Shown piece after piece: positions 1 through 64,000 of a stretch of DNA of 64,000 bases (position 1 is its first letter; every line of letters starts with the position of its first letter). Source of the DNA: an uncultured Pseudomonadota bacterium (GTDB lineage Bacteria; Myxococcota_A; Polyangia; Fen-1088); assembly GCA_963847705.1 (NCBI GenBank), contig CAWKBC010000032.1, positions 256,001 through 320,000 on the forward strand, written 5' to 3'. The position numbers and the translations under genes were made by a program. The notes beneath the pieces are model-generated. The model saw only the letters and a program-made list of their open reading frames with translations, ran no database searches and was not told the origin of the DNA.

Positions 1-167
1 ACCTCACCACCACCACCGTCTCGGCCGTCTCACGCACGGCCTCGAGAACGCTGGCGAATCCACCGCGGACTCTCGATGCGTCCATCGTCTTCATCCGACA
101 CGGCTGAGGTTAGTCGGGTCGTCTCCAGGCCGTCAAGGGAATATACCCTCAACAGCATGAGCGCCCG

Positions 168-473
168 TCAGACGTCCAGGAGCACGATGTGCTCGACGCC
201 GATCTCGGCGACGACGCGAATGTCGCCGCCCAGGGCGCGGACGTACTTGCGCAGCGTGGAGACCAGGTGATCGCGACGACCCTCGATCCGCGACAGCTGC
301 GGCTGCGTGACGGCGGCTCTGCGCGCGACGTCTCCCTGGGTCTTGCGGACGTGCTCGCGCAGCTGCTGCAGGTTCATGGCGCTCCGGCCTCTCGCCGAGC
401 TCCTGACCTTCTTGACGCCGACGAGGTCGGCCTTCTTGTTCCGGACCTTGCTCGGGAGACTGACGCGCTTCAT
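168..473 (-). CDS. XRE-family HTH protein, HigA-like antitoxin type
   Basis: LQQLREHVRKTQGDVARRAAVTQPQLSRIEG..VSTLRKYVRALGG is a typical XRE/HigA HTH; no cognate toxin adjacent. Confidence 0.8.
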   Translation of the reverse strand: MKRVSLPSKVRNKKADLVGVKKVRSSARGRSAMNLQQLREHVRKTQGDVARRAAVTQPQLSRIEGRRDHLVSTLRKYVRALGGDIRVVAEIGVEHIVLLDV

Positions 474-632
474 TCGTCGAGGAGACCGCGTGGCGGCAAA
501 CCCAAGCTAACGCGCGACGATTATCTTGTACAACAATATCGGTCCGTCGACCCGCCGACGCCCGACCCTGGGCCGTTGCGGCCGGCAACGCCACCCGTCC
601 GATGTTCCCGATGTTAAGGTCGCGCGAGGACC

Positions 633-1268
633 ATGCCCCACAAGAAGCCGCCTGAAACGTCACCGCTGGTCGCTGCGGCGGAGGCGTTCGACGAATCGCT
701 GCGCAGGTTCGCTGCGCTGGCGGAGGGCCTGCGAAGCGCCGCGCTCGACTCCAGCCACGGCCTCGGGCGCGCCGCGGATGCCCTCAAGGAGGTCGCCGAC
801 TGCGAGGAGGATCTGCAGTCTCGGGCCAGGACGCTCATCGGCGCGCTCGGCACGGCGCGGGCGGCGCAGGAGGGACAGGCAGAGCTGGTGCGCACCCGGG
901 CGCTGGAGATTCAGGCACGGAGCGGAGAGTACGCGGTGCTGCTGGGCCGCTTCGAAGCCATCGGGGTCGACGCCGCCGAGCTCAACACGGTGACCCAGCG
1001 GCTGGCCTCGCAGCGCAAGCTCAGCGAGCAGGGGCTGACGGAGGGCGACGTCTCCTCGCTTCTGTCGGAGCTGGGCGAGATCGAGGAGAGGATGGCCAGC
1101 GTCGTCTCCAGCAGCGAGGGGCTGGCCAACGACGCGCGCAGCGCCCATTTCGACGAGCTCCACCGCAAGACGGACGCGCTTCGCCAGCAGCTCCTGGCGG
1201 CGCGCAACAGGATCGGCCTCCTCAAGGAAGCTCTGGTCAAGGCCGTCCCCCGCACGCTCTTTTCCTGA
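633..1268 (+). CDS. Hypothetical coiled-coil protein
   Basis: GAGG SD before ATG; all-helical heptad-rich 211 aa; GC3-biased codons. Confidence 0.7.
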   Translation: MPHKKPPETSPLVAAAEAFDESLRRFAALAEGLRSAALDSSHGLGRAADALKEVADCEEDLQSRARTLIGALGTARAAQEGQAELVRTRALEIQARSGEYAVLLGRFEAIGVDAAELNTVTQRLASQRKLSEQGLTEGDVSSLLSELGEIEERMASVVSSSEGLANDARSAHFDELHRKTDALRQQLLAARNRIGLLKEALVKAVPRTLFS

Positions 1269-1313
1269 TTCGCCCGGTCCGCTTCGGCCGCTCGGGTCGC
1301 GCTCGCGCCTGGG

Positions 1314-2906
1314 TCAGGCGGTGACCGTGCGCAGAACCTTGTCCAGACTGTCGACCGCCACCGGCTTCACCAGGTGGTGGTCGAACCCCGCCTCGCGCGT
1401 GCGGCGATGATCCTCCTCGCGCCCCCAACCGGTGATGGCCACCATCAAGGGAGGATTGGCGATGGGCAGAGCGCGAATCCGGCGACAGATCTCCACGCCG
1501 CCCATGTGGGGTAGCCCGAGATCGCACAGCACGACGTTGGGGCGGACCTGCTGAACCAGATTGATTCCGTCCGATCCGGAAAGGGCGGCCCAGACCGTAT
1601 GGCCCGTGTCCTCGAGGAGATCCTTGAGCGACTCGGCGACGTCCTCGTTGTCCTCGATGATCACGATGCGAAGACCGTTCGTCACGCCGACCGTCTCCTT
1701 CGGCTGCTGAAGCGGCACGATCGACACTGGCGCCCTCGGTGACGCGGGAAGCGAAAGCGTGAAGGTGCTCCCGGCGTTCTCACCCGCGCTGGCGACGCTC
1801 AGCTCACCACCGTGCATCTCCGCCAGGCGCCGGGCCAGGGCCAACCCGATGCCCAGCCCCACGGGCCCGTCGGCATCGGCCCGTTTGACCCGGGCAAACA
1901 TTCCGAAGATGCGATCGATCTGATCCGCCGGGATCCCGGCGCCGGTGTCGGTGACCCGAATCAGCGCCCGATCGTCGTCGCGCGAGAGCGCGATGGTGAT
2001 CCGCCCGTTCTCGGGCGTGAACTTGGAGGCGTTGGTGAGCAGGTTCGTCACGATCTGGGCCACCCGCGTGGCATCGACCAGCGCCTCGATCGTCTCCGGG
2101 TTCTCCAGCGCCAGCTGCTGGTGGTGCTGCTCGAACATCGGACGCAAGGATTCGACCGTCGTGGAGAGGACCTCGCCCAGATCGACGGGCGCTTTCTTCA
2201 GCTCCAGCAATCCCCGGCTGACCCGGGAGATGTCGAGCAGATCGTCGATCAGGCGAACCATGTGGTGGAGCTGACGGTTCATCGTCCCCAGCGTGCGCGC
2301 GATGACCGGCTCGGCGTCCTTCCGGCGCAGCAGCAGGTCGAGGCCGCTGCGCAGGGGCCCGAGCGGGTTGCGCAGCTCGTGGGCGAGGATCGCCAGAAAC
2401 TCGTCCTTTTGCTGCGCGGCCGCCCGCAGGGCCGCCTCGGAGCGCTCGAGCTCCAGGGTGCGCTCCTTCACCCGCTCCTCCAGCTTCTCGTTCAGCTCGG
2501 CCAGCTCCCGCGTCTTGCGGAACAGCTCGGCGAACACGGCGACCTTGTGCTTGAGGATCTGCGAGTTCACCGGCTTGGTCAGGTAGTCGACCGCGCCGGC
2601 GTCGTAGCCGGCGATCATGTGCTGATCGTCGATGAGGTGGGCGGTCAGAAAGACGATGGGCGTCTCCCGAAACCGCCGGGTGTTCTTGATCATCTGCGCC
2701 AGCTCGAAGCCGTCCACCTGCGGCATCTTGATGTCGAGGACGATGGCCGCGACGTCGTTCTCCAGGAGCAGGCGCAGCGCCCGATCGGCGTCCTGGGCCC
2801 GCAGGAGCCGGTAGTTGGGGCTCTCCAGGATCGCCTCCAGCGCGTCGAGGTTCCGGGCCTCGTCGTCAACCAGCAATATGTCGATGGGGCGGGACATCTG
2901 CGGCAT
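1314..2906 (-). CDS. Hybrid sensor histidine kinase (REC-HisKA-HATPase-REC)
   Basis: ILLVDD..LDIKMP receiver; LAHELRNPL H-box; NLLTNASKF, DTGAGI, GLGIGL boxes; C-terminal IEDN..CDLGLP receiver. Confidence 0.95.
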   Translation of the reverse strand: MPQMSRPIDILLVDDEARNLDALEAILESPNYRLLRAQDADRALRLLLENDVAAIVLDIKMPQVDGFELAQMIKNTRRFRETPIVFLTAHLIDDQHMIAGYDAGAVDYLTKPVNSQILKHKVAVFAELFRKTRELAELNEKLEERVKERTLELERSEAALRAAAQQKDEFLAILAHELRNPLGPLRSGLDLLLRRKDAEPVIARTLGTMNRQLHHMVRLIDDLLDISRVSRGLLELKKAPVDLGEVLSTTVESLRPMFEQHHQQLALENPETIEALVDATRVAQIVTNLLTNASKFTPENGRITIALSRDDDRALIRVTDTGAGIPADQIDRIFGMFARVKRADADGPVGLGIGLALARRLAEMHGGELSVASAGENAGSTFTLSLPASPRAPVSIVPLQQPKETVGVTNGLRIVIIEDNEDVAESLKDLLEDTGHTVWAALSGSDGINLVQQVRPNVVLCDLGLPHMGGVEICRRIRALPIANPPLMVAITGWGREEDHRRTREAGFDHHLVKPVAVDSLDKVLRTVTA

Positions 2907-9242
<6,336 letters not shown>

Positions 9243-9434
9243 GATCACTCGCCCCCAAGGTCTGGGAAACGGTGAGCGTAGCATTGACCGCCTGCTGATC
9301 ACTCCTCAAGAAAAACGTCAAGCGTGTTGTACAAAACCGCGACGAAATTCTTGGCAAGCGCCTCTTGCGCTTTCACGAGAAGGCCGAACGAAGCAAAAGG
9401 CGGTGGACGACCGCCGAACTGCCCCTAAAGCAGG

Positions 9435-9977
9435 TCAGGCGGTCGCGCGCATCGAGGTCAAGGCCTCGCGGCGCCTGGGCGCGCGGTGGCTTCGCAGCGC
9501 GCGCTCGACGTCGGCCCGGGACACGGCGCCGAGCAGGAAGGCGCCGGCCGCGACCGGCAGCGCCGAGGTCCGGGAACGGACGAACAGCTCCTGGGCACGC
9601 TCCGCCGTGGTCGTCGGACCGAGGCAAAGCTCGATGGAGCGGAGACAGTGGGCGACGCCGGCCTCGTCGGAGGCCTCGACCAGCTCGTGCTCGTCCAGCG
9701 TCCCCAGCAGCTGACCGTCACGCTCGACGAAAAGAACGTTCGCCCGCTTGAGCTCGGCGATCTTGCGTGCCGCCGCCATCGACAGGTGGGCCGGGATGAC
9801 CGGAACGGCCCGGATCGGCAGATCGCCGACCCGGGGCACACAGGACTCCCCGCCGCTCAGCCCGACTGCCCCAACGCCCGTCGTCGCCGCCACAAAAGCT
9901 CTGCTCTCCCCGCGCCGCCCCTTCGACCATGCCGCTCGTGCGGCGGAGAGTCCTGCGTGTCCCGAGTTCTCGTCCAT
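9435..9977 (-). CDS. CBS-domain pair protein
   Basis: Two CBS-like motifs (LFVERDGQLLGTLDE; ALPVAAGAFLLGAVSRADV); start uncertain. Confidence 0.65.
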   Translation of the reverse strand: MDENSGHAGLSAARAAWSKGRRGESRAFVAATTGVGAVGLSGGESCVPRVGDLPIRAVPVIPAHLSMAAARKIAELKRANVLFVERDGQLLGTLDEHELVEASDEAGVAHCLRSIELCLGPTTTAERAQELFVRSRTSALPVAAGAFLLGAVSRADVERALRSHRAPRRREALTSMRATA

Positions 9978-9994
9978 GTCGACGCCATTGCTCT

Positions 9995-10009
9995 TCAATC
10001 CCCGTGCCA
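9995..10009 (-). promoter_or_regulatory. Putative sigma54 -24/-12 promoter for the CBS gene
   Basis: Minus strand TGGCACG-GGGA-TTGA versus consensus TGGCACG-N4-TTGC. Confidence 0.5.
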
Positions 10010-10118
10010 GCCCGCCGGGCCACCAAAACCGCGAGGTTCCGCGGGAAAATGTTCCCCCGTCTAAGAAAGTCTCGTAACGTCGCTGGTCGAGCTGTTACGA
10101 AAAGCGGAATCTTCCCGG

Positions 10119-11627
10119 GTGCCCGCAATCGCCCTGGCGTGCGCTGCGGCGCTCGTGTCGGCGATGGGGGCCTGTGCGCCGGCCCAAAACCGGACGGGTG
10201 ACCGGCCGGATGGCCGAGCTCTGGCGCAGATCGCGGCGCGCGGGGAGCTCCTCTGGGGCGCCGACGAACAGGGGGGCGAGCCCTACGCCTACGAGGACCC
10301 CGCGCGCGGAGGGGCGTTGAGCGGCTTCGAGGTCGACCTGGCGGATGCCCTGGCGCGCTCGCTGGGGGTGCGCGCGCGCATGGTCCAGAATGACTGGCCG
10401 ACGCTGATCCCCTCGCTCGAGCGGGGGACCTTCGACGTCGCGCTCAACGGCATCGAGGTGACGCCGGCGCGCGCGGCCCGCGTCAGCTTCACCCGCCCGT
10501 ACTACATCTTCGGCGAGCGGCTGGTCGGCCGCCGCGGCGACGCTCGGGTGCGCGACTTGCGCTCGTTGCGCAACTTGCGCGTCGGAACGCTGGCCAACAC
10601 GCAGGCCTGGGATCTGCTGCGCGAGACGGGCGCCGTCCCGGTCCCTTACGAAGGGGTCGATGAACAGTTCGTGGATCTCGAGCACGGTCGGACGGACGCC
10701 GTGCTGCTCGACGACATCATCGTCGCCCGCTACGTCGGCCGGCATCCGACGTTGACCGCGGTGGCCGACGTCGCCGAGGGGCGTTACGCGATCGCCGTGC
10801 GCCCCGCCGACGCCGAGCTGCGGGCGGCCCTCGACCGCTCGCTCGACGAGATGATCGCCTCGGGCGCCTGGCGAAGAACGCTGGCCCGCTGGGGCATCGA
10901 CGGCGAGCGCGAGCGGGCGCTGGCCGCGCCGGGCGGCGCCAGTCCACCCGCCGTGGTGGCCGCCGGCGGCGGCGCGGCCCGTCTCCCGCTGACGCTGCCG
11001 CAGCTCCTGTTGTTCGCGGACGGGGCCCTGGTGACGCTGCTGATCTCTCTGGCGGCGATGGCGCTGGCCGCGCCCTTCGGGCTGGCGCTGGCGCTGGTCC
11101 GTCTCGAGAGCCCGCGGCTCGCGCCGCTGGCGACGATCTACGTCGAGATCGTGCGCGGAACGCCGGTGCTCTTGCAGCTCTATCTCCTCTACTACGGCCT
11201 GGCGGGGATTCTTCCGCTCGGCCCCTGGACCGCCGCGGTCGTCGGCCTCGGGCTCAACTACGCGGCCTACGAAGCGGAGATCTACCGCGCGGCGATCACC
11301 TCGGTGCCGCGCGAGCAGTGGGAGGCGGCGCTGGCCATCGGCGCGCCCCGCCGCGCGGCCTTCCGCCAGATCATCCTGCCGCAGGCCCTGCGCCTGGCTC
11401 TCCCCGGGGTGACCAACGACTTCATCTCGCTGCTCAAGGACAGCTCGTTGGTCTCGGTCCTCACCGTGGTCGAGCTGACCAAGCGCATGACGATCACCGC
11501 CGTCGACAACCGCGGCTGGATCGTCCCCGGCGCGCTCTGCGCCGCCCTCTACTTCGCGCTCGGCTTTCCGTTCACGCGCCTCGCCCGTCGGCTCGAGCGC
11601 CGGCTGGGCGCCCACGCCCAGCCCTGA
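10119..11627 (+). CDS. Polar amino acid ABC transporter, fused substrate-binding protein and permease
   Basis: SBP_bac_3 motifs (GFEVDLA, LIPSLERGTFDVA, FTRPY); permease motifs RGTPVLLQL, AAYEAEIYRA, EAALAIG, LLKDSSL. Confidence 0.92.
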   Translation: MPAIALACAAALVSAMGACAPAQNRTGDRPDGRALAQIAARGELLWGADEQGGEPYAYEDPARGGALSGFEVDLADALARSLGVRARMVQNDWPTLIPSLERGTFDVALNGIEVTPARAARVSFTRPYYIFGERLVGRRGDARVRDLRSLRNLRVGTLANTQAWDLLRETGAVPVPYEGVDEQFVDLEHGRTDAVLLDDIIVARYVGRHPTLTAVADVAEGRYAIAVRPADAELRAALDRSLDEMIASGAWRRTLARWGIDGERERALAAPGGASPPAVVAAGGGAARLPLTLPQLLLFADGALVTLLISLAAMALAAPFGLALALVRLESPRLAPLATIYVEIVRGTPVLLQLYLLYYGLAGILPLGPWTAAVVGLGLNYAAYEAEIYRAAITSVPREQWEAALAIGAPRRAAFRQIILPQALRLALPGVTNDFISLLKDSSLVSVLTVVELTKRMTITAVDNRGWIVPGALCAALYFALGFPFTRLARRLERRLGAHAQP

Positions 11628-12010
11628 CGGGGCTGGCGGCGGCGGCGCGCCCTGCCGTTCTGCCGTTCTGCCGACTTGGGTCGAGCTCAGAACGCGGCAG
11701 CGGCGCCGGCGGCCAGCGAGCGCTCGCCAAGAGGGAGCCCCTCGACGAAGAGGTCCACACGGTGGACGACGACCGACGTCAGGCCCCGCCCACCCGGGAC
11801 GCGAGCCTGGCCCATCGCCGGTCGGCCCGCCGGGCGAAATCGGCCAGCGGCGCGGTCACATCCACCGCCGGCGGGCGTGCGCGCCGCCCACCTCTCGGAA
11901 CGCCGGCGGCCCCGCGGCCGCTCCGTCACGAACCTGACACCCCGGTCACACAGACGCGTTTCGGAGTTGGCAGATCGCGCCTGGTCACGAAGACCTAAGC
12001 TCCGCGCGCG

Positions 12011-12604
12011 ATGCGGATCCGCCCACGCCAGGCCACCGTGAGGCAGAGGACCCTCCGGTGGTGCGCGAGCCTGTGGGTGCTGGCCGCCGGCGGATGCTGG
12101 GGGACCGATCTTCCCTCGGTGGTGGGCCGGGACTCCGCCGACGCCGCCCCCCCAGCTCCCCCGCCGATCCGAGCCTCCGTCGGTGACGTCGAGGACGGTT
12201 CGCTGGCGGACAACCTCGAGGTCCCCGACGCGTCACAACCCTCGGTCTCCGAGAGCGGCACAATCACTCTGACGATAGGCCTGCCGATCGACACGGTGAC
12301 CGGTCAGGTGGCCAGCTTCGGTTCGCTGACCGTTCGGCTCTGGTCGGATGGGCAGGCACCGAGATCGTTGACCTTGCAGCTCAGTCATTCATCCGGCGAG
12401 ATCACCCTGAGCCTGGCCAACATCGCGGCCGGCGGTCCCTACACCCTCGACGTCACGACGACTGCGAATGGGAGCTTGGCCTGCGCGGGGTCCAGTCCCC
12501 CCTTCTTCGTTCCTGCCCTGCAGACGGTCCGCGTCCTGGAGTCGATCCTCTGCGGCGCCGACGCCGGCCTCACCGCGACCCTCTACGCCGGTCCGTCGCT
12601 CTAA
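12011..12604 (+). CDS. Hypothetical exported protein or lipoprotein
   Basis: Signal with AAGGC lipobox-like motif; beta-rich mature part with a Cys pair. Confidence 0.55.
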   Translation: MRIRPRQATVRQRTLRWCASLWVLAAGGCWGTDLPSVVGRDSADAAPPAPPPIRASVGDVEDGSLADNLEVPDASQPSVSESGTITLTIGLPIDTVTGQVASFGSLTVRLWSDGQAPRSLTLQLSHSSGEITLSLANIAAGGPYTLDVTTTANGSLACAGSSPPFFVPALQTVRVLESILCGADAGLTATLYAGPSL

Positions 12605-12630
12605 GACCGAGACCCGCGCGCCGGGAAAGA

Positions 12631-13131
12631 TCAGCCAGCCGCGCGGGTGGGCGCCATCGGGCCCAGCCAGGCCCGGGCGCGCCAGCGCCGGAGCGAGCGG
12701 CGAAGCTCGAACGCGGCGACCACGGCCAGGCGACCGAGAAGCCCCGCCGTCACTTCGAGGTCGACGCGCCGGCCGGCGCGCTCCACGGCGATCACGCGGC
12801 CACGAACCTCGGCGGCGGTCACGGGGCGGTCGATCTCCAGCGCCGCGTCTCCGCACAAGGTCAGGCGGGGAGCACGGGATGCGTCTTTTTGGATGGAGAG
12901 AACTCGATGCGCCACCGACCGCGATCCCGTCTGGCACAAAACCACGTCGGCGACATCGACGTCAGCGGCGGCGACCGGGGCGACGATCAGAACCTCGCTG
13001 TCCTCGATCGTCGGCGTCATGCTGCGCCCTCCGGCGCGGAATCGAACGCCGATCCCTTCAGCGAGCAACCCTTCGACGACGGATGCGAAGGCCCCTCGAT
13101 GCAGAGCGCTGTGGCCGTGACTCGATCTCAC
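12631..13131 (-). CDS. S24/S26 signal-peptidase-like protein (Ser-His type), RiPP-cassette associated
   Basis: FRAGGRSMTPTI (catalytic Ser) and VAHRV (His). Confidence 0.8.
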   Translation of the reverse strand: MRSSHGHSALHRGAFASVVEGLLAEGIGVRFRAGGRSMTPTIEDSEVLIVAPVAAADVDVADVVLCQTGSRSVAHRVLSIQKDASRAPRLTLCGDAALEIDRPVTAAEVRGRVIAVERAGRRVDLEVTAGLLGRLAVVAAFELRRSLRRWRARAWLGPMAPTRAAG

Positions 13132-13261
13132 GCCTCAACACATCGGAGTTTCCGTCGAGAAAATGAACGATCGGCGCGCGATTCTCGCTCGTGACCGCGG
13201 CGGAGATCTGACGGACGCGGGTGTCACATTTCAGACACGCCTCGACCAGGAGTGCACGGTT

Positions 13262-13445
13262 CAGTTGGCCGCGCGCTCGGTTTGCCGCGCGCTCGGTTTG
13301 CCGCCCGGCCCGTTTGCCGCGCGCTCGGTTTGCCGCCCGGCTCAGGTTTGCGGCGCGCTCGGTTTGCCGCGCAGCCCAGTTGCCGCGCGCTCGGTTTGCC
13401 GCCCGGCCCAGTTGCGGCGCGCCCAGTCGCTGCGCGCTCAGTTGC
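13262..13445. repeat. Degenerate ~16-bp tandem repeat array (TTTGCCGCGCGCTCGG, about 11 copies)
   Basis: Directly visible; runs into the stop codon at 13438. Confidence 0.85.
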
Positions 13446-14314
13446 TGCGGACGAACGCCGGCGCGGCCGCGTCCGGAACGAAGCCGAGCTCGACCGAGCG
13501 GCAGCGGGCGGCGATGCGCTCCAGGGAGCCGAGCATGTCGTCCAGGCCGGCCGCGTCGTAGAACGGCGGAAAGCAGCAGGCGAAGAGGCGCGCGATCGAT
13601 TCGGTGGCCGCCACCGCCGTCATCTGGTTGCGGGGCGCGTGGCGCAGAAAGCAGATCCGATCGAGCGGGGCGCGCCCCTGATTCGAGATGCGCCCATCCC
13701 CATGCCAGGGTGTGCCGTACATCCAGACGACATCGCCTTCCTGGCGCAGCACGACGCGCTCGTCGCTCAGGATCTTCACGCCCGGCTCGGGGAGCCAAAG
13801 GCGGGCCATCGTCGTCTTGCCTGCGCCGGACTGGCCGGCGAACAGCGTCCCGCGGCCGTCGGCGTCGACCACGCCGCTGCCGTGGATGGCGACGCCGCGC
13901 CCCCGGGCCAGCAGGTGCACCATCACCAGCTCGTCGAGCGGATACTGCAACGGGTAGAGCGGCAGCCGCCCGGCGAAGACCTCCCGTCGCACCGAGACCT
14001 CCCCCTCGGTGAAGTCCGGGCTGAACGACGCCATCTGGTAGGGTCGCGTCCCGAGCGGCGCCGAGGTGAACACGAACTGAAGGCCCAGGCCGCCGCGGTA
14101 GAGGCGCCAGAGCCCCTTGCCCGAATCGAACAGCAGATCGCTTGCGTCGGGCTCGCGCGGGTCGCCCCAGTCGGCGCGAATCCGCACCTCGGGCCGCTCG
14201 GCGTCCGAGACGAACTTGGCGGCGGCGCCCGCGGCGGCGATCGGCAGAATCCTCCGCCCCGGACGAGAGCGCAATCTTGATTCCGGCGATGTCGAGCGCG
14301 AACGCTCCGCTCAT
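13438..14314 (-). CDS. HprK-related P-loop ATPase/kinase (ScmC-like); apparent +1 frameshift near 14248
   Basis: IHGSGVV, LFAGQSGAGKTT, ILSDERV, YGTPWHG motifs; ATG 14314 overlaps precursor stop (ATGA) but is one base out of frame with the body. Confidence 0.8.
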
Positions 14315-14493
14315 GAGCCGAACGTCATGCAGCCGCCGAGCGAGGTGCAGTCGGACTCCGCTGGTCCCGCCACCCCCATCGTCTTGCAGTTGCCGAGCAC
14401 GGCCTCTTCGGGGCGCAAGGCCACCTGCGACAGCGTCGGCTTCTCGTACGGTTTTCGTCCGGAGCCGGGCTCCGGTGGAGACTCTGGTGTCAT
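14311..14493 (-). CDS. RiPP precursor peptide (YxxP leader, three-Cys core)
   Basis: RKPYEKPTL RRE-binding leader; EEAVL then GNCKTMGVAGPAESDCTSLGGCMTFGS; AGGAG SD; directly follows the radical SAM gene. Confidence 0.85.
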   Translation of the reverse strand: MTPESPPEPGSGRKPYEKPTLSQVALRPEEAVLGNCKTMGVAGPAESDCTSLGGCMTFGS

Positions 14494-14502
14494 CCGATGC
14501 TC

Positions 14503-15786
14503 CTATGTCCCTTCCGCGGCGCCACAGGCACCGCACCCACCGCTCGAACAAGACGACGACGAAGCGGTGCTCAAGACTTTGAGTGAGCTGGCCCGCGCCA
14601 GGGGCCGCAGCGCGCCAGCGGCCGCCTGGCCCGCCTGCACGCTGTCGACCGCGCGCAGGAGGCGTTCGTGGTGGGCGCCGCCCTCGCAGAACGCGCACTC
14701 GCCATGCGCCGGCGGCGTGAAGCCGACGACGCGGGCGCGCAGGTGGGCCACCTCGCAGAAGAACTCCACCGGCGCCTCCGGATCGCCATGCTCCAACTCG
14801 CTGGTGGCCGCGCAGGCGGAGCAGAGCGAACGAATGTGGCAGTCGGTGCACTTGGTCGGGCGGGTGATGGTCTTGTCGCGCACCTTGGCCAGGAAGCCCT
14901 CCCACCCCTCCTTGAAGCTCCCCCGGCGCAGATCGAACTGGTCGCTGTGCGACAGCACGCAGATGCTCATCTTCCCTTCGGGATCGATGGCGAAGGAATT
15001 GATGCCGCCGCCGCACTGGTAGACCTTGTCGCGGGTGCCGACCACCGGGCGCGCCCGGGAGGCCAGCTCGGCCCATCCGGCGCGGCGCACCGGATCGAGG
15101 ACGTCGAGCTCGACCATCTCGGCCGGGGAGAGCCGCACCTCGAGCGGGCTGTGCGAGCAGTCGATGCGGGCGTTGATCATCCCGTCGAACTTGAACTCCA
15201 CCCCCAGCTCCTCGGCGAACTGCTGCATCTGGGGGACCTCGTGGCGGTTGATGCTCACCGCGACGGTCTTGAGCCGCAGCGGCAGGCCGCGCTCGGTGAG
15301 CAGGCGGATGCCGCGCATGCAGCGATCGAACGAGCCCGGCACGCCGGTGAGGCGCTCGTAGGTCTCGCGCGTGCGGCCGTAGAGGGTGATCTCCACGGCG
15401 AACGGGCGCCACTCGGCCAGCATGTCGGCGAGCTCCGCCGTCAGCTGCGTGCCGTTGGTGAACAGCGTCACCAGGAGGCCGCGGCGCTTGGCGTGCTGGT
15501 AGATCTCCACGAAGTCGCGGCGGGCCAGGATCTCCCCGCCGGTGAGCAGCAGCCAGAGGCAGCCGGCGTCGGCCATCTCGTCGATGATCCGGAAGACCTC
15601 GGCGGTCGACAGCTCGCTCGCGCGCGCCGCCGCGTCCCCGACCGGGAGGTTGTTGTAGCAGTGCGCGCAGGCCAGCGGGCAGCGGTGGGTGAGCTCGATG
15701 GTGCCGTTGGTGGGCAGGCGTCCGCCTCGCGCCCGCCGGTAGATCTGCGCGCTGAAGTCGCCGTAGCTCCGGAGCGCGGCGTTCAT
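14503..15786 (-). CDS. Radical SAM/SPASM peptide maturase
   Basis: CPLACAHC, LTGGE, FTNGT; SPASM cysteines YQCGGG..ICV..KCTDC..LCSAC..FFC; ATG 15786 overlaps PqqD stop. Confidence 0.93.
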   Translation of the reverse strand: MNAALRSYGDFSAQIYRRARGGRLPTNGTIELTHRCPLACAHCYNNLPVGDAAARASELSTAEVFRIIDEMADAGCLWLLLTGGEILARRDFVEIYQHAKRRGLLVTLFTNGTQLTAELADMLAEWRPFAVEITLYGRTRETYERLTGVPGSFDRCMRGIRLLTERGLPLRLKTVAVSINRHEVPQMQQFAEELGVEFKFDGMINARIDCSHSPLEVRLSPAEMVELDVLDPVRRAGWAELASRARPVVGTRDKVYQCGGGINSFAIDPEGKMSICVLSHSDQFDLRRGSFKEGWEGFLAKVRDKTITRPTKCTDCHIRSLCSACAATSELEHGDPEAPVEFFCEVAHLRARVVGFTPPAHGECAFCEGGAHHERLLRAVDSVQAGQAAAGALRPLARASSLKVLSTASSSSCSSGGCGACGAAEGT

Positions 15787-16100
15787 GGGGAGACCTCGCT
15801 GACGAGACCCTTGGCCAGCAGCAGCGCCACGAACTCCTGGACGTCGGCGGCGGCCTCGGCCTCGCTGACTTCGTACTCGCGCGACAGCGCGGCCGCCAGC
15901 GCCTGCACCGAGCTCTTCCCGTCGATCCATTTCCAGATCGAGGCGCCCACCGCGTTGAGGGTGAAGATCGACTCGAGGTCGCCGACGCCGCCGCGGACAG
16001 GAACGATGATGACGTCGTCGGCGATCGTGCGGCTGACGAAGCCTTCGGCCTTGCGAGGGAAGCGGGCAGACGAGATGCCTTCGGTGCTCAACACGTACAT
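15783..16100 (-). CDS. PqqD-family RiPP recognition element
   Basis: IFTLNAVGASIWKWIDG..LSREYEV..DVQEFVALLLAKGLV. Confidence 0.92.
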   Translation of the reverse strand: MYVLSTEGISSARFPRKAEGFVSRTIADDVIIVPVRGGVGDLESIFTLNAVGASIWKWIDGKSSVQALAAALSREYEVSEAEAAADVQEFVALLLAKGLVSEVSP

Positions 16101-16104
16101 AGTA

Positions 16105-18552
16105 TCAGCTGTCTGCCCTCGAACCTTGAGCCGCGTCAGCAAGATGGCGACGCTCGAGGCGCCTCCGACGTCGCAGCCCGGCCACCCCGCCGGAGGCCAT
16201 CAGGGCCCAGAGCACGAGCTGGCCCGGCCGCCCCCGCCCCGAAAGCTCGCATCCGCAGCCATCGCCGCTGGGAGGCAGGAGCGAGGCCGCGTCTTGGGAA
16301 CCGTCGCTGCCGCCGTGGCCGCTTGCACCGTCGCCCCGACCGGCGTCGGGCATTGTGGCGACCGACGCATCGGCGACCACCCCGGCGTCCGGCCCGGCGG
16401 CGTCGGTCCCGGCCCCGTCGGGGCCGAGGCCCGCGTCGCCCGGCGCCGGCGGCGGCGTGGGCAGGCCAAAAATTGTCGGATCGGCGAACAGGATCCAGGT
16501 CCGTTGCGCGTCGACGTCGGTGATGGCGTGCTTGGCCGCGATGGCGGCCTCGCCGAGCGAGGTGTGGGTCAAGCGCGCGACGAACGCCTGGTCGAGAACC
16601 CCCTGCTGGTCGAACGAGGTGAGCGTCGAGGAGGCCCAGACGGCGACGGCGCCGCCGGCGGGCGCCTTGGTGAGCGTCTCGGCCAGGCTCTCGGTGTACA
16701 CGTCCTGAAAAAAACCGTTCAGGCAGTTCATGCTGACGTAGATGGAGAGGGGGGCGTTGGTGAGCGCCGCGGCGTCGCTGCCCGAGAAGAGGCCATCCCA
16801 CACCGAGACCGATCCGTGGCCCATGTAGTTGACCAGGAACGGCCCGGCATCGAGCAGCGGAAGCAGGGCCGCCTCCGTCGAGCTCGGCTGGCTGAGAAAA
16901 AAATTGCTGGTCGGCATCGAGCCGGCGACCGACGCCGCGCTCGCCTGACTGTCCTCCTCGAACGAGAGGCCGGTCTCATCGGCGTCCGCGATGAAGAGCC
17001 CGCCCTGCGGCAGGTCGGCGGCGCCGCCGTAGCCCAGGATCTTCCCCACCACCGTCGACGCCTCCGAGGCCGTGCGGACCGAGAGTCGTCCGATGGCGAT
17101 GTCCTCGACGCCGTCGGCGTCCCAGTCGACGAACCAGCCATCGGAGGCGGTCTCCATCTGCTGCGTGTCGACGAGCTTGGTGGGGGCGAAGTCGAAGTCC
17201 CCCTGCCCCAGGAAGTTGCGCGGATCGAAGGAGGCGTCGCCGACCAGCAGCACGAACCGCGGCGCCGGCGTCCAGCTGCCGTGAACCGCCTGCAGAAAAT
17301 CGCGCACCGCGAAGGGCGTCTTGTCGCCGGCGCCGAACTCGTCGTACACGTCCTGCAGGTCGACCAGCTGCACCGACCAGCCCTGCTGCCGCCGCGCCGT
17401 CACCAGCGGCGCCAGCGCGTCGATGAAGAGAGCGTTCGAGAGGATCACCATCTCGCCGGCGCGCGGGTCCGTCCAGCGGGACGGCCGGCTGGCGGTGACC
17501 GACGAGGGCGCCACGACGGCGGCGCCGGTGAAGGCGTACAGCGCCGGCCAGGAGGTCTCCCCCGGTGTGTTCACCGTGACGGTGGTGCTCGACCCGGCGG
17601 TGACCACGCTGGTCACGAGCTCGATCGGGCTGGTCGGATCGGTCACGTCCATCACCCGCACGTCGGACGACGAGAACCCCGCGATGGCGATCGGCGTGGC
17701 GGGCGGCGCGGTCAGGTTGAGCGCGTTCCCGTCGGCGACGAACAGGTGCTGGTAGTCGATCTCCACGCTGGCCACCAGCGACTCGTCGGGAGAATCCCCC
17801 TCCCCGACCAGCAGAACGTCGTTGGCCCCCTCGCGCACGCTGACCGGCGAGAGCGCGCAGGTCTGGGAGTCCTGCCCGGCGAACGCGCAGACGCCGACCG
17901 GCTGGCCGTCGAGCGAGATCGCCACCTGGTGGTCTCCGGCCGTGACCCCCTGCAGGACGACCTGCAGCCCGGCCGGCTGCGCCCCGTCGAGGTGAGTGAC
18001 CGACACCGACTCGGTCACGCCGGCGGGGCCGACGACGTCGCCGAAGAAGTTGCTGGCTTCGCCGTTCTTCAGCGCCGCGAAGTAGTTGGTTCGCTGGCGC
18101 AGCACCGCGGCACCTGGAAAATCCTGGGGCGCCGCTCCGCTGGCCGGATACGCCGAGAGGGGGACGCGTTTGCCGGCCGTCCCCGGTCCGACGACCAGCC
18201 AGTAGGTGCGCGCCCCCGTCCAGAGCGTATCGCGCCCCTGGCCGTAGAACTCGATCGCCTCGCCGCTGTCGAACACCGCGTCGCCGTTGCCGGTGATCGA
18301 CAGCGCCTGTTCGACGCCGTCGGCGAAGAGCTGGAGCTGCGCCGGGTCGACCCCTGGAGCGAGCCCGGCCGCGACCAGGGCCGGCTGCGAGACGTGTTGC
18401 CACCCCGTCGAGGTCACCACCAGCTTGACGGCGGGCATCGCGGCCAGCTCCAGCTGGCTCGGCGCGCCCGGGCTGGCCGCAAATGCCGCGGGCGTCGCTG
18501 GCAGGCCGAACGCGCCGAACGCGCCGGCCACGACGAGAGACCAGCGCGCCAT
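16105..18552 (-). CDS. Peptidase C25 (gingipain-like) domain protein with signal peptide and MYXO-CTERM tail
   Basis: VYDEFG, FVLLVGDA, IAIGRL, YMGHGS (His), SMNCLNG (Cys), ILFADP; C-terminal GCGC-TM-RRRRR. Confidence 0.88.
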   Translation of the reverse strand: MARWSLVVAGAFGAFGLPATPAAFAASPGAPSQLELAAMPAVKLVVTSTGWQHVSQPALVAAGLAPGVDPAQLQLFADGVEQALSITGNGDAVFDSGEAIEFYGQGRDTLWTGARTYWLVVGPGTAGKRVPLSAYPASGAAPQDFPGAAVLRQRTNYFAALKNGEASNFFGDVVGPAGVTESVSVTHLDGAQPAGLQVVLQGVTAGDHQVAISLDGQPVGVCAFAGQDSQTCALSPVSVREGANDVLLVGEGDSPDESLVASVEIDYQHLFVADGNALNLTAPPATPIAIAGFSSSDVRVMDVTDPTSPIELVTSVVTAGSSTTVTVNTPGETSWPALYAFTGAAVVAPSSVTASRPSRWTDPRAGEMVILSNALFIDALAPLVTARRQQGWSVQLVDLQDVYDEFGAGDKTPFAVRDFLQAVHGSWTPAPRFVLLVGDASFDPRNFLGQGDFDFAPTKLVDTQQMETASDGWFVDWDADGVEDIAIGRLSVRTASEASTVVGKILGYGGAADLPQGGLFIADADETGLSFEEDSQASAASVAGSMPTSNFFLSQPSSTEAALLPLLDAGPFLVNYMGHGSVSVWDGLFSGSDAAALTNAPLSIYVSMNCLNGFFQDVYTESLAETLTKAPAGGAVAVWASSTLTSFDQQGVLDQAFVARLTHTSLGEAAIAAKHAITDVDAQRTWILFADPTIFGLPTPPPAPGDAGLGPDGAGTDAAGPDAGVVADASVATMPDAGRGDGASGHGGSDGSQDAASLLPPSGDGCGCELSGRGRPGQLVLWALMASGGVAGLRRRRRLERRHLADAAQGSRADS

Positions 18553-18649
18553 GCGTTCCCCACATCGGGAGTCCCCTGACGGACTAAAGATGCGAATTCG
18601 GTCACCAACCGCTAAGGCCAGGCGGCAGCTCGACCGATTTCGGGTGAAG

Positions 18650-21600
18650 ATGACTCGGAGGAGAGCTCTGTTCGGCGTCTCGGGGGGAGTCCTGGCGCTC
18701 GCCATCGCCTGGCCGGCCGCCGTCCAGGCCGCCGCCTGCGCCACCACCGCCTGCGGTTCCGCCACCAGCGTGACCTACAACGGCGCGGCCTTGACCTTTG
18801 CCGGCGCTTCGACGAACGGGACGGTGCGCAGCGAGCTCTGGTACCTGGTCGCGCCGACGAGCGGCGTCCACAACGTGGTGGTCACCGCGCCCAACGCCGA
18901 CGCGGTCACCGCCACCTCGATGTCGTTCACCGGCGTCAACCAGACCACCCCCCTCGGCACCACGGTCTCGGCGATCGGCACCGGCACGACCACGTCGGTC
19001 TCCACCACCAGCGCGGTCGGCGAGCCGCTGTTCGACGTCGTCGGCGCCGTCGGAACCACCCCACCGACCGTGGCCGGCGCGACCCAGACCGTTCGCCAGA
19101 CCAACACCACCGCGACCGGCCTCGACCAGGTGGTCCTCGGCTCCAGCACCGCGCCGGGCGCGGGCGCCACGTCGATCAGCATGTCCTGGACCATCCCCAG
19201 CGCCGACTGGGCCCAGATCGCGGTCCCCATCCAGGCCTCCACCGCACTGACCGCCGTCGCGGTGAGCGCTCTGACCGCGACGTTGCAGCCCGACGGCGTG
19301 CTGGTCCAGTGGAGCGATGGCTATGAGCCGTCGTCGCTGGGATTCTACGTCTACCGCAGCGACGGTACCGGAGGCCGCGTCCGGCTGAACGCCTCGGTCA
19401 TCGCCGGCGGCGCGCTCGGCACGGGAGCGTCGTCGTTCTCCTGGAAGGACGCCTCGGCGGGCTGGGACGGCGCGGTGTCGTACTGGGTCGAAGACGTCGG
19501 CCTCGACGGCTCGATGAGCTGGTACGGTCCGGTCACCCCACGACCCGCCGGCGCCATCGACGCAACGGGCGGCGCGGCCGCGAGCTCGTCCGGCGGCGCC
19601 GCCAGCAGCTGGTCCGGCGCGGGCGGCCAGGCGCCGGCAGAATCGGCCGGGGCGGGCGGGTGCACGGTCGCCGCGCGCGATCCGCGCAGCACGCTGCTGC
19701 AGCTGGTGCTGGCGCTCGGCCTGGTCGCCGGCGTGCGGCGGCGGAAGCGGCTCGCCGCGCTGGTCGTCCTCTACGCCCTGGCGGTCGCCGCCAGCGGGCT
19801 GCTTTCGCCCCGGACCGCCGCAGGCGCGGGCGGCGTCGCCGTCGACGCGACCGCCACCGGGTCGGGCGCCAGCGGATTGACCTTCTCGCACACGATGGGC
19901 GCCGGCGCGAACGGGCTCCTGATCGTGGGGGTGGTCGTCCCGATCACCTGCGACGACACCACGACCGACGGGGCCAACTGCGGGGCCTGCGGCACGACCT
20001 GCGCGCAGGATGTCGGAGCTTCGCTCGGCACGGGTCTGCTCGGCCTGTGGCGCTTCGACGAGGGGAGCGGCACCACCTCGGCCGACTCGTCCGGCAACGG
20101 CAACACGGCCACCCTCTTCAACAGCCCGAGCTGGACCACCGGTTACTCCGGCGACGCCGTCGAGGGGAACGGCACCAGCAGCTACGTCGCGGCCAACATC
20201 GGGACCTGGTTCGGGGCGAACAACACCCTGTCGGTCTCCGCCTGGACCTACGTCAACGCCAGCTCCAGCGGCCCGGTGGTCGGGATCGCCGGGACCAACG
20301 GCTGGAACATGCCATTCCTCAGCGTCAACGGCTCGACCGTCTACGGTTGGCTGTGGGGCGTGCCCGGAACCGACCCGGCCAGCAGCCCCCTCGCGGCGAC
20401 GGTCACCCTCGACGCCTGGCACTTCCTGGCCATCACCTACGATCCGAACGGTGGTGGCGCGGGGATCGGCCAGGAGATCTTCTACGTCGACGGCATGGTC
20501 TCCAGCTCGGCCACCGGGACCTACCAGCCGTCTGGAACGAGCGACGTCTTCACCACGCAGATCGCCGGCGCAAAGCCCAACGGAGGCGCCATGGACAGCG
20601 TCCTGCTCGGCAAGGTCGACGAGGTGCGCGCCTACAACCGGACTCTGAGCGCCGCAGACATCACCGCGCTCTACGGCGGGCGGCTCACCTGCGCGGCCAG
20701 CACCTGCGCGGCCTGCTCCGGGGGCCAGACCGCTTGCAGCGGCAGCTGTACCGACACGTCGACCGACATCGACAACTGCGGCGGCTGCGGACACGCCTGC
20801 AACATCGCCGGCGGCGAAACCTGCGTGGGGGGAACTTGCACCTGCACCACCGGCACCGACTGCAGTGGCGTCTGCTCCACCACCTCCAACGATCCCAACA
20901 ACTGCGGTGGCTGTGGCATCGCTTGCGGAATGCCGACCAGCGCCGCCATCGACAGCGGGCTCATCGGGCACTGGAACCTCGATGAGGGGTCCGGCACGAC
21001 CTCGGCCGATTCGTCGGGGAACGGCAACACGGCGACACTCTCCGGCGCGACCTGGACCACAGGCTACTCCGGCGACGCGGTCGCGGGTGACGGCAGCTCT
21101 ACCTACGTGAGCGCCAACCTGGGGAGCTATTTCGGCACCAACGCCGCCCTCACCGCCAGCGCCTGGGTCTACGCCACCGCGACCACCAACGGTCCTGTCT
21201 TCGGCGTCACCTCCATCCCGGCGGGCGGCGGCTGGAACATGCCCTTCCTCAGCATCGCCGGCTCAACCGCTTACGGATGGTTGTGGGGGGTCCCGGGGAT
21301 CGACGGCGGCTCGAGCCCGCTGGCCGCCACCGTCAGCCTCGACGCCTGGCACTTCCTGGCCATCACTTACACGCCGTCGGGAGGGTCAGGGACGGAGAGG
21401 TTCTACGTCGACGGCGCGCTGGCCGGCACCGCGACCGGCGCCTACCAGCCCTCGGGCCAGGTCGACACCTGGTCCACCACCATCCCCGGCGCCAGGCCAA
21501 GCGCCGTCACCAACAGCTTCCTCAACGGCAAGGTTGACGAGGTGCGCGCCTACAGCCGCGCGCTCAGCGCCGCCGAGATCTCGATCCTCTACAACGCCCG

Positions 21601-22657
21601 CCAGACCTGTTCGTCGTCGATCTGCGGCGGCTGCACCGGCGGCGAGTCGCTCTGTGGCGGCGATTGCACCGACAAGACCATCGACGCCAGCAACTGCGGC
21701 GCCTGCGGCACCAGCTGCAACATCTCCGGCGGTGAGAGCTGCATCTCCAGCAGCTGCGGCTGCGCCAGCGGCACCGACTGCAGCACCGTCTGCGTCGACA
21801 CCACCTCCGATCAGAACAACTGCGGCGGCTGCGGCGCCCCCTGCGGCGCTGTCACCTGCGCCTCCTGCGGCAGCGGGATGGCGGGCCTGTGGCACCTCGA
21901 CGAGGGCTCCGGGTCGACGTCGGCCGATTCATCCGGCAACAACCACACCGCCACGCTCAACAGCAGCCCCGGCTGGGTGACGGGCGAGGCGGGCAACGGG
22001 CTGGCGTTCAACGGCACCAGCTACATGACGGCCACGCTGGGAAGCTGGTTCGGCAACAACAACCCCCTCTCCGCCAGCGCCTGGGTCTTCGCCACCTCCA
22101 CCACGAACGGGCCGATCTTCGGCGTCACCGACACCCTGCCGGGGACGAACTGGAACATGCCTTTCCTGAGCATTGCCGGGTCGACCGTCTACGGCTGGCT
22201 CTGGTCGATGGCCAACAACAATCCCCTGTCGGCGACGGTCTCGCTGAACGCCTGGCACCTCCTCACGATCACCTACGATCCGAACGGAGGCGCCGCCGGC
22301 ACCGGCCAGGAGATCTTCTACGTCGACGGCGCGGTGTCGCAGTCCTCGGACATCACCTACTGGCCCTCGGGCAACAGCGACTTCCTCACCACGCAGATCC
22401 AAAACGCCAAGCCGAGCGGCGTGAACAACATTCTGACCGGCACCATCGACGAGCTCCGCGCCTATACCCGCGTCCTCTCGGCGGGTGAGATCGCGCTGCT
22501 CTACAACGCGCGTCAGACCTGCGTGGGCTCCGTCTGCACCGGCTGTCCGACGGGGACCACCAGCTGCGGCGGCGGCGTCTGCCAGAACACCGCCTGCGGT
22601 GCCTGCGGAAGTCCCTGCTCGGGCACCCAGCAGTGCGTCTCCGGCACCTGCATGTAG
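18650..22657 (+). CDS. Large surface protein: beta-sandwich domains, internal MYXO-CTERM-like hairpin, three LamG domains, NCGxCG Cys-rich repeats
   Basis: Signal peptide; three GxWxxDEGSG..WHFLAITY..FYVDG..DEVRAY LamG repeats; NCGxCG repeats between them. Confidence 0.85.
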   Translation: MTRRRALFGVSGGVLALAIAWPAAVQAAACATTACGSATSVTYNGAALTFAGASTNGTVRSELWYLVAPTSGVHNVVVTAPNADAVTATSMSFTGVNQTTPLGTTVSAIGTGTTTSVSTTSAVGEPLFDVVGAVGTTPPTVAGATQTVRQTNTTATGLDQVVLGSSTAPGAGATSISMSWTIPSADWAQIAVPIQASTALTAVAVSALTATLQPDGVLVQWSDGYEPSSLGFYVYRSDGTGGRVRLNASVIAGGALGTGASSFSWKDASAGWDGAVSYWVEDVGLDGSMSWYGPVTPRPAGAIDATGGAAASSSGGAASSWSGAGGQAPAESAGAGGCTVAARDPRSTLLQLVLALGLVAGVRRRKRLAALVVLYALAVAASGLLSPRTAAGAGGVAVDATATGSGASGLTFSHTMGAGANGLLIVGVVVPITCDDTTTDGANCGACGTTCAQDVGASLGTGLLGLWRFDEGSGTTSADSSGNGNTATLFNSPSWTTGYSGDAVEGNGTSSYVAANIGTWFGANNTLSVSAWTYVNASSSGPVVGIAGTNGWNMPFLSVNGSTVYGWLWGVPGTDPASSPLAATVTLDAWHFLAITYDPNGGGAGIGQEIFYVDGMVSSSATGTYQPSGTSDVFTTQIAGAKPNGGAMDSVLLGKVDEVRAYNRTLSAADITALYGGRLTCAASTCAACSGGQTACSGSCTDTSTDIDNCGGCGHACNIAGGETCVGGTCTCTTGTDCSGVCSTTSNDPNNCGGCGIACGMPTSAAIDSGLIGHWNLDEGSGTTSADSSGNGNTATLSGATWTTGYSGDAVAGDGSSTYVSANLGSYFGTNAALTASAWVYATATTNGPVFGVTSIPAGGGWNMPFLSIAGSTAYGWLWGVPGIDGGSSPLAATVSLDAWHFLAITYTPSGGSGTERFYVDGALAGTATGAYQPSGQVDTWSTTIPGARPSAVTNSFLNGKVDEVRAYSRALSAAEISILYNARQTCSSSICGGCTGGESLCGGDCTDKTIDASNCGACGTSCNISGGESCISSSCGCASGTDCSTVCVDTTSDQNNCGGCGAPCGAVTCASCGSGMAGLWHLDEGSGSTSADSSGNNHTATLNSSPGWVTGEAGNGLAFNGTSYMTATLGSWFGNNNPLSASAWVFATSTTNGPIFGVTDTLPGTNWNMPFLSIAGSTVYGWLWSMANNNPLSATVSLNAWHLLTITYDPNGGAAGTGQEIFYVDGAVSQSSDITYWPSGNSDFLTTQIQNAKPSGVNNILTGTIDELRAYTRVLSAGEIALLYNARQTCVGSVCTGCPTGTTSCGGGVCQNTACGACGSPCSGTQQCVSGTCM

Positions 22658-22697
22658 CGCCGGAGCGTCGCGCTTCAGAAGACGCAGCGCTTCGTCG

Positions 22698-25379
22698 ATG
22701 AGTCTGCAACAGATGCGCACCAATCTCAGGCTCACCAAAGGTCTCGCCTTGCTGGCGATGAGTGGCATGTTCCTGGTTGCCTGCGGCGACGCGTCCCCCG
22801 GAAGCTCGGGCGGCGCCGCCGGCGCCGGCGGTGCCCAGACAGGCGGCGCGGGTGGGTCAGGGACCGGCGGCACGACCGGGACGGGTGGGCTGGCCGGCGG
22901 CTCGGGAGGCGGCAGCGTCGGGACGGGCGGCGGCGGCGGCACGGGCGGGGGCGGCGGCGGCGGCACGGGCGGCGGCGTCGGCACGGGCGGCGGCGTCGGG
23001 TCGGGCGGCGGCGTCGGCACGGGCGGCGTGAGCGGTGCGGCCGGCAGCCAGGCGACCGGCGGCAGCGGCGGCGCGGCCGGGGGCGCGACGGGCGGAGGCA
23101 GCGGTGCTGGCGGTTCGGCGATGGCCGGCGCAGGCGGCGGAACCACGGACGCGGGGGCGGTCGACACCGGAATCGACGTCCCGCCCCCTCCCCCGGCGCC
23201 AGCGACGACCATTCCCACCACCCCGATCGACTTCGGAGCGATCGACTGCGGCGCGGCCGGCGGAACGCTTCCCTTCTCCTTCACCAACACGGGAACCGCC
23301 AGTCTCCATTACCGCGCCGCCATCGATCTGGGCGGCACCTTCTCGCTGCAGGGGGCCGCGGCCGACGGCTCCCTCACCGGCGACGTTGCCCCCGGCTCGA
23401 CCGCACAGCTGACGATCGTGGCCGGGATCATCCCGACGACCAGCGCCGTCGGCGCCGTCCTCACCGGAGCGTTGACGGTGGCGACCAACGCCGCCGGTGC
23501 CGACAACACGCAGATCGCCATCGCCATGACCGCCCAGGGAAGCACCTGCACGCTCACCTGTGGCGCGTTCACCAAGTGTACGCCCAGCAGCGCCTCTCCC
23601 TATTGCGCCAACACGGAGACCGACAACATCAACTGCGGCGCCTGCGGTCACACCTGCGGCACCGGTGAGGTCTGCACCAACGGCAGCTGCGAGCTCACCT
23701 GTGGCGCGCTCACCAAGTGCTCACCGTCGTCCGGCAGCGATTACTGCGCCAACACCACCACCGACAGCAACAACTGCGGTGCCTGCGGCAACGTCTGTGG
23801 CACGGGGCAAGTCTGCAGCGGCGGCGTCTGCACCCTCTCTTGCGGCGCGCTCACCAAGTGCTCGCCGTCGACGGGCGCCCCCTATTGCGCCAACACGCTG
23901 ACCGACAACGCCAACTGCGGCACCTGCGGCAACCCCTGCACCGGCGCCGACGTCTGCTCGAACGGCGTCTGTACGCTCACCTGCGGCGCGCTCACCACCT
24001 GCGCTCCCACCAGCGGCGCCCCCTACTGCGCCAACACGCTGACCGACAACGCCAACTGCGGCACCTGCGGCAATCCCTGCACCGGCGCCGACGTCTGCAC
24101 CAACGGCGTCTGCACCATCGCCTGCGGCGCGCTCTCGACCTGCACGCCGTCGAGCAGCGCCCCCTACTGCGCCAACTTCGCCACCGACAACGCCAACTGC
24201 GGCAGCTGCGGCAACGTCTGCGGCGCCGGCCAGGTCTGCAGCGGCGGCGGCTGCACGCTCACCTGCGGCGCGCTCTCGAAGTGCACCCCCACGAGCGGCA
24301 CCCCCTACTGCGCCAACTTCGCCACCGATACCGCCAACTGCGGCAGCTGCGGCAACGTCTGCGGCGCCGGCCAATCCTGCATGGGCGGCGTCTGCCAGGC
24401 CAACTGCTCGGGGAGCGAGACGGCCTGCGGCGGGTTGTGCACCAACACCTCGTTCGATCCGAGCAACTGCGGCGCCTGCGGCAACGGCTGTGCGTTCGCG
24501 CAGGGCTCCGCGGCCTGCGCCGGTGGGGGGTGCTTCCTCACCGCCTGCAACGCCGGCTACGCCGACTGCAACCACGCCCAGTCGGACGGCTGCGAGACCA
24601 ACACCGACAGCGACGCCGCCAACTGCGGCGCCTGCGGCAAGTCCTGCGCGCTCGGGGAGACCTGCGTCTCGGCCGTCTGCACCGCCAACCTCTCGCAAGG
24701 GCTCATCGGCTACTGGAAGATGGACGACGCCCCGGGCTCGACCAAGGCCGCCGACAGCGGCCCCAACAACCTCCCCGGGTTCGTCCAGGGGAACGTCACC
24801 TTCCTTCCCACGGCCGGCAAGCAAGGCTCGGGCGCGATCTCCCTGGCGGGCAGCGGCTACATCCGCGTCCCCTTCCCCAACAACGCCATCAACCAAGGGA
24901 CCGGCATCGCCATCCCGCAGGGAAACATGACCTTCTCGATGTGGTTCAAGACCAACACCACGGGCCCGGGCGGCTTGCAGGTCGTGGAGGGGAACGCAGC
25001 CTGGGGCTCGGGCTACGATCGCGTGGTGGGCAGCGGAACCGGCTCGACGTTGCAGTACAACGCTTGGCACGAGGTCAACATGACAGGGGTCGTGACCGTC
25101 AACGACGGCAACTGGCACCTCATGACCTACGTCCTCGACGAGTCGAACGGCTTCCTGACCTATATCGACGGCAGCCCCGACGCCAGCTCTTCGACGCTGA
25201 CCGACAATTGCGGCGAAGGGTGCAGCGGCTTCAACTGGGCCGCGGAGTACTGGATCGGCACCGGTGCCGACGGCCGTTTCAGCGCCGGCAACTTCAGTGG
25301 CCTCATCGACGACGTGCGCATGTACAACCACGTCCTTTCGCCGGCCGCGGTGATGCAGCTCTACAACGCCACCAAGTAG
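22698..25379 (+). CDS. Lipoprotein with Gly-rich linker, Ig-like domain, six 47-aa Cys-rich repeats and C-terminal LamG
   Basis: LVAC lipobox; FTNTG Ig-like motif; GYWKMDD..WHLMTY..IDDVRMYN LamG. Confidence 0.85.
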   Translation: MSLQQMRTNLRLTKGLALLAMSGMFLVACGDASPGSSGGAAGAGGAQTGGAGGSGTGGTTGTGGLAGGSGGGSVGTGGGGGTGGGGGGGTGGGVGTGGGVGSGGGVGTGGVSGAAGSQATGGSGGAAGGATGGGSGAGGSAMAGAGGGTTDAGAVDTGIDVPPPPPAPATTIPTTPIDFGAIDCGAAGGTLPFSFTNTGTASLHYRAAIDLGGTFSLQGAAADGSLTGDVAPGSTAQLTIVAGIIPTTSAVGAVLTGALTVATNAAGADNTQIAIAMTAQGSTCTLTCGAFTKCTPSSASPYCANTETDNINCGACGHTCGTGEVCTNGSCELTCGALTKCSPSSGSDYCANTTTDSNNCGACGNVCGTGQVCSGGVCTLSCGALTKCSPSTGAPYCANTLTDNANCGTCGNPCTGADVCSNGVCTLTCGALTTCAPTSGAPYCANTLTDNANCGTCGNPCTGADVCTNGVCTIACGALSTCTPSSSAPYCANFATDNANCGSCGNVCGAGQVCSGGGCTLTCGALSKCTPTSGTPYCANFATDTANCGSCGNVCGAGQSCMGGVCQANCSGSETACGGLCTNTSFDPSNCGACGNGCAFAQGSAACAGGGCFLTACNAGYADCNHAQSDGCETNTDSDAANCGACGKSCALGETCVSAVCTANLSQGLIGYWKMDDAPGSTKAADSGPNNLPGFVQGNVTFLPTAGKQGSGAISLAGSGYIRVPFPNNAINQGTGIAIPQGNMTFSMWFKTNTTGPGGLQVVEGNAAWGSGYDRVVGSGTGSTLQYNAWHEVNMTGVVTVNDGNWHLMTYVLDESNGFLTYIDGSPDASSSTLTDNCGEGCSGFNWAAEYWIGTGADGRFSAGNFSGLIDDVRMYNHVLSPAAVMQLYNATK
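23548..24395 (+). repeat. Intragenic 141-bp tandem repeat x6 (8 Cys per unit)
   Basis: CTLTCGALTKC..PYCANT.TDNANCG.CGN.C....VC units. Confidence 0.85.
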
Positions 25380-25503
25380 CCTCGAGGCGGAACAGCGCGC
25401 CTGTGCCAGCGGCGAAGCTGACAGTCCAGCTCTCTTCGCGCGCGCCCGGAGGGTCGTGTCCCTCGTCATAGGTGTGGGCGCCGCCTTGGACTAGTCTCAG
25501 GCG

Positions 25504-26064
25504 ATGAGATTACCTGCCGCTTTCGTTGCGTCGCTCGTCCTGGCCGTCACAGCTTGTGGCGGTTCATCGGGAGGTGGGAGCGCGACCGATGGTGGCAAGG
25601 ATCGCGCGGGCAACACGGGCGGTAGCTCCGGCGGCGGCCAACCAGGCCAGGGAGGCATTGCCGGCGCCGCGGGAAACTCCGGTCGCGGAGGAGCCGCGGG
25701 CGCCGCCGGCGGCAACGCGGGGCTGGGCGGAGCGGCTGGCGCAAGCGCCGGTGGTGCGGCCGGATCCGCCAACCTCGACGGTGGCGCGGCCGGCGCGGGC
25801 GGAGGCGCCGGGCAAGGTGGCGCCGGGCGCGACGGCGGCGCCGACGCGCGGGCAGACGGCGGCAACTGCCCCAGCCAGAATCCCGACCCCTGCCTCTGCG
25901 GACGCCCCGACGCGAACCCGGTCTCGGCGTCCGACTGCACGCGCGAGAAGGCCTGTCGCGCGGCCGGAGGCATCTGGGAGCCATACGTCGTCTACCTGGC
26001 CGAGGGCGGAGTGTACGGACCGCGCTGCCAGTCCGTCGACGGCGCCGCCTTCGACGCCCCCTGA
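25504..26064 (+). CDS. Gly-rich lipoprotein with small Cys-rich C-terminal domain
   Basis: LAVTAC lipobox; six Cys in the last 65 aa. Confidence 0.7.
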   Translation: MRLPAAFVASLVLAVTACGGSSGGGSATDGGKDRAGNTGGSSGGGQPGQGGIAGAAGNSGRGGAAGAAGGNAGLGGAAGASAGGAAGSANLDGGAAGAGGGAGQGGAGRDGGADARADGGNCPSQNPDPCLCGRPDANPVSASDCTREKACRAAGGIWEPYVVYLAEGGVYGPRCQSVDGAAFDAP

Positions 26065-26119
26065 GCCCGCGCTCGCCACTGCCAAACCGGACCTGACCGA
26101 GAGCCTCTCGATTTTAACG

Positions 26120-26440
26120 AGCGAGAGCTCCGCGTGGCTTGGCCACGCGGAGCGGAGGGGGACCGGGCAGAGCGAGCACAGCGTGACGGACGGGGATGCG
26201 AGCGCAGCGTGGCGGACGGGAGAGCGAGCGCAGCGTGGCGGACGCGAGAGCGAGCGCAGCGTGGCGGACGCGAGAGCGAGCGCAGCGTGGCTCTGCCACG
26301 CGGAGCGAGGGGGGACCGGGGGGTGCGAGCGGCAGCGAGCCGCCCCCCGTAAAATCAAAGGGGTGCGAGCGGCAGCGAGCCGCCCCCCGTAAAATCAAAG
26401 GGGTGCGAGCGGCAGCGAGCCACCCCCCGTAAAATCAAAG
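26120..26440. repeat. Composite intergenic REP-like repeat: 26-bp unit x4-5, 40-bp hairpin unit x3, duplicated palindromic flank
   Basis: AGCGAGCGCAGCGTGGCGGACGCGAG from 26171; GGGTGCGAGCGGCAGCGAGCCGCCCCCCGTAAAATCAAAG at 26321, 26361, 26401; GCGTGGC..GCCACGC twice. Confidence 0.88.
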
Positions 26441-27052
26441 CACGAAGTTGACCAGCAGCTTCTCCTCGCCGCGCAGAAGCTCGGTCGGGAACCGCCACTT
26501 CTTGAGATGACTGCTGTAACAGTGGCGGACGTCTCGGGCCGCACCGTCGGCGCCCAGGATCTGCACCAGCTCGACGGCGCCGTTGGCGCCAATCTCGAAG
26601 GCGGCGCCGAGCTCGAGCGGTGGGCCGCGATCGGGATCGTCGAGGCACTCGCGCAGCTCGGGTGCCCGCTCGGCGGCGAAGGCGCGCAACGCCTTCGTGC
26701 GCTCCCCCTCTTCGAGCGGCTTCCCGGCGGGCAGCGGCGTGAGCGCCGCAAGGGCGGCGCGCCCCACCTTGCCATGCCGCGCGACGTGCGACGCGCCGAT
26801 GGCGCCGCCGCCGCCGCTCGCCGCCGGCGGCGCGACGCAGGCGACCGTGGGGGGACAGACGGCGGGCGGCGTGGTGACCGCGGGAACCGCGCGCCTCAGA
26901 GCCAGCAGGTAGCCGGCGCCGCCGCCGGCTGCGAGCAGCAGGAGGGCCAGCGCCGCCAGCGCCGGCCCGCGCGGTCGACCGCCCCCGCGCCGGCCCGGCG
27001 CGCCGCCGCCGGAATGGCGCAACCAGGCGGGGAGATCGGCGGAGGGTGCCAT
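26435..27052 (-). CDS. Single-pass membrane protein with C-terminal TonB-C-like (AgmX/PglI-type) domain
   Basis: TM helix, Pro linker, LRECL..FEIGANGAV..VRHCYSSHLKKWRFP..VNFVL. Confidence 0.7.
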   Translation of the reverse strand: MAPSADLPAWLRHSGGGAPGRRGGGRPRGPALAALALLLLAAGGGAGYLLALRRAVPAVTTPPAVCPPTVACVAPPAASGGGGAIGASHVARHGKVGRAALAALTPLPAGKPLEEGERTKALRAFAAERAPELRECLDDPDRGPPLELGAAFEIGANGAVELVQILGADGAARDVRHCYSSHLKKWRFPTELLRGEEKLLVNFVL

Positions 27053-27072
27053 GGCGTGTCTGCGTCGATCGC

Positions 27073-28152
27073 TCAGTGGCTCGTCGCCAGCGTGGCGACG
27101 CTGCTGCCGAGCTGCTGGATGGCGGCGGCCGGCATCGAACCGATGAGCTGGCAGAAATCGGCGCTCTGCCCGGTGCCGGGATTGGCGGCGTTGAGCGCCG
27201 CCATGAGTGGCGTGAAGTAGAGGTTCGGCGACGGGCCGATGTCGTCGAGCACGTTGAGCGGGAACCCCGTCACCGCTTTGCACTTGGCCTCGAAGTCGGT
27301 CTGGCTCTGCCCTTCGGCGGTGGCGATCGCCACCTGCACCACCTGCGACGGCGAGATGCTGGTGCCGCTCGAGAACGAGAGCCAGGTGACGCCGCCGGAG
27401 GCGTCGGTGTCGAGGAAGATGTCCGTGGGCGAGCGGCCGTTGACGTTGCAAGCGTCGCTCGGCAGCGCGCAGCGCCGGGCGACCGGCTGCAGGTAGACGA
27501 CGATGAACAGATCGCGGGGGCTGTCGAAGAAGGCGCTGCGATCGATCCCACCCTGCCCCGCCGGCAGCGCGGCCGAGTCGAGGCCCTGCCCGAAGCCGAT
27601 CAGGTTTTTCGCCTCGCAGGACTGGCCGTCGCCGTCGAAGTTCCCCGATCCGGCCAGGATCTGCAGCGCCAGCGGCAGGTCGGCGTCGTCGATGTTCGCC
27701 AGCGTCGGCGCGATGATCGGCAGCAGGCTCTGGTAGTTGCTGAGCCCCGCGTCTGCCCCCAGGAGGCCCAGCAGCGCCAGCGCAGGGGGGAGCGACTGGC
27801 TGGAGCTCGAGCCCTGGCGGCCGAGCAGCAGCCGCGGCCCGAACTCGTCACCGTAGGTCGAGATGAGCCCCATGTTCGCGATCGAGAGCCCCCGCGAGCC
27901 CAGGTAGTTCATGAAGCCGGTCATGATCCCGGCGTACTGGTTGGAGAGGTTCACCGAGGTTCGCGCGAGGTTGGCGACGAAGAGGATGCTCGCCGTCAAG
28001 GGAGGTGGCTGCGGCAGCGCGTCGGGGCGGACGGGAAACGGGACCGGGATGTAGATCTTCTTGGTCATCCCGCCGTCGGGGCTGGCGGGCGTGATGATCG
28101 TGCAACCGGCCCCCGCCAGCACCAGAATCAAGAGGAGCGATCGGGTCTTCAT
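27073..28152 (-). CDS. Lipoprotein with degenerate VWA-like fold (CglB-like)
   Basis: LAGAGC lipobox; SILFVANL, MGLIST, LFIVVYL, SADFC pattern resembles myxobacterial VWA lipoproteins; function call is tentative. Confidence 0.55.
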   Translation of the reverse strand: MKTRSLLLILVLAGAGCTIITPASPDGGMTKKIYIPVPFPVRPDALPQPPPLTASILFVANLARTSVNLSNQYAGIMTGFMNYLGSRGLSIANMGLISTYGDEFGPRLLLGRQGSSSSQSLPPALALLGLLGADAGLSNYQSLLPIIAPTLANIDDADLPLALQILAGSGNFDGDGQSCEAKNLIGFGQGLDSAALPAGQGGIDRSAFFDSPRDLFIVVYLQPVARRCALPSDACNVNGRSPTDIFLDTDASGGVTWLSFSSGTSISPSQVVQVAIATAEGQSQTDFEAKCKAVTGFPLNVLDDIGPSPNLYFTPLMAALNAANPGTGQSADFCQLIGSMPAAAIQQLGSSVATLATSH

Positions 28153-29957
28153 AGTGCCACCATCTTTCCCTTGTCCTTCGCCGTCGCGGAGCCACTGCCG
28201 GACTTTCCACTCTCGGCGTGCGACGTTTGGGGCGCCTGCAGGCCACGGGCGCGCAGCGTCTGTCGCAGCGCCGCGTAGAGCGCGCGGCGGGCCTCGGCCG
28301 TCTCGCGCGGCGTCGGCGTGACGACCAGCGAGAGATCCTCCTCCAGCGCCGCGGCCACCGTCCGTGGCAGCGTGGAGAGCGTGCGCGAGGCGACCGTCGC
28401 CGAAGCGGTGCGCAGAAAGCGCGCCAGGATCTCCGTCGGGACCCCCACCACCGTGGCCCCGAGCACCTCCTCGGAGACCAGCTCGAACGACTGCTCGGTG
28501 ATGAGCGCGGCCTCGATCGCGCGCGCCTTGACCGGATCGGCGCGCCGCATGGCGTCCAGGATCTCGGCCTGCTCGTCCATCGGCCGCTCCTCGACCAGCT
28601 CCACCGCCAGATCGATGTCGCCGGTCTGGCCCGAGTCGAGGTGGGCCTGTTCGATGGCCCGCGCCCGCAACGTGGCCGCCACGTCGAGCAGGTGCTCCTT
28701 CGAGAGCGACTTGGGAGAGGCGATGGCCGCCGCCAGCGCCGCGCGCTCGCCGGTGGAGCGCGACTCGAGATAGGTCGAACGCAGATGGGCGGGCGCGTAG
28801 CGCAGCGCCGCCGCCCGCACGCTGGGCGGCTCGGGGTCGAGCACCGCGGCCAGCCGCGCCGGCGACACGCCGAGCAGAAACGCGAACTCCTGCTCGACCG
28901 GATCGTCGGCGCCGACCATCCGGTGTTTGAGGATGCGCCGGTGCAGCTGGTCGACGATCTCGCGCGTGTCCGAGCGGGGCCGTCCGTCGACGAGCAGCGC
29001 AGCGGCCTCGCGCAACGCCGAGGCGCAGGCCGGATCGCCGCGGAGATCCTCCACCACGCCGGGGCCGATGAGCTCGACGGCGACGGCGACCTTTTCGATC
29101 TGGTTCTCGCGCAGGAGCTCCCCCATCACGCGCCGGGCCAGCACCCGATCCTCGCGCAGGGCGCGCCGCACCTCGGGGAGATGATCGACCGCCGCCGGCA
29201 GCGCGCCGGCACCGGAGGCCTCGCCGCGCCGATCGGGGGCGGTCCCCTGCTGGATGTTGCGCCGGGCGCGCCGGTCGGCGAGCGCGCTCAGCAGCGCAAA
29301 GCCGAGCGCCCCGATGAGCAGGCCCAGGACGCCGAGCGCGATGGCCACCACCCAGGGGATTCCATGCGTCCCGTTGTCGACGGCCGGCGCGGGCGGCGGC
29401 GGGGGGATCGGGTACGGCTGCGGCGCCGGCTGCTCCCGCTCACGCTGCGGCGCCGGCTGGGGCGGGGGCGGATAGGCGTAGGGAGACATCTCACGCTGTT
29501 GCGGCTGAGGCCGCGGCGTCGGAAAGGCGATCACGCTCTCGGTGATCTCGACGGGAACGTCGAGCATGTCGAGCTTGCTCTTGAGGAGGTTCTTGAGGTC
29601 CTTGCGAAACTGGGCGGGGAGCTTGGCGTCGAGCGTCACCGCCACCTCGACCCGCTCCGCCACGAACTCGGTCCCGGGCGTCAGCTCCTCGAAGCCGGGC
29701 GCCGCGCCGGCCGGCAGCGCCGTGGGGCGATTGACCCGGACGTCGACGTACTTGAGCTCGGCCTGGCCGGGCGCCATCTCCTCCAGCACCGGGGCGATGC
29801 GCCGCGTGACCTCATCGCGCACGTTCGCTTCCAGCAGCTGCGCGTCGTTGCCGAACGGTGGTCGCCGCTCCGCGCGCGCGGAGCCCGCCGCCAACAGGGT
29901 CGCCAGCGCCACCGCGGCCGCCCCCATCCCGGTTCTCATATGAATGATGCGCTTCAT
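28149..29957 (-). CDS. Membrane-anchored FliG-like rotor protein (exported domain-Pro linker-TM-FliG M and C domains)
   Basis: FAFL..SPARLAAVLDPEPPS matches FliG-M (EHPQ region); ILDAMRRADPVKARAI..LPRTVAAALEEDL..ETAEARR matches FliG-C. Confidence 0.78.
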   Translation of the reverse strand: MKRIIHMRTGMGAAAVALATLLAAGSARAERRPPFGNDAQLLEANVRDEVTRRIAPVLEEMAPGQAELKYVDVRVNRPTALPAGAAPGFEELTPGTEFVAERVEVAVTLDAKLPAQFRKDLKNLLKSKLDMLDVPVEITESVIAFPTPRPQPQQREMSPYAYPPPPQPAPQREREQPAPQPYPIPPPPPAPAVDNGTHGIPWVVAIALGVLGLLIGALGFALLSALADRRARRNIQQGTAPDRRGEASGAGALPAAVDHLPEVRRALREDRVLARRVMGELLRENQIEKVAVAVELIGPGVVEDLRGDPACASALREAAALLVDGRPRSDTREIVDQLHRRILKHRMVGADDPVEQEFAFLLGVSPARLAAVLDPEPPSVRAAALRYAPAHLRSTYLESRSTGERAALAAAIASPKSLSKEHLLDVAATLRARAIEQAHLDSGQTGDIDLAVELVEERPMDEQAEILDAMRRADPVKARAIEAALITEQSFELVSEEVLGATVVGVPTEILARFLRTASATVASRTLSTLPRTVAAALEEDLSLVVTPTPRETAEARRALYAALRQTLRARGLQAPQTSHAESGKSGSGSATAKDKGKMVAL

Positions 29958-29971
29958 GAAACCACTCCCAG

Positions 29972-30685
29972 CTAGTGGACCCTAATCACGACCCTGCGAT
30001 TTTCGCTGCGGGCGCGCGTCTGCGCGGAGGCATCGCCCTGCACGGGCGTGGCCGGCCGCGTGTCGGCGTATCCCTGGGCGGAGAGTCGCTGCGGACTGAC
30101 CCCCGCCGCGGTGAAGGACTTGAGCACGTTGATCGCCCGCGCCGAGGAGAGCTCCCAGTTCGAGTCGAACCGGCCCGTGTGGATCGGGACATCGTCGGTG
30201 TGCCCCTCGATGGCGATCTGGTAGCGGTTGTCGATGGTGGGGAGCAGCTTCCCCACCCGATCGATCGCCGCGCGCCCGGTCGGCGTGATGTCGGCCTGGC
30301 CGCTGTCGAACAGCAGCGCATTCTTCAGCTCCATGCGCAGCCCCTCGTCGTCGACGACGGTCTTCACCTGCTGGGTCAGCCCCTGCGCCGCGATCACCGC
30401 GTCGATCTTCTCCTTCAGCACGTCGAGCGAGGGCGGCGGTGCCTGATGCGAGATCGCCGCGGAGACCATCTCGAACTTGCGCAGGTTCACCTTCGACATG
30501 GCCAGCGCCAGGATCAGAAACGCCAGCAACAGGCTGACCACGTCGACGTAGGGGATGAGCCAGGAGGTGTCGTCCTCCTCGCCGTAGGCCAGCAGATCGC
30601 TGGCATCGGGGCCCCGGCTGGGGCTGGCCTTGGCGGAGCGCTTGGCGCCGCCGCCGGGCCCGCCGCCGGTCTCGAGGCCGATCAC
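29972..30685 (-). CDS. motB: MotB-family stator protein (TM plug plus OmpA peptidoglycan-binding domain)
   Basis: WLIPYVDVVSLLLAF with conserved Asp; LLFDSG, IEGHTDD, NWELSSARA, GYADTRP, NRRV; GTG overlaps motA stop. Confidence 0.9.
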   Translation of the reverse strand: MIGLETGGGPGGGAKRSAKASPSRGPDASDLLAYGEEDDTSWLIPYVDVVSLLLAFLILALAMSKVNLRKFEMVSAAISHQAPPPSLDVLKEKIDAVIAAQGLTQQVKTVVDDEGLRMELKNALLFDSGQADITPTGRAAIDRVGKLLPTIDNRYQIAIEGHTDDVPIHTGRFDSNWELSSARAINVLKSFTAAGVSPQRLSAQGYADTRPATPVQGDASAQTRARSENRRVVIRVH

Positions 30686-31443
30686 GCGGCCTCCGCGGCG
30701 GAGGGGGCACCGCCGCCCGCGCCGGCCAAGAGGCGCAGGTCGTAGAGCGACCGCCCCTCGGCGATGCTGGTGAGCCCGCGCTCGAGCAGGCGCGCCGACA
30801 CCGAGAGGTTGCGTCCGTAGTTCTCGATCCGCTTGGCGAACGGCGACCAGATCGCATACGCCAGGATGAGGCCGTAGAACGTCGCCAGCTGCGCCACCGC
30901 CATCGCCGGGCCCAGCTGCTCGAAGTTCTTCAGGTTGATGAGCATGTTCACGAGGCCAACGATGGTCCCCATCAGGCCGACGGCCGGCGTGGTGCGGGCC
31001 AGAAAGCGGAACACCTCCTCCGCCTCTTTGACCTGCGACAGGCGCGCGTACGACAGCGTCAGCACGGTCTCGCGCGCATCGGCGCCGCCGCCCGGCTGGA
31101 GCAACAACGGACCGACCTCGCGCAGCAGCGGATCCTCGGCCTCGGCGAGCACCTTGGAGGCCTCGACCGTTCGCCCCTGCTTGAGCTCGCGGCCGAACCG
31201 ATAGAGATCGGCGATCATGCGCGACTCGGCCCGCCGCGCGTTGTAGCGCAGCGCCTGGGCCAGGGTCACCACGCCGCGCCAGATCTCGCGCACGTCGTGC
31301 CCCACCAGCAGGATCGACGGCGGCGCCCCCAGCAAGAGGATGAGCGCGGCCGGGTGAAAGAAGCCGGTGAACCCGTTCGGCATGTGGCTGCGCGTGGAGA
31401 CCAGCGTCGCCCACAATCCCGCCAGCCCGATGATGATGTGCAT
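30682..31443 (-). CDS. motA: MotA-family stator protein
   Basis: PAVGLMGTIVGLVNML, LGPAMAVAQLATFYG, PFAKRI, EDPLL motifs; 253 aa. Confidence 0.88.
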   Translation of the reverse strand: MHIIIGLAGLWATLVSTRSHMPNGFTGFFHPAALILLLGAPPSILLVGHDVREIWRGVVTLAQALRYNARRAESRMIADLYRFGRELKQGRTVEASKVLAEAEDPLLREVGPLLLQPGGGADARETVLTLSYARLSQVKEAEEVFRFLARTTPAVGLMGTIVGLVNMLINLKNFEQLGPAMAVAQLATFYGLILAYAIWSPFAKRIENYGRNLSVSARLLERGLTSIAEGRSLYDLRLLAGAGGGAPSAAEAA

Positions 31444-31452
31444 CTTCCCTTT

Positions 31453-32223
31453 CTACTTTCCGAGGCGCTGAAGCGCCTCCAGCACCGCGAGGTTGAAGGG
31501 GTTCAGCCGCAGGGCTTCTTGCCAGGCTTCCCGCGCCAGGTTCTTGTTGCCGAGGCGCTCGTAAAGGGACCCCTTCATCGAGAGGATGTGCTCGTCTTCG
31601 GGGTACTGCCTCTCGAGATCGACCAGCTCCACCAGCCCCAGCTCGTAATGGCGCGTGCGATAGAGATCCTTCACCCGCGCCAGCGTCAGCAGATAGCTCG
31701 CCTTCGCCGCAGGCGGCGTCCCGGCCGCGCCCGGGACCTTGTCGCCCGGCCGCGCGGTCCTCTGTGCCAGACTCCGGTTGGCGTCGCGGTCGGTCGGATG
31801 GGCCGCCCCCTCGTCGACCGCGTCGTCCGGGCCGGGAGCATCGCTCTTGGCGCGCTCGGCGGCCGCCATGTTGTCGGCCATGATCTCGCGATCGGCGGCG
31901 GTCGCCGTGGCCATGTCGATGGACATGGGCGCCGCCGGCTTCCCGCTGAGTGGAACCTTGACCTCGTAGGCGGTCGCGATCTCCGGGAGCTGAATCTCCC
32001 AGTCGCGCACCCCGTCGGTCATCCGCACCACGTAGCGGCTCCGGCCCGGCTGACCCGAGGCGGTGTACGGCGACCCCTGCAGCAGATCGGGCGGCACGCG
32101 CACGTCCGCCGGCATGGCGCCGCCGCTGGCGCAGCCCGCGCCAGCCGCCAGAACGACCGCCGCAAGCACCACGGCCACCCGGGCGACCGCGCCGGACGGA
32201 GAATGGAAACCGGTCTTGGACAT
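31453..32223 (-). CDS. Lipoprotein with C-terminal TPR
   Basis: AGAGC lipobox; MKGSLYERLG..AREAWQEALRLNP. Confidence 0.8.
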   Translation of the reverse strand: MSKTGFHSPSGAVARVAVVLAAVVLAAGAGCASGGAMPADVRVPPDLLQGSPYTASGQPGRSRYVVRMTDGVRDWEIQLPEIATAYEVKVPLSGKPAAPMSIDMATATAADREIMADNMAAAERAKSDAPGPDDAVDEGAAHPTDRDANRSLAQRTARPGDKVPGAAGTPPAAKASYLLTLARVKDLYRTRHYELGLVELVDLERQYPEDEHILSMKGSLYERLGNKNLAREAWQEALRLNPFNLAVLEALQRLGK

Positions 32224-32228
32224 GGATT

Positions 32229-33671
32229 TCACCAATTGAGCGCCACCCGGAGTCGGAACCCCAAGCCTCCCAGATCGTAGCCCGAATAGGTGGTGGGGAA
32301 GACGTACATGAGCCCACCCTCGAAGGAGAGCCGGTACTTGAGGTGCAAATCGAGGCCGCTCTCCAGATAGAACGTGTTCCCCTGGTTGCCGGTGAACATC
32401 CCGCCCGCCTCGCCGTAGGCCCAGAGCTCGGGCTTGTTCAGGTTGGGCGCTGACAGATCGTGCGAGTAGTAGGCGCCGAGCAGGATGGAGTTCAACGCCT
32501 GCGGCTGCTTGCTGGTGCTGGGTGGACCGGTGGTGAAGATGCCGGCGCTGATGCCGAACAGGCTCCCCTGGTTCTCGCCGAACTTCTCGTGGAACCGCAG
32601 CGTCACGTTGGCGCCGACGACGTCTCCTGTCGGACCCTGGTAGCCCATCTGCAGCATTCCGAGCGACGCCGCGTACCCGTAGCTGGGGCGCCCGGCGATC
32701 TTCTGCTCCAGCTCGGCGGCCCGCTCGGCCCGCGTCGGGATGTGCTGCCCCGTGCGGAGGAGCGCCGTCATGGTCCCGTCCGAGCGGTAGGCGTCGCTCC
32801 AGACCACGTTGCCGTCGGAGGCGCGGAACACGCTCGCCTCCATCCAGATGACGTTCTGGTCGGGGCTGAAGGTGAAGTTGACGTCCATGAAGGTCTTGAT
32901 GCCGGTGGTCTCCCCCAGCCGGCGCAAGTCCTCCTGCTTCACCGCGCCGAGGGTGATGACCCAGCTGCCGTTCTCGACCCGCGACCGCAGCGCCTCGCAC
33001 TCGACGCAGAGGTTGATCTTGAGCGCCGTCGCGTTGAGGAGGCGCGCGGTCAGCCGGGCCTCCAGCGTGTGCGCGAACTCGGGGCGCAGGTTGGCCGACA
33101 CGCGCACCAGGCGGATCGCCATCGGCGACAGCAAGTTGGGATCCTCGAGCGCGAGCTTGCGGGCGATCTCGTCGATGATGTCGTCGACCAGCTCGAAGAA
33201 ATCGATGTTGTCGCTGGAGCGCCGGATCAGCTCCTCCATCTGGCTCGGCGAGGCGGGCTGGGGCGGCGCCGGTGGCGGCTCGGTCTGCACGCGCGCGGCG
33301 CCGGTCGCCGTCCCCGAGGTCGACGTGACCGGCCTGACCGGCGGCCGACCCGGTGGCGGCGCATTGGGATCATAAACGGGGCGAGGACGCGCCGGGAACT
33401 CACCATCGATCCGCTGCGGGACCTCGCCGTTCTGCGTCTGGGTCTCCGGAGGCGAGCCGGGCTGGCTCGGTGCGCCCGTGGTCGGCGGCCTGTGGGTGCG
33501 GGTCGCGCCCTCGATCTCCGTCTGCGAGTAGGTGCCGGGCGCGGCCGGCGCAGCGCCGCCGTTCGGGTCGCCGGGATCCTCTGCCCGGGCAACACCCAGG
33601 TGAACGGAAAGAACCGCCGACGCGACCGCGGTCGAGCAGACCAGCTGGGCGCGGCTAAAACGCATATCCAA
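32229..33671 (-). CDS. Exported protein: Pro-rich linker, FlgO/CsgG-like alpha/beta domain, C-terminal OM beta-barrel
   Basis: Signal peptide; RRLG..G..F....ASDGNVVWS pattern; amphipathic strands ending FRLRVALNW. Confidence 0.6.
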   Translation of the reverse strand: MDMRFSRAQLVCSTAVASAVLSVHLGVARAEDPGDPNGGAAPAAPGTYSQTEIEGATRTHRPPTTGAPSQPGSPPETQTQNGEVPQRIDGEFPARPRPVYDPNAPPPGRPPVRPVTSTSGTATGAARVQTEPPPAPPQPASPSQMEELIRRSSDNIDFFELVDDIIDEIARKLALEDPNLLSPMAIRLVRVSANLRPEFAHTLEARLTARLLNATALKINLCVECEALRSRVENGSWVITLGAVKQEDLRRLGETTGIKTFMDVNFTFSPDQNVIWMEASVFRASDGNVVWSDAYRSDGTMTALLRTGQHIPTRAERAAELEQKIAGRPSYGYAASLGMLQMGYQGPTGDVVGANVTLRFHEKFGENQGSLFGISAGIFTTGPPSTSKQPQALNSILLGAYYSHDLSAPNLNKPELWAYGEAGGMFTGNQGNTFYLESGLDLHLKYRLSFEGGLMYVFPTTYSGYDLGGLGFRLRVALNW

Positions 33672-34485
33672 CCTCGAAGCGGATGCCGTTTCGGTCGGCG
33701 CGCAGGCTGCTGCTCAGCGCCTCGTCCAGCACGGGATCGGGCACCTTCTTGTCGTCGTCCAAGCTTGCTCCCGTGTAGAACGCATATTCGAACACGTATT
33801 CGATGCTCATCCGGAAGGACCGGAACCCCAACGCCAGACCCGCGCCGAGGCAGACGCTGTTGGCCCGGCCAGATCCGCTGTGATACATCGATCCCTCGGG
33901 GGTGGGCGTGGTGTTGCTGTACAGCGCCAGGTCGGAGGTCATGAACGAGAGCCCCGTGTCGACGAAGGGCGTGAAGTCGCGATCGAGCAAGTACCATCGG
34001 CCGCGCAGCCCGTAGGCCGTGCGTCCGCAGGCAGAGGTCGAGTTCCCGGACCCGTCCTGACAGGAGATCGGACGCCATCCCAGCCAGACGCCGAGCGCCG
34101 CATGGCGGAGAAAGTCCCAGGAGAAGGCGAGGCCATAGCTCGCCAGACCGGTCCCGAAGAACGCCTCGAACGCCAGCGGGCGGGTCACCCGCCAGGGTTG
34201 CGTCGCATCGATCCACTGCTGGATGCGCGCCTCCCGCGTCAGCTGCTGGGTGGCGACCTGTTGACTCCGGTCGGCGGCCAGGCGGTCCTCGAACCGTTCG
34301 AGGCGGCAGGCCCGGCGCACGTTCTCCGCGGCCGGGGTGGTGTCGGCGATGTCGAGCGCGCGCGCCGCCTCGCAGGGGTCCTCCGGCTGCTGCTGCACCA
34401 GCGACTGCGCGCGGGCGCCGGTGGCGCCGACGGCCTCCAGGACGACCGCGACGGGGAAGGCCAGCACCAGGGCCCAGCGATTCAC
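33655..34485 (-). CDS. Outer-membrane beta-barrel protein
   Basis: Signal peptide; alternating strands (FTPFVDTGL); C-terminal IRFEVGYAF BAM signal. Confidence 0.75.
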   Translation of the reverse strand: MNRWALVLAFPVAVVLEAVGATGARAQSLVQQQPEDPCEAARALDIADTTPAAENVRRACRLERFEDRLAADRSQQVATQQLTREARIQQWIDATQPWRVTRPLAFEAFFGTGLASYGLAFSWDFLRHAALGVWLGWRPISCQDGSGNSTSACGRTAYGLRGRWYLLDRDFTPFVDTGLSFMTSDLALYSNTTPTPEGSMYHSGSGRANSVCLGAGLALGFRSFRMSIEYVFEYAFYTGASLDDDKKVPDPVLDEALSSSLRADRNGIRFEVGYAF

Positions 34486-36566
34486 GAGCCGCCTCCGGTC
34501 CAGGCGATCCGGAAGCTGCCCGGCCAGCGCCGCAGCGACGAGGGGGTCGGATCGGCGCCGTGCCGGGGGACGAACACCAGCGGCCCGGTCTCCTCCAGCG
34601 CCGACGTCAGGTCGATGGCCGGCGGACGCACGTCGTAGCTGCGGCCGATCAGGATCTCGCCGAGCAGGATGGGGCGCCGCGCCGACCCGACCGTCTCGGC
34701 GTAGGCCCGCGGCCCCGACCTGAGGTGAGCGCTGGCCGCGCGGTAGAGCGTGGTCAGCTCCTCGTCGACGGGGCCGCGCCCCGCCTCGTCGAGGTGACGC
34801 TTGAGCGTCGCGACGAGCGTGTTGAGATCGGTCTGATCGTCGTTGTCGACCAGCGCCGGCAGCGCGTCGCGCGCCACGACCAGGAGGGCGCGCTGCCAGT
34901 CGGCCGAGCGCTCGGCCCGCAGCTTGGTCCGGTGCCCCTCCGCCTCGGCCGAGGCGATCAGGCCGCCGCCGTCGCCTCCCGACGTCGACGTCGAGGCCGT
35001 GGTCGCCGTTCCTCTCGCCTTGGCGTTCACCTTCACCTTAGACGGCGGGGGGCGCGCGACGGTCTCTTCCTGACCGGCCAGCAGCAAGAAGGTTCGCGCA
35101 AACTCGGCCCGGGCGCCGGCCCGGGCGGCGGCGACAGACTCGTGCGCCAGGTGCTGCAGCCGGCGCTCGGCGTCGGTGTCGTTGTCGTAGAGCCAGGCGT
35201 AGGTCGCCATCGCCGAGGCGTGCGCGCCGGCGCCCAGCGCCATCTCGGCGAACGCCTGGGCGCGGGAGAGCCGCTCGCGCGGGGGGCCCAGCGCCTCCAG
35301 CATCTCGATCGTCTCGGACGAGACCGGCGAGGCCTCGAGGGTGCGCAGGGCCATGTCCATCATGGCGCCGAGCGCCGGATCGGCCTCGACCTCGGCCCGG
35401 CCGTGCCGGTGCAGCGCCTCCCGCGCTTCGGCGATGAGCTCCGCGCGTCGGCCAGCGCGGGCGTGCGCCTCGACCTGACGAAAGGCGATGTAGCGGCCGA
35501 TGGCGTCGTCACCGTGAGGCGGCGCGCCCAGGATCGCCACGGCGTCGTCGGGACGATTGGCCGCGACCAGCCGATCGGCGAGCAGGAGCGCCAGCCCACG
35601 ACGGACGGCAGCCGGCAGGTCGAGTCGAAACGCCGCGCGCGATTTTTCCATCGCCACCGCGGGAGCGACCGCCGGGTCGGTGACCGCCGCCAGCGCGTCG
35701 GTGAAGATCGCGTCGGAGCGCTCGCGCAGCGCCAGCACGTTGTCGCGCGCGCCGCCGACCGCCTCGAACCGGGCCAGCGTCGCCACCGCCGGGGTGGCCC
35801 GGCCGTGCGACATCTCCAGCACCGCCGCCTGCAGCAGCAGCGGCGCCGTCGCCGGATGCTCCGATGGCAACAGGCCGGCGGTCCCCGCCACCAGCGCGAT
35901 CTCCGCGTCGGCGGCCGGCGCCGACGTCATCGGAGCAGAGATCGCACTGGCCTGGGGGCAACGGGTCACGAGCACCGGAACCGCCTGCTCGTCGCTCCAG
36001 TGCTCGCTCTCGATGGGCCAGGTGACTTCAGTCGTCACTTCAGTCGTCGCTTGGGTCGTCGCCTTGGTCGCGGCGCTGGGACCCTTGGCCCGGCCTTCGG
36101 AGCGCGCCATCATTCGGCCCGCTTTCGGAACCTCGGGCAGCGCCCGCGCGAGCCGCACCCGTTCGATCTGGACCAGACGCCGCAGCTGCATCCAGGGATC
36201 GCGCAGCGGGAGCGCGACCGGAGAGACCCGCGGAATGCGGCCCAGCGGCTCGCACCGCAGGAGCGCCAGCATCTCCGACCAGAAGTCGAGCGCGCTGTCC
36301 GGCTGGCCCCGCTCTCGGTCGGCGAGCGCGGTGAGCGCCACCTCGGCGATCGCCAGATCGCCGCGCCAGACCGCGTCGCCGGTCTCGGTGAGCAGATGCT
36401 CGCGCGAGACGGGCGCCGGTACCTGTGCCCCCACCCAGGGCGCGGGCGGCGCGGCCAGAGGTCCCCGGGCCGGCGCCGCGCAGCCGCCCGACGCGAACCC
36501 GAGGGCGAGCGCGAGCAGCGCGGTCCTCGAGATCGAGACCGGGGAGATTCGGCGCGGCACGCTCAC
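34482..36566 (-). CDS. Large alpha-helical (TPR-like) lipoprotein
   Basis: GTG overlapping upstream stop; ASGGC lipobox; Ala/Leu-rich helical repeats. Confidence 0.65.
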   Translation of the reverse strand: MSVPRRISPVSISRTALLALALGFASGGCAAPARGPLAAPPAPWVGAQVPAPVSREHLLTETGDAVWRGDLAIAEVALTALADRERGQPDSALDFWSEMLALLRCEPLGRIPRVSPVALPLRDPWMQLRRLVQIERVRLARALPEVPKAGRMMARSEGRAKGPSAATKATTQATTEVTTEVTWPIESEHWSDEQAVPVLVTRCPQASAISAPMTSAPAADAEIALVAGTAGLLPSEHPATAPLLLQAAVLEMSHGRATPAVATLARFEAVGGARDNVLALRERSDAIFTDALAAVTDPAVAPAVAMEKSRAAFRLDLPAAVRRGLALLLADRLVAANRPDDAVAILGAPPHGDDAIGRYIAFRQVEAHARAGRRAELIAEAREALHRHGRAEVEADPALGAMMDMALRTLEASPVSSETIEMLEALGPPRERLSRAQAFAEMALGAGAHASAMATYAWLYDNDTDAERRLQHLAHESVAAARAGARAEFARTFLLLAGQEETVARPPPSKVKVNAKARGTATTASTSTSGGDGGGLIASAEAEGHRTKLRAERSADWQRALLVVARDALPALVDNDDQTDLNTLVATLKRHLDEAGRGPVDEELTTLYRAASAHLRSGPRAYAETVGSARRPILLGEILIGRSYDVRPPAIDLTSALEETGPLVFVPRHGADPTPSSLRRWPGSFRIAWTGGGS

Positions 36567-37354
36567 AGCGTCCCTCCGGCGCTCAGCGCCGGCAGCGCTC
36601 CCCAGACCCCGATGGTGGTTCCCGAGCGCGACTCGAAGTCGAGGGTGACGGCGGCGTCCACCCGGACGAAGAGCTTCGGCAGGAGAAAGACCAGAAAGCC
36701 GAGGCCGGCATCGGTGGACGGACCGATCTCGCCGCCGTTGTCGTGGATCCCTCCGTGGGCAAACGCCTGCGGCTCGAAGTGGATCACACCGCCGAGGCCG
36801 CCCACCATCAGCTTGCCGTACCCGATCGAGTAGCGCGCGCCCACCAGCGCACGCCAGCCCGGCGGGTGGCTGTCGGGGAGAAGACCGTCGTCCGCCTCGA
36901 TCTGCTTGGCCGTGGCGTCGAGCGAGCTCCAGTCGTGCGCCAGCTGGACCTCCAGACCGAGCGGCTCGAGGAGATAATAGGTGGCGCCGACGCGCGCGCC
37001 AGGGCTGTTGTAGAAGTCGCCCCGGGAGAGGTATTCGAACCCGCCGTAGACTTGGAGCTGCTTGGCCTTGAGCGCGAACCGCGGCTGGACGCGGACCGCC
37101 GCCTCCGGCCGCGGGGCCGGTTCTTGAATCGCGCTTGCCGGCAGGGCGCTCACCGGCGCGTGGCGCGATGACGCGGAGCCTGACAAGGGTGACGGCGACG
37201 CCGGCAATGCCGCGGGCGGCGGCGACGCGGGCGGCGCCACCGTCTGCGGCGTGGCGCCGGGGGCCGCGGCGTCGGCCGCGAGAACCGGCGCCCGCCAGGT
37301 TCCGAGGAGAATGAGCGCCGCCAGCACCGACGCGGAACCGAGCCGGAGCATCAT
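36563..37354 (-). CDS. Myxobacterial/Bdellovibrio-type OM beta-barrel (GltA/B/H-like family)
   Basis: VRVQPRFALKAKQL..DFY..G...YYLLE..GLE and YGKL...IHF motifs. Confidence 0.75.
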   Translation of the reverse strand: MMLRLGSASVLAALILLGTWRAPVLAADAAAPGATPQTVAPPASPPPAALPASPSPLSGSASSRHAPVSALPASAIQEPAPRPEAAVRVQPRFALKAKQLQVYGGFEYLSRGDFYNSPGARVGATYYLLEPLGLEVQLAHDWSSLDATAKQIEADDGLLPDSHPPGWRALVGARYSIGYGKLMVGGLGGVIHFEPQAFAHGGIHDNGGEIGPSTDAGLGFLVFLLPKLFVRVDAAVTLDFESRSGTTIGVWGALPALSAGGTL

Positions 37355-39132
37355 TGCGTCTCCGCGCACAACGGGCTCGTCGCCCAGGAGGTCGCGCCGG
37401 TTCCATTGGTCGAGACGAACGGGTGATCGCAGTACGCGGTGCAGATCTCGAAGTCGACCGAGGCGCTCTCCGGCGTGAACGTGGGGCCCGGCTTCTCGAT
37501 CTCCGGCAACAGCGAGACGAAGTAGCCGGGAGGGTCGGACGCCGTGATGGCCCAGCTCTGGCCATAAAGACGCTGTCCGGACGTGAGGTAGACGGGTTGG
37601 ATCTGCGGGCTCGCGTCGCAGATCTTGAAAGAACCACCATCGTAGGTGGCGGCGTCGGCCGCCGACAGCAGCGGCACGGGGACGTTCTGATCGAAGATCT
37701 GGCTCGTGTAGGGGAGGTTCTGCGAGACGTACGAGGCCAGCGTCATCTCGAGCGTCATGTCGTCGGCCGAGATCCAGGGCGTCGACATCCACCAGCTCGG
37801 TCCGGTGGCCATGGCCCCGCCCGGGTTGAACAGCCAGGAATTCGTCCGCAGATTGTAGGGCGGAGGCGCCGTCAGCCCGTTGAAAAAGACCTCCAGCGAA
37901 TCGGTCATCGAGCTCGGCAGCGCGAAGTTCTGGTCGTTGAAGTAGAAGAAGTAAAACTGCTGGTACGTCTGGGGGTAGCTCGAGACGGCCTGCAAGACGG
38001 CAGCGGCCATGTCCGTCGGGTCGGGCAGCGCCTCGTTGGAGAACTGCGCGCAATTGGGCGCGCCGGCAGACGGGTCGGGGTTCTGCGCGAGGTTGAGGGT
38101 CCCCAGCTTCGTGTACATGCCGGTCTTCTGCATGTACTGGTCGACGAGCCCCTCGATCTTCAACCGCGCCGCGTCGCATCGCTCAGGAACCTCGATCTCG
38201 AGGTCGAAGACGATCTGGTAGATGACCGGCGACTGCTCGACCGGCGGGGTGAACGTCGTGTGCATGTCCACCACCTGAGGCAGCGTCGCGAGGCGCCCCT
38301 GCGCCACGGTGGGACAGTAGCCGCTGGTCAAACACCCGCTCCCGTCCATGGCAGGCGTCCCCGACGGGGTCGGCCGGATCCCGACGCAATAAAGTCCGCC
38401 GTCGCTGAGCGGCTGGTCGGCCGGGAAGATGTACGCCGGGGGATCGAGCGGTGAAAAACTGACGCCGGTGGGCACCGAGCTGACGCCGGTGGGCACTGAC
38501 TCCGGCACGCAGAGACCATTGGTCGGCCACATCGTCCGGTCATAGGGGCGCGCGTAGACATAGGGCGGCTCGAACACCACGGTGTCCGTGAGGGCCACGT
38601 GGACCTGATCGTTGGTGAGCTGGAAAAAAGGGGCCACGGTGAGCGTCTGAGCCTCGGTCCTCGCGGTGGCCAGCTCCCCCGGGAGTGTCCCAAAGGTGGC
38701 GTGAATGGCGACGACCGGATGGGGGGAAGGCGGGACGTAGAGGCCGGGCACGACATACTGGAAGCAGGTCCCCCCGTCGGCATCCGCGCAGGGCGAGGCG
38801 CCCCCCGGAAACAGCGACCGTGAAAAATCAATCGGATTGTCGGTGTTCTCGCCAAGAATCTGAAAGTGCAGGTCGTCCCCGAGCGCCGCGGTCGAGGAGA
38901 TCCTCCAGCGCACGATCGTTATGTCCTCTTGAGCGCTGTAAACCAGTTCGACTTTCTGGGGGGTATACGGAGAGGGAACGAACAGGACGTCGCCGCAACC
39001 CACCGAAAGCACGGTCACGGCCAGAAGCACAACCGCGGCCAATGCACGGCGGCGGGTGCGCCTACGAGGTTGGCGCGACCCGCAATCCAATTGGCGTGTT
39101 CCTTGCTGTGCGATGGTTTTAGGGGCGAGCAT
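37351..39132 (-). CDS. Cys/Pro-rich lipoprotein of unknown function, first gene of the motor operon
   Basis: RR-rich N-region and LSVGC lipobox; stop overlaps next ATG; start uncertain (39132 or 39171). Confidence 0.7.
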   Translation of the reverse strand: MLAPKTIAQQGTRQLDCGSRQPRRRTRRRALAAVVLLAVTVLSVGCGDVLFVPSPYTPQKVELVYSAQEDITIVRWRISSTAALGDDLHFQILGENTDNPIDFSRSLFPGGASPCADADGGTCFQYVVPGLYVPPSPHPVVAIHATFGTLPGELATARTEAQTLTVAPFFQLTNDQVHVALTDTVVFEPPYVYARPYDRTMWPTNGLCVPESVPTGVSSVPTGVSFSPLDPPAYIFPADQPLSDGGLYCVGIRPTPSGTPAMDGSGCLTSGYCPTVAQGRLATLPQVVDMHTTFTPPVEQSPVIYQIVFDLEIEVPERCDAARLKIEGLVDQYMQKTGMYTKLGTLNLAQNPDPSAGAPNCAQFSNEALPDPTDMAAAVLQAVSSYPQTYQQFYFFYFNDQNFALPSSMTDSLEVFFNGLTAPPPYNLRTNSWLFNPGGAMATGPSWWMSTPWISADDMTLEMTLASYVSQNLPYTSQIFDQNVPVPLLSAADAATYDGGSFKICDASPQIQPVYLTSGQRLYGQSWAITASDPPGYFVSLLPEIEKPGPTFTPESASVDFEICTAYCDHPFVSTNGTGATSWATSPLCAETQ

Positions 39133-39252
39133 GGGCAGATTGGTTGGTTGCCCCCGGCGCGAGTCAGGCAATATTCGTGCTCAGCAAAGCACCACTCGGC
39201 GGCACCAATGAAACGGGTACGCTTGGTGATTGTCTCTCAAATTTGTGAAAGC

Positions 39253-39762
39253 ATGATCAGAATGTCGCGCTCGAGCTTGTTGGCGGCTCTGCTCCTGGCG
39301 GTCGCCTTTTCGGGCACCCTGGCCGGTTGCTGCGGCGGCGCCCACTCCCACAAGTGCGACTTTACCTCCTTGGATAGTCAGAAAGATGGGGGGAGCGACG
39401 GGCCCATGATGTGTGGAACCGCGGGCGTCTGCGAGCCGCCGACCGTCTGCTGCGCCCAAAAGATCGCGCCCTACTTCAGCTGCGTCCCGCTGGAGGACTT
39501 CGGCCCCGACCAGTGCGAGAAGCCGCCGGACGTCGCCCCCGACTGCGAGGTGCCCAAGGACTGCGACAGCGGAAAGATCTGCTGCCTGCAGACCGCCGGC
39601 GTCCCGACGCTCAACTGCCAGCCGACCTGCCAAGGGGCGGGCAACTACCAGGCCTGTGTGACGGACCTCGACTGTCCCTCCCAGATGTCGGGCTCCTGCG
39701 GCGTCATCGCCGGCGGGCCCGACGCGGGCTATTCCATCAGCGTCTGCCCGCCCCAGCAGTGA
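39253..39762 (+). CDS. Small Cys-rich lipoprotein
   Basis: TLAGC lipobox; many Cys including CC pairs. Confidence 0.7.
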   Translation: MIRMSRSSLLAALLLAVAFSGTLAGCCGGAHSHKCDFTSLDSQKDGGSDGPMMCGTAGVCEPPTVCCAQKIAPYFSCVPLEDFGPDQCEKPPDVAPDCEVPKDCDSGKICCLQTAGVPTLNCQPTCQGAGNYQACVTDLDCPSQMSGSCGVIAGGPDAGYSISVCPPQQ

Positions 39763-40637
39763 CGTCCGGAGCCGCCAGGCCCTGGATGGCCTTCGCCGCC
39801 TGCGGCGCCATCTGGGGCAGCACGTTCCTGGTCATCAGCATCGGCAACGACGCGCTGGCGCCGGTGTGGGCGGCCACCCTGCGCCTCACCCTGGCCGCGC
39901 TGTTGCTCGGCGCCTGGACGCGGGCACGGGGGCGCACGCTCCCCCGGGGCGCGGCCTTGCGCGCGGCGCTGGGCTACGGCATCGCGCAGTTTGGCGTCAA
40001 CCTGCCCTTCCTTTACTGGGGCGAGAAGATGGTCCCCTCGGGCCTCTCCGCCGTCGTCTTCGCGACCATCCCCCTCACGAGCGCGCTCATGACGCGTGCG
40101 CTGGGGCTCGAGCGCCTGACGCCGGCGAAGGTGGCGGGCGCCGCGGTGGCGTTCGGCGGCGTGGCGGTGCTGTTCTCGTCCACGCTGCAGGCCCACGCCG
40201 CGCCTCTCGGGCTCGGGGCCATCTTCGTCGGCGCCACCGCCGCCAGCCTGGGGAGCGTCTTGCTCAAGCGAGGGCCGCGCCAGGATCCTTTTGGCGCGAA
40301 CGCGGTCGGCTGCGCGATCGGCGCCCCGATCGCGCTGGCCATCAGCTTCGCGCTCGGAGAGTCCCACGCCCTCCCCGCCACGTTCGGCGCCGCCTGGCCG
40401 GTCCTCTACCTGACCGTCGCCGGCTCGCTCGGTGCGTACGTGCTCATGTCGTGGCTGCTCAACCACTGGTCGGTCACGCGCACCGCCTACGTCACGGTGA
40501 TCGTCCCGGTGATTGCACTCGCGCTGGGGGCCGTCGTGCTCCACGAACGGCTGGCGCCCGCCAACCTGGGCGGCGCGGCCCTGGTCCTGGCCGGCCTGCT
40601 GATCGGCATGCGCCCCGAACGCGCGCGCGACGCCTAG
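39759..40637 (+). CDS. EamA/DMT family transporter
   Basis: AIWGSTF, ATLRL, PSGLSAV, PVIALALG..LHE; about 10 TM. Confidence 0.92.
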   Translation: MTSGAARPWMAFAACGAIWGSTFLVISIGNDALAPVWAATLRLTLAALLLGAWTRARGRTLPRGAALRAALGYGIAQFGVNLPFLYWGEKMVPSGLSAVVFATIPLTSALMTRALGLERLTPAKVAGAAVAFGGVAVLFSSTLQAHAAPLGLGAIFVGATAASLGSVLLKRGPRQDPFGANAVGCAIGAPIALAISFALGESHALPATFGAAWPVLYLTVAGSLGAYVLMSWLLNHWSVTRTAYVTVIVPVIALALGAVVLHERLAPANLGGAALVLAGLLIGMRPERARDA

Positions 40638-40697
40638 CTGCGAATTCAGGCTCAGCCTTAGGGCTGCTGGCGCGGCGGCGCTCTCACCTTCTTGGGG

Positions 40698-41858
40698 ATG
40701 AAGCGACCGGTCTTTGCGGGCCCCGGCCCCGAGCCGCCCCACGGGGGTCGCTTCTCCCTGATCGAGGGCGATCCGCTGTTCGAGCTGCAGCGCGCGGCGC
40801 ACCTGGCGGGCGGCCGCCATCCGGTCCTCCCCCGAGCGCTGACGCTGGCCCTCATCGGGTACCTGCCGCCGCTCGTCCTGGCGCTGGGCTTCGGCGCGGC
40901 GCGCGGCGCCCTCATCCCACTCCACACCCGCTTCTTGATCGCGATCCCGCTCCTGCTCTGGGCAGAGGGCTTCGTCGACGGCCGCGTGCAGAGCGCGGTG
41001 GCCAGCTTCACCGAGCGCGGGCTCATCAAGCCGGCCGACCTCCCCCGCTTTCAGGCGATCGTCGCGGGGTCAGAGCAGCTCCATCATTCAACGTGGATGG
41101 CGGTGGCCATCGTCGCGATCGCCTTCGGGCTCTCCAGCCTCGGCGGCCTGGTGGGCCTCACGCCGCACCTGCCGGCGGGGACGGCGGCGCAAGCGAACGG
41201 GCAGATGACGACCCAGACGAGGGCCATCGAATGTTGGGTGGCGTTTCTCAGCCTCCCGCTGTTTCGGATCGTGCTCTTGCAGTGGGTCTGGCGCTGGGCG
41301 GTGTGGGCGATCTTGATGGCCCGGACCTCGCGCCTCGACCTGGAGCTCGAACCGGCCCACCCGGACCTGGCCGGAGGGCTGGGGTTCCTGGAGCAGGCGG
41401 CGATCGCCTTCCTCTGCCTCCAGGTGGCAACCGGAGCCGTCGTCGCCGGCCGCCTGGCGACGAAGATGTTGCCGGTCCGGGAAGAGATCGCCGGCTTCAC
41501 CGTCATCACCGTGGCCATGGTGCTGGGGCCGCTGGCGCTCTTCTCCCGCAAGCTCCTGCGCGCCAAGCGACGCGGGGAGCTCACGTACGGCGCGCTGGCC
41601 AGCCGCCACAATCGCCTCTTCGGCCAGCGCTGGTTCGGCGGGCAGAGCCCGGCGCCGCTCGGCGATCCGTCCTTCTCCTCGCTGGCCGACCTCGGCACCA
41701 GTTACGGCGCGATCGGCCGCATGCGCCCCCTGCCGATCGGGCGCCTCTCCCTGGTCCTGCTGCTGGTGGTCTGCCTGGCGCCGGCGGTCCCCGCCCTCCT
41801 GGCCGGCGTGCCGCTGAACGACATGCTGGTGCGGGTGGTGAAGTCCGTGCTGCTCTGA
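40698..41858 (+). CDS. Hypothetical polytopic membrane protein
   Basis: Multiple TM; HTRFLIAIPLL, HPDLAGGLGFL, SSLADLG motifs. Confidence 0.75.
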   Translation: MKRPVFAGPGPEPPHGGRFSLIEGDPLFELQRAAHLAGGRHPVLPRALTLALIGYLPPLVLALGFGAARGALIPLHTRFLIAIPLLLWAEGFVDGRVQSAVASFTERGLIKPADLPRFQAIVAGSEQLHHSTWMAVAIVAIAFGLSSLGGLVGLTPHLPAGTAAQANGQMTTQTRAIECWVAFLSLPLFRIVLLQWVWRWAVWAILMARTSRLDLELEPAHPDLAGGLGFLEQAAIAFLCLQVATGAVVAGRLATKMLPVREEIAGFTVITVAMVLGPLALFSRKLLRAKRRGELTYGALASRHNRLFGQRWFGGQSPAPLGDPSFSSLADLGTSYGAIGRMRPLPIGRLSLVLLLVVCLAPAVPALLAGVPLNDMLVRVVKSVLL

Positions 41859-41862
41859 CCGC

Positions 41863-42306
41863 TCAGGCGGCGCGGTTGAGGACGGTCTCGATCGCCTGCT
41901 TGGGTACGGCGCCCCGGATCTGCTCGACCACCAGTGGCCCACGAAACAGGATCATGGTGGGGATGGCCTGGACGGCGAAGCGGGAGGCGGCCTGCGGATT
42001 CTCGTCGACGTTGAGCTTGGCGATCTTCACCTTCCCTGCGCGCTCTGCGGCCAGCGTCTCCAGCACCGGCGCCACCGCGCGGCAGGGGCCGCACCAGGGG
42101 GCCCAAAAATCGACCAGCACGGGGATGGGCGAGTCCTCGACCTCTTTCTTCCAGCTGGCGTCGGTGACCGTGACCGGCCGGCGTGGAAAGATCCTCTCCT
42201 TGCAGCGGCCGCAGGTGGGATCGTCGCCCAGGCGCGCGCGCAAGACCCGGTTCAGGCTGCCGCACGCGCTGCAGGCAGTGACCACCGATGTGCCGTCGTC
42301 TTTCAC
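41863..42306 (-). CDS. trxC: Thioredoxin 2 (zinc-finger thioredoxin)
   Basis: CSAC..NR..CGRC N-terminal zinc site and WAPWCGPC. Confidence 0.92.
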   Translation of the reverse strand: MKDDGTSVVTACSACGSLNRVLRARLGDDPTCGRCKERIFPRRPVTVTDASWKKEVEDSPIPVLVDFWAPWCGPCRAVAPVLETLAAERAGKVKIAKLNVDENPQAASRFAVQAIPTMILFRGPLVVEQIRGAVPKQAIETVLNRAA

Positions 42307-42447
42307 GCGTCCCTTATAAGCACCGGGTGGCGGTCGTCCATCGTTCAGCGGCGCCGTCGGTGGCGGGCCCGGCCGCGCCCTCGGCGATCCAGGCGGCGCA
42401 GAGCGCGGTGACGCAGGCGGGGAGCGGATCGGGGACCTCCCGACCGG

Positions 42448-43326
42448 TCAGTCGGCGTGACGACGGCCAGAGGCCGCGAGCCCGGCGCGCGCGCTCTGCC
42501 GAACACGCTCCGAGGGATCGCCGAGCGCGGCGCCGAAACGCGCTTCGGCGGCGGTGACGTCTCCCGCGTGCAGGAGCAGCCAGCCCAACATCACCGATGC
42601 TTCTGCGGCCCGATTGGACCCGGGATAGAGGGCCAGGAATCGGGTGAGCGCCTCTCGCGCTTCCGCCGGGTGGTTCGCCCGATCGAGCGCCACGCCCTTC
42701 CAGAAGGAAGCGTCCTCGTGGAGCCCGTTGTCGTTTCGCTCAGCGGCCGCTCGACCGAAGGCCTGAGCCGCCGTTTCGAAGTCATTGGCCCGGAGCGCGC
42801 TCCACCCACGCGCGAAGGCAAGCTCGACGGTCGCCCCCGATTCGCGCGCGGCCCCGGAGGTGAGCGCCAGCCGGCGGGGCGAGCGCGGGGGCGTCTGGTG
42901 GGCCTCGAGGGGCGCGGGCAAAGCCAGGCCGGGCGGGGCCAAGCCGGGCGAAGCCATCGGCGAGCCCGTGGGCGAAACCATTCTGGCCGGCGCGGCGACC
43001 TCGACCAGTTGGTGCGCCGGCGCGGCGCGCGTCCCGACTCGCCAGGCCGCCGCTGCGATGCCGGCTCCCGCCAGCAGAAGGGTCGCCACCAGCAGCAGGC
43101 TCTGCCGTCCCTGGCCGGGGAGACCGCCCGTTCGTCTCCTGCTTCTGGCGCGGACCTGACCGACGGGGCCCGCGCTGCCGGCGCCGTCGCCCACACTGGC
43201 CAGGAGCGCCGTGCGCAGCTCCTCGTGACGCGCTTCCGACAGAACCGGCACGGGGAGCTGCCTGGCGATCGCCAGGAGCTCGCGCTCGGTGCGCGGGCGG
43301 CGTACGTCGGCAGGCGACGCGCTCAC
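42448..43326 (-). CDS. Putative anti-sigma factor (TM plus C-terminal TPR)
   Basis: GTG overlaps sigma stop; single TM; FWKGVAL..FLALYPGS TPR. Confidence 0.65.
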   Translation of the reverse strand: MSASPADVRRPRTERELLAIARQLPVPVLSEARHEELRTALLASVGDGAGSAGPVGQVRARSRRRTGGLPGQGRQSLLLVATLLLAGAGIAAAAWRVGTRAAPAHQLVEVAAPARMVSPTGSPMASPGLAPPGLALPAPLEAHQTPPRSPRRLALTSGAARESGATVELAFARGWSALRANDFETAAQAFGRAAAERNDNGLHEDASFWKGVALDRANHPAEAREALTRFLALYPGSNRAAEASVMLGWLLLHAGDVTAAEARFGAALGDPSERVRQSARAGLAASGRRHAD

Positions 43327-43865
43327 GGGCGTCCCTCCTCGACCAGGACGCCGAGCGCGCGACGCGCCTCGTGGACCCGTCGGTAGAGCGTCCCCTCGGG
43401 GATTTGGAGCACCGCCGCTGCCTCTCGCCCCGAAATGTCCTCCAGGTCGCACATCACCAGGGCGACGCGGAGGTCATGCGGAAGGGCCGCCAGCGCCTCT
43501 CGCATTCGCTGCATGAGCTGCTGCTGCTCGAGAGACTCGTCGGGTCGGCCCGAGGGGAGAACGGGCAACTTCGCCAGGCGCTCGAGGGCCGACCGACGCC
43601 GAACCTCACCGCGCACATGCCGTCGCGTCACGTTGGCCGCGATGGCGAAGACCCAGGTGCGAACCAGGGCCGTTCCCTTGAAGGTCGCCGCGGAGGCGTG
43701 AATCGCGATGAACGTCGCCTGAACGAGATCCTCCAGCTCCTCGAGCTGGCTGCCCGCCAGGCGAGAGAGGAATCGCCACACGTGAGGCGAGAGCCGATCG
43801 TAGAGCGCGCCGAGCGCTGCGCGGTCGCCGAGCGCGCAGGCGGCCAAGAGAGCCTCGTCCGACAT
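43323..43865 (-). CDS. ECF RNA polymerase sigma factor
   Basis: DEALL..GDRAAL, EDLVQATF, TWVFAIA, EAAAVLQIPEGT; frame extends to an ACG at 43940. Confidence 0.93.
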   Translation of the reverse strand: MSDEALLAACALGDRAALGALYDRLSPHVWRFLSRLAGSQLEELEDLVQATFIAIHASAATFKGTALVRTWVFAIAANVTRRHVRGEVRRRSALERLAKLPVLPSGRPDESLEQQQLMQRMREALAALPHDLRVALVMCDLEDISGREAAAVLQIPEGTLYRRVHEARRALGVLVEEGRP

Positions 43866-45019
43866 CTCGGCGGGAAGCCCATCGAGGCGACGCAGCGGGA
43901 CCAGCTTTCCCCTCGACCCATTGTTCGCGCCGTCGTTCGTGGGACTCCATATCGAAAGCCGAGCGTGGCCAGACCGTACGCCAGTGGCTCTCCCGGAAGG
44001 GTCACACCGTTGACGAAGAACGGCGCCTGGTGCGCGAACAGCGCGACGCTGACGCCGAGCCCCCCCTCGATCGACCAGCGCCGCGACAGGGGGAGCGACG
44101 CGGCCAGGTGGAGGCCGGCGCTCACGTCGCCGTGGTCGAATTCGTTGTCGTCGAGCATCTGGGCGTGGGCGCCGAAGCCCCCCATGTGGATCCAGCCGAC
44201 GCCCAGCTCGACGCCGGGCCGAAAGGCGAAACGCCCGCGCGAGAACGGGAGATCGAGGGAGACCGCGACCTCACCAGAATCGCGTTTGTGGAGCACGTTG
44301 GCGGACTCGTCGCTGGCGTCGAGGTCGTGCCAGAAGCGAAGCAACGTGCCGAGGCAGATGGGTCCCAGGGTGACGCAGCCGGAAAGAGACAGGCCCGCCC
44401 AGCCCGAGTCGTCGGAGCCCGCCGCCATCTCGGTCGCCACGAGCAGGGTGACGCCGTGGGTGGCTGGGTGCGCCTCGGAGACCGGTGCGGCCTGCGCGAC
44501 GGCCTCGGGCGCCGGCCCGCGGGGCGCCGCCTGGACCAGCAGCTCCCTGCCGTCTTTTCCGTCTCTGCCGTCGTTCTTGCCTTCGGCCTTGCCGTCGTTC
44601 TTGCCGTCGTCTTTGCCGTCGTCCGCAGCGTCGCGTTCGTCGGACACCGCCTCCGCCCCGGGGAGCAACGGCACCAGGAGGTCGACGCCGGTTCTCGACT
44701 CGATGACCGCGGCGGCGGCGCGTACGTCGCTGACCGTCCGCCGGGTGACGCGGCCGTAGGCGTCGATCATCAACAGCGTCAGGCCCGTCCCTCCTTCGCT
44801 CACCGTCACGTCCTCGGCGACGCATCCCGGAGGCGGCGTCACATGAACTCCGGCCCGGGCAAGCTCAACCGTGATGGCGGTTCGAATCTGCGCCGGACCG
44901 TGCACCAGGACGGCAGGGAGACACTCCGCGGCAGCCCCGGCTCGCCCCGCGAGGCAACCGAGCCCCGCCGCAACGAGCGCCGTCGCCAGGCGGCGGTTTG
45001 GCTGAGCGCTCCACGCCAT
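43628..45019 (-). CDS. Exported protein with C-terminal beta-barrel-like region; apparent stop-codon loss at 43937-43939
   Basis: Signal peptide; amphipathic strands ending LGFRYGVP, then out-of-frame run-on into the sigma gene. Confidence 0.65.
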   Translation of the reverse strand: MAWSAQPNRRLATALVAAGLGCLAGRAGAAAECLPAVLVHGPAQIRTAITVELARAGVHVTPPPGCVAEDVTVSEGGTGLTLLMIDAYGRVTRRTVSDVRAAAAVIESRTGVDLLVPLLPGAEAVSDERDAADDGKDDGKNDGKAEGKNDGRDGKDGRELLVQAAPRGPAPEAVAQAAPVSEAHPATHGVTLLVATEMAAGSDDSGWAGLSLSGCVTLGPICLGTLLRFWHDLDASDESANVLHKRDSGEVAVSLDLPFSRGRFAFRPGVELGVGWIHMGGFGAHAQMLDDNEFDHGDVSAGLHLAASLPLSRRWSIEGGLGVSVALFAHQAPFFVNGVTLPGEPLAYGLATLGFRYGVPRTTARTMGRGESWSRCVASMGFPPRCRTRLSWPPARSATAQRSARSTIGSRLTCGDSSLAWRAASSRSWRISFRRRSSRFTPPRRPSRERPWFAPGSSPSRPT

Positions 45020-45117
45020 GTTCCTTTGGTGCCCGCGGCGACGAAATCCTTCACGGTCGCGCGAAAATTTCGCCCGGCGGCGAAGAATGACGCACCGACG
45101 GCAACCAAGTCAGCATC

Positions 45118-45560
45118 ATGAGCGCCCAGCCCAACCGTCGGTGCGTCCTCCAGGTCATCGGCTCCTCCGCGGGGCTGGTCGTGGTGGGGGGCCTCGCCTC
45201 CTGCCAGCAGACCGGCTCCCCCCGACCGGTCCGGTCAGCGGTGGCAACGTCTCCGCGCTCCAGGTCGGCGCGCTGCTGCTGATGTCCAACATCGCCGTGG
45301 GCCTCGATGGCCAGGGGGTCTACGCCATGTCGGCCATCTGCACCCACGCAGGATGTTTCCTGGACGATGGAGCGAAGACGATCGCCGCGGGCCTCGACTG
45401 CCCCTGCCACGGCTCCACGTTCGACGGCAACGGCGCCGTGACCAACGGGCCCGCCCGCGATCCGTTGCAGCACTATCTCGTCACGATCGCCGCCGACGGT
45501 TCGATCACCGTGGACGGCAGCCAACCGGTCAGCGCCAGCGCGCGCACCGCCCTGCCCTAG
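45118..45560 (+). CDS. Rieske 2Fe-2S protein with Tat/lipoprotein signal; apparent frameshift in C6 run 45218-45223
   Basis: CTHAGC and CPCHGS motifs; NRRCVL..LASC signal lies in a different frame. Confidence 0.85.
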
Positions 45561-45609
45561 CGAGCGTTCGCCGTGACGAACGCCGGCCGAGGGCGGACGA
45601 GCTCCACGA

Positions 45610-47649
45610 TCACGGCCCGAGCTCGACCTTCAGCTCGTAGGGATCGTCGAGCCCTTGCAGCGGCTGGGCCTTCACGTCGACGCCCGGGGGGAGCTTGCGG
45701 GCGATCCCGATCAGCACCGGCGTTCCGGCGTGGGCCTCGACCGCGAACTCTTCGGACCCGCCCGCGCCGCGCCTGTCGATCGGCCGCTTCCCCGCAGGAT
45801 CGCGCATCAACACGAGGTCGACGCCCGACGGCGCACTGACCGATCCGGTCAACGCGCCGTCGTGGTCGACGGTGATCGCGAACCAGTCCTGGTCGTCGGC
45901 GCGTCCCAGGTAGCCACGCAGGCGCCCTGGCGCCCGCAGCGGCGTCGCCGCCGCCGGCCAGTCGTTGGGCTCGCTCTCCCACCCGGCTTGCGGCGGACCC
46001 CAGCGCACCGTCAGCGTGTAGGGATCGGCCGCCTCCTCGCTCGGCTTCGTCCCCTGGATCCAGACCTCGCGCACGGCCAGGTAGGATTCGCCCGGGCCGA
46101 TGGTGGTCGGCTGCAGCCATTCGCCCCAACCCCGTCCGTGCTCGTCGCTCTTGGCGAGGCGGCGCCCCTCGGCATCGTAGATCTCGAGCACCAGATCGAC
46201 GTTGGGGATCCCTTCCAGCCGCGCGTCGACCGCCCGGAGGCCCTTGCCGGCCGGGACCCGAAAGTAGTCGACGTCGCCATGACCGTCGGCGTTCAGCTTT
46301 CCGATCGTCCCCCGCAGCGGGGCCCCCAGCGGGAGCAGGTTGGCGTATCCCGGCGTGTTGTTGGGCTCGCGCTCGACGAGCTCGGCGCGCTCACCGCCGA
46401 AGCGGGCCCACAGCGCCACCGCGCCGCCCAGCACCGCAGCCGCGGCCAGCGGCAACAAGAAGCGGGTCATCAGGCGGCGGCGCCGCAGCCCTCCTTCGTA
46501 GTCGTCGACGTCGGACCTCCTCAACCGATCGCCGTAGCCGACGATGTCGGAGTCGTCGATCGGGACGGTCAGAGCGTCGGCGCGGCTGAGGGGAACCGGA
46601 TCGCGCTCGGCCGGTGACGGCGGCGGCGCCAGCGGTGGCGAGGATGACGGTGACGACGACGACGAGAACGCACGCGCGCCCGCGCCGGTCTCGCTCAGCG
46701 CGCGCTCGAGATCGTCGCGCATCTCCAGCGCCGAGGCGTAGCGATCCGACGCCGCTTTCTCCATCGCGCGCAGCACGATCCGATCCGCCTCCGGGGGGAG
46801 AGCCCGCTCGGGCGCGCGCGCACACGGGGGGACCACCTCGTCGGTGAGATGCTTGGCCAGCACGCTCATCGGCGACGGCGCGTCGAACGGCGTCACGCCG
46901 GTCAACACCCGGTAGAGCGTGGCGCCCACGCTGTAGAGATCGGCGCGCGCGTCGAGCGGCTCGCCGCGCACCTGCTCTGGCGCCATGTAGTAGGGCGTCC
47001 CGATCACCTGGCCGCCCGAGCTGACCGACGAACGATCGGAGTCGGTCGCGCGCTCGCGCAGCTTGGCCAGACCGAAGTCGAGGATCTTGACGTGCTCCGA
47101 GCCGTCGCGGCGCTTCACCACCATCAAGTTCTCGGGCTTGAGATCGCGGTGCACGATCCCCGCCTCGTGGGCCTCGACGAGGCCAGCGCAGACCTGCACG
47201 AAGAGGCGCGCCGCCCGCCCGAAGGTCCAGGGCCCCTCGCGCCGGATGAGCGCGGAGAGATCCTCGCCGTTGATGTACTCCATGACAAGGTAGAGGGCGC
47301 CGTCGCTCTGGCCGAAGTCGAAGGTCTGCACGATGTTCGGGTGGTCGAGCTTGCTGACCGCCTGCGCCTCGTTGCGAAAGCGCCGCACCATCTCGGGCTG
47401 CGCGGCGCCGTCGGGGGTCAGCACCTTCATGGCCGCCTTCTTGCCGAGGTGAAGGTGCTCGACCTGGTAGACGACGCCCATGCCGCCCGAACCGAGGCGC
47501 GACACCACCCGGTAGCGGCGCTCGACCACCCGTCCGATCCAGGGATCGCGCTCCTCGGGCACGTCGCCCGGCTCGGCCGGCGCGCCGCAGCTGCCGCAGA
47601 AGCGCGCGCCGGGATCGAGGCTCGCCGAACAGCGTTCGCAGGCAGCCAT
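45610..47649 (-). CDS. Ser/Thr protein kinase (zinc ribbon-kinase-TM-extracellular PPC-like domains)
   Basis: GSGGMG, AMK, HRDLKPEN, DFG, GTPYYMAPE; EREPN/ESEPND..DxD PPC-like repeats. Confidence 0.95.
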   Translation of the reverse strand: MAACERCSASLDPGARFCGSCGAPAEPGDVPEERDPWIGRVVERRYRVVSRLGSGGMGVVYQVEHLHLGKKAAMKVLTPDGAAQPEMVRRFRNEAQAVSKLDHPNIVQTFDFGQSDGALYLVMEYINGEDLSALIRREGPWTFGRAARLFVQVCAGLVEAHEAGIVHRDLKPENLMVVKRRDGSEHVKILDFGLAKLRERATDSDRSSVSSGGQVIGTPYYMAPEQVRGEPLDARADLYSVGATLYRVLTGVTPFDAPSPMSVLAKHLTDEVVPPCARAPERALPPEADRIVLRAMEKAASDRYASALEMRDDLERALSETGAGARAFSSSSSPSSSPPLAPPPSPAERDPVPLSRADALTVPIDDSDIVGYGDRLRRSDVDDYEGGLRRRRLMTRFLLPLAAAAVLGGAVALWARFGGERAELVEREPNNTPGYANLLPLGAPLRGTIGKLNADGHGDVDYFRVPAGKGLRAVDARLEGIPNVDLVLEIYDAEGRRLAKSDEHGRGWGEWLQPTTIGPGESYLAVREVWIQGTKPSEEAADPYTLTVRWGPPQAGWESEPNDWPAAATPLRAPGRLRGYLGRADDQDWFAITVDHDGALTGSVSAPSGVDLVLMRDPAGKRPIDRRGAGGSEEFAVEAHAGTPVLIGIARKLPPGVDVKAQPLQGLDDPYELKVELGP

Positions 47650-47729
47650 CGGCTCAGCCTACTCGCCCGGCGGCGGACCCGCCAAATCGGTGCAAGCTCG
47701 GTGATCGACCCCACTCGGCGCTGCGGGCG

Positions 47730-50072
47730 CTACTGGACGGCGGCGGCCTGGCGCGGACTCCCGCCCTGATGACCGACGTCGTCGAGAAACGCGGCGGTCC
47801 AGGCCAGCGCGGCGTTCCAGTTGATCGCCACCTCGTTGGTGGAGTACGACTCGATGTTGTCGACGTAGCAGGTCTCGGGCGGGCAGCCGCCGAGACCCAG
47901 CTTACGGATGTAGGGATCTTGCAGCGCGGAGTTGGGGCCGCCGGCGACCGCCCCCGGCGGCGCCTCGGGGAGCGCCGGATCCTTCTGGTGGGCCCAGACG
48001 CGGTGGTGGGGGTTGTGCATCGCGTAGGTGCCGTACCCGGAGACGTAGCTCTGCGCCAGCGGGTTGCGCCCGAGGATGTAGTCCATGCAATCGGCCACGC
48101 CGCCGGCGTACTTGCGGTCCCTGGTCAGGTCGTAAGCGATGCCCAGGACCACCGCCGCGTTCAGCACGCCGCCGTTCGAACCCCAGACGTAGACGCTGTC
48201 CGACGCCATCGGAACGCGGTAACCGCGCGTGCCGATGAGCGCCAGCAGGTGATCGGCGGCGGCGAGGATCTGGCGTCGCTGCTCGGCGAGCGCGTCGTCC
48301 CCCAGGGCGTTGGGAGCGACCAGCAGGCTGATCTTTCCCAGCGGCGCGACGTGATCCCAGCCGACGTTCCCCGCCATCACCGCCGCGCCCGTCTTCGGCG
48401 CATGGAAGCGCGACTGGACGAGCTCGCCCCGGTACTCGGGCTTCCCGGTGGTGATGAAGAGCTCCGCCGCCGCCCAGTAGAACTCGTCCCCCAGCTCGCC
48501 GTCGCCGTAGGCGCCGCCGCCCGGGGTGTCGTGCTCGGCGTGCACGGCCGGATTTCGCTTGGCGGCGGCGAAGGCGGTCTCCGCGGCGGTGAGGCAGCGC
48601 GCCGAGAAGGCGGGATCCAGCTTTCGCCACAGGCGCGCCGCCTGCGCGGCCGCGGCCGCCAGGTTCAAGGTCGCCGCGGTGCTGACCGGGCGCAGGTGGC
48701 GCTTGATGTCGTCGTGCGCGGGCGAGGTGGGAATGTTGGACCACCTGTCTCCGTGAACCTTCTGATGAACCATCCCGGCCATCGGCTGTCCCGCCGGCAC
48801 CTGCAACCGCAGGAAGAGATCGAGCCCCCAGCGCGCTTCGTCGAGCAGGTCGGGGCGCCCGTTCGTCGACTCGGGGATCTTCATCTTCCCGTCGCCGAAG
48901 GCGGCCGCCGTCGTGCCGAAGCGGGCGAGCGTCTCGTATTCGTTCTGCAGCAGCCAGACGGAGAAGCCGCCGTTGACCACGTACTTGCCGTGATCGCCGG
49001 CGTCGTACCAGCCGCCGCTGGCGTCCAGCGAATAGCTGCAGGGGCTCTCCGGCGCGCAGCCGACGCTCTTGTCACCGAGGTGGCCGGCCGCGCGCTCGAA
49101 GGCGGGCGAGCCCGCGTAGGGCATCTTGATGGGGATGCCGCTGCGCTGAAGGTAAAAGAACGCCAGCGCGTCGTACTTCAACCGCCGGTAGACGTCGGCG
49201 CCGATGGCGAACGGAACGCTCTCGTCGTTGCCCACGCGCAGCTTGTAGCCGGCGCCGATCGCGGTGACCGCGGAGAAATCGATCTGCTGGACCCGCTCGC
49301 CCGAGGAGTGGTCGTCGCCGAACGGGCGTGTCTTCCCGCTGGCGCGCAGGCGGCCGTGGGCGTCGACCAGCTGCCAATCGCCAGGCGCGTCCGTGCCCTC
49401 CGCGCGCGTCACCACCGTCGCGATCTTGGGCAGTCCCGGCAGGTAGCCGACCTGATTGACGCGCACCTGGGGGAGCGCCCGCGGATTCAGGCGTTCGACC
49501 GGCAGCTCCGCCCGCGGGTCATTGAGCTCGACGTCGTCGAGGCAGACGGTCAGCGGCACCGCGCCGGCCAGCGCGCCGCCCAGATCGATGGCCAGCTCGG
49601 TGTTCTCCTCGTCGACGGCGCCGTCGAACGTGGCCGCGAAGCTGCGCGCCTCGGGCGCCGCCTCGGCCGTCCCGGCCCACAGCTCGGTGTAGGGCGCGTT
49701 GATCTTGCTGAGCCGCACCCGCAGGCGCGTCGGCTTGGTGGCGTGCGCCGCAAACCGCAGCTGATAATGATGCCCGCGCGCGAGGGCGAGCGGCCGCTGT
49801 CGGACCACCACGCTGGCGGCGCTCGGCCCTGGGTGATCGATCTGGACGCACAGCTCGTGGTTCGTGACCGCGGCCCGTCCCGTGTCGGGCGAATCGAGGC
49901 CCACGTTCCAGGGGCGCAGCGTCGCGCTGTCGAACGCGCCGTTCCAGAGCATGTTCTTGCCCACGGCCCTGGAAGGACCGACCGTCATCGCGGTTTCCGC
50001 TCCGGCTGTGGCAGGGAGCAGCGAAACGAGGAGTGAGAGGGAAAGAAGGAGGGCGGACGTCGTGATTCGCAT
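47730..50072 (-). CDS. Glycoside hydrolase family 9 endoglucanase (CBM4-Ig-GH9)
   Basis: VRVNQVGY, GGWYDAGDHGKY, DYILGRN, PHHR, YVDNIESYSTNEVAINWNA. Confidence 0.95.
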   Translation of the reverse strand: MRITTSALLLSLSLLVSLLPATAGAETAMTVGPSRAVGKNMLWNGAFDSATLRPWNVGLDSPDTGRAAVTNHELCVQIDHPGPSAASVVVRQRPLALARGHHYQLRFAAHATKPTRLRVRLSKINAPYTELWAGTAEAAPEARSFAATFDGAVDEENTELAIDLGGALAGAVPLTVCLDDVELNDPRAELPVERLNPRALPQVRVNQVGYLPGLPKIATVVTRAEGTDAPGDWQLVDAHGRLRASGKTRPFGDDHSSGERVQQIDFSAVTAIGAGYKLRVGNDESVPFAIGADVYRRLKYDALAFFYLQRSGIPIKMPYAGSPAFERAAGHLGDKSVGCAPESPCSYSLDASGGWYDAGDHGKYVVNGGFSVWLLQNEYETLARFGTTAAAFGDGKMKIPESTNGRPDLLDEARWGLDLFLRLQVPAGQPMAGMVHQKVHGDRWSNIPTSPAHDDIKRHLRPVSTAATLNLAAAAAQAARLWRKLDPAFSARCLTAAETAFAAAKRNPAVHAEHDTPGGGAYGDGELGDEFYWAAAELFITTGKPEYRGELVQSRFHAPKTGAAVMAGNVGWDHVAPLGKISLLVAPNALGDDALAEQRRQILAAADHLLALIGTRGYRVPMASDSVYVWGSNGGVLNAAVVLGIAYDLTRDRKYAGGVADCMDYILGRNPLAQSYVSGYGTYAMHNPHHRVWAHQKDPALPEAPPGAVAGGPNSALQDPYIRKLGLGGCPPETCYVDNIESYSTNEVAINWNAALAWTAAFLDDVGHQGGSPRQAAAVQ

Positions 50073-50281
50073 GGGGTCTCCGCAGCGCGCAGGAGCAAGG
50101 CGCGCGCCAGAGGCCAAGGGCGAGACGGGGCTTCTTGTCGCTCGTTGCTCGCCCGAAACAGCGTTCGAAGTCGTCCGCGGACGTCCAGACCGGACGTCCG
50201 CGCCGTCGACGGACGGAGGCCCCCAAGCTCCCACCTCGCGGGGCTTCTGCCAAAGAGCGCGTGAGCGACAACTGGGGGTAG

Positions 50282-50309
50282 CTGTTGCGCAGCAAGCGTT
50301 GCGCAACAG
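50282..50309. promoter_or_regulatory. Inverted repeat (possible operator) between divergent GH9 and DUF1501-type genes
   Basis: CTGTTGCGCA-N8-TGCGCAACAG, perfect 10-bp arms. Confidence 0.45.
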
Positions 50310-50514
50310 GCGTTGCGGCGCCGATCGGCGCCTCTCGACATTCATCGAAGTTTTTCGCGAGAAATAACGCTGAAAGTCGCTCGCGACATGAGCTTGTCCG
50401 GGAAGGGACCGCTACTGCACACCCGCAGGGTTTTGGATCCTCTCGTGTGACGGGCTTCCTCCTGCGGAGTCTTCCCAATCATGAGCGCCGCCGCTCGAGC
50501 CCCTCGGAGGGAAC

Positions 50515-53004
50515 ATGCTGACCAACGAATTCAGGCGAACGAGCCTCGCCTTCGCTGCCCCGCTCGTGGCCTCCCTCGTTGCCCTTCTCGGATACGGTTG
50601 CTCGGGCAAGATCGGCGGAGGTGAAACGGGCACCGGCAACTCCACCGGCACCGGCACCGGCACCGGCGGTTCGTCCAGAGGCACCGGCAGCTCTTCCGGC
50701 ACCGGCAATTCCTCCGGAAAGGGCACTGGCAGCTCCTCGGGCACCGGAACCGGCAACGCGTCGGGCAGCGGGACCGGAGGTTCGTCCAGCACGGGCGCGG
50801 GAGGGACGACGACCATCACCCCCGACGCCGGCAGCAACGCCGACGCGGGCGGCGTGACGGTCGCTCCGACGACGTTCACGCCTGCCCTGGCCGCCCCCAC
50901 CTGCCGCAAGATCAAGGACCTGCTGGTCGGCATGCCCTGCTCCGACGCGGAGGTGAGCACCGTCGAGACGATGGGACCGGCGGGCCTGCAGCAGCTGATC
51001 ATCTCCTGGGAGACCGGCTCGACTTACCAGCCGCTCTTCCAGGGGAAAATGATCCCGTTCTTCCGCAACCTGTTCCAGCAGGTCGGGTTCACGCCGACGG
51101 ATGACTTCAAGCCGCAGCTGCTCGAGAACGGCGGGTTCGACTTCGGGCCGCTCGGGACGGGCGCGGTCGGCGACGACGTCTACTTCAAGCTGGTGAAGAA
51201 CCTGCAGGACAGCTTCGCGCTGACCGCCTGGCAGATGGTCAAGGAGGGGACGGAGCCGTTCTCCGACGTGCTCACGACCAAGCGGTTCGTGATGACCACC
51301 GGCCTCCTGAGCCTCTACACGCAGATCGAGATGCCGGACGACGAGCCCTACAACTTCAGCGGCGGGGCCAACACCACCACCAAGCTGCAGTGGAAGCTCG
51401 ACTACGTGAACACGATCCCCTTGACCGATTCGCTCAATCCGCAGAGCCCCAACTACATGACCTTCGACGACGAGAAGCCGACCTCGTCGAGCGGCTTCCT
51501 GCTGCAGCCGACCTGCCAGGGGGTTGGCGACATGGTCGGCACCGCCAAGACGGTGGTGACCTTCGGCGGCGCCAGCAGCGGCGGCTTCAGCAACCCGACC
51601 GGCGGCTACGCGCAGCTGTTCCAGCGCCTCATCGGCTACACACCCCGCTACCCGTTCCTGGGACAGCCGGACTGCTGGGAGCACCCGTCGAAGCCGTACA
51701 TGACCGACGCCGATGTCGCCGACTGGCGCTGGGTGACCATCGCGCCCAAGGCGAGCAGCGACGCCTACGTGCAGCCGTACGATCTGCCGACGCTGCGAAC
51801 GCTGACCACGGTGAAGCTGGCGATGCCCCGGATCGGCTTCTACACCACGCCGGCCTTTCTCGCGCTCTGGAACACCAACGACAGCAACCAGCACCGGGTG
51901 ACGATGAACCAGACGTTGATGGCGGCGCTGGGGCAGTCGTTCACCAGCGACAACAACCTCACGCCGCTCAGCGAGGTGGGCCTGGCCTCCTCGCACACGA
52001 CGACGTCGGGTGAGTGCTACGGCTGCCACAAGAGCCTCGACCCGATGCGGATGTTCTTCGGCAACCAGTACGACTTCAACGACCGCAACGACTTCGTGGC
52101 CAATCCGTTCAGCGGCTCGCAGCCGAACCCGCGCCCGGCGGCGCCGCTGCAGGCGGCGTTCGCCTTCGGCGACGTGAACTGGGCCAGCCCCTCGGCGGGG
52201 ACCAGCATGACCGACCTGGGACCGCTGCTGTTGCAGGTGACGGATCAGGACACCACCGACGCCAGCGGTCCCCTGCCGCTGTTCGCGCTCTCGGTCGCCC
52301 AGCAACTCTGCTTCTGGGCCAACTCCAACGCCTGCTCCCCCGGCGACCCGATGTTTCGCGGCGTCGTGGCCGACTTCGTGAGCAGCAATTACAACTTCCC
52401 GTCTCTGGTCAAAGAGCTGTTCTCGTCGGCGCTGGTCACCGGCGCGGCGGCCACCGCCACCTACCCCGCCGACTCCAGCGGCAACGAGACCGTCCCCATC
52501 AGCATCTCGCGCCAGGCCCACTTCTGCGCGGCGCTGTCGAACCGGATGGGCGTCAGCGACGTCTGCGCGCTGCAGGTGGCGGTGCCGACCTCGGCCCAGT
52601 CGACCACGCTGACCATCGCCGGCAGCGTGGCCGCCGACGCCTTCAGCCGCGGCTCGCAGACGCCGGTCACCCCGGCCTACCCCGATCTCTTCTACCGCGC
52701 GGCGACCGAGGAGCTCTGCGAGAACGTGGCCAAGCTGGTGGTCGACGTGACCGGCGGGCCCTACACCAGCAGCACCACCAGCTGCGCGAACGGCGACGGT
52801 CTTCTGACGAAGCTCGTCGAGCAGGTCATGGGGCTCAACCCGGGCGACCCGGCCCACGGCCAGGCGCTCAGCATTCTCGAGACCCACTGCGCCGCCGCCG
52901 CCAAGGCGAAGACGACCGGCGGCGGGTCGGCCCAGACGAACGCCGTCCGTTCGACGTTCGTCCTGGCCTGCGAGTCCCCCTCCTCCCTCGGAATCGGTCT
53001 TTAA
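50515..53004 (+). CDS. Lipoprotein with Gly/Ser/Thr linker and one CxxCH motif (DUF1588-like cytochrome domain)
   Basis: GGAGG SD; LGYGC lipobox; H...CYGCHKSLDP. Confidence 0.7.
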   Translation: MLTNEFRRTSLAFAAPLVASLVALLGYGCSGKIGGGETGTGNSTGTGTGTGGSSRGTGSSSGTGNSSGKGTGSSSGTGTGNASGSGTGGSSSTGAGGTTTITPDAGSNADAGGVTVAPTTFTPALAAPTCRKIKDLLVGMPCSDAEVSTVETMGPAGLQQLIISWETGSTYQPLFQGKMIPFFRNLFQQVGFTPTDDFKPQLLENGGFDFGPLGTGAVGDDVYFKLVKNLQDSFALTAWQMVKEGTEPFSDVLTTKRFVMTTGLLSLYTQIEMPDDEPYNFSGGANTTTKLQWKLDYVNTIPLTDSLNPQSPNYMTFDDEKPTSSSGFLLQPTCQGVGDMVGTAKTVVTFGGASSGGFSNPTGGYAQLFQRLIGYTPRYPFLGQPDCWEHPSKPYMTDADVADWRWVTIAPKASSDAYVQPYDLPTLRTLTTVKLAMPRIGFYTTPAFLALWNTNDSNQHRVTMNQTLMAALGQSFTSDNNLTPLSEVGLASSHTTTSGECYGCHKSLDPMRMFFGNQYDFNDRNDFVANPFSGSQPNPRPAAPLQAAFAFGDVNWASPSAGTSMTDLGPLLLQVTDQDTTDASGPLPLFALSVAQQLCFWANSNACSPGDPMFRGVVADFVSSNYNFPSLVKELFSSALVTGAAATATYPADSSGNETVPISISRQAHFCAALSNRMGVSDVCALQVAVPTSAQSTTLTIAGSVAADAFSRGSQTPVTPAYPDLFYRAATEELCENVAKLVVDVTGGPYTSSTTSCANGDGLLTKLVEQVMGLNPGDPAHGQALSILETHCAAAAKAKTTGGGSAQTNAVRSTFVLACESPSSLGIGL

Positions 53005-53017
53005 AGGAGCCTGCCCC

Positions 53018-54460
53018 ATGTCCATCTCCAAGCCAGTGACACGACGGGAAAGCCTCCTCGCCGGGCTCTTCGGGACCGGCTACATCGGCCTGCGCGCCCT
53101 CGCCACCGGGCTGCCCCCCTGGTTCCTGCTGAACCCGCGCCGGGCCACCGCGCAGGATCTGCAGTGCATGCTGAACGCGCAGAACAACAACCAGTATCTG
53201 ATCCTCAGCACCTCCAGCAACGGCGATCCGGTCAACTGCAACTGTCCGGGGACCTACGAGAACACCGACCTCATCCACCCGTCGGTCGACGAGATGACGG
53301 CGACCAAGGTGAGCGTGGGCGGCCAGATGCTGGGGGCGGCGCTCCCCTGGGCCGATCCCTCGGTGACGACCAGCGGCGGCAGCAAGGGGTGCCTCAATTC
53401 GTCGGTGCTGGCGCGGGCCTCGTTCTTCCACTACATGACCGGCACCGTGGTGCACGGCGACCAGCCCAAGGTCATGAAGATGCTGGGGGCGACGGCGGGC
53501 GGCGAGATGATGGTCTCGGCCTTCGCCAAGCACCTGGCGGCCTGCTTCGGCACCGTGCAGACGGCGCCCATCGCCGTCGGCGCGGGCGGCAACGCCGGCG
53601 AGCTGGTCAGCTTCTCCGGGCGCACGCTCCCCTCGATCACGCCGATGCAGCTGAAGACGCTGCTGACGGGGACCAAGAACGATCCGCTGGTGAGCCTGCA
53701 GACACAGCGGGACACCGATCTCGACAGCCTGAACGCGCTCTTCAAGAGCGAGTATCCGGCGGGGAGCGTGCAGGCGCAGTTCCTCGACGCGCTGTCGACG
53801 TCGCAGACACAGGTGCGCTCGCTGGCCAGCCAGCTGGCGACGACGCTCGGCAACATCACCGCCAACGACCTGAACGGCCAGCTGTGGGCGGCGGGCGCGC
53901 TCATCGCCGCCAAGGTGACGCCGGTGGTGACCGTCCACATCTCGATGGGGGGCGACAACCACTCCGACAGCAACCTGCAGGCGGAGTCGGATCAGCACGT
54001 CAGCGGCATCACCGCGATGAACAAGCTGCTGATGAACGACACGGCCAACGGCGTCCTGGCCAGCCTCGGCCTCCTCGACCAGGTGACCTTCGCGTTCTGG
54101 AACGTCTTCGGCCGCAACCTGGCGGGGATCTCCAAGGTGACGTCGCGGACCGGGAGGGACCACTGGGGGAACCACAACGTCTCGGTGATGGTGGGCAAGA
54201 ACTTCAAGTCGTCGGTGATCGGCGGGGTGGCCGCCGACTCGAGCAACGACGGCGGCTACTCGGCCAGCGACATCGCTTCGGCGACGGGCGCGGCGACGAA
54301 GGGGGGCGACATCCCGGCCGCACAGACCATGGTCGCCGCGGCCAAGACGCTGGGCGCGGGCCTGGGTATTCCGGACAGCGTCCAGACGGCCGACTGGATC
54401 GCCTCGGCGGGCGGCAAGACCGTCACCGCCGCGCTCACAACCGTCCCCACGACTGCCTGA
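53018..54460 (+). CDS. Tat-exported DUF1501/DUF1552-like protein
   Basis: TRRESLL Tat motif; GGDNHS, LLDQVT, FGR..GRDHW. Confidence 0.78.
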   Translation: MSISKPVTRRESLLAGLFGTGYIGLRALATGLPPWFLLNPRRATAQDLQCMLNAQNNNQYLILSTSSNGDPVNCNCPGTYENTDLIHPSVDEMTATKVSVGGQMLGAALPWADPSVTTSGGSKGCLNSSVLARASFFHYMTGTVVHGDQPKVMKMLGATAGGEMMVSAFAKHLAACFGTVQTAPIAVGAGGNAGELVSFSGRTLPSITPMQLKTLLTGTKNDPLVSLQTQRDTDLDSLNALFKSEYPAGSVQAQFLDALSTSQTQVRSLASQLATTLGNITANDLNGQLWAAGALIAAKVTPVVTVHISMGGDNHSDSNLQAESDQHVSGITAMNKLLMNDTANGVLASLGLLDQVTFAFWNVFGRNLAGISKVTSRTGRDHWGNHNVSVMVGKNFKSSVIGGVAADSSNDGGYSASDIASATGAATKGGDIPAAQTMVAAAKTLGAGLGIPDSVQTADWIASAGGKTVTAALTTVPTTA

Positions 54461-54581
54461 TCGCCCGCGGCGCGCTCGTCGTTGCTGGCTCTCTCCGCCG
54501 GCCGGCCCCGTCACGCAATCGATACGCGACCGTCGCATTCGCGGCCGCCCGCCCGAGATAGATGTGCGCGGGAGGCGCGCG

Positions 54582-55910
54582 ATGTGGAGATCGAGACCGT
54601 TCTTGTTTTGGGCGCTCGCGCTCTCGCTGGCTCCACCGCTGGGCGCCGCGGCGGCGGAGGTGCCGTTCCCCAGCCGCAGCCCCTACGCGAGTGTGTCGCA
54701 GTGGATCGGCCTCACGAACATCACGATCCGCTACACCACCCCGGCGGTGGCGGGACGCCCGCTCTGGGGCTCGGTCATCAAGCCGGGCGCCGTCTGGCTG
54801 GTGGGCGACGGGGCCGCGCCGACCATCGCCTTCAGCCGAGACGTCGTGGTTGGCGAGGCGGCGATCCCCGCTGGCACCTACGCGCTCCTGGCCATCCCCT
54901 CGAAGGGCGACTGGACGATCATCCTCAACCGAGAGACCAAGCTCTGGCGGGCCGACAGCCGCAATCCGGCGCTCGACGTCGCCCGGGTGACGGCGCACGC
55001 CGAGGCGAGCGCGCCGCGGGAACGGCTGGCGTTCGTCTTCTCGGACTTCACCGACGATCGCGCGACCATGGATCTCGAGTGGGCGACCACGCGCGTGCGC
55101 ATTCCGATCGGGCTGCGCACGGACGAGCAGGTGGCGGGGGCCATGCAGACGCTCGACAGCGCCTGGCAGGCGAACGCGGAGGCGGCCCGCTACTTGCTGG
55201 AGAAGAAGGACTTTGGAGCCGGGCTCAAGTATGCGAACCAGTCTCTCGCCCTGCGCGAGACCTGGTACGGCTTCTGGATCAAGGCCTCCTTGCTGGCCGC
55301 GCGCGGCGACTATCCAGACGCCCGGGCCGCGGCCCAGCGCTCCATCCAGCTTGGTCACGACGCCGGGAGCGAGTTCGCCAATGTCGAGTCCACCGTCAAG
55401 GAAGCCCTGGTGACCTGGAGCGCGCCGGGAGCTCCCGCGCCTGCCGCCGGGGCTCCGCAGGAGCGCGGCGACCGGCCGCGCCGTCTCCATCGCACGGGCG
55501 AGGCTCGGGTCGCGAAGGCGCCAGCGCTGTCCGGCGGCGCCTTCCTGGTCGACGGCAATCGGGATCTCGAACCGATGCCCGCGCCCGCTGAACACCGCGT
55601 GGAGGCGCGCCGCGCCGAGACGCCGCGGCCGACCGGCGCCGCGTTCTCCCGGGTCATCAAGCATGGACGCCCGGACCTTCAGCGCTGCTACCAGCGGGCG
55701 CTCCGGCAAGACCCGAACCTCGGCACCGCCAAGGTCACCGTCTCGATCGACGTCGGCACCACCGGCAGGGTCACGAACGTCTCGGTCGCTCCGCCGCTGC
55801 CGACGGGCGCGCTCGAATCCTGTCTCAAGGACACCGTCTCACGCTGGGCGTTCCCGCCCTCGCCGGTCGAGTACGAGACCCAGGTCCCGCTGGCGCTCAG
55901 CGGACGGTAG
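54582..55910 (+). CDS. DUF2911 protein with TPR and C-terminal TonB-C-like (AgmX/PglI) domain
   Basis: SPYASVSQWIG..GTYALLAIP..WTIILN; QRCYQRALRQDP..CL....RWAFP. Confidence 0.8.
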   Translation: MWRSRPFLFWALALSLAPPLGAAAAEVPFPSRSPYASVSQWIGLTNITIRYTTPAVAGRPLWGSVIKPGAVWLVGDGAAPTIAFSRDVVVGEAAIPAGTYALLAIPSKGDWTIILNRETKLWRADSRNPALDVARVTAHAEASAPRERLAFVFSDFTDDRATMDLEWATTRVRIPIGLRTDEQVAGAMQTLDSAWQANAEAARYLLEKKDFGAGLKYANQSLALRETWYGFWIKASLLAARGDYPDARAAAQRSIQLGHDAGSEFANVESTVKEALVTWSAPGAPAPAAGAPQERGDRPRRLHRTGEARVAKAPALSGGAFLVDGNRDLEPMPAPAEHRVEARRAETPRPTGAAFSRVIKHGRPDLQRCYQRALRQDPNLGTAKVTVSIDVGTTGRVTNVSVAPPLPTGALESCLKDTVSRWAFPPSPVEYETQVPLALSGR

Positions 55911-55944
55911 CGCGCTCGCCAGGATCGCGGCCCGTCCGCGACCC

Positions 55945-57168
55945 TCAACGCGTCGGCAGCTTGCCCTTCAGCAGATCCGCGAACGTGCCCATTCCGCCAC
56001 CCTTGCCGGAGGCGCGCGCCGCCGCCGCGCGCCCCTCGTCGTCGACCCCCTCCTCGCGCGCCCCCAGCCCCAACGAGATGCGCCGCTTTTCGAGATCGAT
56101 CGAGAGCACCGTGACCTCCAGGACGTCGCCCGGCTTGGCCGCGTCGCGCGCGTGGCGCAGCTGCTTTCCGCCGCCGAGCTCGCTCACGTGCAAGAGCCCC
56201 TCGACGCCCGGACGCAGCTCGACGAAGGCACCGAACGGCTCGACGCGGGTGACCTGGCCGCGCGCCAGCGTCCCGGGCGGCAGCTCGGCCGCCGCGTCTT
56301 GCCAGGGATCGCGCTCCAGCGATTTGAGCGAGAAGGAGACCTGCTCGGGCCGCCGCGGATCATCGCGCTTCTCCACCCGCATCACCGCGACGGTGATCGG
56401 CTGCCCCACGGTCAGCACGTCGGAGGGGCGCGTGTTGCGCTGAAAGCCGATCTCCGAGGCGGGCAGCAGGCCCTCGATCCCGCCGACGTCGACGAACGCC
56501 CCGAAGTCCTTGAGCGCCGTGACCACGCCGGGGAGCACCGCGCCGACCACCAGCTTGCTGCGCGTCTCCGCCGCCTGCGATTGCATCGCCTCTTCCAGGA
56601 GCGCGCGCCGCGACAGCACGACGTTGGCGCCCCGCCGATCGTCCTCGTAGCGGGTCACCCGAAACTCCAGCCGCTGGCCGATGTAGGCGGCCGGATCGAC
56701 GACCTGCCGCAGCTCCAGCTGCGACAGCGGGCAGAAGGCGCGCGTGCCGGCCACGTCGACCTCCACGCCCCCTTTGTTGACGGCGGTGATCACCCCGGTG
56801 ACCGGCAGACCCGTGGCGGCCGCCTCCTCGAGGCCGGTGCGGCCGCCGGCGCCGTGGCCCGCGCCCCGGCGCAGCGAGACGAACCCGGGACGGTCTCCCT
56901 GCGCCACCACCCGCGCCTCGAGCACGTCGCCGACCTCGACCGTCAACTGTCCGCTGGGATCGCGCAGCTCCAGCGTCTCCAGGGTCCCCTCGCCGCCACC
57001 GCCGAGGTCGATGACCGTCACCTCCTGCCCGACCGACACCACCCTCCCGGAAACCCGATCGCCGATCGCAAACGTCGGGCGGCGCGCCTGCTTGCCGTCT
57101 CGTTCGGAGGCCGCGAACATCGAGGCGAAGTCTTCATCCGGCGGTGGGGCTTTGCGCTGGTCGGTCAT
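55945..57168 (-). CDS. Multi-S1-domain RNA-binding protein (short RpsA paralogue)
   Basis: Four S1 repeats; FGAFV..G.EGLL; C-terminal MGTFADLLK. Confidence 0.88.
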   Translation of the reverse strand: MTDQRKAPPPDEDFASMFAASERDGKQARRPTFAIGDRVSGRVVSVGQEVTVIDLGGGGEGTLETLELRDPSGQLTVEVGDVLEARVVAQGDRPGFVSLRRGAGHGAGGRTGLEEAAATGLPVTGVITAVNKGGVEVDVAGTRAFCPLSQLELRQVVDPAAYIGQRLEFRVTRYEDDRRGANVVLSRRALLEEAMQSQAAETRSKLVVGAVLPGVVTALKDFGAFVDVGGIEGLLPASEIGFQRNTRPSDVLTVGQPITVAVMRVEKRDDPRRPEQVSFSLKSLERDPWQDAAAELPPGTLARGQVTRVEPFGAFVELRPGVEGLLHVSELGGGKQLRHARDAAKPGDVLEVTVLSIDLEKRRISLGLGAREEGVDDEGRAAAARASGKGGGMGTFADLLKGKLPTR

Positions 57169-57288
57169 CGGGGTGGGGCAGTCTAGCGCGACTCTCCGCT
57201 TCGACCACCTCGTGACCGAACCGGATCTTCTCCCGCGCAGGCTCCGACAGGCAGGCGGGACAGGTGAACGGCTTCGTCCGAGGTCGCC

Positions 57289-58488
57289 CTACTCGGGCAC
57301 CTCGAGCCGGTCGATGGGGGTGTGCAGGACCTGGTTGGCGATCTCGAGCGCGATCCCCGCCGACGTTCCGGCGCCCGCTCCCGCCGCCAGCTCGCTGTAG
57401 CGATCCTCGACCTCTTCGTCGCGCTGTCTGATCTCTGGAGCGATCGTCGCCGCGCCCGGGAGCTCGACCCGCAGCTCCTTGAGGATCATCCGCGCGCCGG
57501 CCGTCACCGGCAGGGCCAGCAGCGCGCCGACGATTCCCATCAGCTCGCCGCCCACCAGGAGCGCGATGGTGATGAGCCAGGCCGGCAGGCGCAGCACGCG
57601 ACCGTAGACCCGCGGCAGGATGAGGCGGTTCTCGATCTCCTGATAGACGACCACGCTGGCGATCACCACCACCACGCTGACCGAGCCGTGCGGAACGGCG
57701 GCCGCCACCAGCGGGATGACGGCCAGGATGCCCCCGATGTACGGCAACACGTCGGTGACGCCGGCGAACACCGCCAGGGGGAGCGGATTCTTGATGTCGA
57801 GGACGCGGAGGAGCACATAGATGACGACGCCCATCAACCCCGAGGTCAGGATCTGCCCGCGCATGTAGCCGCCGACGATCGTCTCGAGGTTGAGCATGAT
57901 GCGCGCCAGCCGGACGTGGAATCGGCGTGGAACCAGGCCGTAGAGCGCAGCCTGGGTCGTCTCGGGATCAGCGAGGATGTAGAACGCCAGCGCCAGCGTG
58001 GTGAGAGCCCACCCGATCCCCGTCACGAGATCCGACGAATAGGAGAGGGCCTGGCTGCTGGTCGGGAGGAGCAGCTCCTGCAGGTTGGCGTTGCGAATGG
58101 CCCCTGCGACTGGCTCCAGCACGCGCGACCGCTCGAGCAGGCTGGCCAGGTGAAGCTGCATGCCGGGCGCGGCCTGGATCAAGCTCTGGGCCTGGGCGAT
58201 GAGCGCGGGGACCGTGACCAGGCCGAGCGCGACGGCGACGCCGACGGCCACCGCGAAGATGACGCCGACCGCGGAGGTCCGGCCGAGCCCCTGGCGCTGC
58301 AGGAACCCGGTGAGGGGATTCAGCGTCCCCACCAGCACCAGCGCCACGACCGACACGACGATCACCGATTTCAGCTGCGCCGCCAACCAGAGGGCGGCGA
58401 GCGCCGCCACGGCCAACACCAGCCGGCGGCCGGTGATGAGGCCGCCCTCGACCAGCGGCCGTCGGTCGTGGGTCGATCCGGGCGTCAT
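57289..58488 (-). CDS. AI-2E family transporter
   Basis: GYMRGQ, PYIG, QEIENRLILPRV, GIVGALLALP. Confidence 0.92.
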   Translation of the reverse strand: MTPGSTHDRRPLVEGGLITGRRLVLAVAALAALWLAAQLKSVIVVSVVALVLVGTLNPLTGFLQRQGLGRTSAVGVIFAVAVGVAVALGLVTVPALIAQAQSLIQAAPGMQLHLASLLERSRVLEPVAGAIRNANLQELLLPTSSQALSYSSDLVTGIGWALTTLALAFYILADPETTQAALYGLVPRRFHVRLARIMLNLETIVGGYMRGQILTSGLMGVVIYVLLRVLDIKNPLPLAVFAGVTDVLPYIGGILAVIPLVAAAVPHGSVSVVVVIASVVVYQEIENRLILPRVYGRVLRLPAWLITIALLVGGELMGIVGALLALPVTAGARMILKELRVELPGAATIAPEIRQRDEEVEDRYSELAAGAGAGTSAGIALEIANQVLHTPIDRLEVPE

Positions 58489-58590
58489 CCGGACGGAAGT
58501 TAGTGCCGCGGCCAATCTCCACAAGGCTCAAAGAACCTGGAGGACACCGGGCCGCCGCGCGGGCGCGCCAAGACCGTCCTTGCCTCGTCG

Positions 58591-59703
58591 GTGATTCGCC
58601 GGCTAGATGGGCGCGTGCGCGCCCCTACCGAACGTTCGTCTCCATTTTCGCTGCAGCTCCCCTCGCCCATTCGCCTCAAGGGCCGGCGCACGGAGCTGGC
58701 GACGCTGACGGCGGCCATCACCAGCGGTCGGGTGTCACGTCTGGCGCTCGTCGGCGGCGGCGGGAGCGGGAAGTCGGTCATCGCCGCCGCGCTGGCGCAC
58801 CAGCTGCGCCGGCGATACCCGGGCGGCGCCGCCTGGCTGCGCGTCGGCGGCTGGGACCACCGGACCCTGCTGCAGATGCTGGCGTTGCAGCTGGGCGTGG
58901 CCCGCGACCCCCTCATCGACAGCGTCCGCCGCGGCCTCACCGCGCGCGGGCCGATGCTGGTGGTGCTCGACAACCACGAGAACGACAAGGCGATGGCGCG
59001 CTTCCTCGACGCGCTCGACGGGGTGCCGGTGACCTGGCTCATCACCGCGCGCCGCTGCCTCCTGGCGGGCGTGGCGATCTTCCCGGTGATCGCCCCCCTG
59101 GTGCAGGCGCGGCGAAACGCCTTCCCGGCCGTCGCGGCGCTGACCAGCCCGTTGCGCTGGAATCCGCTGGCGCTCGACATCGCCGACGCGCTGGTCGGTG
59201 CGGGCGCCTGCACCGTCGACGAGCTCGGCGCCTGGCTCACGGCCGAGGGGATCTCGCGGGTGCGGGTCATGGCCCACGAGGACGACGTCGTGGAGGTCCA
59301 GCTGGTGGTGGAGTGGGCCTGGCGCCGGCTGCCGCGCGCGGCCCAGCGGATGCTGATCGTGCTGGCCCACTGCCTCGGCGACCACATGGACGCGCGGGCG
59401 CTGGCCACGCTGGCCCAGGCCGGCCGCGCGGGCGCGGCGGCGCTGGCCTGCCTGCGGCAATGGCGGCTGATTCAAGAGCCGCTCCCCGATCGTTTCGCGC
59501 TGCACGCGGTGGTGCGTTACGCCCTCTCGGGCAAGGGCACCGTGCCGGAGGGGCGTTATTTCGACTATTACGTGCGGCTGCTCGAGCGCCGGCCCGACCG
59601 GTTTTCGATGGAGCAATCGCACGTCTTTGCCGCCATGGATTACGCCCAGGCCGCGTCTTCGATGGGGAAAATCTTGCGAATCGAGGCGCTGATAGGGCCC
59701 TGA
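58591..59703 (+). CDS. NB-ARC/STAND-like P-loop NTPase
   Basis: KGR..EL, Walker A GGGGSGKS, Walker B LVVLDN, ITAR sensor, NPLAL, FALHAVVR (MHD-like). Confidence 0.75.
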   Translation: MIRRLDGRVRAPTERSSPFSLQLPSPIRLKGRRTELATLTAAITSGRVSRLALVGGGGSGKSVIAAALAHQLRRRYPGGAAWLRVGGWDHRTLLQMLALQLGVARDPLIDSVRRGLTARGPMLVVLDNHENDKAMARFLDALDGVPVTWLITARRCLLAGVAIFPVIAPLVQARRNAFPAVAALTSPLRWNPLALDIADALVGAGACTVDELGAWLTAEGISRVRVMAHEDDVVEVQLVVEWAWRRLPRAAQRMLIVLAHCLGDHMDARALATLAQAGRAGAAALACLRQWRLIQEPLPDRFALHAVVRYALSGKGTVPEGRYFDYYVRLLERRPDRFSMEQSHVFAAMDYAQAASSMGKILRIEALIGP

Positions 59704-59871
59704 CGACAGACCAGCAAACCCCTGATTCTCGGGTCCAGTGCTCTCCCCTTGGCGGTTGCCGATAACTATCGTGGTATACGGTCACCCAACCGCTCTGGCC
59801 TCACTTCGGGGTTGTGCGGCAGAAAACGTTTCGCTTCCAGGAAACTGGGCGGCGAAAAAGGAAAAGAGAAA

Positions 59872-60066
59872 ATGCAAAAAGGTACGGTTAAGTTCTTCAA
59901 CACAGCCAAGGGTTTCGGTTTCATCACGCCAGAGGGCGGCGGCAAGGACGTGTTCGTCCACGCCAATGACACCGGCGGCGCCATCCTCCAGGAGGGCTCG
60001 AAGGTCGAGTTCGAGGTCGTCGAGGGAAAGAAGGGCCCCCAGGCCAGCGGCGTCAAGCTGGTGTAA
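59872..60066 (+). CDS. cspA: Cold-shock protein
   Basis: GTVKFFN..KGFGFI..DVFVH. Confidence 0.95.
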
Positions 60067-60078
60067 TTCCGGCACCGA

Positions 60079-60119
60079 GGTGCCGCGCGCCTGAGGCTGG
60101 TTTGCTCAGGCGCGGCACC
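60079..60119 (+). terminator. GC-rich hairpin after csp
   Basis: GGTGCCGCG.CCTGAG / CTCAGGCGCGGCACC inverted repeat; no clear U-tract. Confidence 0.5.
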
Positions 60120-60276
60120 CGACGTGCCGCTTCGTATTTCACGCTTCGAGAGCTGCGATAGACTGCCCCGCGTGTCGCGGGAACGCCCACCGACAGTCGC
60201 CGTTTCGGTGCTGCGGGCGCCTCCTGGCGATCGGCTGCGGATCTGCGGGGCCGGCCGAGGTAGAAGGGAGCCCCGC

Positions 60277-61404
60277 ATGCGCTCCCCCGTCGTCTTCGCC
60301 GCCGCCGGCGGCTTTCTGGCCCTCGCGGCCCTGGCGCCGGCCACCGGCTGCGCCCGCCAATCCGTGCCGGCGCCCTCGCCCCTCGTCGAGCAGGGTCGCC
60401 AGAGCTACGCCAGGTACTGCGCCACCTGCCACGGTCCGGCTGCCAACGGCTACGTCGCTGACAACGCGCCGTCGCTGCGCACCGTCACCTTCCTCGAGTC
60501 CGCGTCGGACGCCTTCATCCGCGCCGGGATCAGCCGCGGGCGCCCCGGCACGGCGATGGCTGCGTTTGCCAGCCTCCTCGGCGGGCCGCTCGCTCCCCCG
60601 GAGGTCGACGCCATCATCGCCTTCCTGCGCGAGGGCGGGCCGGCCCTCCGCGCGCTGCCGGAGGGCCCGGTCATCGGCGACGTCAAGCGCGGCAAGGTGG
60701 TCTACGACGCCAACTGCGCGCGCTGCCACGGGACGCCGACCCAGCGGAGCAGCGCGGTCCACCTCGCCAACCCGGTCCTGCTCGCCACCGCCACCGACGC
60801 CTTCCTGCACTGGGCGGTCGAAAGGGGCCGGGCGCCGACGTCGATGGTCCCCTGGAAGGGGGCCCTCACCCCGGTGCAGATCGACGACGTGGTCGCCTTC
60901 GTGCGTTCGATGGCGGTGCCGCCGGCCGTCCCGGTGGTGCCGTCCCCGTCCGCCGTGGCGCAGCCGGCCGCGCCGCTGCCGCCGCGCCAGGGCCCGATCG
61001 TGCTCAACCCGAGGGGCAAGGCGCCGGAGTTCGTCCTCAAGGAGGATCTCTACGTCTCGATCGAGCAGGTGAAGAAGGCGCTCGACGCCAAGCGGCGGCT
61101 CATCATCGCGGATGCGCGCGCCCCTTCCGACTGGCTGAACCTGCACATCACCGGGGCGATCTCCACGCCCTACTACGACAAGCGGACCCTCGACGACATC
61201 CCCAACGACGGCACCTGGGTCCTCGCCTACTGCGCCTGTCCCCACCACGTGTCGGGCGAGGTCGTCGCCGAGCTGCGCAAGCGCGGCTACAAGCACACCG
61301 CCGTCATCGACGAGGGGGTCTTCGCCTGGCAGCAGGCGAAATATCCCGTCGTCACCGCGCCCGGCCTGCTGCCCGCGGCCGCGCCGCCGCCGCCGCACCA
61401 CTGA
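60277..61404 (+). CDS. Diheme cytochrome c fused to a rhodanese-like domain
   Basis: CATCH and CARCH with distal Met (GTAM, TSM); IADAR..HITGA..YCACP..LRKRGY rhodanese. Confidence 0.85.
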   Translation: MRSPVVFAAAGGFLALAALAPATGCARQSVPAPSPLVEQGRQSYARYCATCHGPAANGYVADNAPSLRTVTFLESASDAFIRAGISRGRPGTAMAAFASLLGGPLAPPEVDAIIAFLREGGPALRALPEGPVIGDVKRGKVVYDANCARCHGTPTQRSSAVHLANPVLLATATDAFLHWAVERGRAPTSMVPWKGALTPVQIDDVVAFVRSMAVPPAVPVVPSPSAVAQPAAPLPPRQGPIVLNPRGKAPEFVLKEDLYVSIEQVKKALDAKRRLIIADARAPSDWLNLHITGAISTPYYDKRTLDDIPNDGTWVLAYCACPHHVSGEVVAELRKRGYKHTAVIDEGVFAWQQAKYPVVTAPGLLPAAAPPPPHH

Positions 61405-61541
61405 GCGGGCGCGAGCGAAACGAACCCCGATCTCCGGATACCGGATCTGCGGAACCGCTTAACCGCAATCGAGCGAATCGGAAACCACACGTCGGTCCCG
61501 TTTGCGCCGAGACTGCCCTCAGTCGAGAAAGGGGCCTCCGC

Positions 61542-61958
61542 ATGACGACGAATCAGAAATCGCTGGTCAAGGAGACGTTCGCCAAGGTCGTGCCGATCGC
61601 GGACACCGCCGCGGCGCTGTTCTACGGCCGCTTGTTCGAGATGGATCCCTCGCTCCGGCCGCTGTTCAGGACCGACATTCGCGAGCAGGGAAAAAAGCTG
61701 ATGCAGATCCTTGGCTACTGCGTCGGCAAGCTCGATGACCTCGAAGAGCTGGTGCCGGCGGTCAAGGCGCTCGGGCGCAAACACGCGGGATACGGGGCCG
61801 AGGAGGAGGACTACGAAACGGTGGGGGGCGCGCTGCTCTGGACGCTGGAGCAGGGCCTCGGCGCCGCCTTCACGCCCGAGGTCAAGGCCGCCTGGACGGC
61901 GGTCTACGAGCTGCTCGCGGCCACGATGATCGAGGGGGCCAAGTCAGCGGCGGCCTGA
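61542..61958 (+). CDS. Single-domain globin (flavohaemoglobin-like globin fold)
   Basis: FYGRLFEMDP..LF, QGKKL, LGRKH..YG, VGGALLWTL, AW. Confidence 0.9.
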   Translation: MTTNQKSLVKETFAKVVPIADTAAALFYGRLFEMDPSLRPLFRTDIREQGKKLMQILGYCVGKLDDLEELVPAVKALGRKHAGYGAEEEDYETVGGALLWTLEQGLGAAFTPEVKAAWTAVYELLAATMIEGAKSAAA

Positions 61959-61985
61959 GTCCCGGCCGCGCGCCCGGACGGTCGG

Positions 61986-62527
61986 TCAGGCCCCCTGCTG
62001 CGGGTTGGCCCCGGCCCGGGCGATGCTCTCCAGGATGACGGTCTTCGCCTCGGCGGCGTCGCCCCATCCGATCAGCTTCACCCACTTGTTGTCCTCGAGA
62101 TCCTTGTAGTGCTCGAAGAAGTGCTGGATCTGCTTGACGGTGATCTCGGGGAGATTCTTGTAGTCGGAGACCTGGTCGTAACGGCGCGTGAGCCGCGAGA
62201 CCGGCACGGCGATCACCTTCTCGTCGACGCCGGCCTCGTCTTGCATGCGCAAGACGCCGATCGGGCGGACGGCGATGAGGGCGCCGGGGACGATGGCGCG
62301 CTGGCTGGCGATGAGCACGTCCAGCGGATCGCCGTCGCCCGACAGCGTGTGCGGGATGAACCCGTAGTTCCCCGGGTAGCGCATCGAGGTGTAGAGAAAG
62401 CGATCGACCACCAGCGTCCCGGCGTGCTTGTCCATCTCGTACTTGATCGGCTCGCCGCCCACCGGCACCTCGACGATCACGTTGACCTCGTTGGGGGGAT
62501 CGGCGCCCACGGAGATGTGTTCGATTC

Positions 62528-62531
<4 letters not shown>
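61986..62531 (-). CDS. ppa: Inorganic pyrophosphatase (family I)
   Basis: [31 protein letters not shown]; TTG start overlaps pgi stop. Confidence 0.95.

Positions 62532-64000
<1,469 letters not shown>

Follow-up and report, generated by a model that had tools for sequence, protein, structure and literature searches.

The locus lies on contig C32 of a 6.1-Mb MAG (85% complete, 6% contamination), in a window that comprises the whole 64,000-nucleotide stretch analysed. Its central gene is an ORF, P0001, which is open from an ATG at 18650 to a stop at 22657 and encodes 1335 aa. The product begins with a signal peptide and continues with Cys1-2, D2, an FnIII-like domain (working label CTD), a linker, a MYXO-CTERM-like helix, a second signal peptide, D1, Cys3-6 and three LamG domains. 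Pfam and NCBIfam named only the tip of this protein, as three LamG domains and Cys-rich repeats. A scan for promoters and terminators found no element. A C25 peptidase gene begins 97 bases away on the opposite strand and is followed by a co-travelling cassette. The features are listed below.

18650..22657, + strand: whole precursor ORF P0001, 1335 aa (ORF reading)
18650..18730, + strand: signal peptide 1, predicted cut after residue 27 (−1 A/G in 40/40 and −3 V/A in 38/40 rows with an N-terminus)
18731..18763, + strand: Cys1-Cys2 (C30, C35), first half of a six-Cys module (Stig1/MXAN_6577-like; present in 41/46 rows, the other 5 being truncated)
18764..19234, + strand: D2, the C-terminal ~80% of an unnamed double beta-sandwich domain, D (homologue comparison, AlphaFold model)
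19241..19537, + strand: FnIII-like domain (CTD), with a conserved T-x-V at 19250-19258 (fold match and conservation)
19538..19654, + strand: low-complexity Gly/Ala/Ser/Pro linker of variable length (alignment rows; pLDDT <50)
19655..19747, + strand: internal MYXO-CTERM-like signal with GGC, helix and basic loop; Cys338 (motif conservation, TIGR03901 14.9 bits)
19736..19825, + strand: second signal peptide, predicted signal peptidase I cut between 19825/19826 (−3/−1 pattern in 46/46)
19826..19939, + strand: D1, the first three strands of domain D (homologue order, AlphaFold, complex prediction)
19940..20005, + strand: Cys3-Cys6 (C434, C444, C447, C451), second half of the six-Cys module (46/46 rows)
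20030..22657, + strand: tip of three LamG (PF13385) domains with intact six-Cys modules between them (Pfam/NCBIfam, Cys-module profile)
16105..18552, − strand: divergent C25 (gingipain/PorU-like) peptidase with its own terminal MYXO-CTERM and an intact His579-Cys610 dyad (PF01364 E 5e-63; TIGR03901 20.2 bits)
15783..16094, − strand: PqqD-family chaperone, co-travelling cassette (Pfam, locus comparison)
14503..15786, − strand: radical SAM/SPASM enzyme, co-travelling cassette (Pfam/NCBIfam, locus comparison)
14311..14493, − strand: putative RiPP precursor of 60 aa, co-travelling cassette (66-97% identity in 9 loci; no family match)
13438..14274, − strand: HprK-related kinase-like protein, cassette (weak NCBIfam matches below cut-off; locus comparison)
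12631..13131, − strand: S24/S26-like peptidase, cassette (homologous to a domain fused ahead of intact D in relatives)

As the sequence-only reading had claimed, a single stop-free frame crosses both membrane segments. GGC-helix-RRRK occupies 19655-19747, directly followed by the second hydrophobic segment (19736-19825); D1 (FSHT..LLIVGV) follows this hairpin at 19826-19939, and D2 (SVTYNG..) lies toward the mature N-terminus at 18764-19234. The same reading had taken D1 and D2 to be normally contiguous, in that order, and the search results agree. In 169 of 203 D2 matches outside the family, a D1 match lay no more than 45 residues ahead of D2, with a gap of 7-22 residues (mode 10), whereas D1 directly preceded D2 in 0 of 50 cases inside it. 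Most of 26 inspected outside matches that had D2 without D1 showed D1-like strands by eye or a truncated start. The two fragments of P0001 correspond to neighbouring parts of a single domain, with their order reversed. In the AlphaFold model of the precursor, D1 was predicted at pLDDT 85-90 (model residues 371-400). Together with a complex prediction, described below, homologue order and this confidence support the proposed circular permutation across a membrane hairpin. Judged by these comparisons, P0001 carries a circular permutant of domain D that is kept across the family.

Domain D is widespread: at E 0.001, 15,384 representatives matched a profile built from the rearranged part, and the best 150 were inspected. 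An intact D was predicted with high confidence as two beta-sandwiches. No Pfam or NCBIfam family matched domain D, nor did Foldseek return a match at E 0.001; the best matches (VIA Z up to 7.3, background level) were to jelly-roll-like sandwiches for each half, and no clear solved relative of intact D appeared in the fold searches. Its neighbours in the ESM Atlas are unnamed clusters, many of them phage-derived. For a quick, unrooted tree, D-only rows were thinned to 1 in 3 and 23 rows were chosen from the family. These 23, all with permuted D2, grouped with one truncated family member on a single branch (SH-aLRT 99), which is consistent with one origin.

The six-Cys module is divided as well. 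The residue profile of Cys1-2 in P0001 matches the first half of 182 intact modules, and Cys3 and Cys4 are spaced by 9 residues in 43 of 46 family rows, as in all 182 intact modules. The base contains exactly 2 Cys in 39/41 rows and the part after D1 exactly 4 in 41/41; intact modules have 6, with the same spacing. Among the modules with a Cys3 in this genome, 18 of 19 have Cys1-2 just upstream in cis, the sole exception being the split module of P0001. Whole-protein scores for the module fell just below cut-off (NF041328, 96.1 against 100; PF04885, 21 against 24.1). Since Cys1-2 stand before D2 and Cys3-6 after D1, the D unit is placed in the Cys2-Cys3 loop; across the genome's modules this loop varies from 3 to 8 residues and thus appears to tolerate insertions. 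On this arrangement, the permuted D unit occupies the Cys2-Cys3 loop of the module that opens a LamG protein. Inter-chain disulfides joining Cys1-2 to Cys3-6 are likely, depending on the connectivity of the module itself; no solved structure related to it was found. The sequence-only reading had noted neither this reciprocal division of the Cys module nor a link with the C25 gene next to P0001.

The hairpin has the anatomy of a MYXO-CTERM tag (Cys motif, transmembrane helix and Arg-rich cluster) in a position that is not C-terminal, about 970 residues lying downstream. The tag Cys is conserved in 45 of 46 rows and is Ser in P0017. The tag has one Cys, versus the usual two, and scores below the curated cut-offs of TIGR03901 (20 bits) and JDVT-CTERM (16.9 against 27). 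The same single-Cys tag is terminal in other CTD proteins (G000:C47, at 13.3 bits, and P0134), which indicates that the low TIGR03901 score is a property of the subtype. Both hairpin helices are as hydrophobic as the terminal tags of the genome; the mean best 15-residue hydropathy was 2.15 for the internal tag and 2.06 for 26 terminal ones. Helix 1 contains a conserved Gly and a polar residue (Q/R/E) in 45/46 rows, and the loop between the helices carries 4-6 basic residues in 46/46 and almost no acidic ones. The second segment has the basic n-region, hydrophobic h-region and small −3/−1 residues of a signal peptide, with A/V/S at −3 and A/G at −1 in all 46 rows, 11 residue types at −2, and Pro at −6 in 31. 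A hydrophobic helix followed by a small residue at −3, a free −2 and a small residue at −1 is the pattern of a signal peptidase I site. Signal 1 shows no lipobox pattern. The genome also encodes a myxosortase core protein (NF040914, 146.6 bits; cut-off 100) and GspD (452.8; cut-off 351).

A search with the first 460 residues of P0001 against proteins of 806-2300 aa gave 58 matches, 45 of which are family members with 46-93% identity; 43 of them cover at least 86% of the query. In all 46 family rows (P0001 and the 45 homologues), CTERM, second signal, D1 and Cys lie in one frame, and pairwise identity falls to 41% among the 41 near-complete rows. A full 431-position match without a stop was found in 13 of 401 genomes of the class (14 copies), which overlap with the family loci and, being related, are not independent; nine belong to the same genus, three to a second genus and one to another family. 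Contig ends cut the match in two further genomes. In one relative on a long contig (L002), the rearranged part is intact and the frame is lost inside LamG1. In P0032/L009, the same base and half-module are followed by a non-LamG tip, from which the tip is apparently exchangeable. Among 6 close sequences, dN/dS was 0.09-0.40 across all eight segments (tag 0.16, second signal 0.29, D1 0.09); over 13 sequences it was 0.16-0.74, with the tag, second signal and Cys3-6 rising to 0.48-0.74. Neither split forms, that is, genes ending at the tag, nor stand-alone tip genes were present among 17 matches of 201-643 aa and 74 of 734-2337 aa, and the short family rows among the 17 are truncated or out of frame.

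The FnIII-like domain filled the matches in a fold search with the precursor model, and the CTD itself matched 3mpc_B (Z 9.9, rmsd 2.8, 91 aligned). Its motif is invariant in the family (T201 in 44/44, V/L/I203 in 44/44). In relatives, the CTD sits just before a fused C25 peptidase, many of these proteins being SP-D-CTD-C25; P0113 and P0118 are D-CTD-C25 relatives with a terminal MYXO-CTERM tag. A divergent C25 gene is adjacent in 14 of 15 base-carrying genomes; the exception, G266, has two copies, both without it. The full cassette is found in 9 of 11 family loci, the C25 gene alone in one and neither in one. The neighbouring C25 peptidase probably recognises the CTD. It scores 158.7 against the PorU model NF033707 (cut-off 420) and has no Arg at the place aligned with the conserved Arg of PorU, about 32 residues past the Cys. 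Because the dyad is present and this Arg is absent, transpeptidation by this C25 is possible and not supported. No PF18962 match was obtained for the CTD, no pilin fold stood out in the fold searches, and a search for SprA was uninformative, giving no match in this genome or in any control genome.

Reassembly of the two halves was examined by complex prediction with residues 28-297 and residues 394-459 as separate chains. The pair scored 0.91, against 0.04 for the best of three controls. Of 157 solved complexes, 116 attain the mark used, as do 2 of 215 mismatched pairs; two halves of a single domain are apt to pass it through likeness to intact relatives, which abound in sequence databases. 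The runs agreed in at least 85% of contacts, with a partner pLDDT of at least 68. The predicted interface takes in residues at Cys2 and Cys3 as well as the end of D2 (model residues 165-170); the contact list does not specify which tip residues touch this end. The prediction supports binding between base and tip.

These results suggest that cleavage of the product yields an anchored base plus a lectin-like tip, that the hairpin is excised, and that the halves are rejoined by strand complementation and probably by disulfides; we place the probability of this reading at about 0.68. The precursor chain would be exported by Sec, with helix 1 stopping transfer and helix 2 restarting it, so that both arms would be periplasmic and tethered close together. 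The three D1 strands would then complete D, and Cys1-2 would pair with Cys3-6. Signal peptidase I would cut after residue 392 and myxosortase after the lipidated Cys338, giving a base of Cys1-2, D2, CTD and lipid and a tip of D1, Cys3-6 and three LamG domains. The folded pair may reach the surface via type II secretion, the base alone holding the tip. In the least certain step, a C25 clip at T-x-V might shed or re-anchor the pair.

The main rival is a hairpin that is kept or half-cut. The product would then be an inner-membrane protein with two helices, or with the base on its own helix, and D and the Cys module would fold periplasmically from both arms. The sub-threshold tag score, the Ser of P0017 and the confident folding of D1 in the uncut precursor are consistent with this, and the tight short loop, together with the conserved polar residue and Gly of helix 1, could mean a stable packed hairpin. 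However, the occurrence of single-Cys tags at the end of other CTD proteins accounts for the low score, and a tag Cys in 45/46 rows combined with a signal peptidase pattern in 46/46 and a free −2 position is hard to explain without processing; we consider an uncut hairpin rather unlikely. A very improbable reading is that the tip is translated separately from a start before the basic loop, the in-frame fusion being incidental. In P0001, a GTG just before RRRK would give a well-formed signal peptide, but the corresponding codon is GTG or TTG in only 5 of 13 sequences and a non-start codon (GTA, GTC, ATC, GCG, GGA or ATT) in 7, while L011 has GTG followed by Gly; moreover, no homologue has a stop after the tag. 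It is scarcely credible that the D2-to-D1 block is a DNA element whose excision restores an intact LamG gene. Both splits are reciprocal, as they would be after the integration of a circle, yet the longest word shared by the junctions is 6-8 nt in 10 sequences, which is background level, protein-level selection acts on all segments, and a restored LamG gene was absent from the 17 and 74 matches and from 89 family genomes. The sequence-only reading had named a recent rearrangement as its alternative, and a functionless rearrangement or misassembly might be suspected in a MAG of this completeness and contamination. This is refuted by the conserved order in 45 homologues, which come from many assemblies and share as little as 41% identity in pairs, by its presence in 13 of 401 class genomes and by purifying selection (dN/dS). 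The single branch of permuted D2 rows in the quick tree also argues against it, as does a relative's contig from another sequencing run (record 19), which covers 19297-20085 with 68 differences and no gap; among the contigs searched from other runs, none was found across the whole stretch.

It is also conceivable, if improbable, that C25 ligates the pieces. After both membrane cuts, T-x-V would be cleaved and the end of D2 joined to the Ala/Thr-Gly-Gly N-terminus of the tip, giving a re-ordered chain in cis or, in trans, a D-domain polymer with LamG branches. The C25 enzyme PorU cleaves an Ig-like domain from the C-terminus of its cargo, which it transfers to amines; these are often Gly peptides (PMC4560394). 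Gly-Gly occupies +2/+3 after the predicted cut in 43-44 of 46 rows, the D2 end lies in the predicted tip interface, and, of 65 CTDs in relatives, 47 open with T-x-V, a motif present in 13% of random windows. On the other hand, 3 rows lack Gly-Gly, T-x-V may be structural, the G266 copies have no adjacent C25, and the peptidase lacks the PorU Arg; nor does the contact list place the tip's N-terminus at the D2 end, as the tip residues there are not given. Processing into base and tip remains the preferred reading.

The ancestors of the permuted unit are, as far as the relatives indicate, D-CTD-C25 fusions. A single reciprocal crossover between a head-to-tail (circular or tandem-fused) SP-D-CTD-CTERM copy and a Cys-module/LamG gene would explain both splits, that of D and that of the Cys module; no junction repeat is left. 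The same genome contains a second rearrangement of this kit across a tag-signal hairpin. At C47:94285-99921, the order is C25 - tag - signal - passenger - CTD - tag, and this hairpin is present in 4 further genomes. On C8, a direct tandem gene has the order X - tag - lipoprotein signal - X - tag, which is, in its layout, the kind of intermediate that permutation through duplication would require.

An internal MYXO-CTERM is already known from MXAN_5598; the new element is the doubly split, permuted arrangement, and no description of such a design was found in the open-licence PMC and bioRxiv papers searched. In donor-strand complementation, as in pili including type V, an incomplete beta-sandwich is completed by a strand of another chain. 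P0001 resembles such systems in that its sandwich is predicted to be completed by strands of another chain and a C25 protease is nearby. It differs in that donor and acceptor come from one precursor and three strands would be donated rather than one. Other precursors, such as the Bradyrhizobium FbcH cytochrome b-c1 and those of the proinsulin type, are divided at a signal-like site within the chain or by removal of a spacer, and their chains stay associated. Neither kind is known to have the reversed domain halves or the sorting tag of P0001.

Guo, Haft and Wall 2025 (PMC11980579) report that cleavage by MrtX depends on the Cys and propose lipidation and type II export; for MXAN_5598, with its internal MYXO-CTERM, the authors propose processing and anchoring of the N-terminal part. 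P0001 likewise has a Cys motif, helix and basic cluster inside an ORF, and its genome carries the MrtX pathway genes for myxosortase and GspD. However, MXAN_5598 is described as a fusion of two complete units (an adhesin, then a beta-barrel/OmpA), whereas P0001 divides one domain and one Cys module, in reversed order. Midcut-by-XrtH (NF033207) and other mid-protein sorting signals (references 45 and 46 of PMC11980579) share the position within the chain; they are of the exosortase/archaeosortase/sortase type, and P0001 has no NF033207 match, the genome holding one weak match elsewhere (11.7 bits, cut-off 45). The PorU/T9SS system (Gorasia 2015, PMC4560394; PMC11969387) resembles this locus in placing a C25 enzyme with a His-Cys dyad beside or fused to cargo that ends in an Ig/FnIII-like, motif-headed domain. 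By contrast, the CTD of P0001 lacks a PF18962 match and is followed by a membrane tag, and its C25 neighbour has a PorU score of 158.7/420 and no counterpart of the Arg that is conserved in PorU about 32 residues after the Cys (PMC4560394). Concanavalin A (bioRxiv 10.1101/2020.10.28.360099) also has beta-sandwich halves swapped in a precursor, and a cysteine protease could cut and rejoin them here as well; in P0001, however, the swap is encoded in the gene, a membrane hairpin and a folded domain together form the spacer, and re-ligation is hypothetical.

If the two-chain reading is true, fusions of tag to signal in myxobacteria are not mere read-through accidents. Since neither product would be able to fold alone, selection would hold together a precursor whose topology is rewired through the membrane. 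The locus would offer a natural way for an anchored base to carry a tip that has a free end and can be exchanged, and it would allow the action of myxosortase and signal peptidase I on internal signals to be tested directly. For engineering, it would supply a ready-made layout in which a protein displayed from a C-terminal anchor keeps its own C-terminus free. Should the C25 ligation be true instead, it would represent protein splicing by housekeeping enzymes on a membrane template, in which signal peptidase and myxosortase remove the hairpin and C25 then links the D2 end to the Gly-Gly start of D1, and either a bacterial re-ordering like that of concanavalin A or a covalent D filament with lectin branches. 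The two-chain reading, if true, would also open a way into the D-CTD-C25 surface systems, still without a name, that are widespread outside Bacteroidota.

The combination of an internal MYXO-CTERM-like sorting signal and a second signal peptide directly after it was also found in the source genome on another contig, C47:

G000:C47:94285-99921 (= L039:8286-13922), plus strand: C25-passenger polyprotein frame, 1879 aa, internal MYXO-CTERM of 25.7 bits

This frame runs from a C25 peptidase through the internal MYXO-CTERM and the second signal peptide to a large passenger, the FnIII-like CTD and a terminal tag; it is a passenger-CTD-C25 fusion, a common type, permuted at whole-protein scale. Hairpins of this type are also present in genomes G059, G309, G361, and G285, and in G151 C25 and CTD are ordered as in the C47 frame. 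Contig C8 of the source genome carries a tandem duplicate:

G000:C8:103153-106287 (= L040:3154-6288), minus strand: tandem duplicate in a single frame, 1045 aa, internal MYXO-CTERM of 21.7 bits

Here one unit is followed by that MYXO-CTERM (21.7 bits), a lipoprotein-type signal, a second unit and a terminal tag; the frame has a weak match to a MIDAS adhesin.

Relatives of the main gene share its N-terminal base:

L009 7800-10772 / P0032; L078 and L079 (G266): base and half-module as in the main gene, with a different, non-LamG tip

G266, from another family than the source genome, has two copies of the base and half-module gene, neither with an adjacent C25.

Other features of the window are as follows:

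about 22713-25379, plus strand: probable lipoprotein downstream of the main gene, containing a linker rich in Gly, a single LamG and numerous six-Cys modules
26127-26306: intergenic short repeats, four copies at 26-nt spacing, bracketed by a 27-nt inverted repeat
27073-32317, minus strand: FliG-C-containing protein and OmpA/MotB-like neighbour, gliding-motility-like
1314-9302, minus strand: two hybrid kinases, one of them a large histidine kinase that has many HAMP-like repeats, named by reading translations
12631-16094, minus strand: RiPP-like cassette of PqqD, radical SAM/SPASM, a 60-aa precursor with Cys, HprK-like and S24/S26-like

Loci L001-L003 contain neighbours with 87-91% identity to the probable lipoprotein. 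A repeat-rich gap at about 13230-13440, visible in ORF translations, resembles the intergenic repeats. In both gene types, the RiPP-like cassette accompanies the C25 gene.

The intact D domain is often carried by phage proteins (ESM Atlas rows for P0069), and in the same rows 75% of the members of one D-like cluster have IPTL-CTERM. In the proteins P0055, P0057, and P0059, an N-terminal fused S24/S26-like domain, homologous to the product of window 12631-13131, precedes an internal signal-like helix and an intact D; these proteins are a further polyprotein type with an internal signal.
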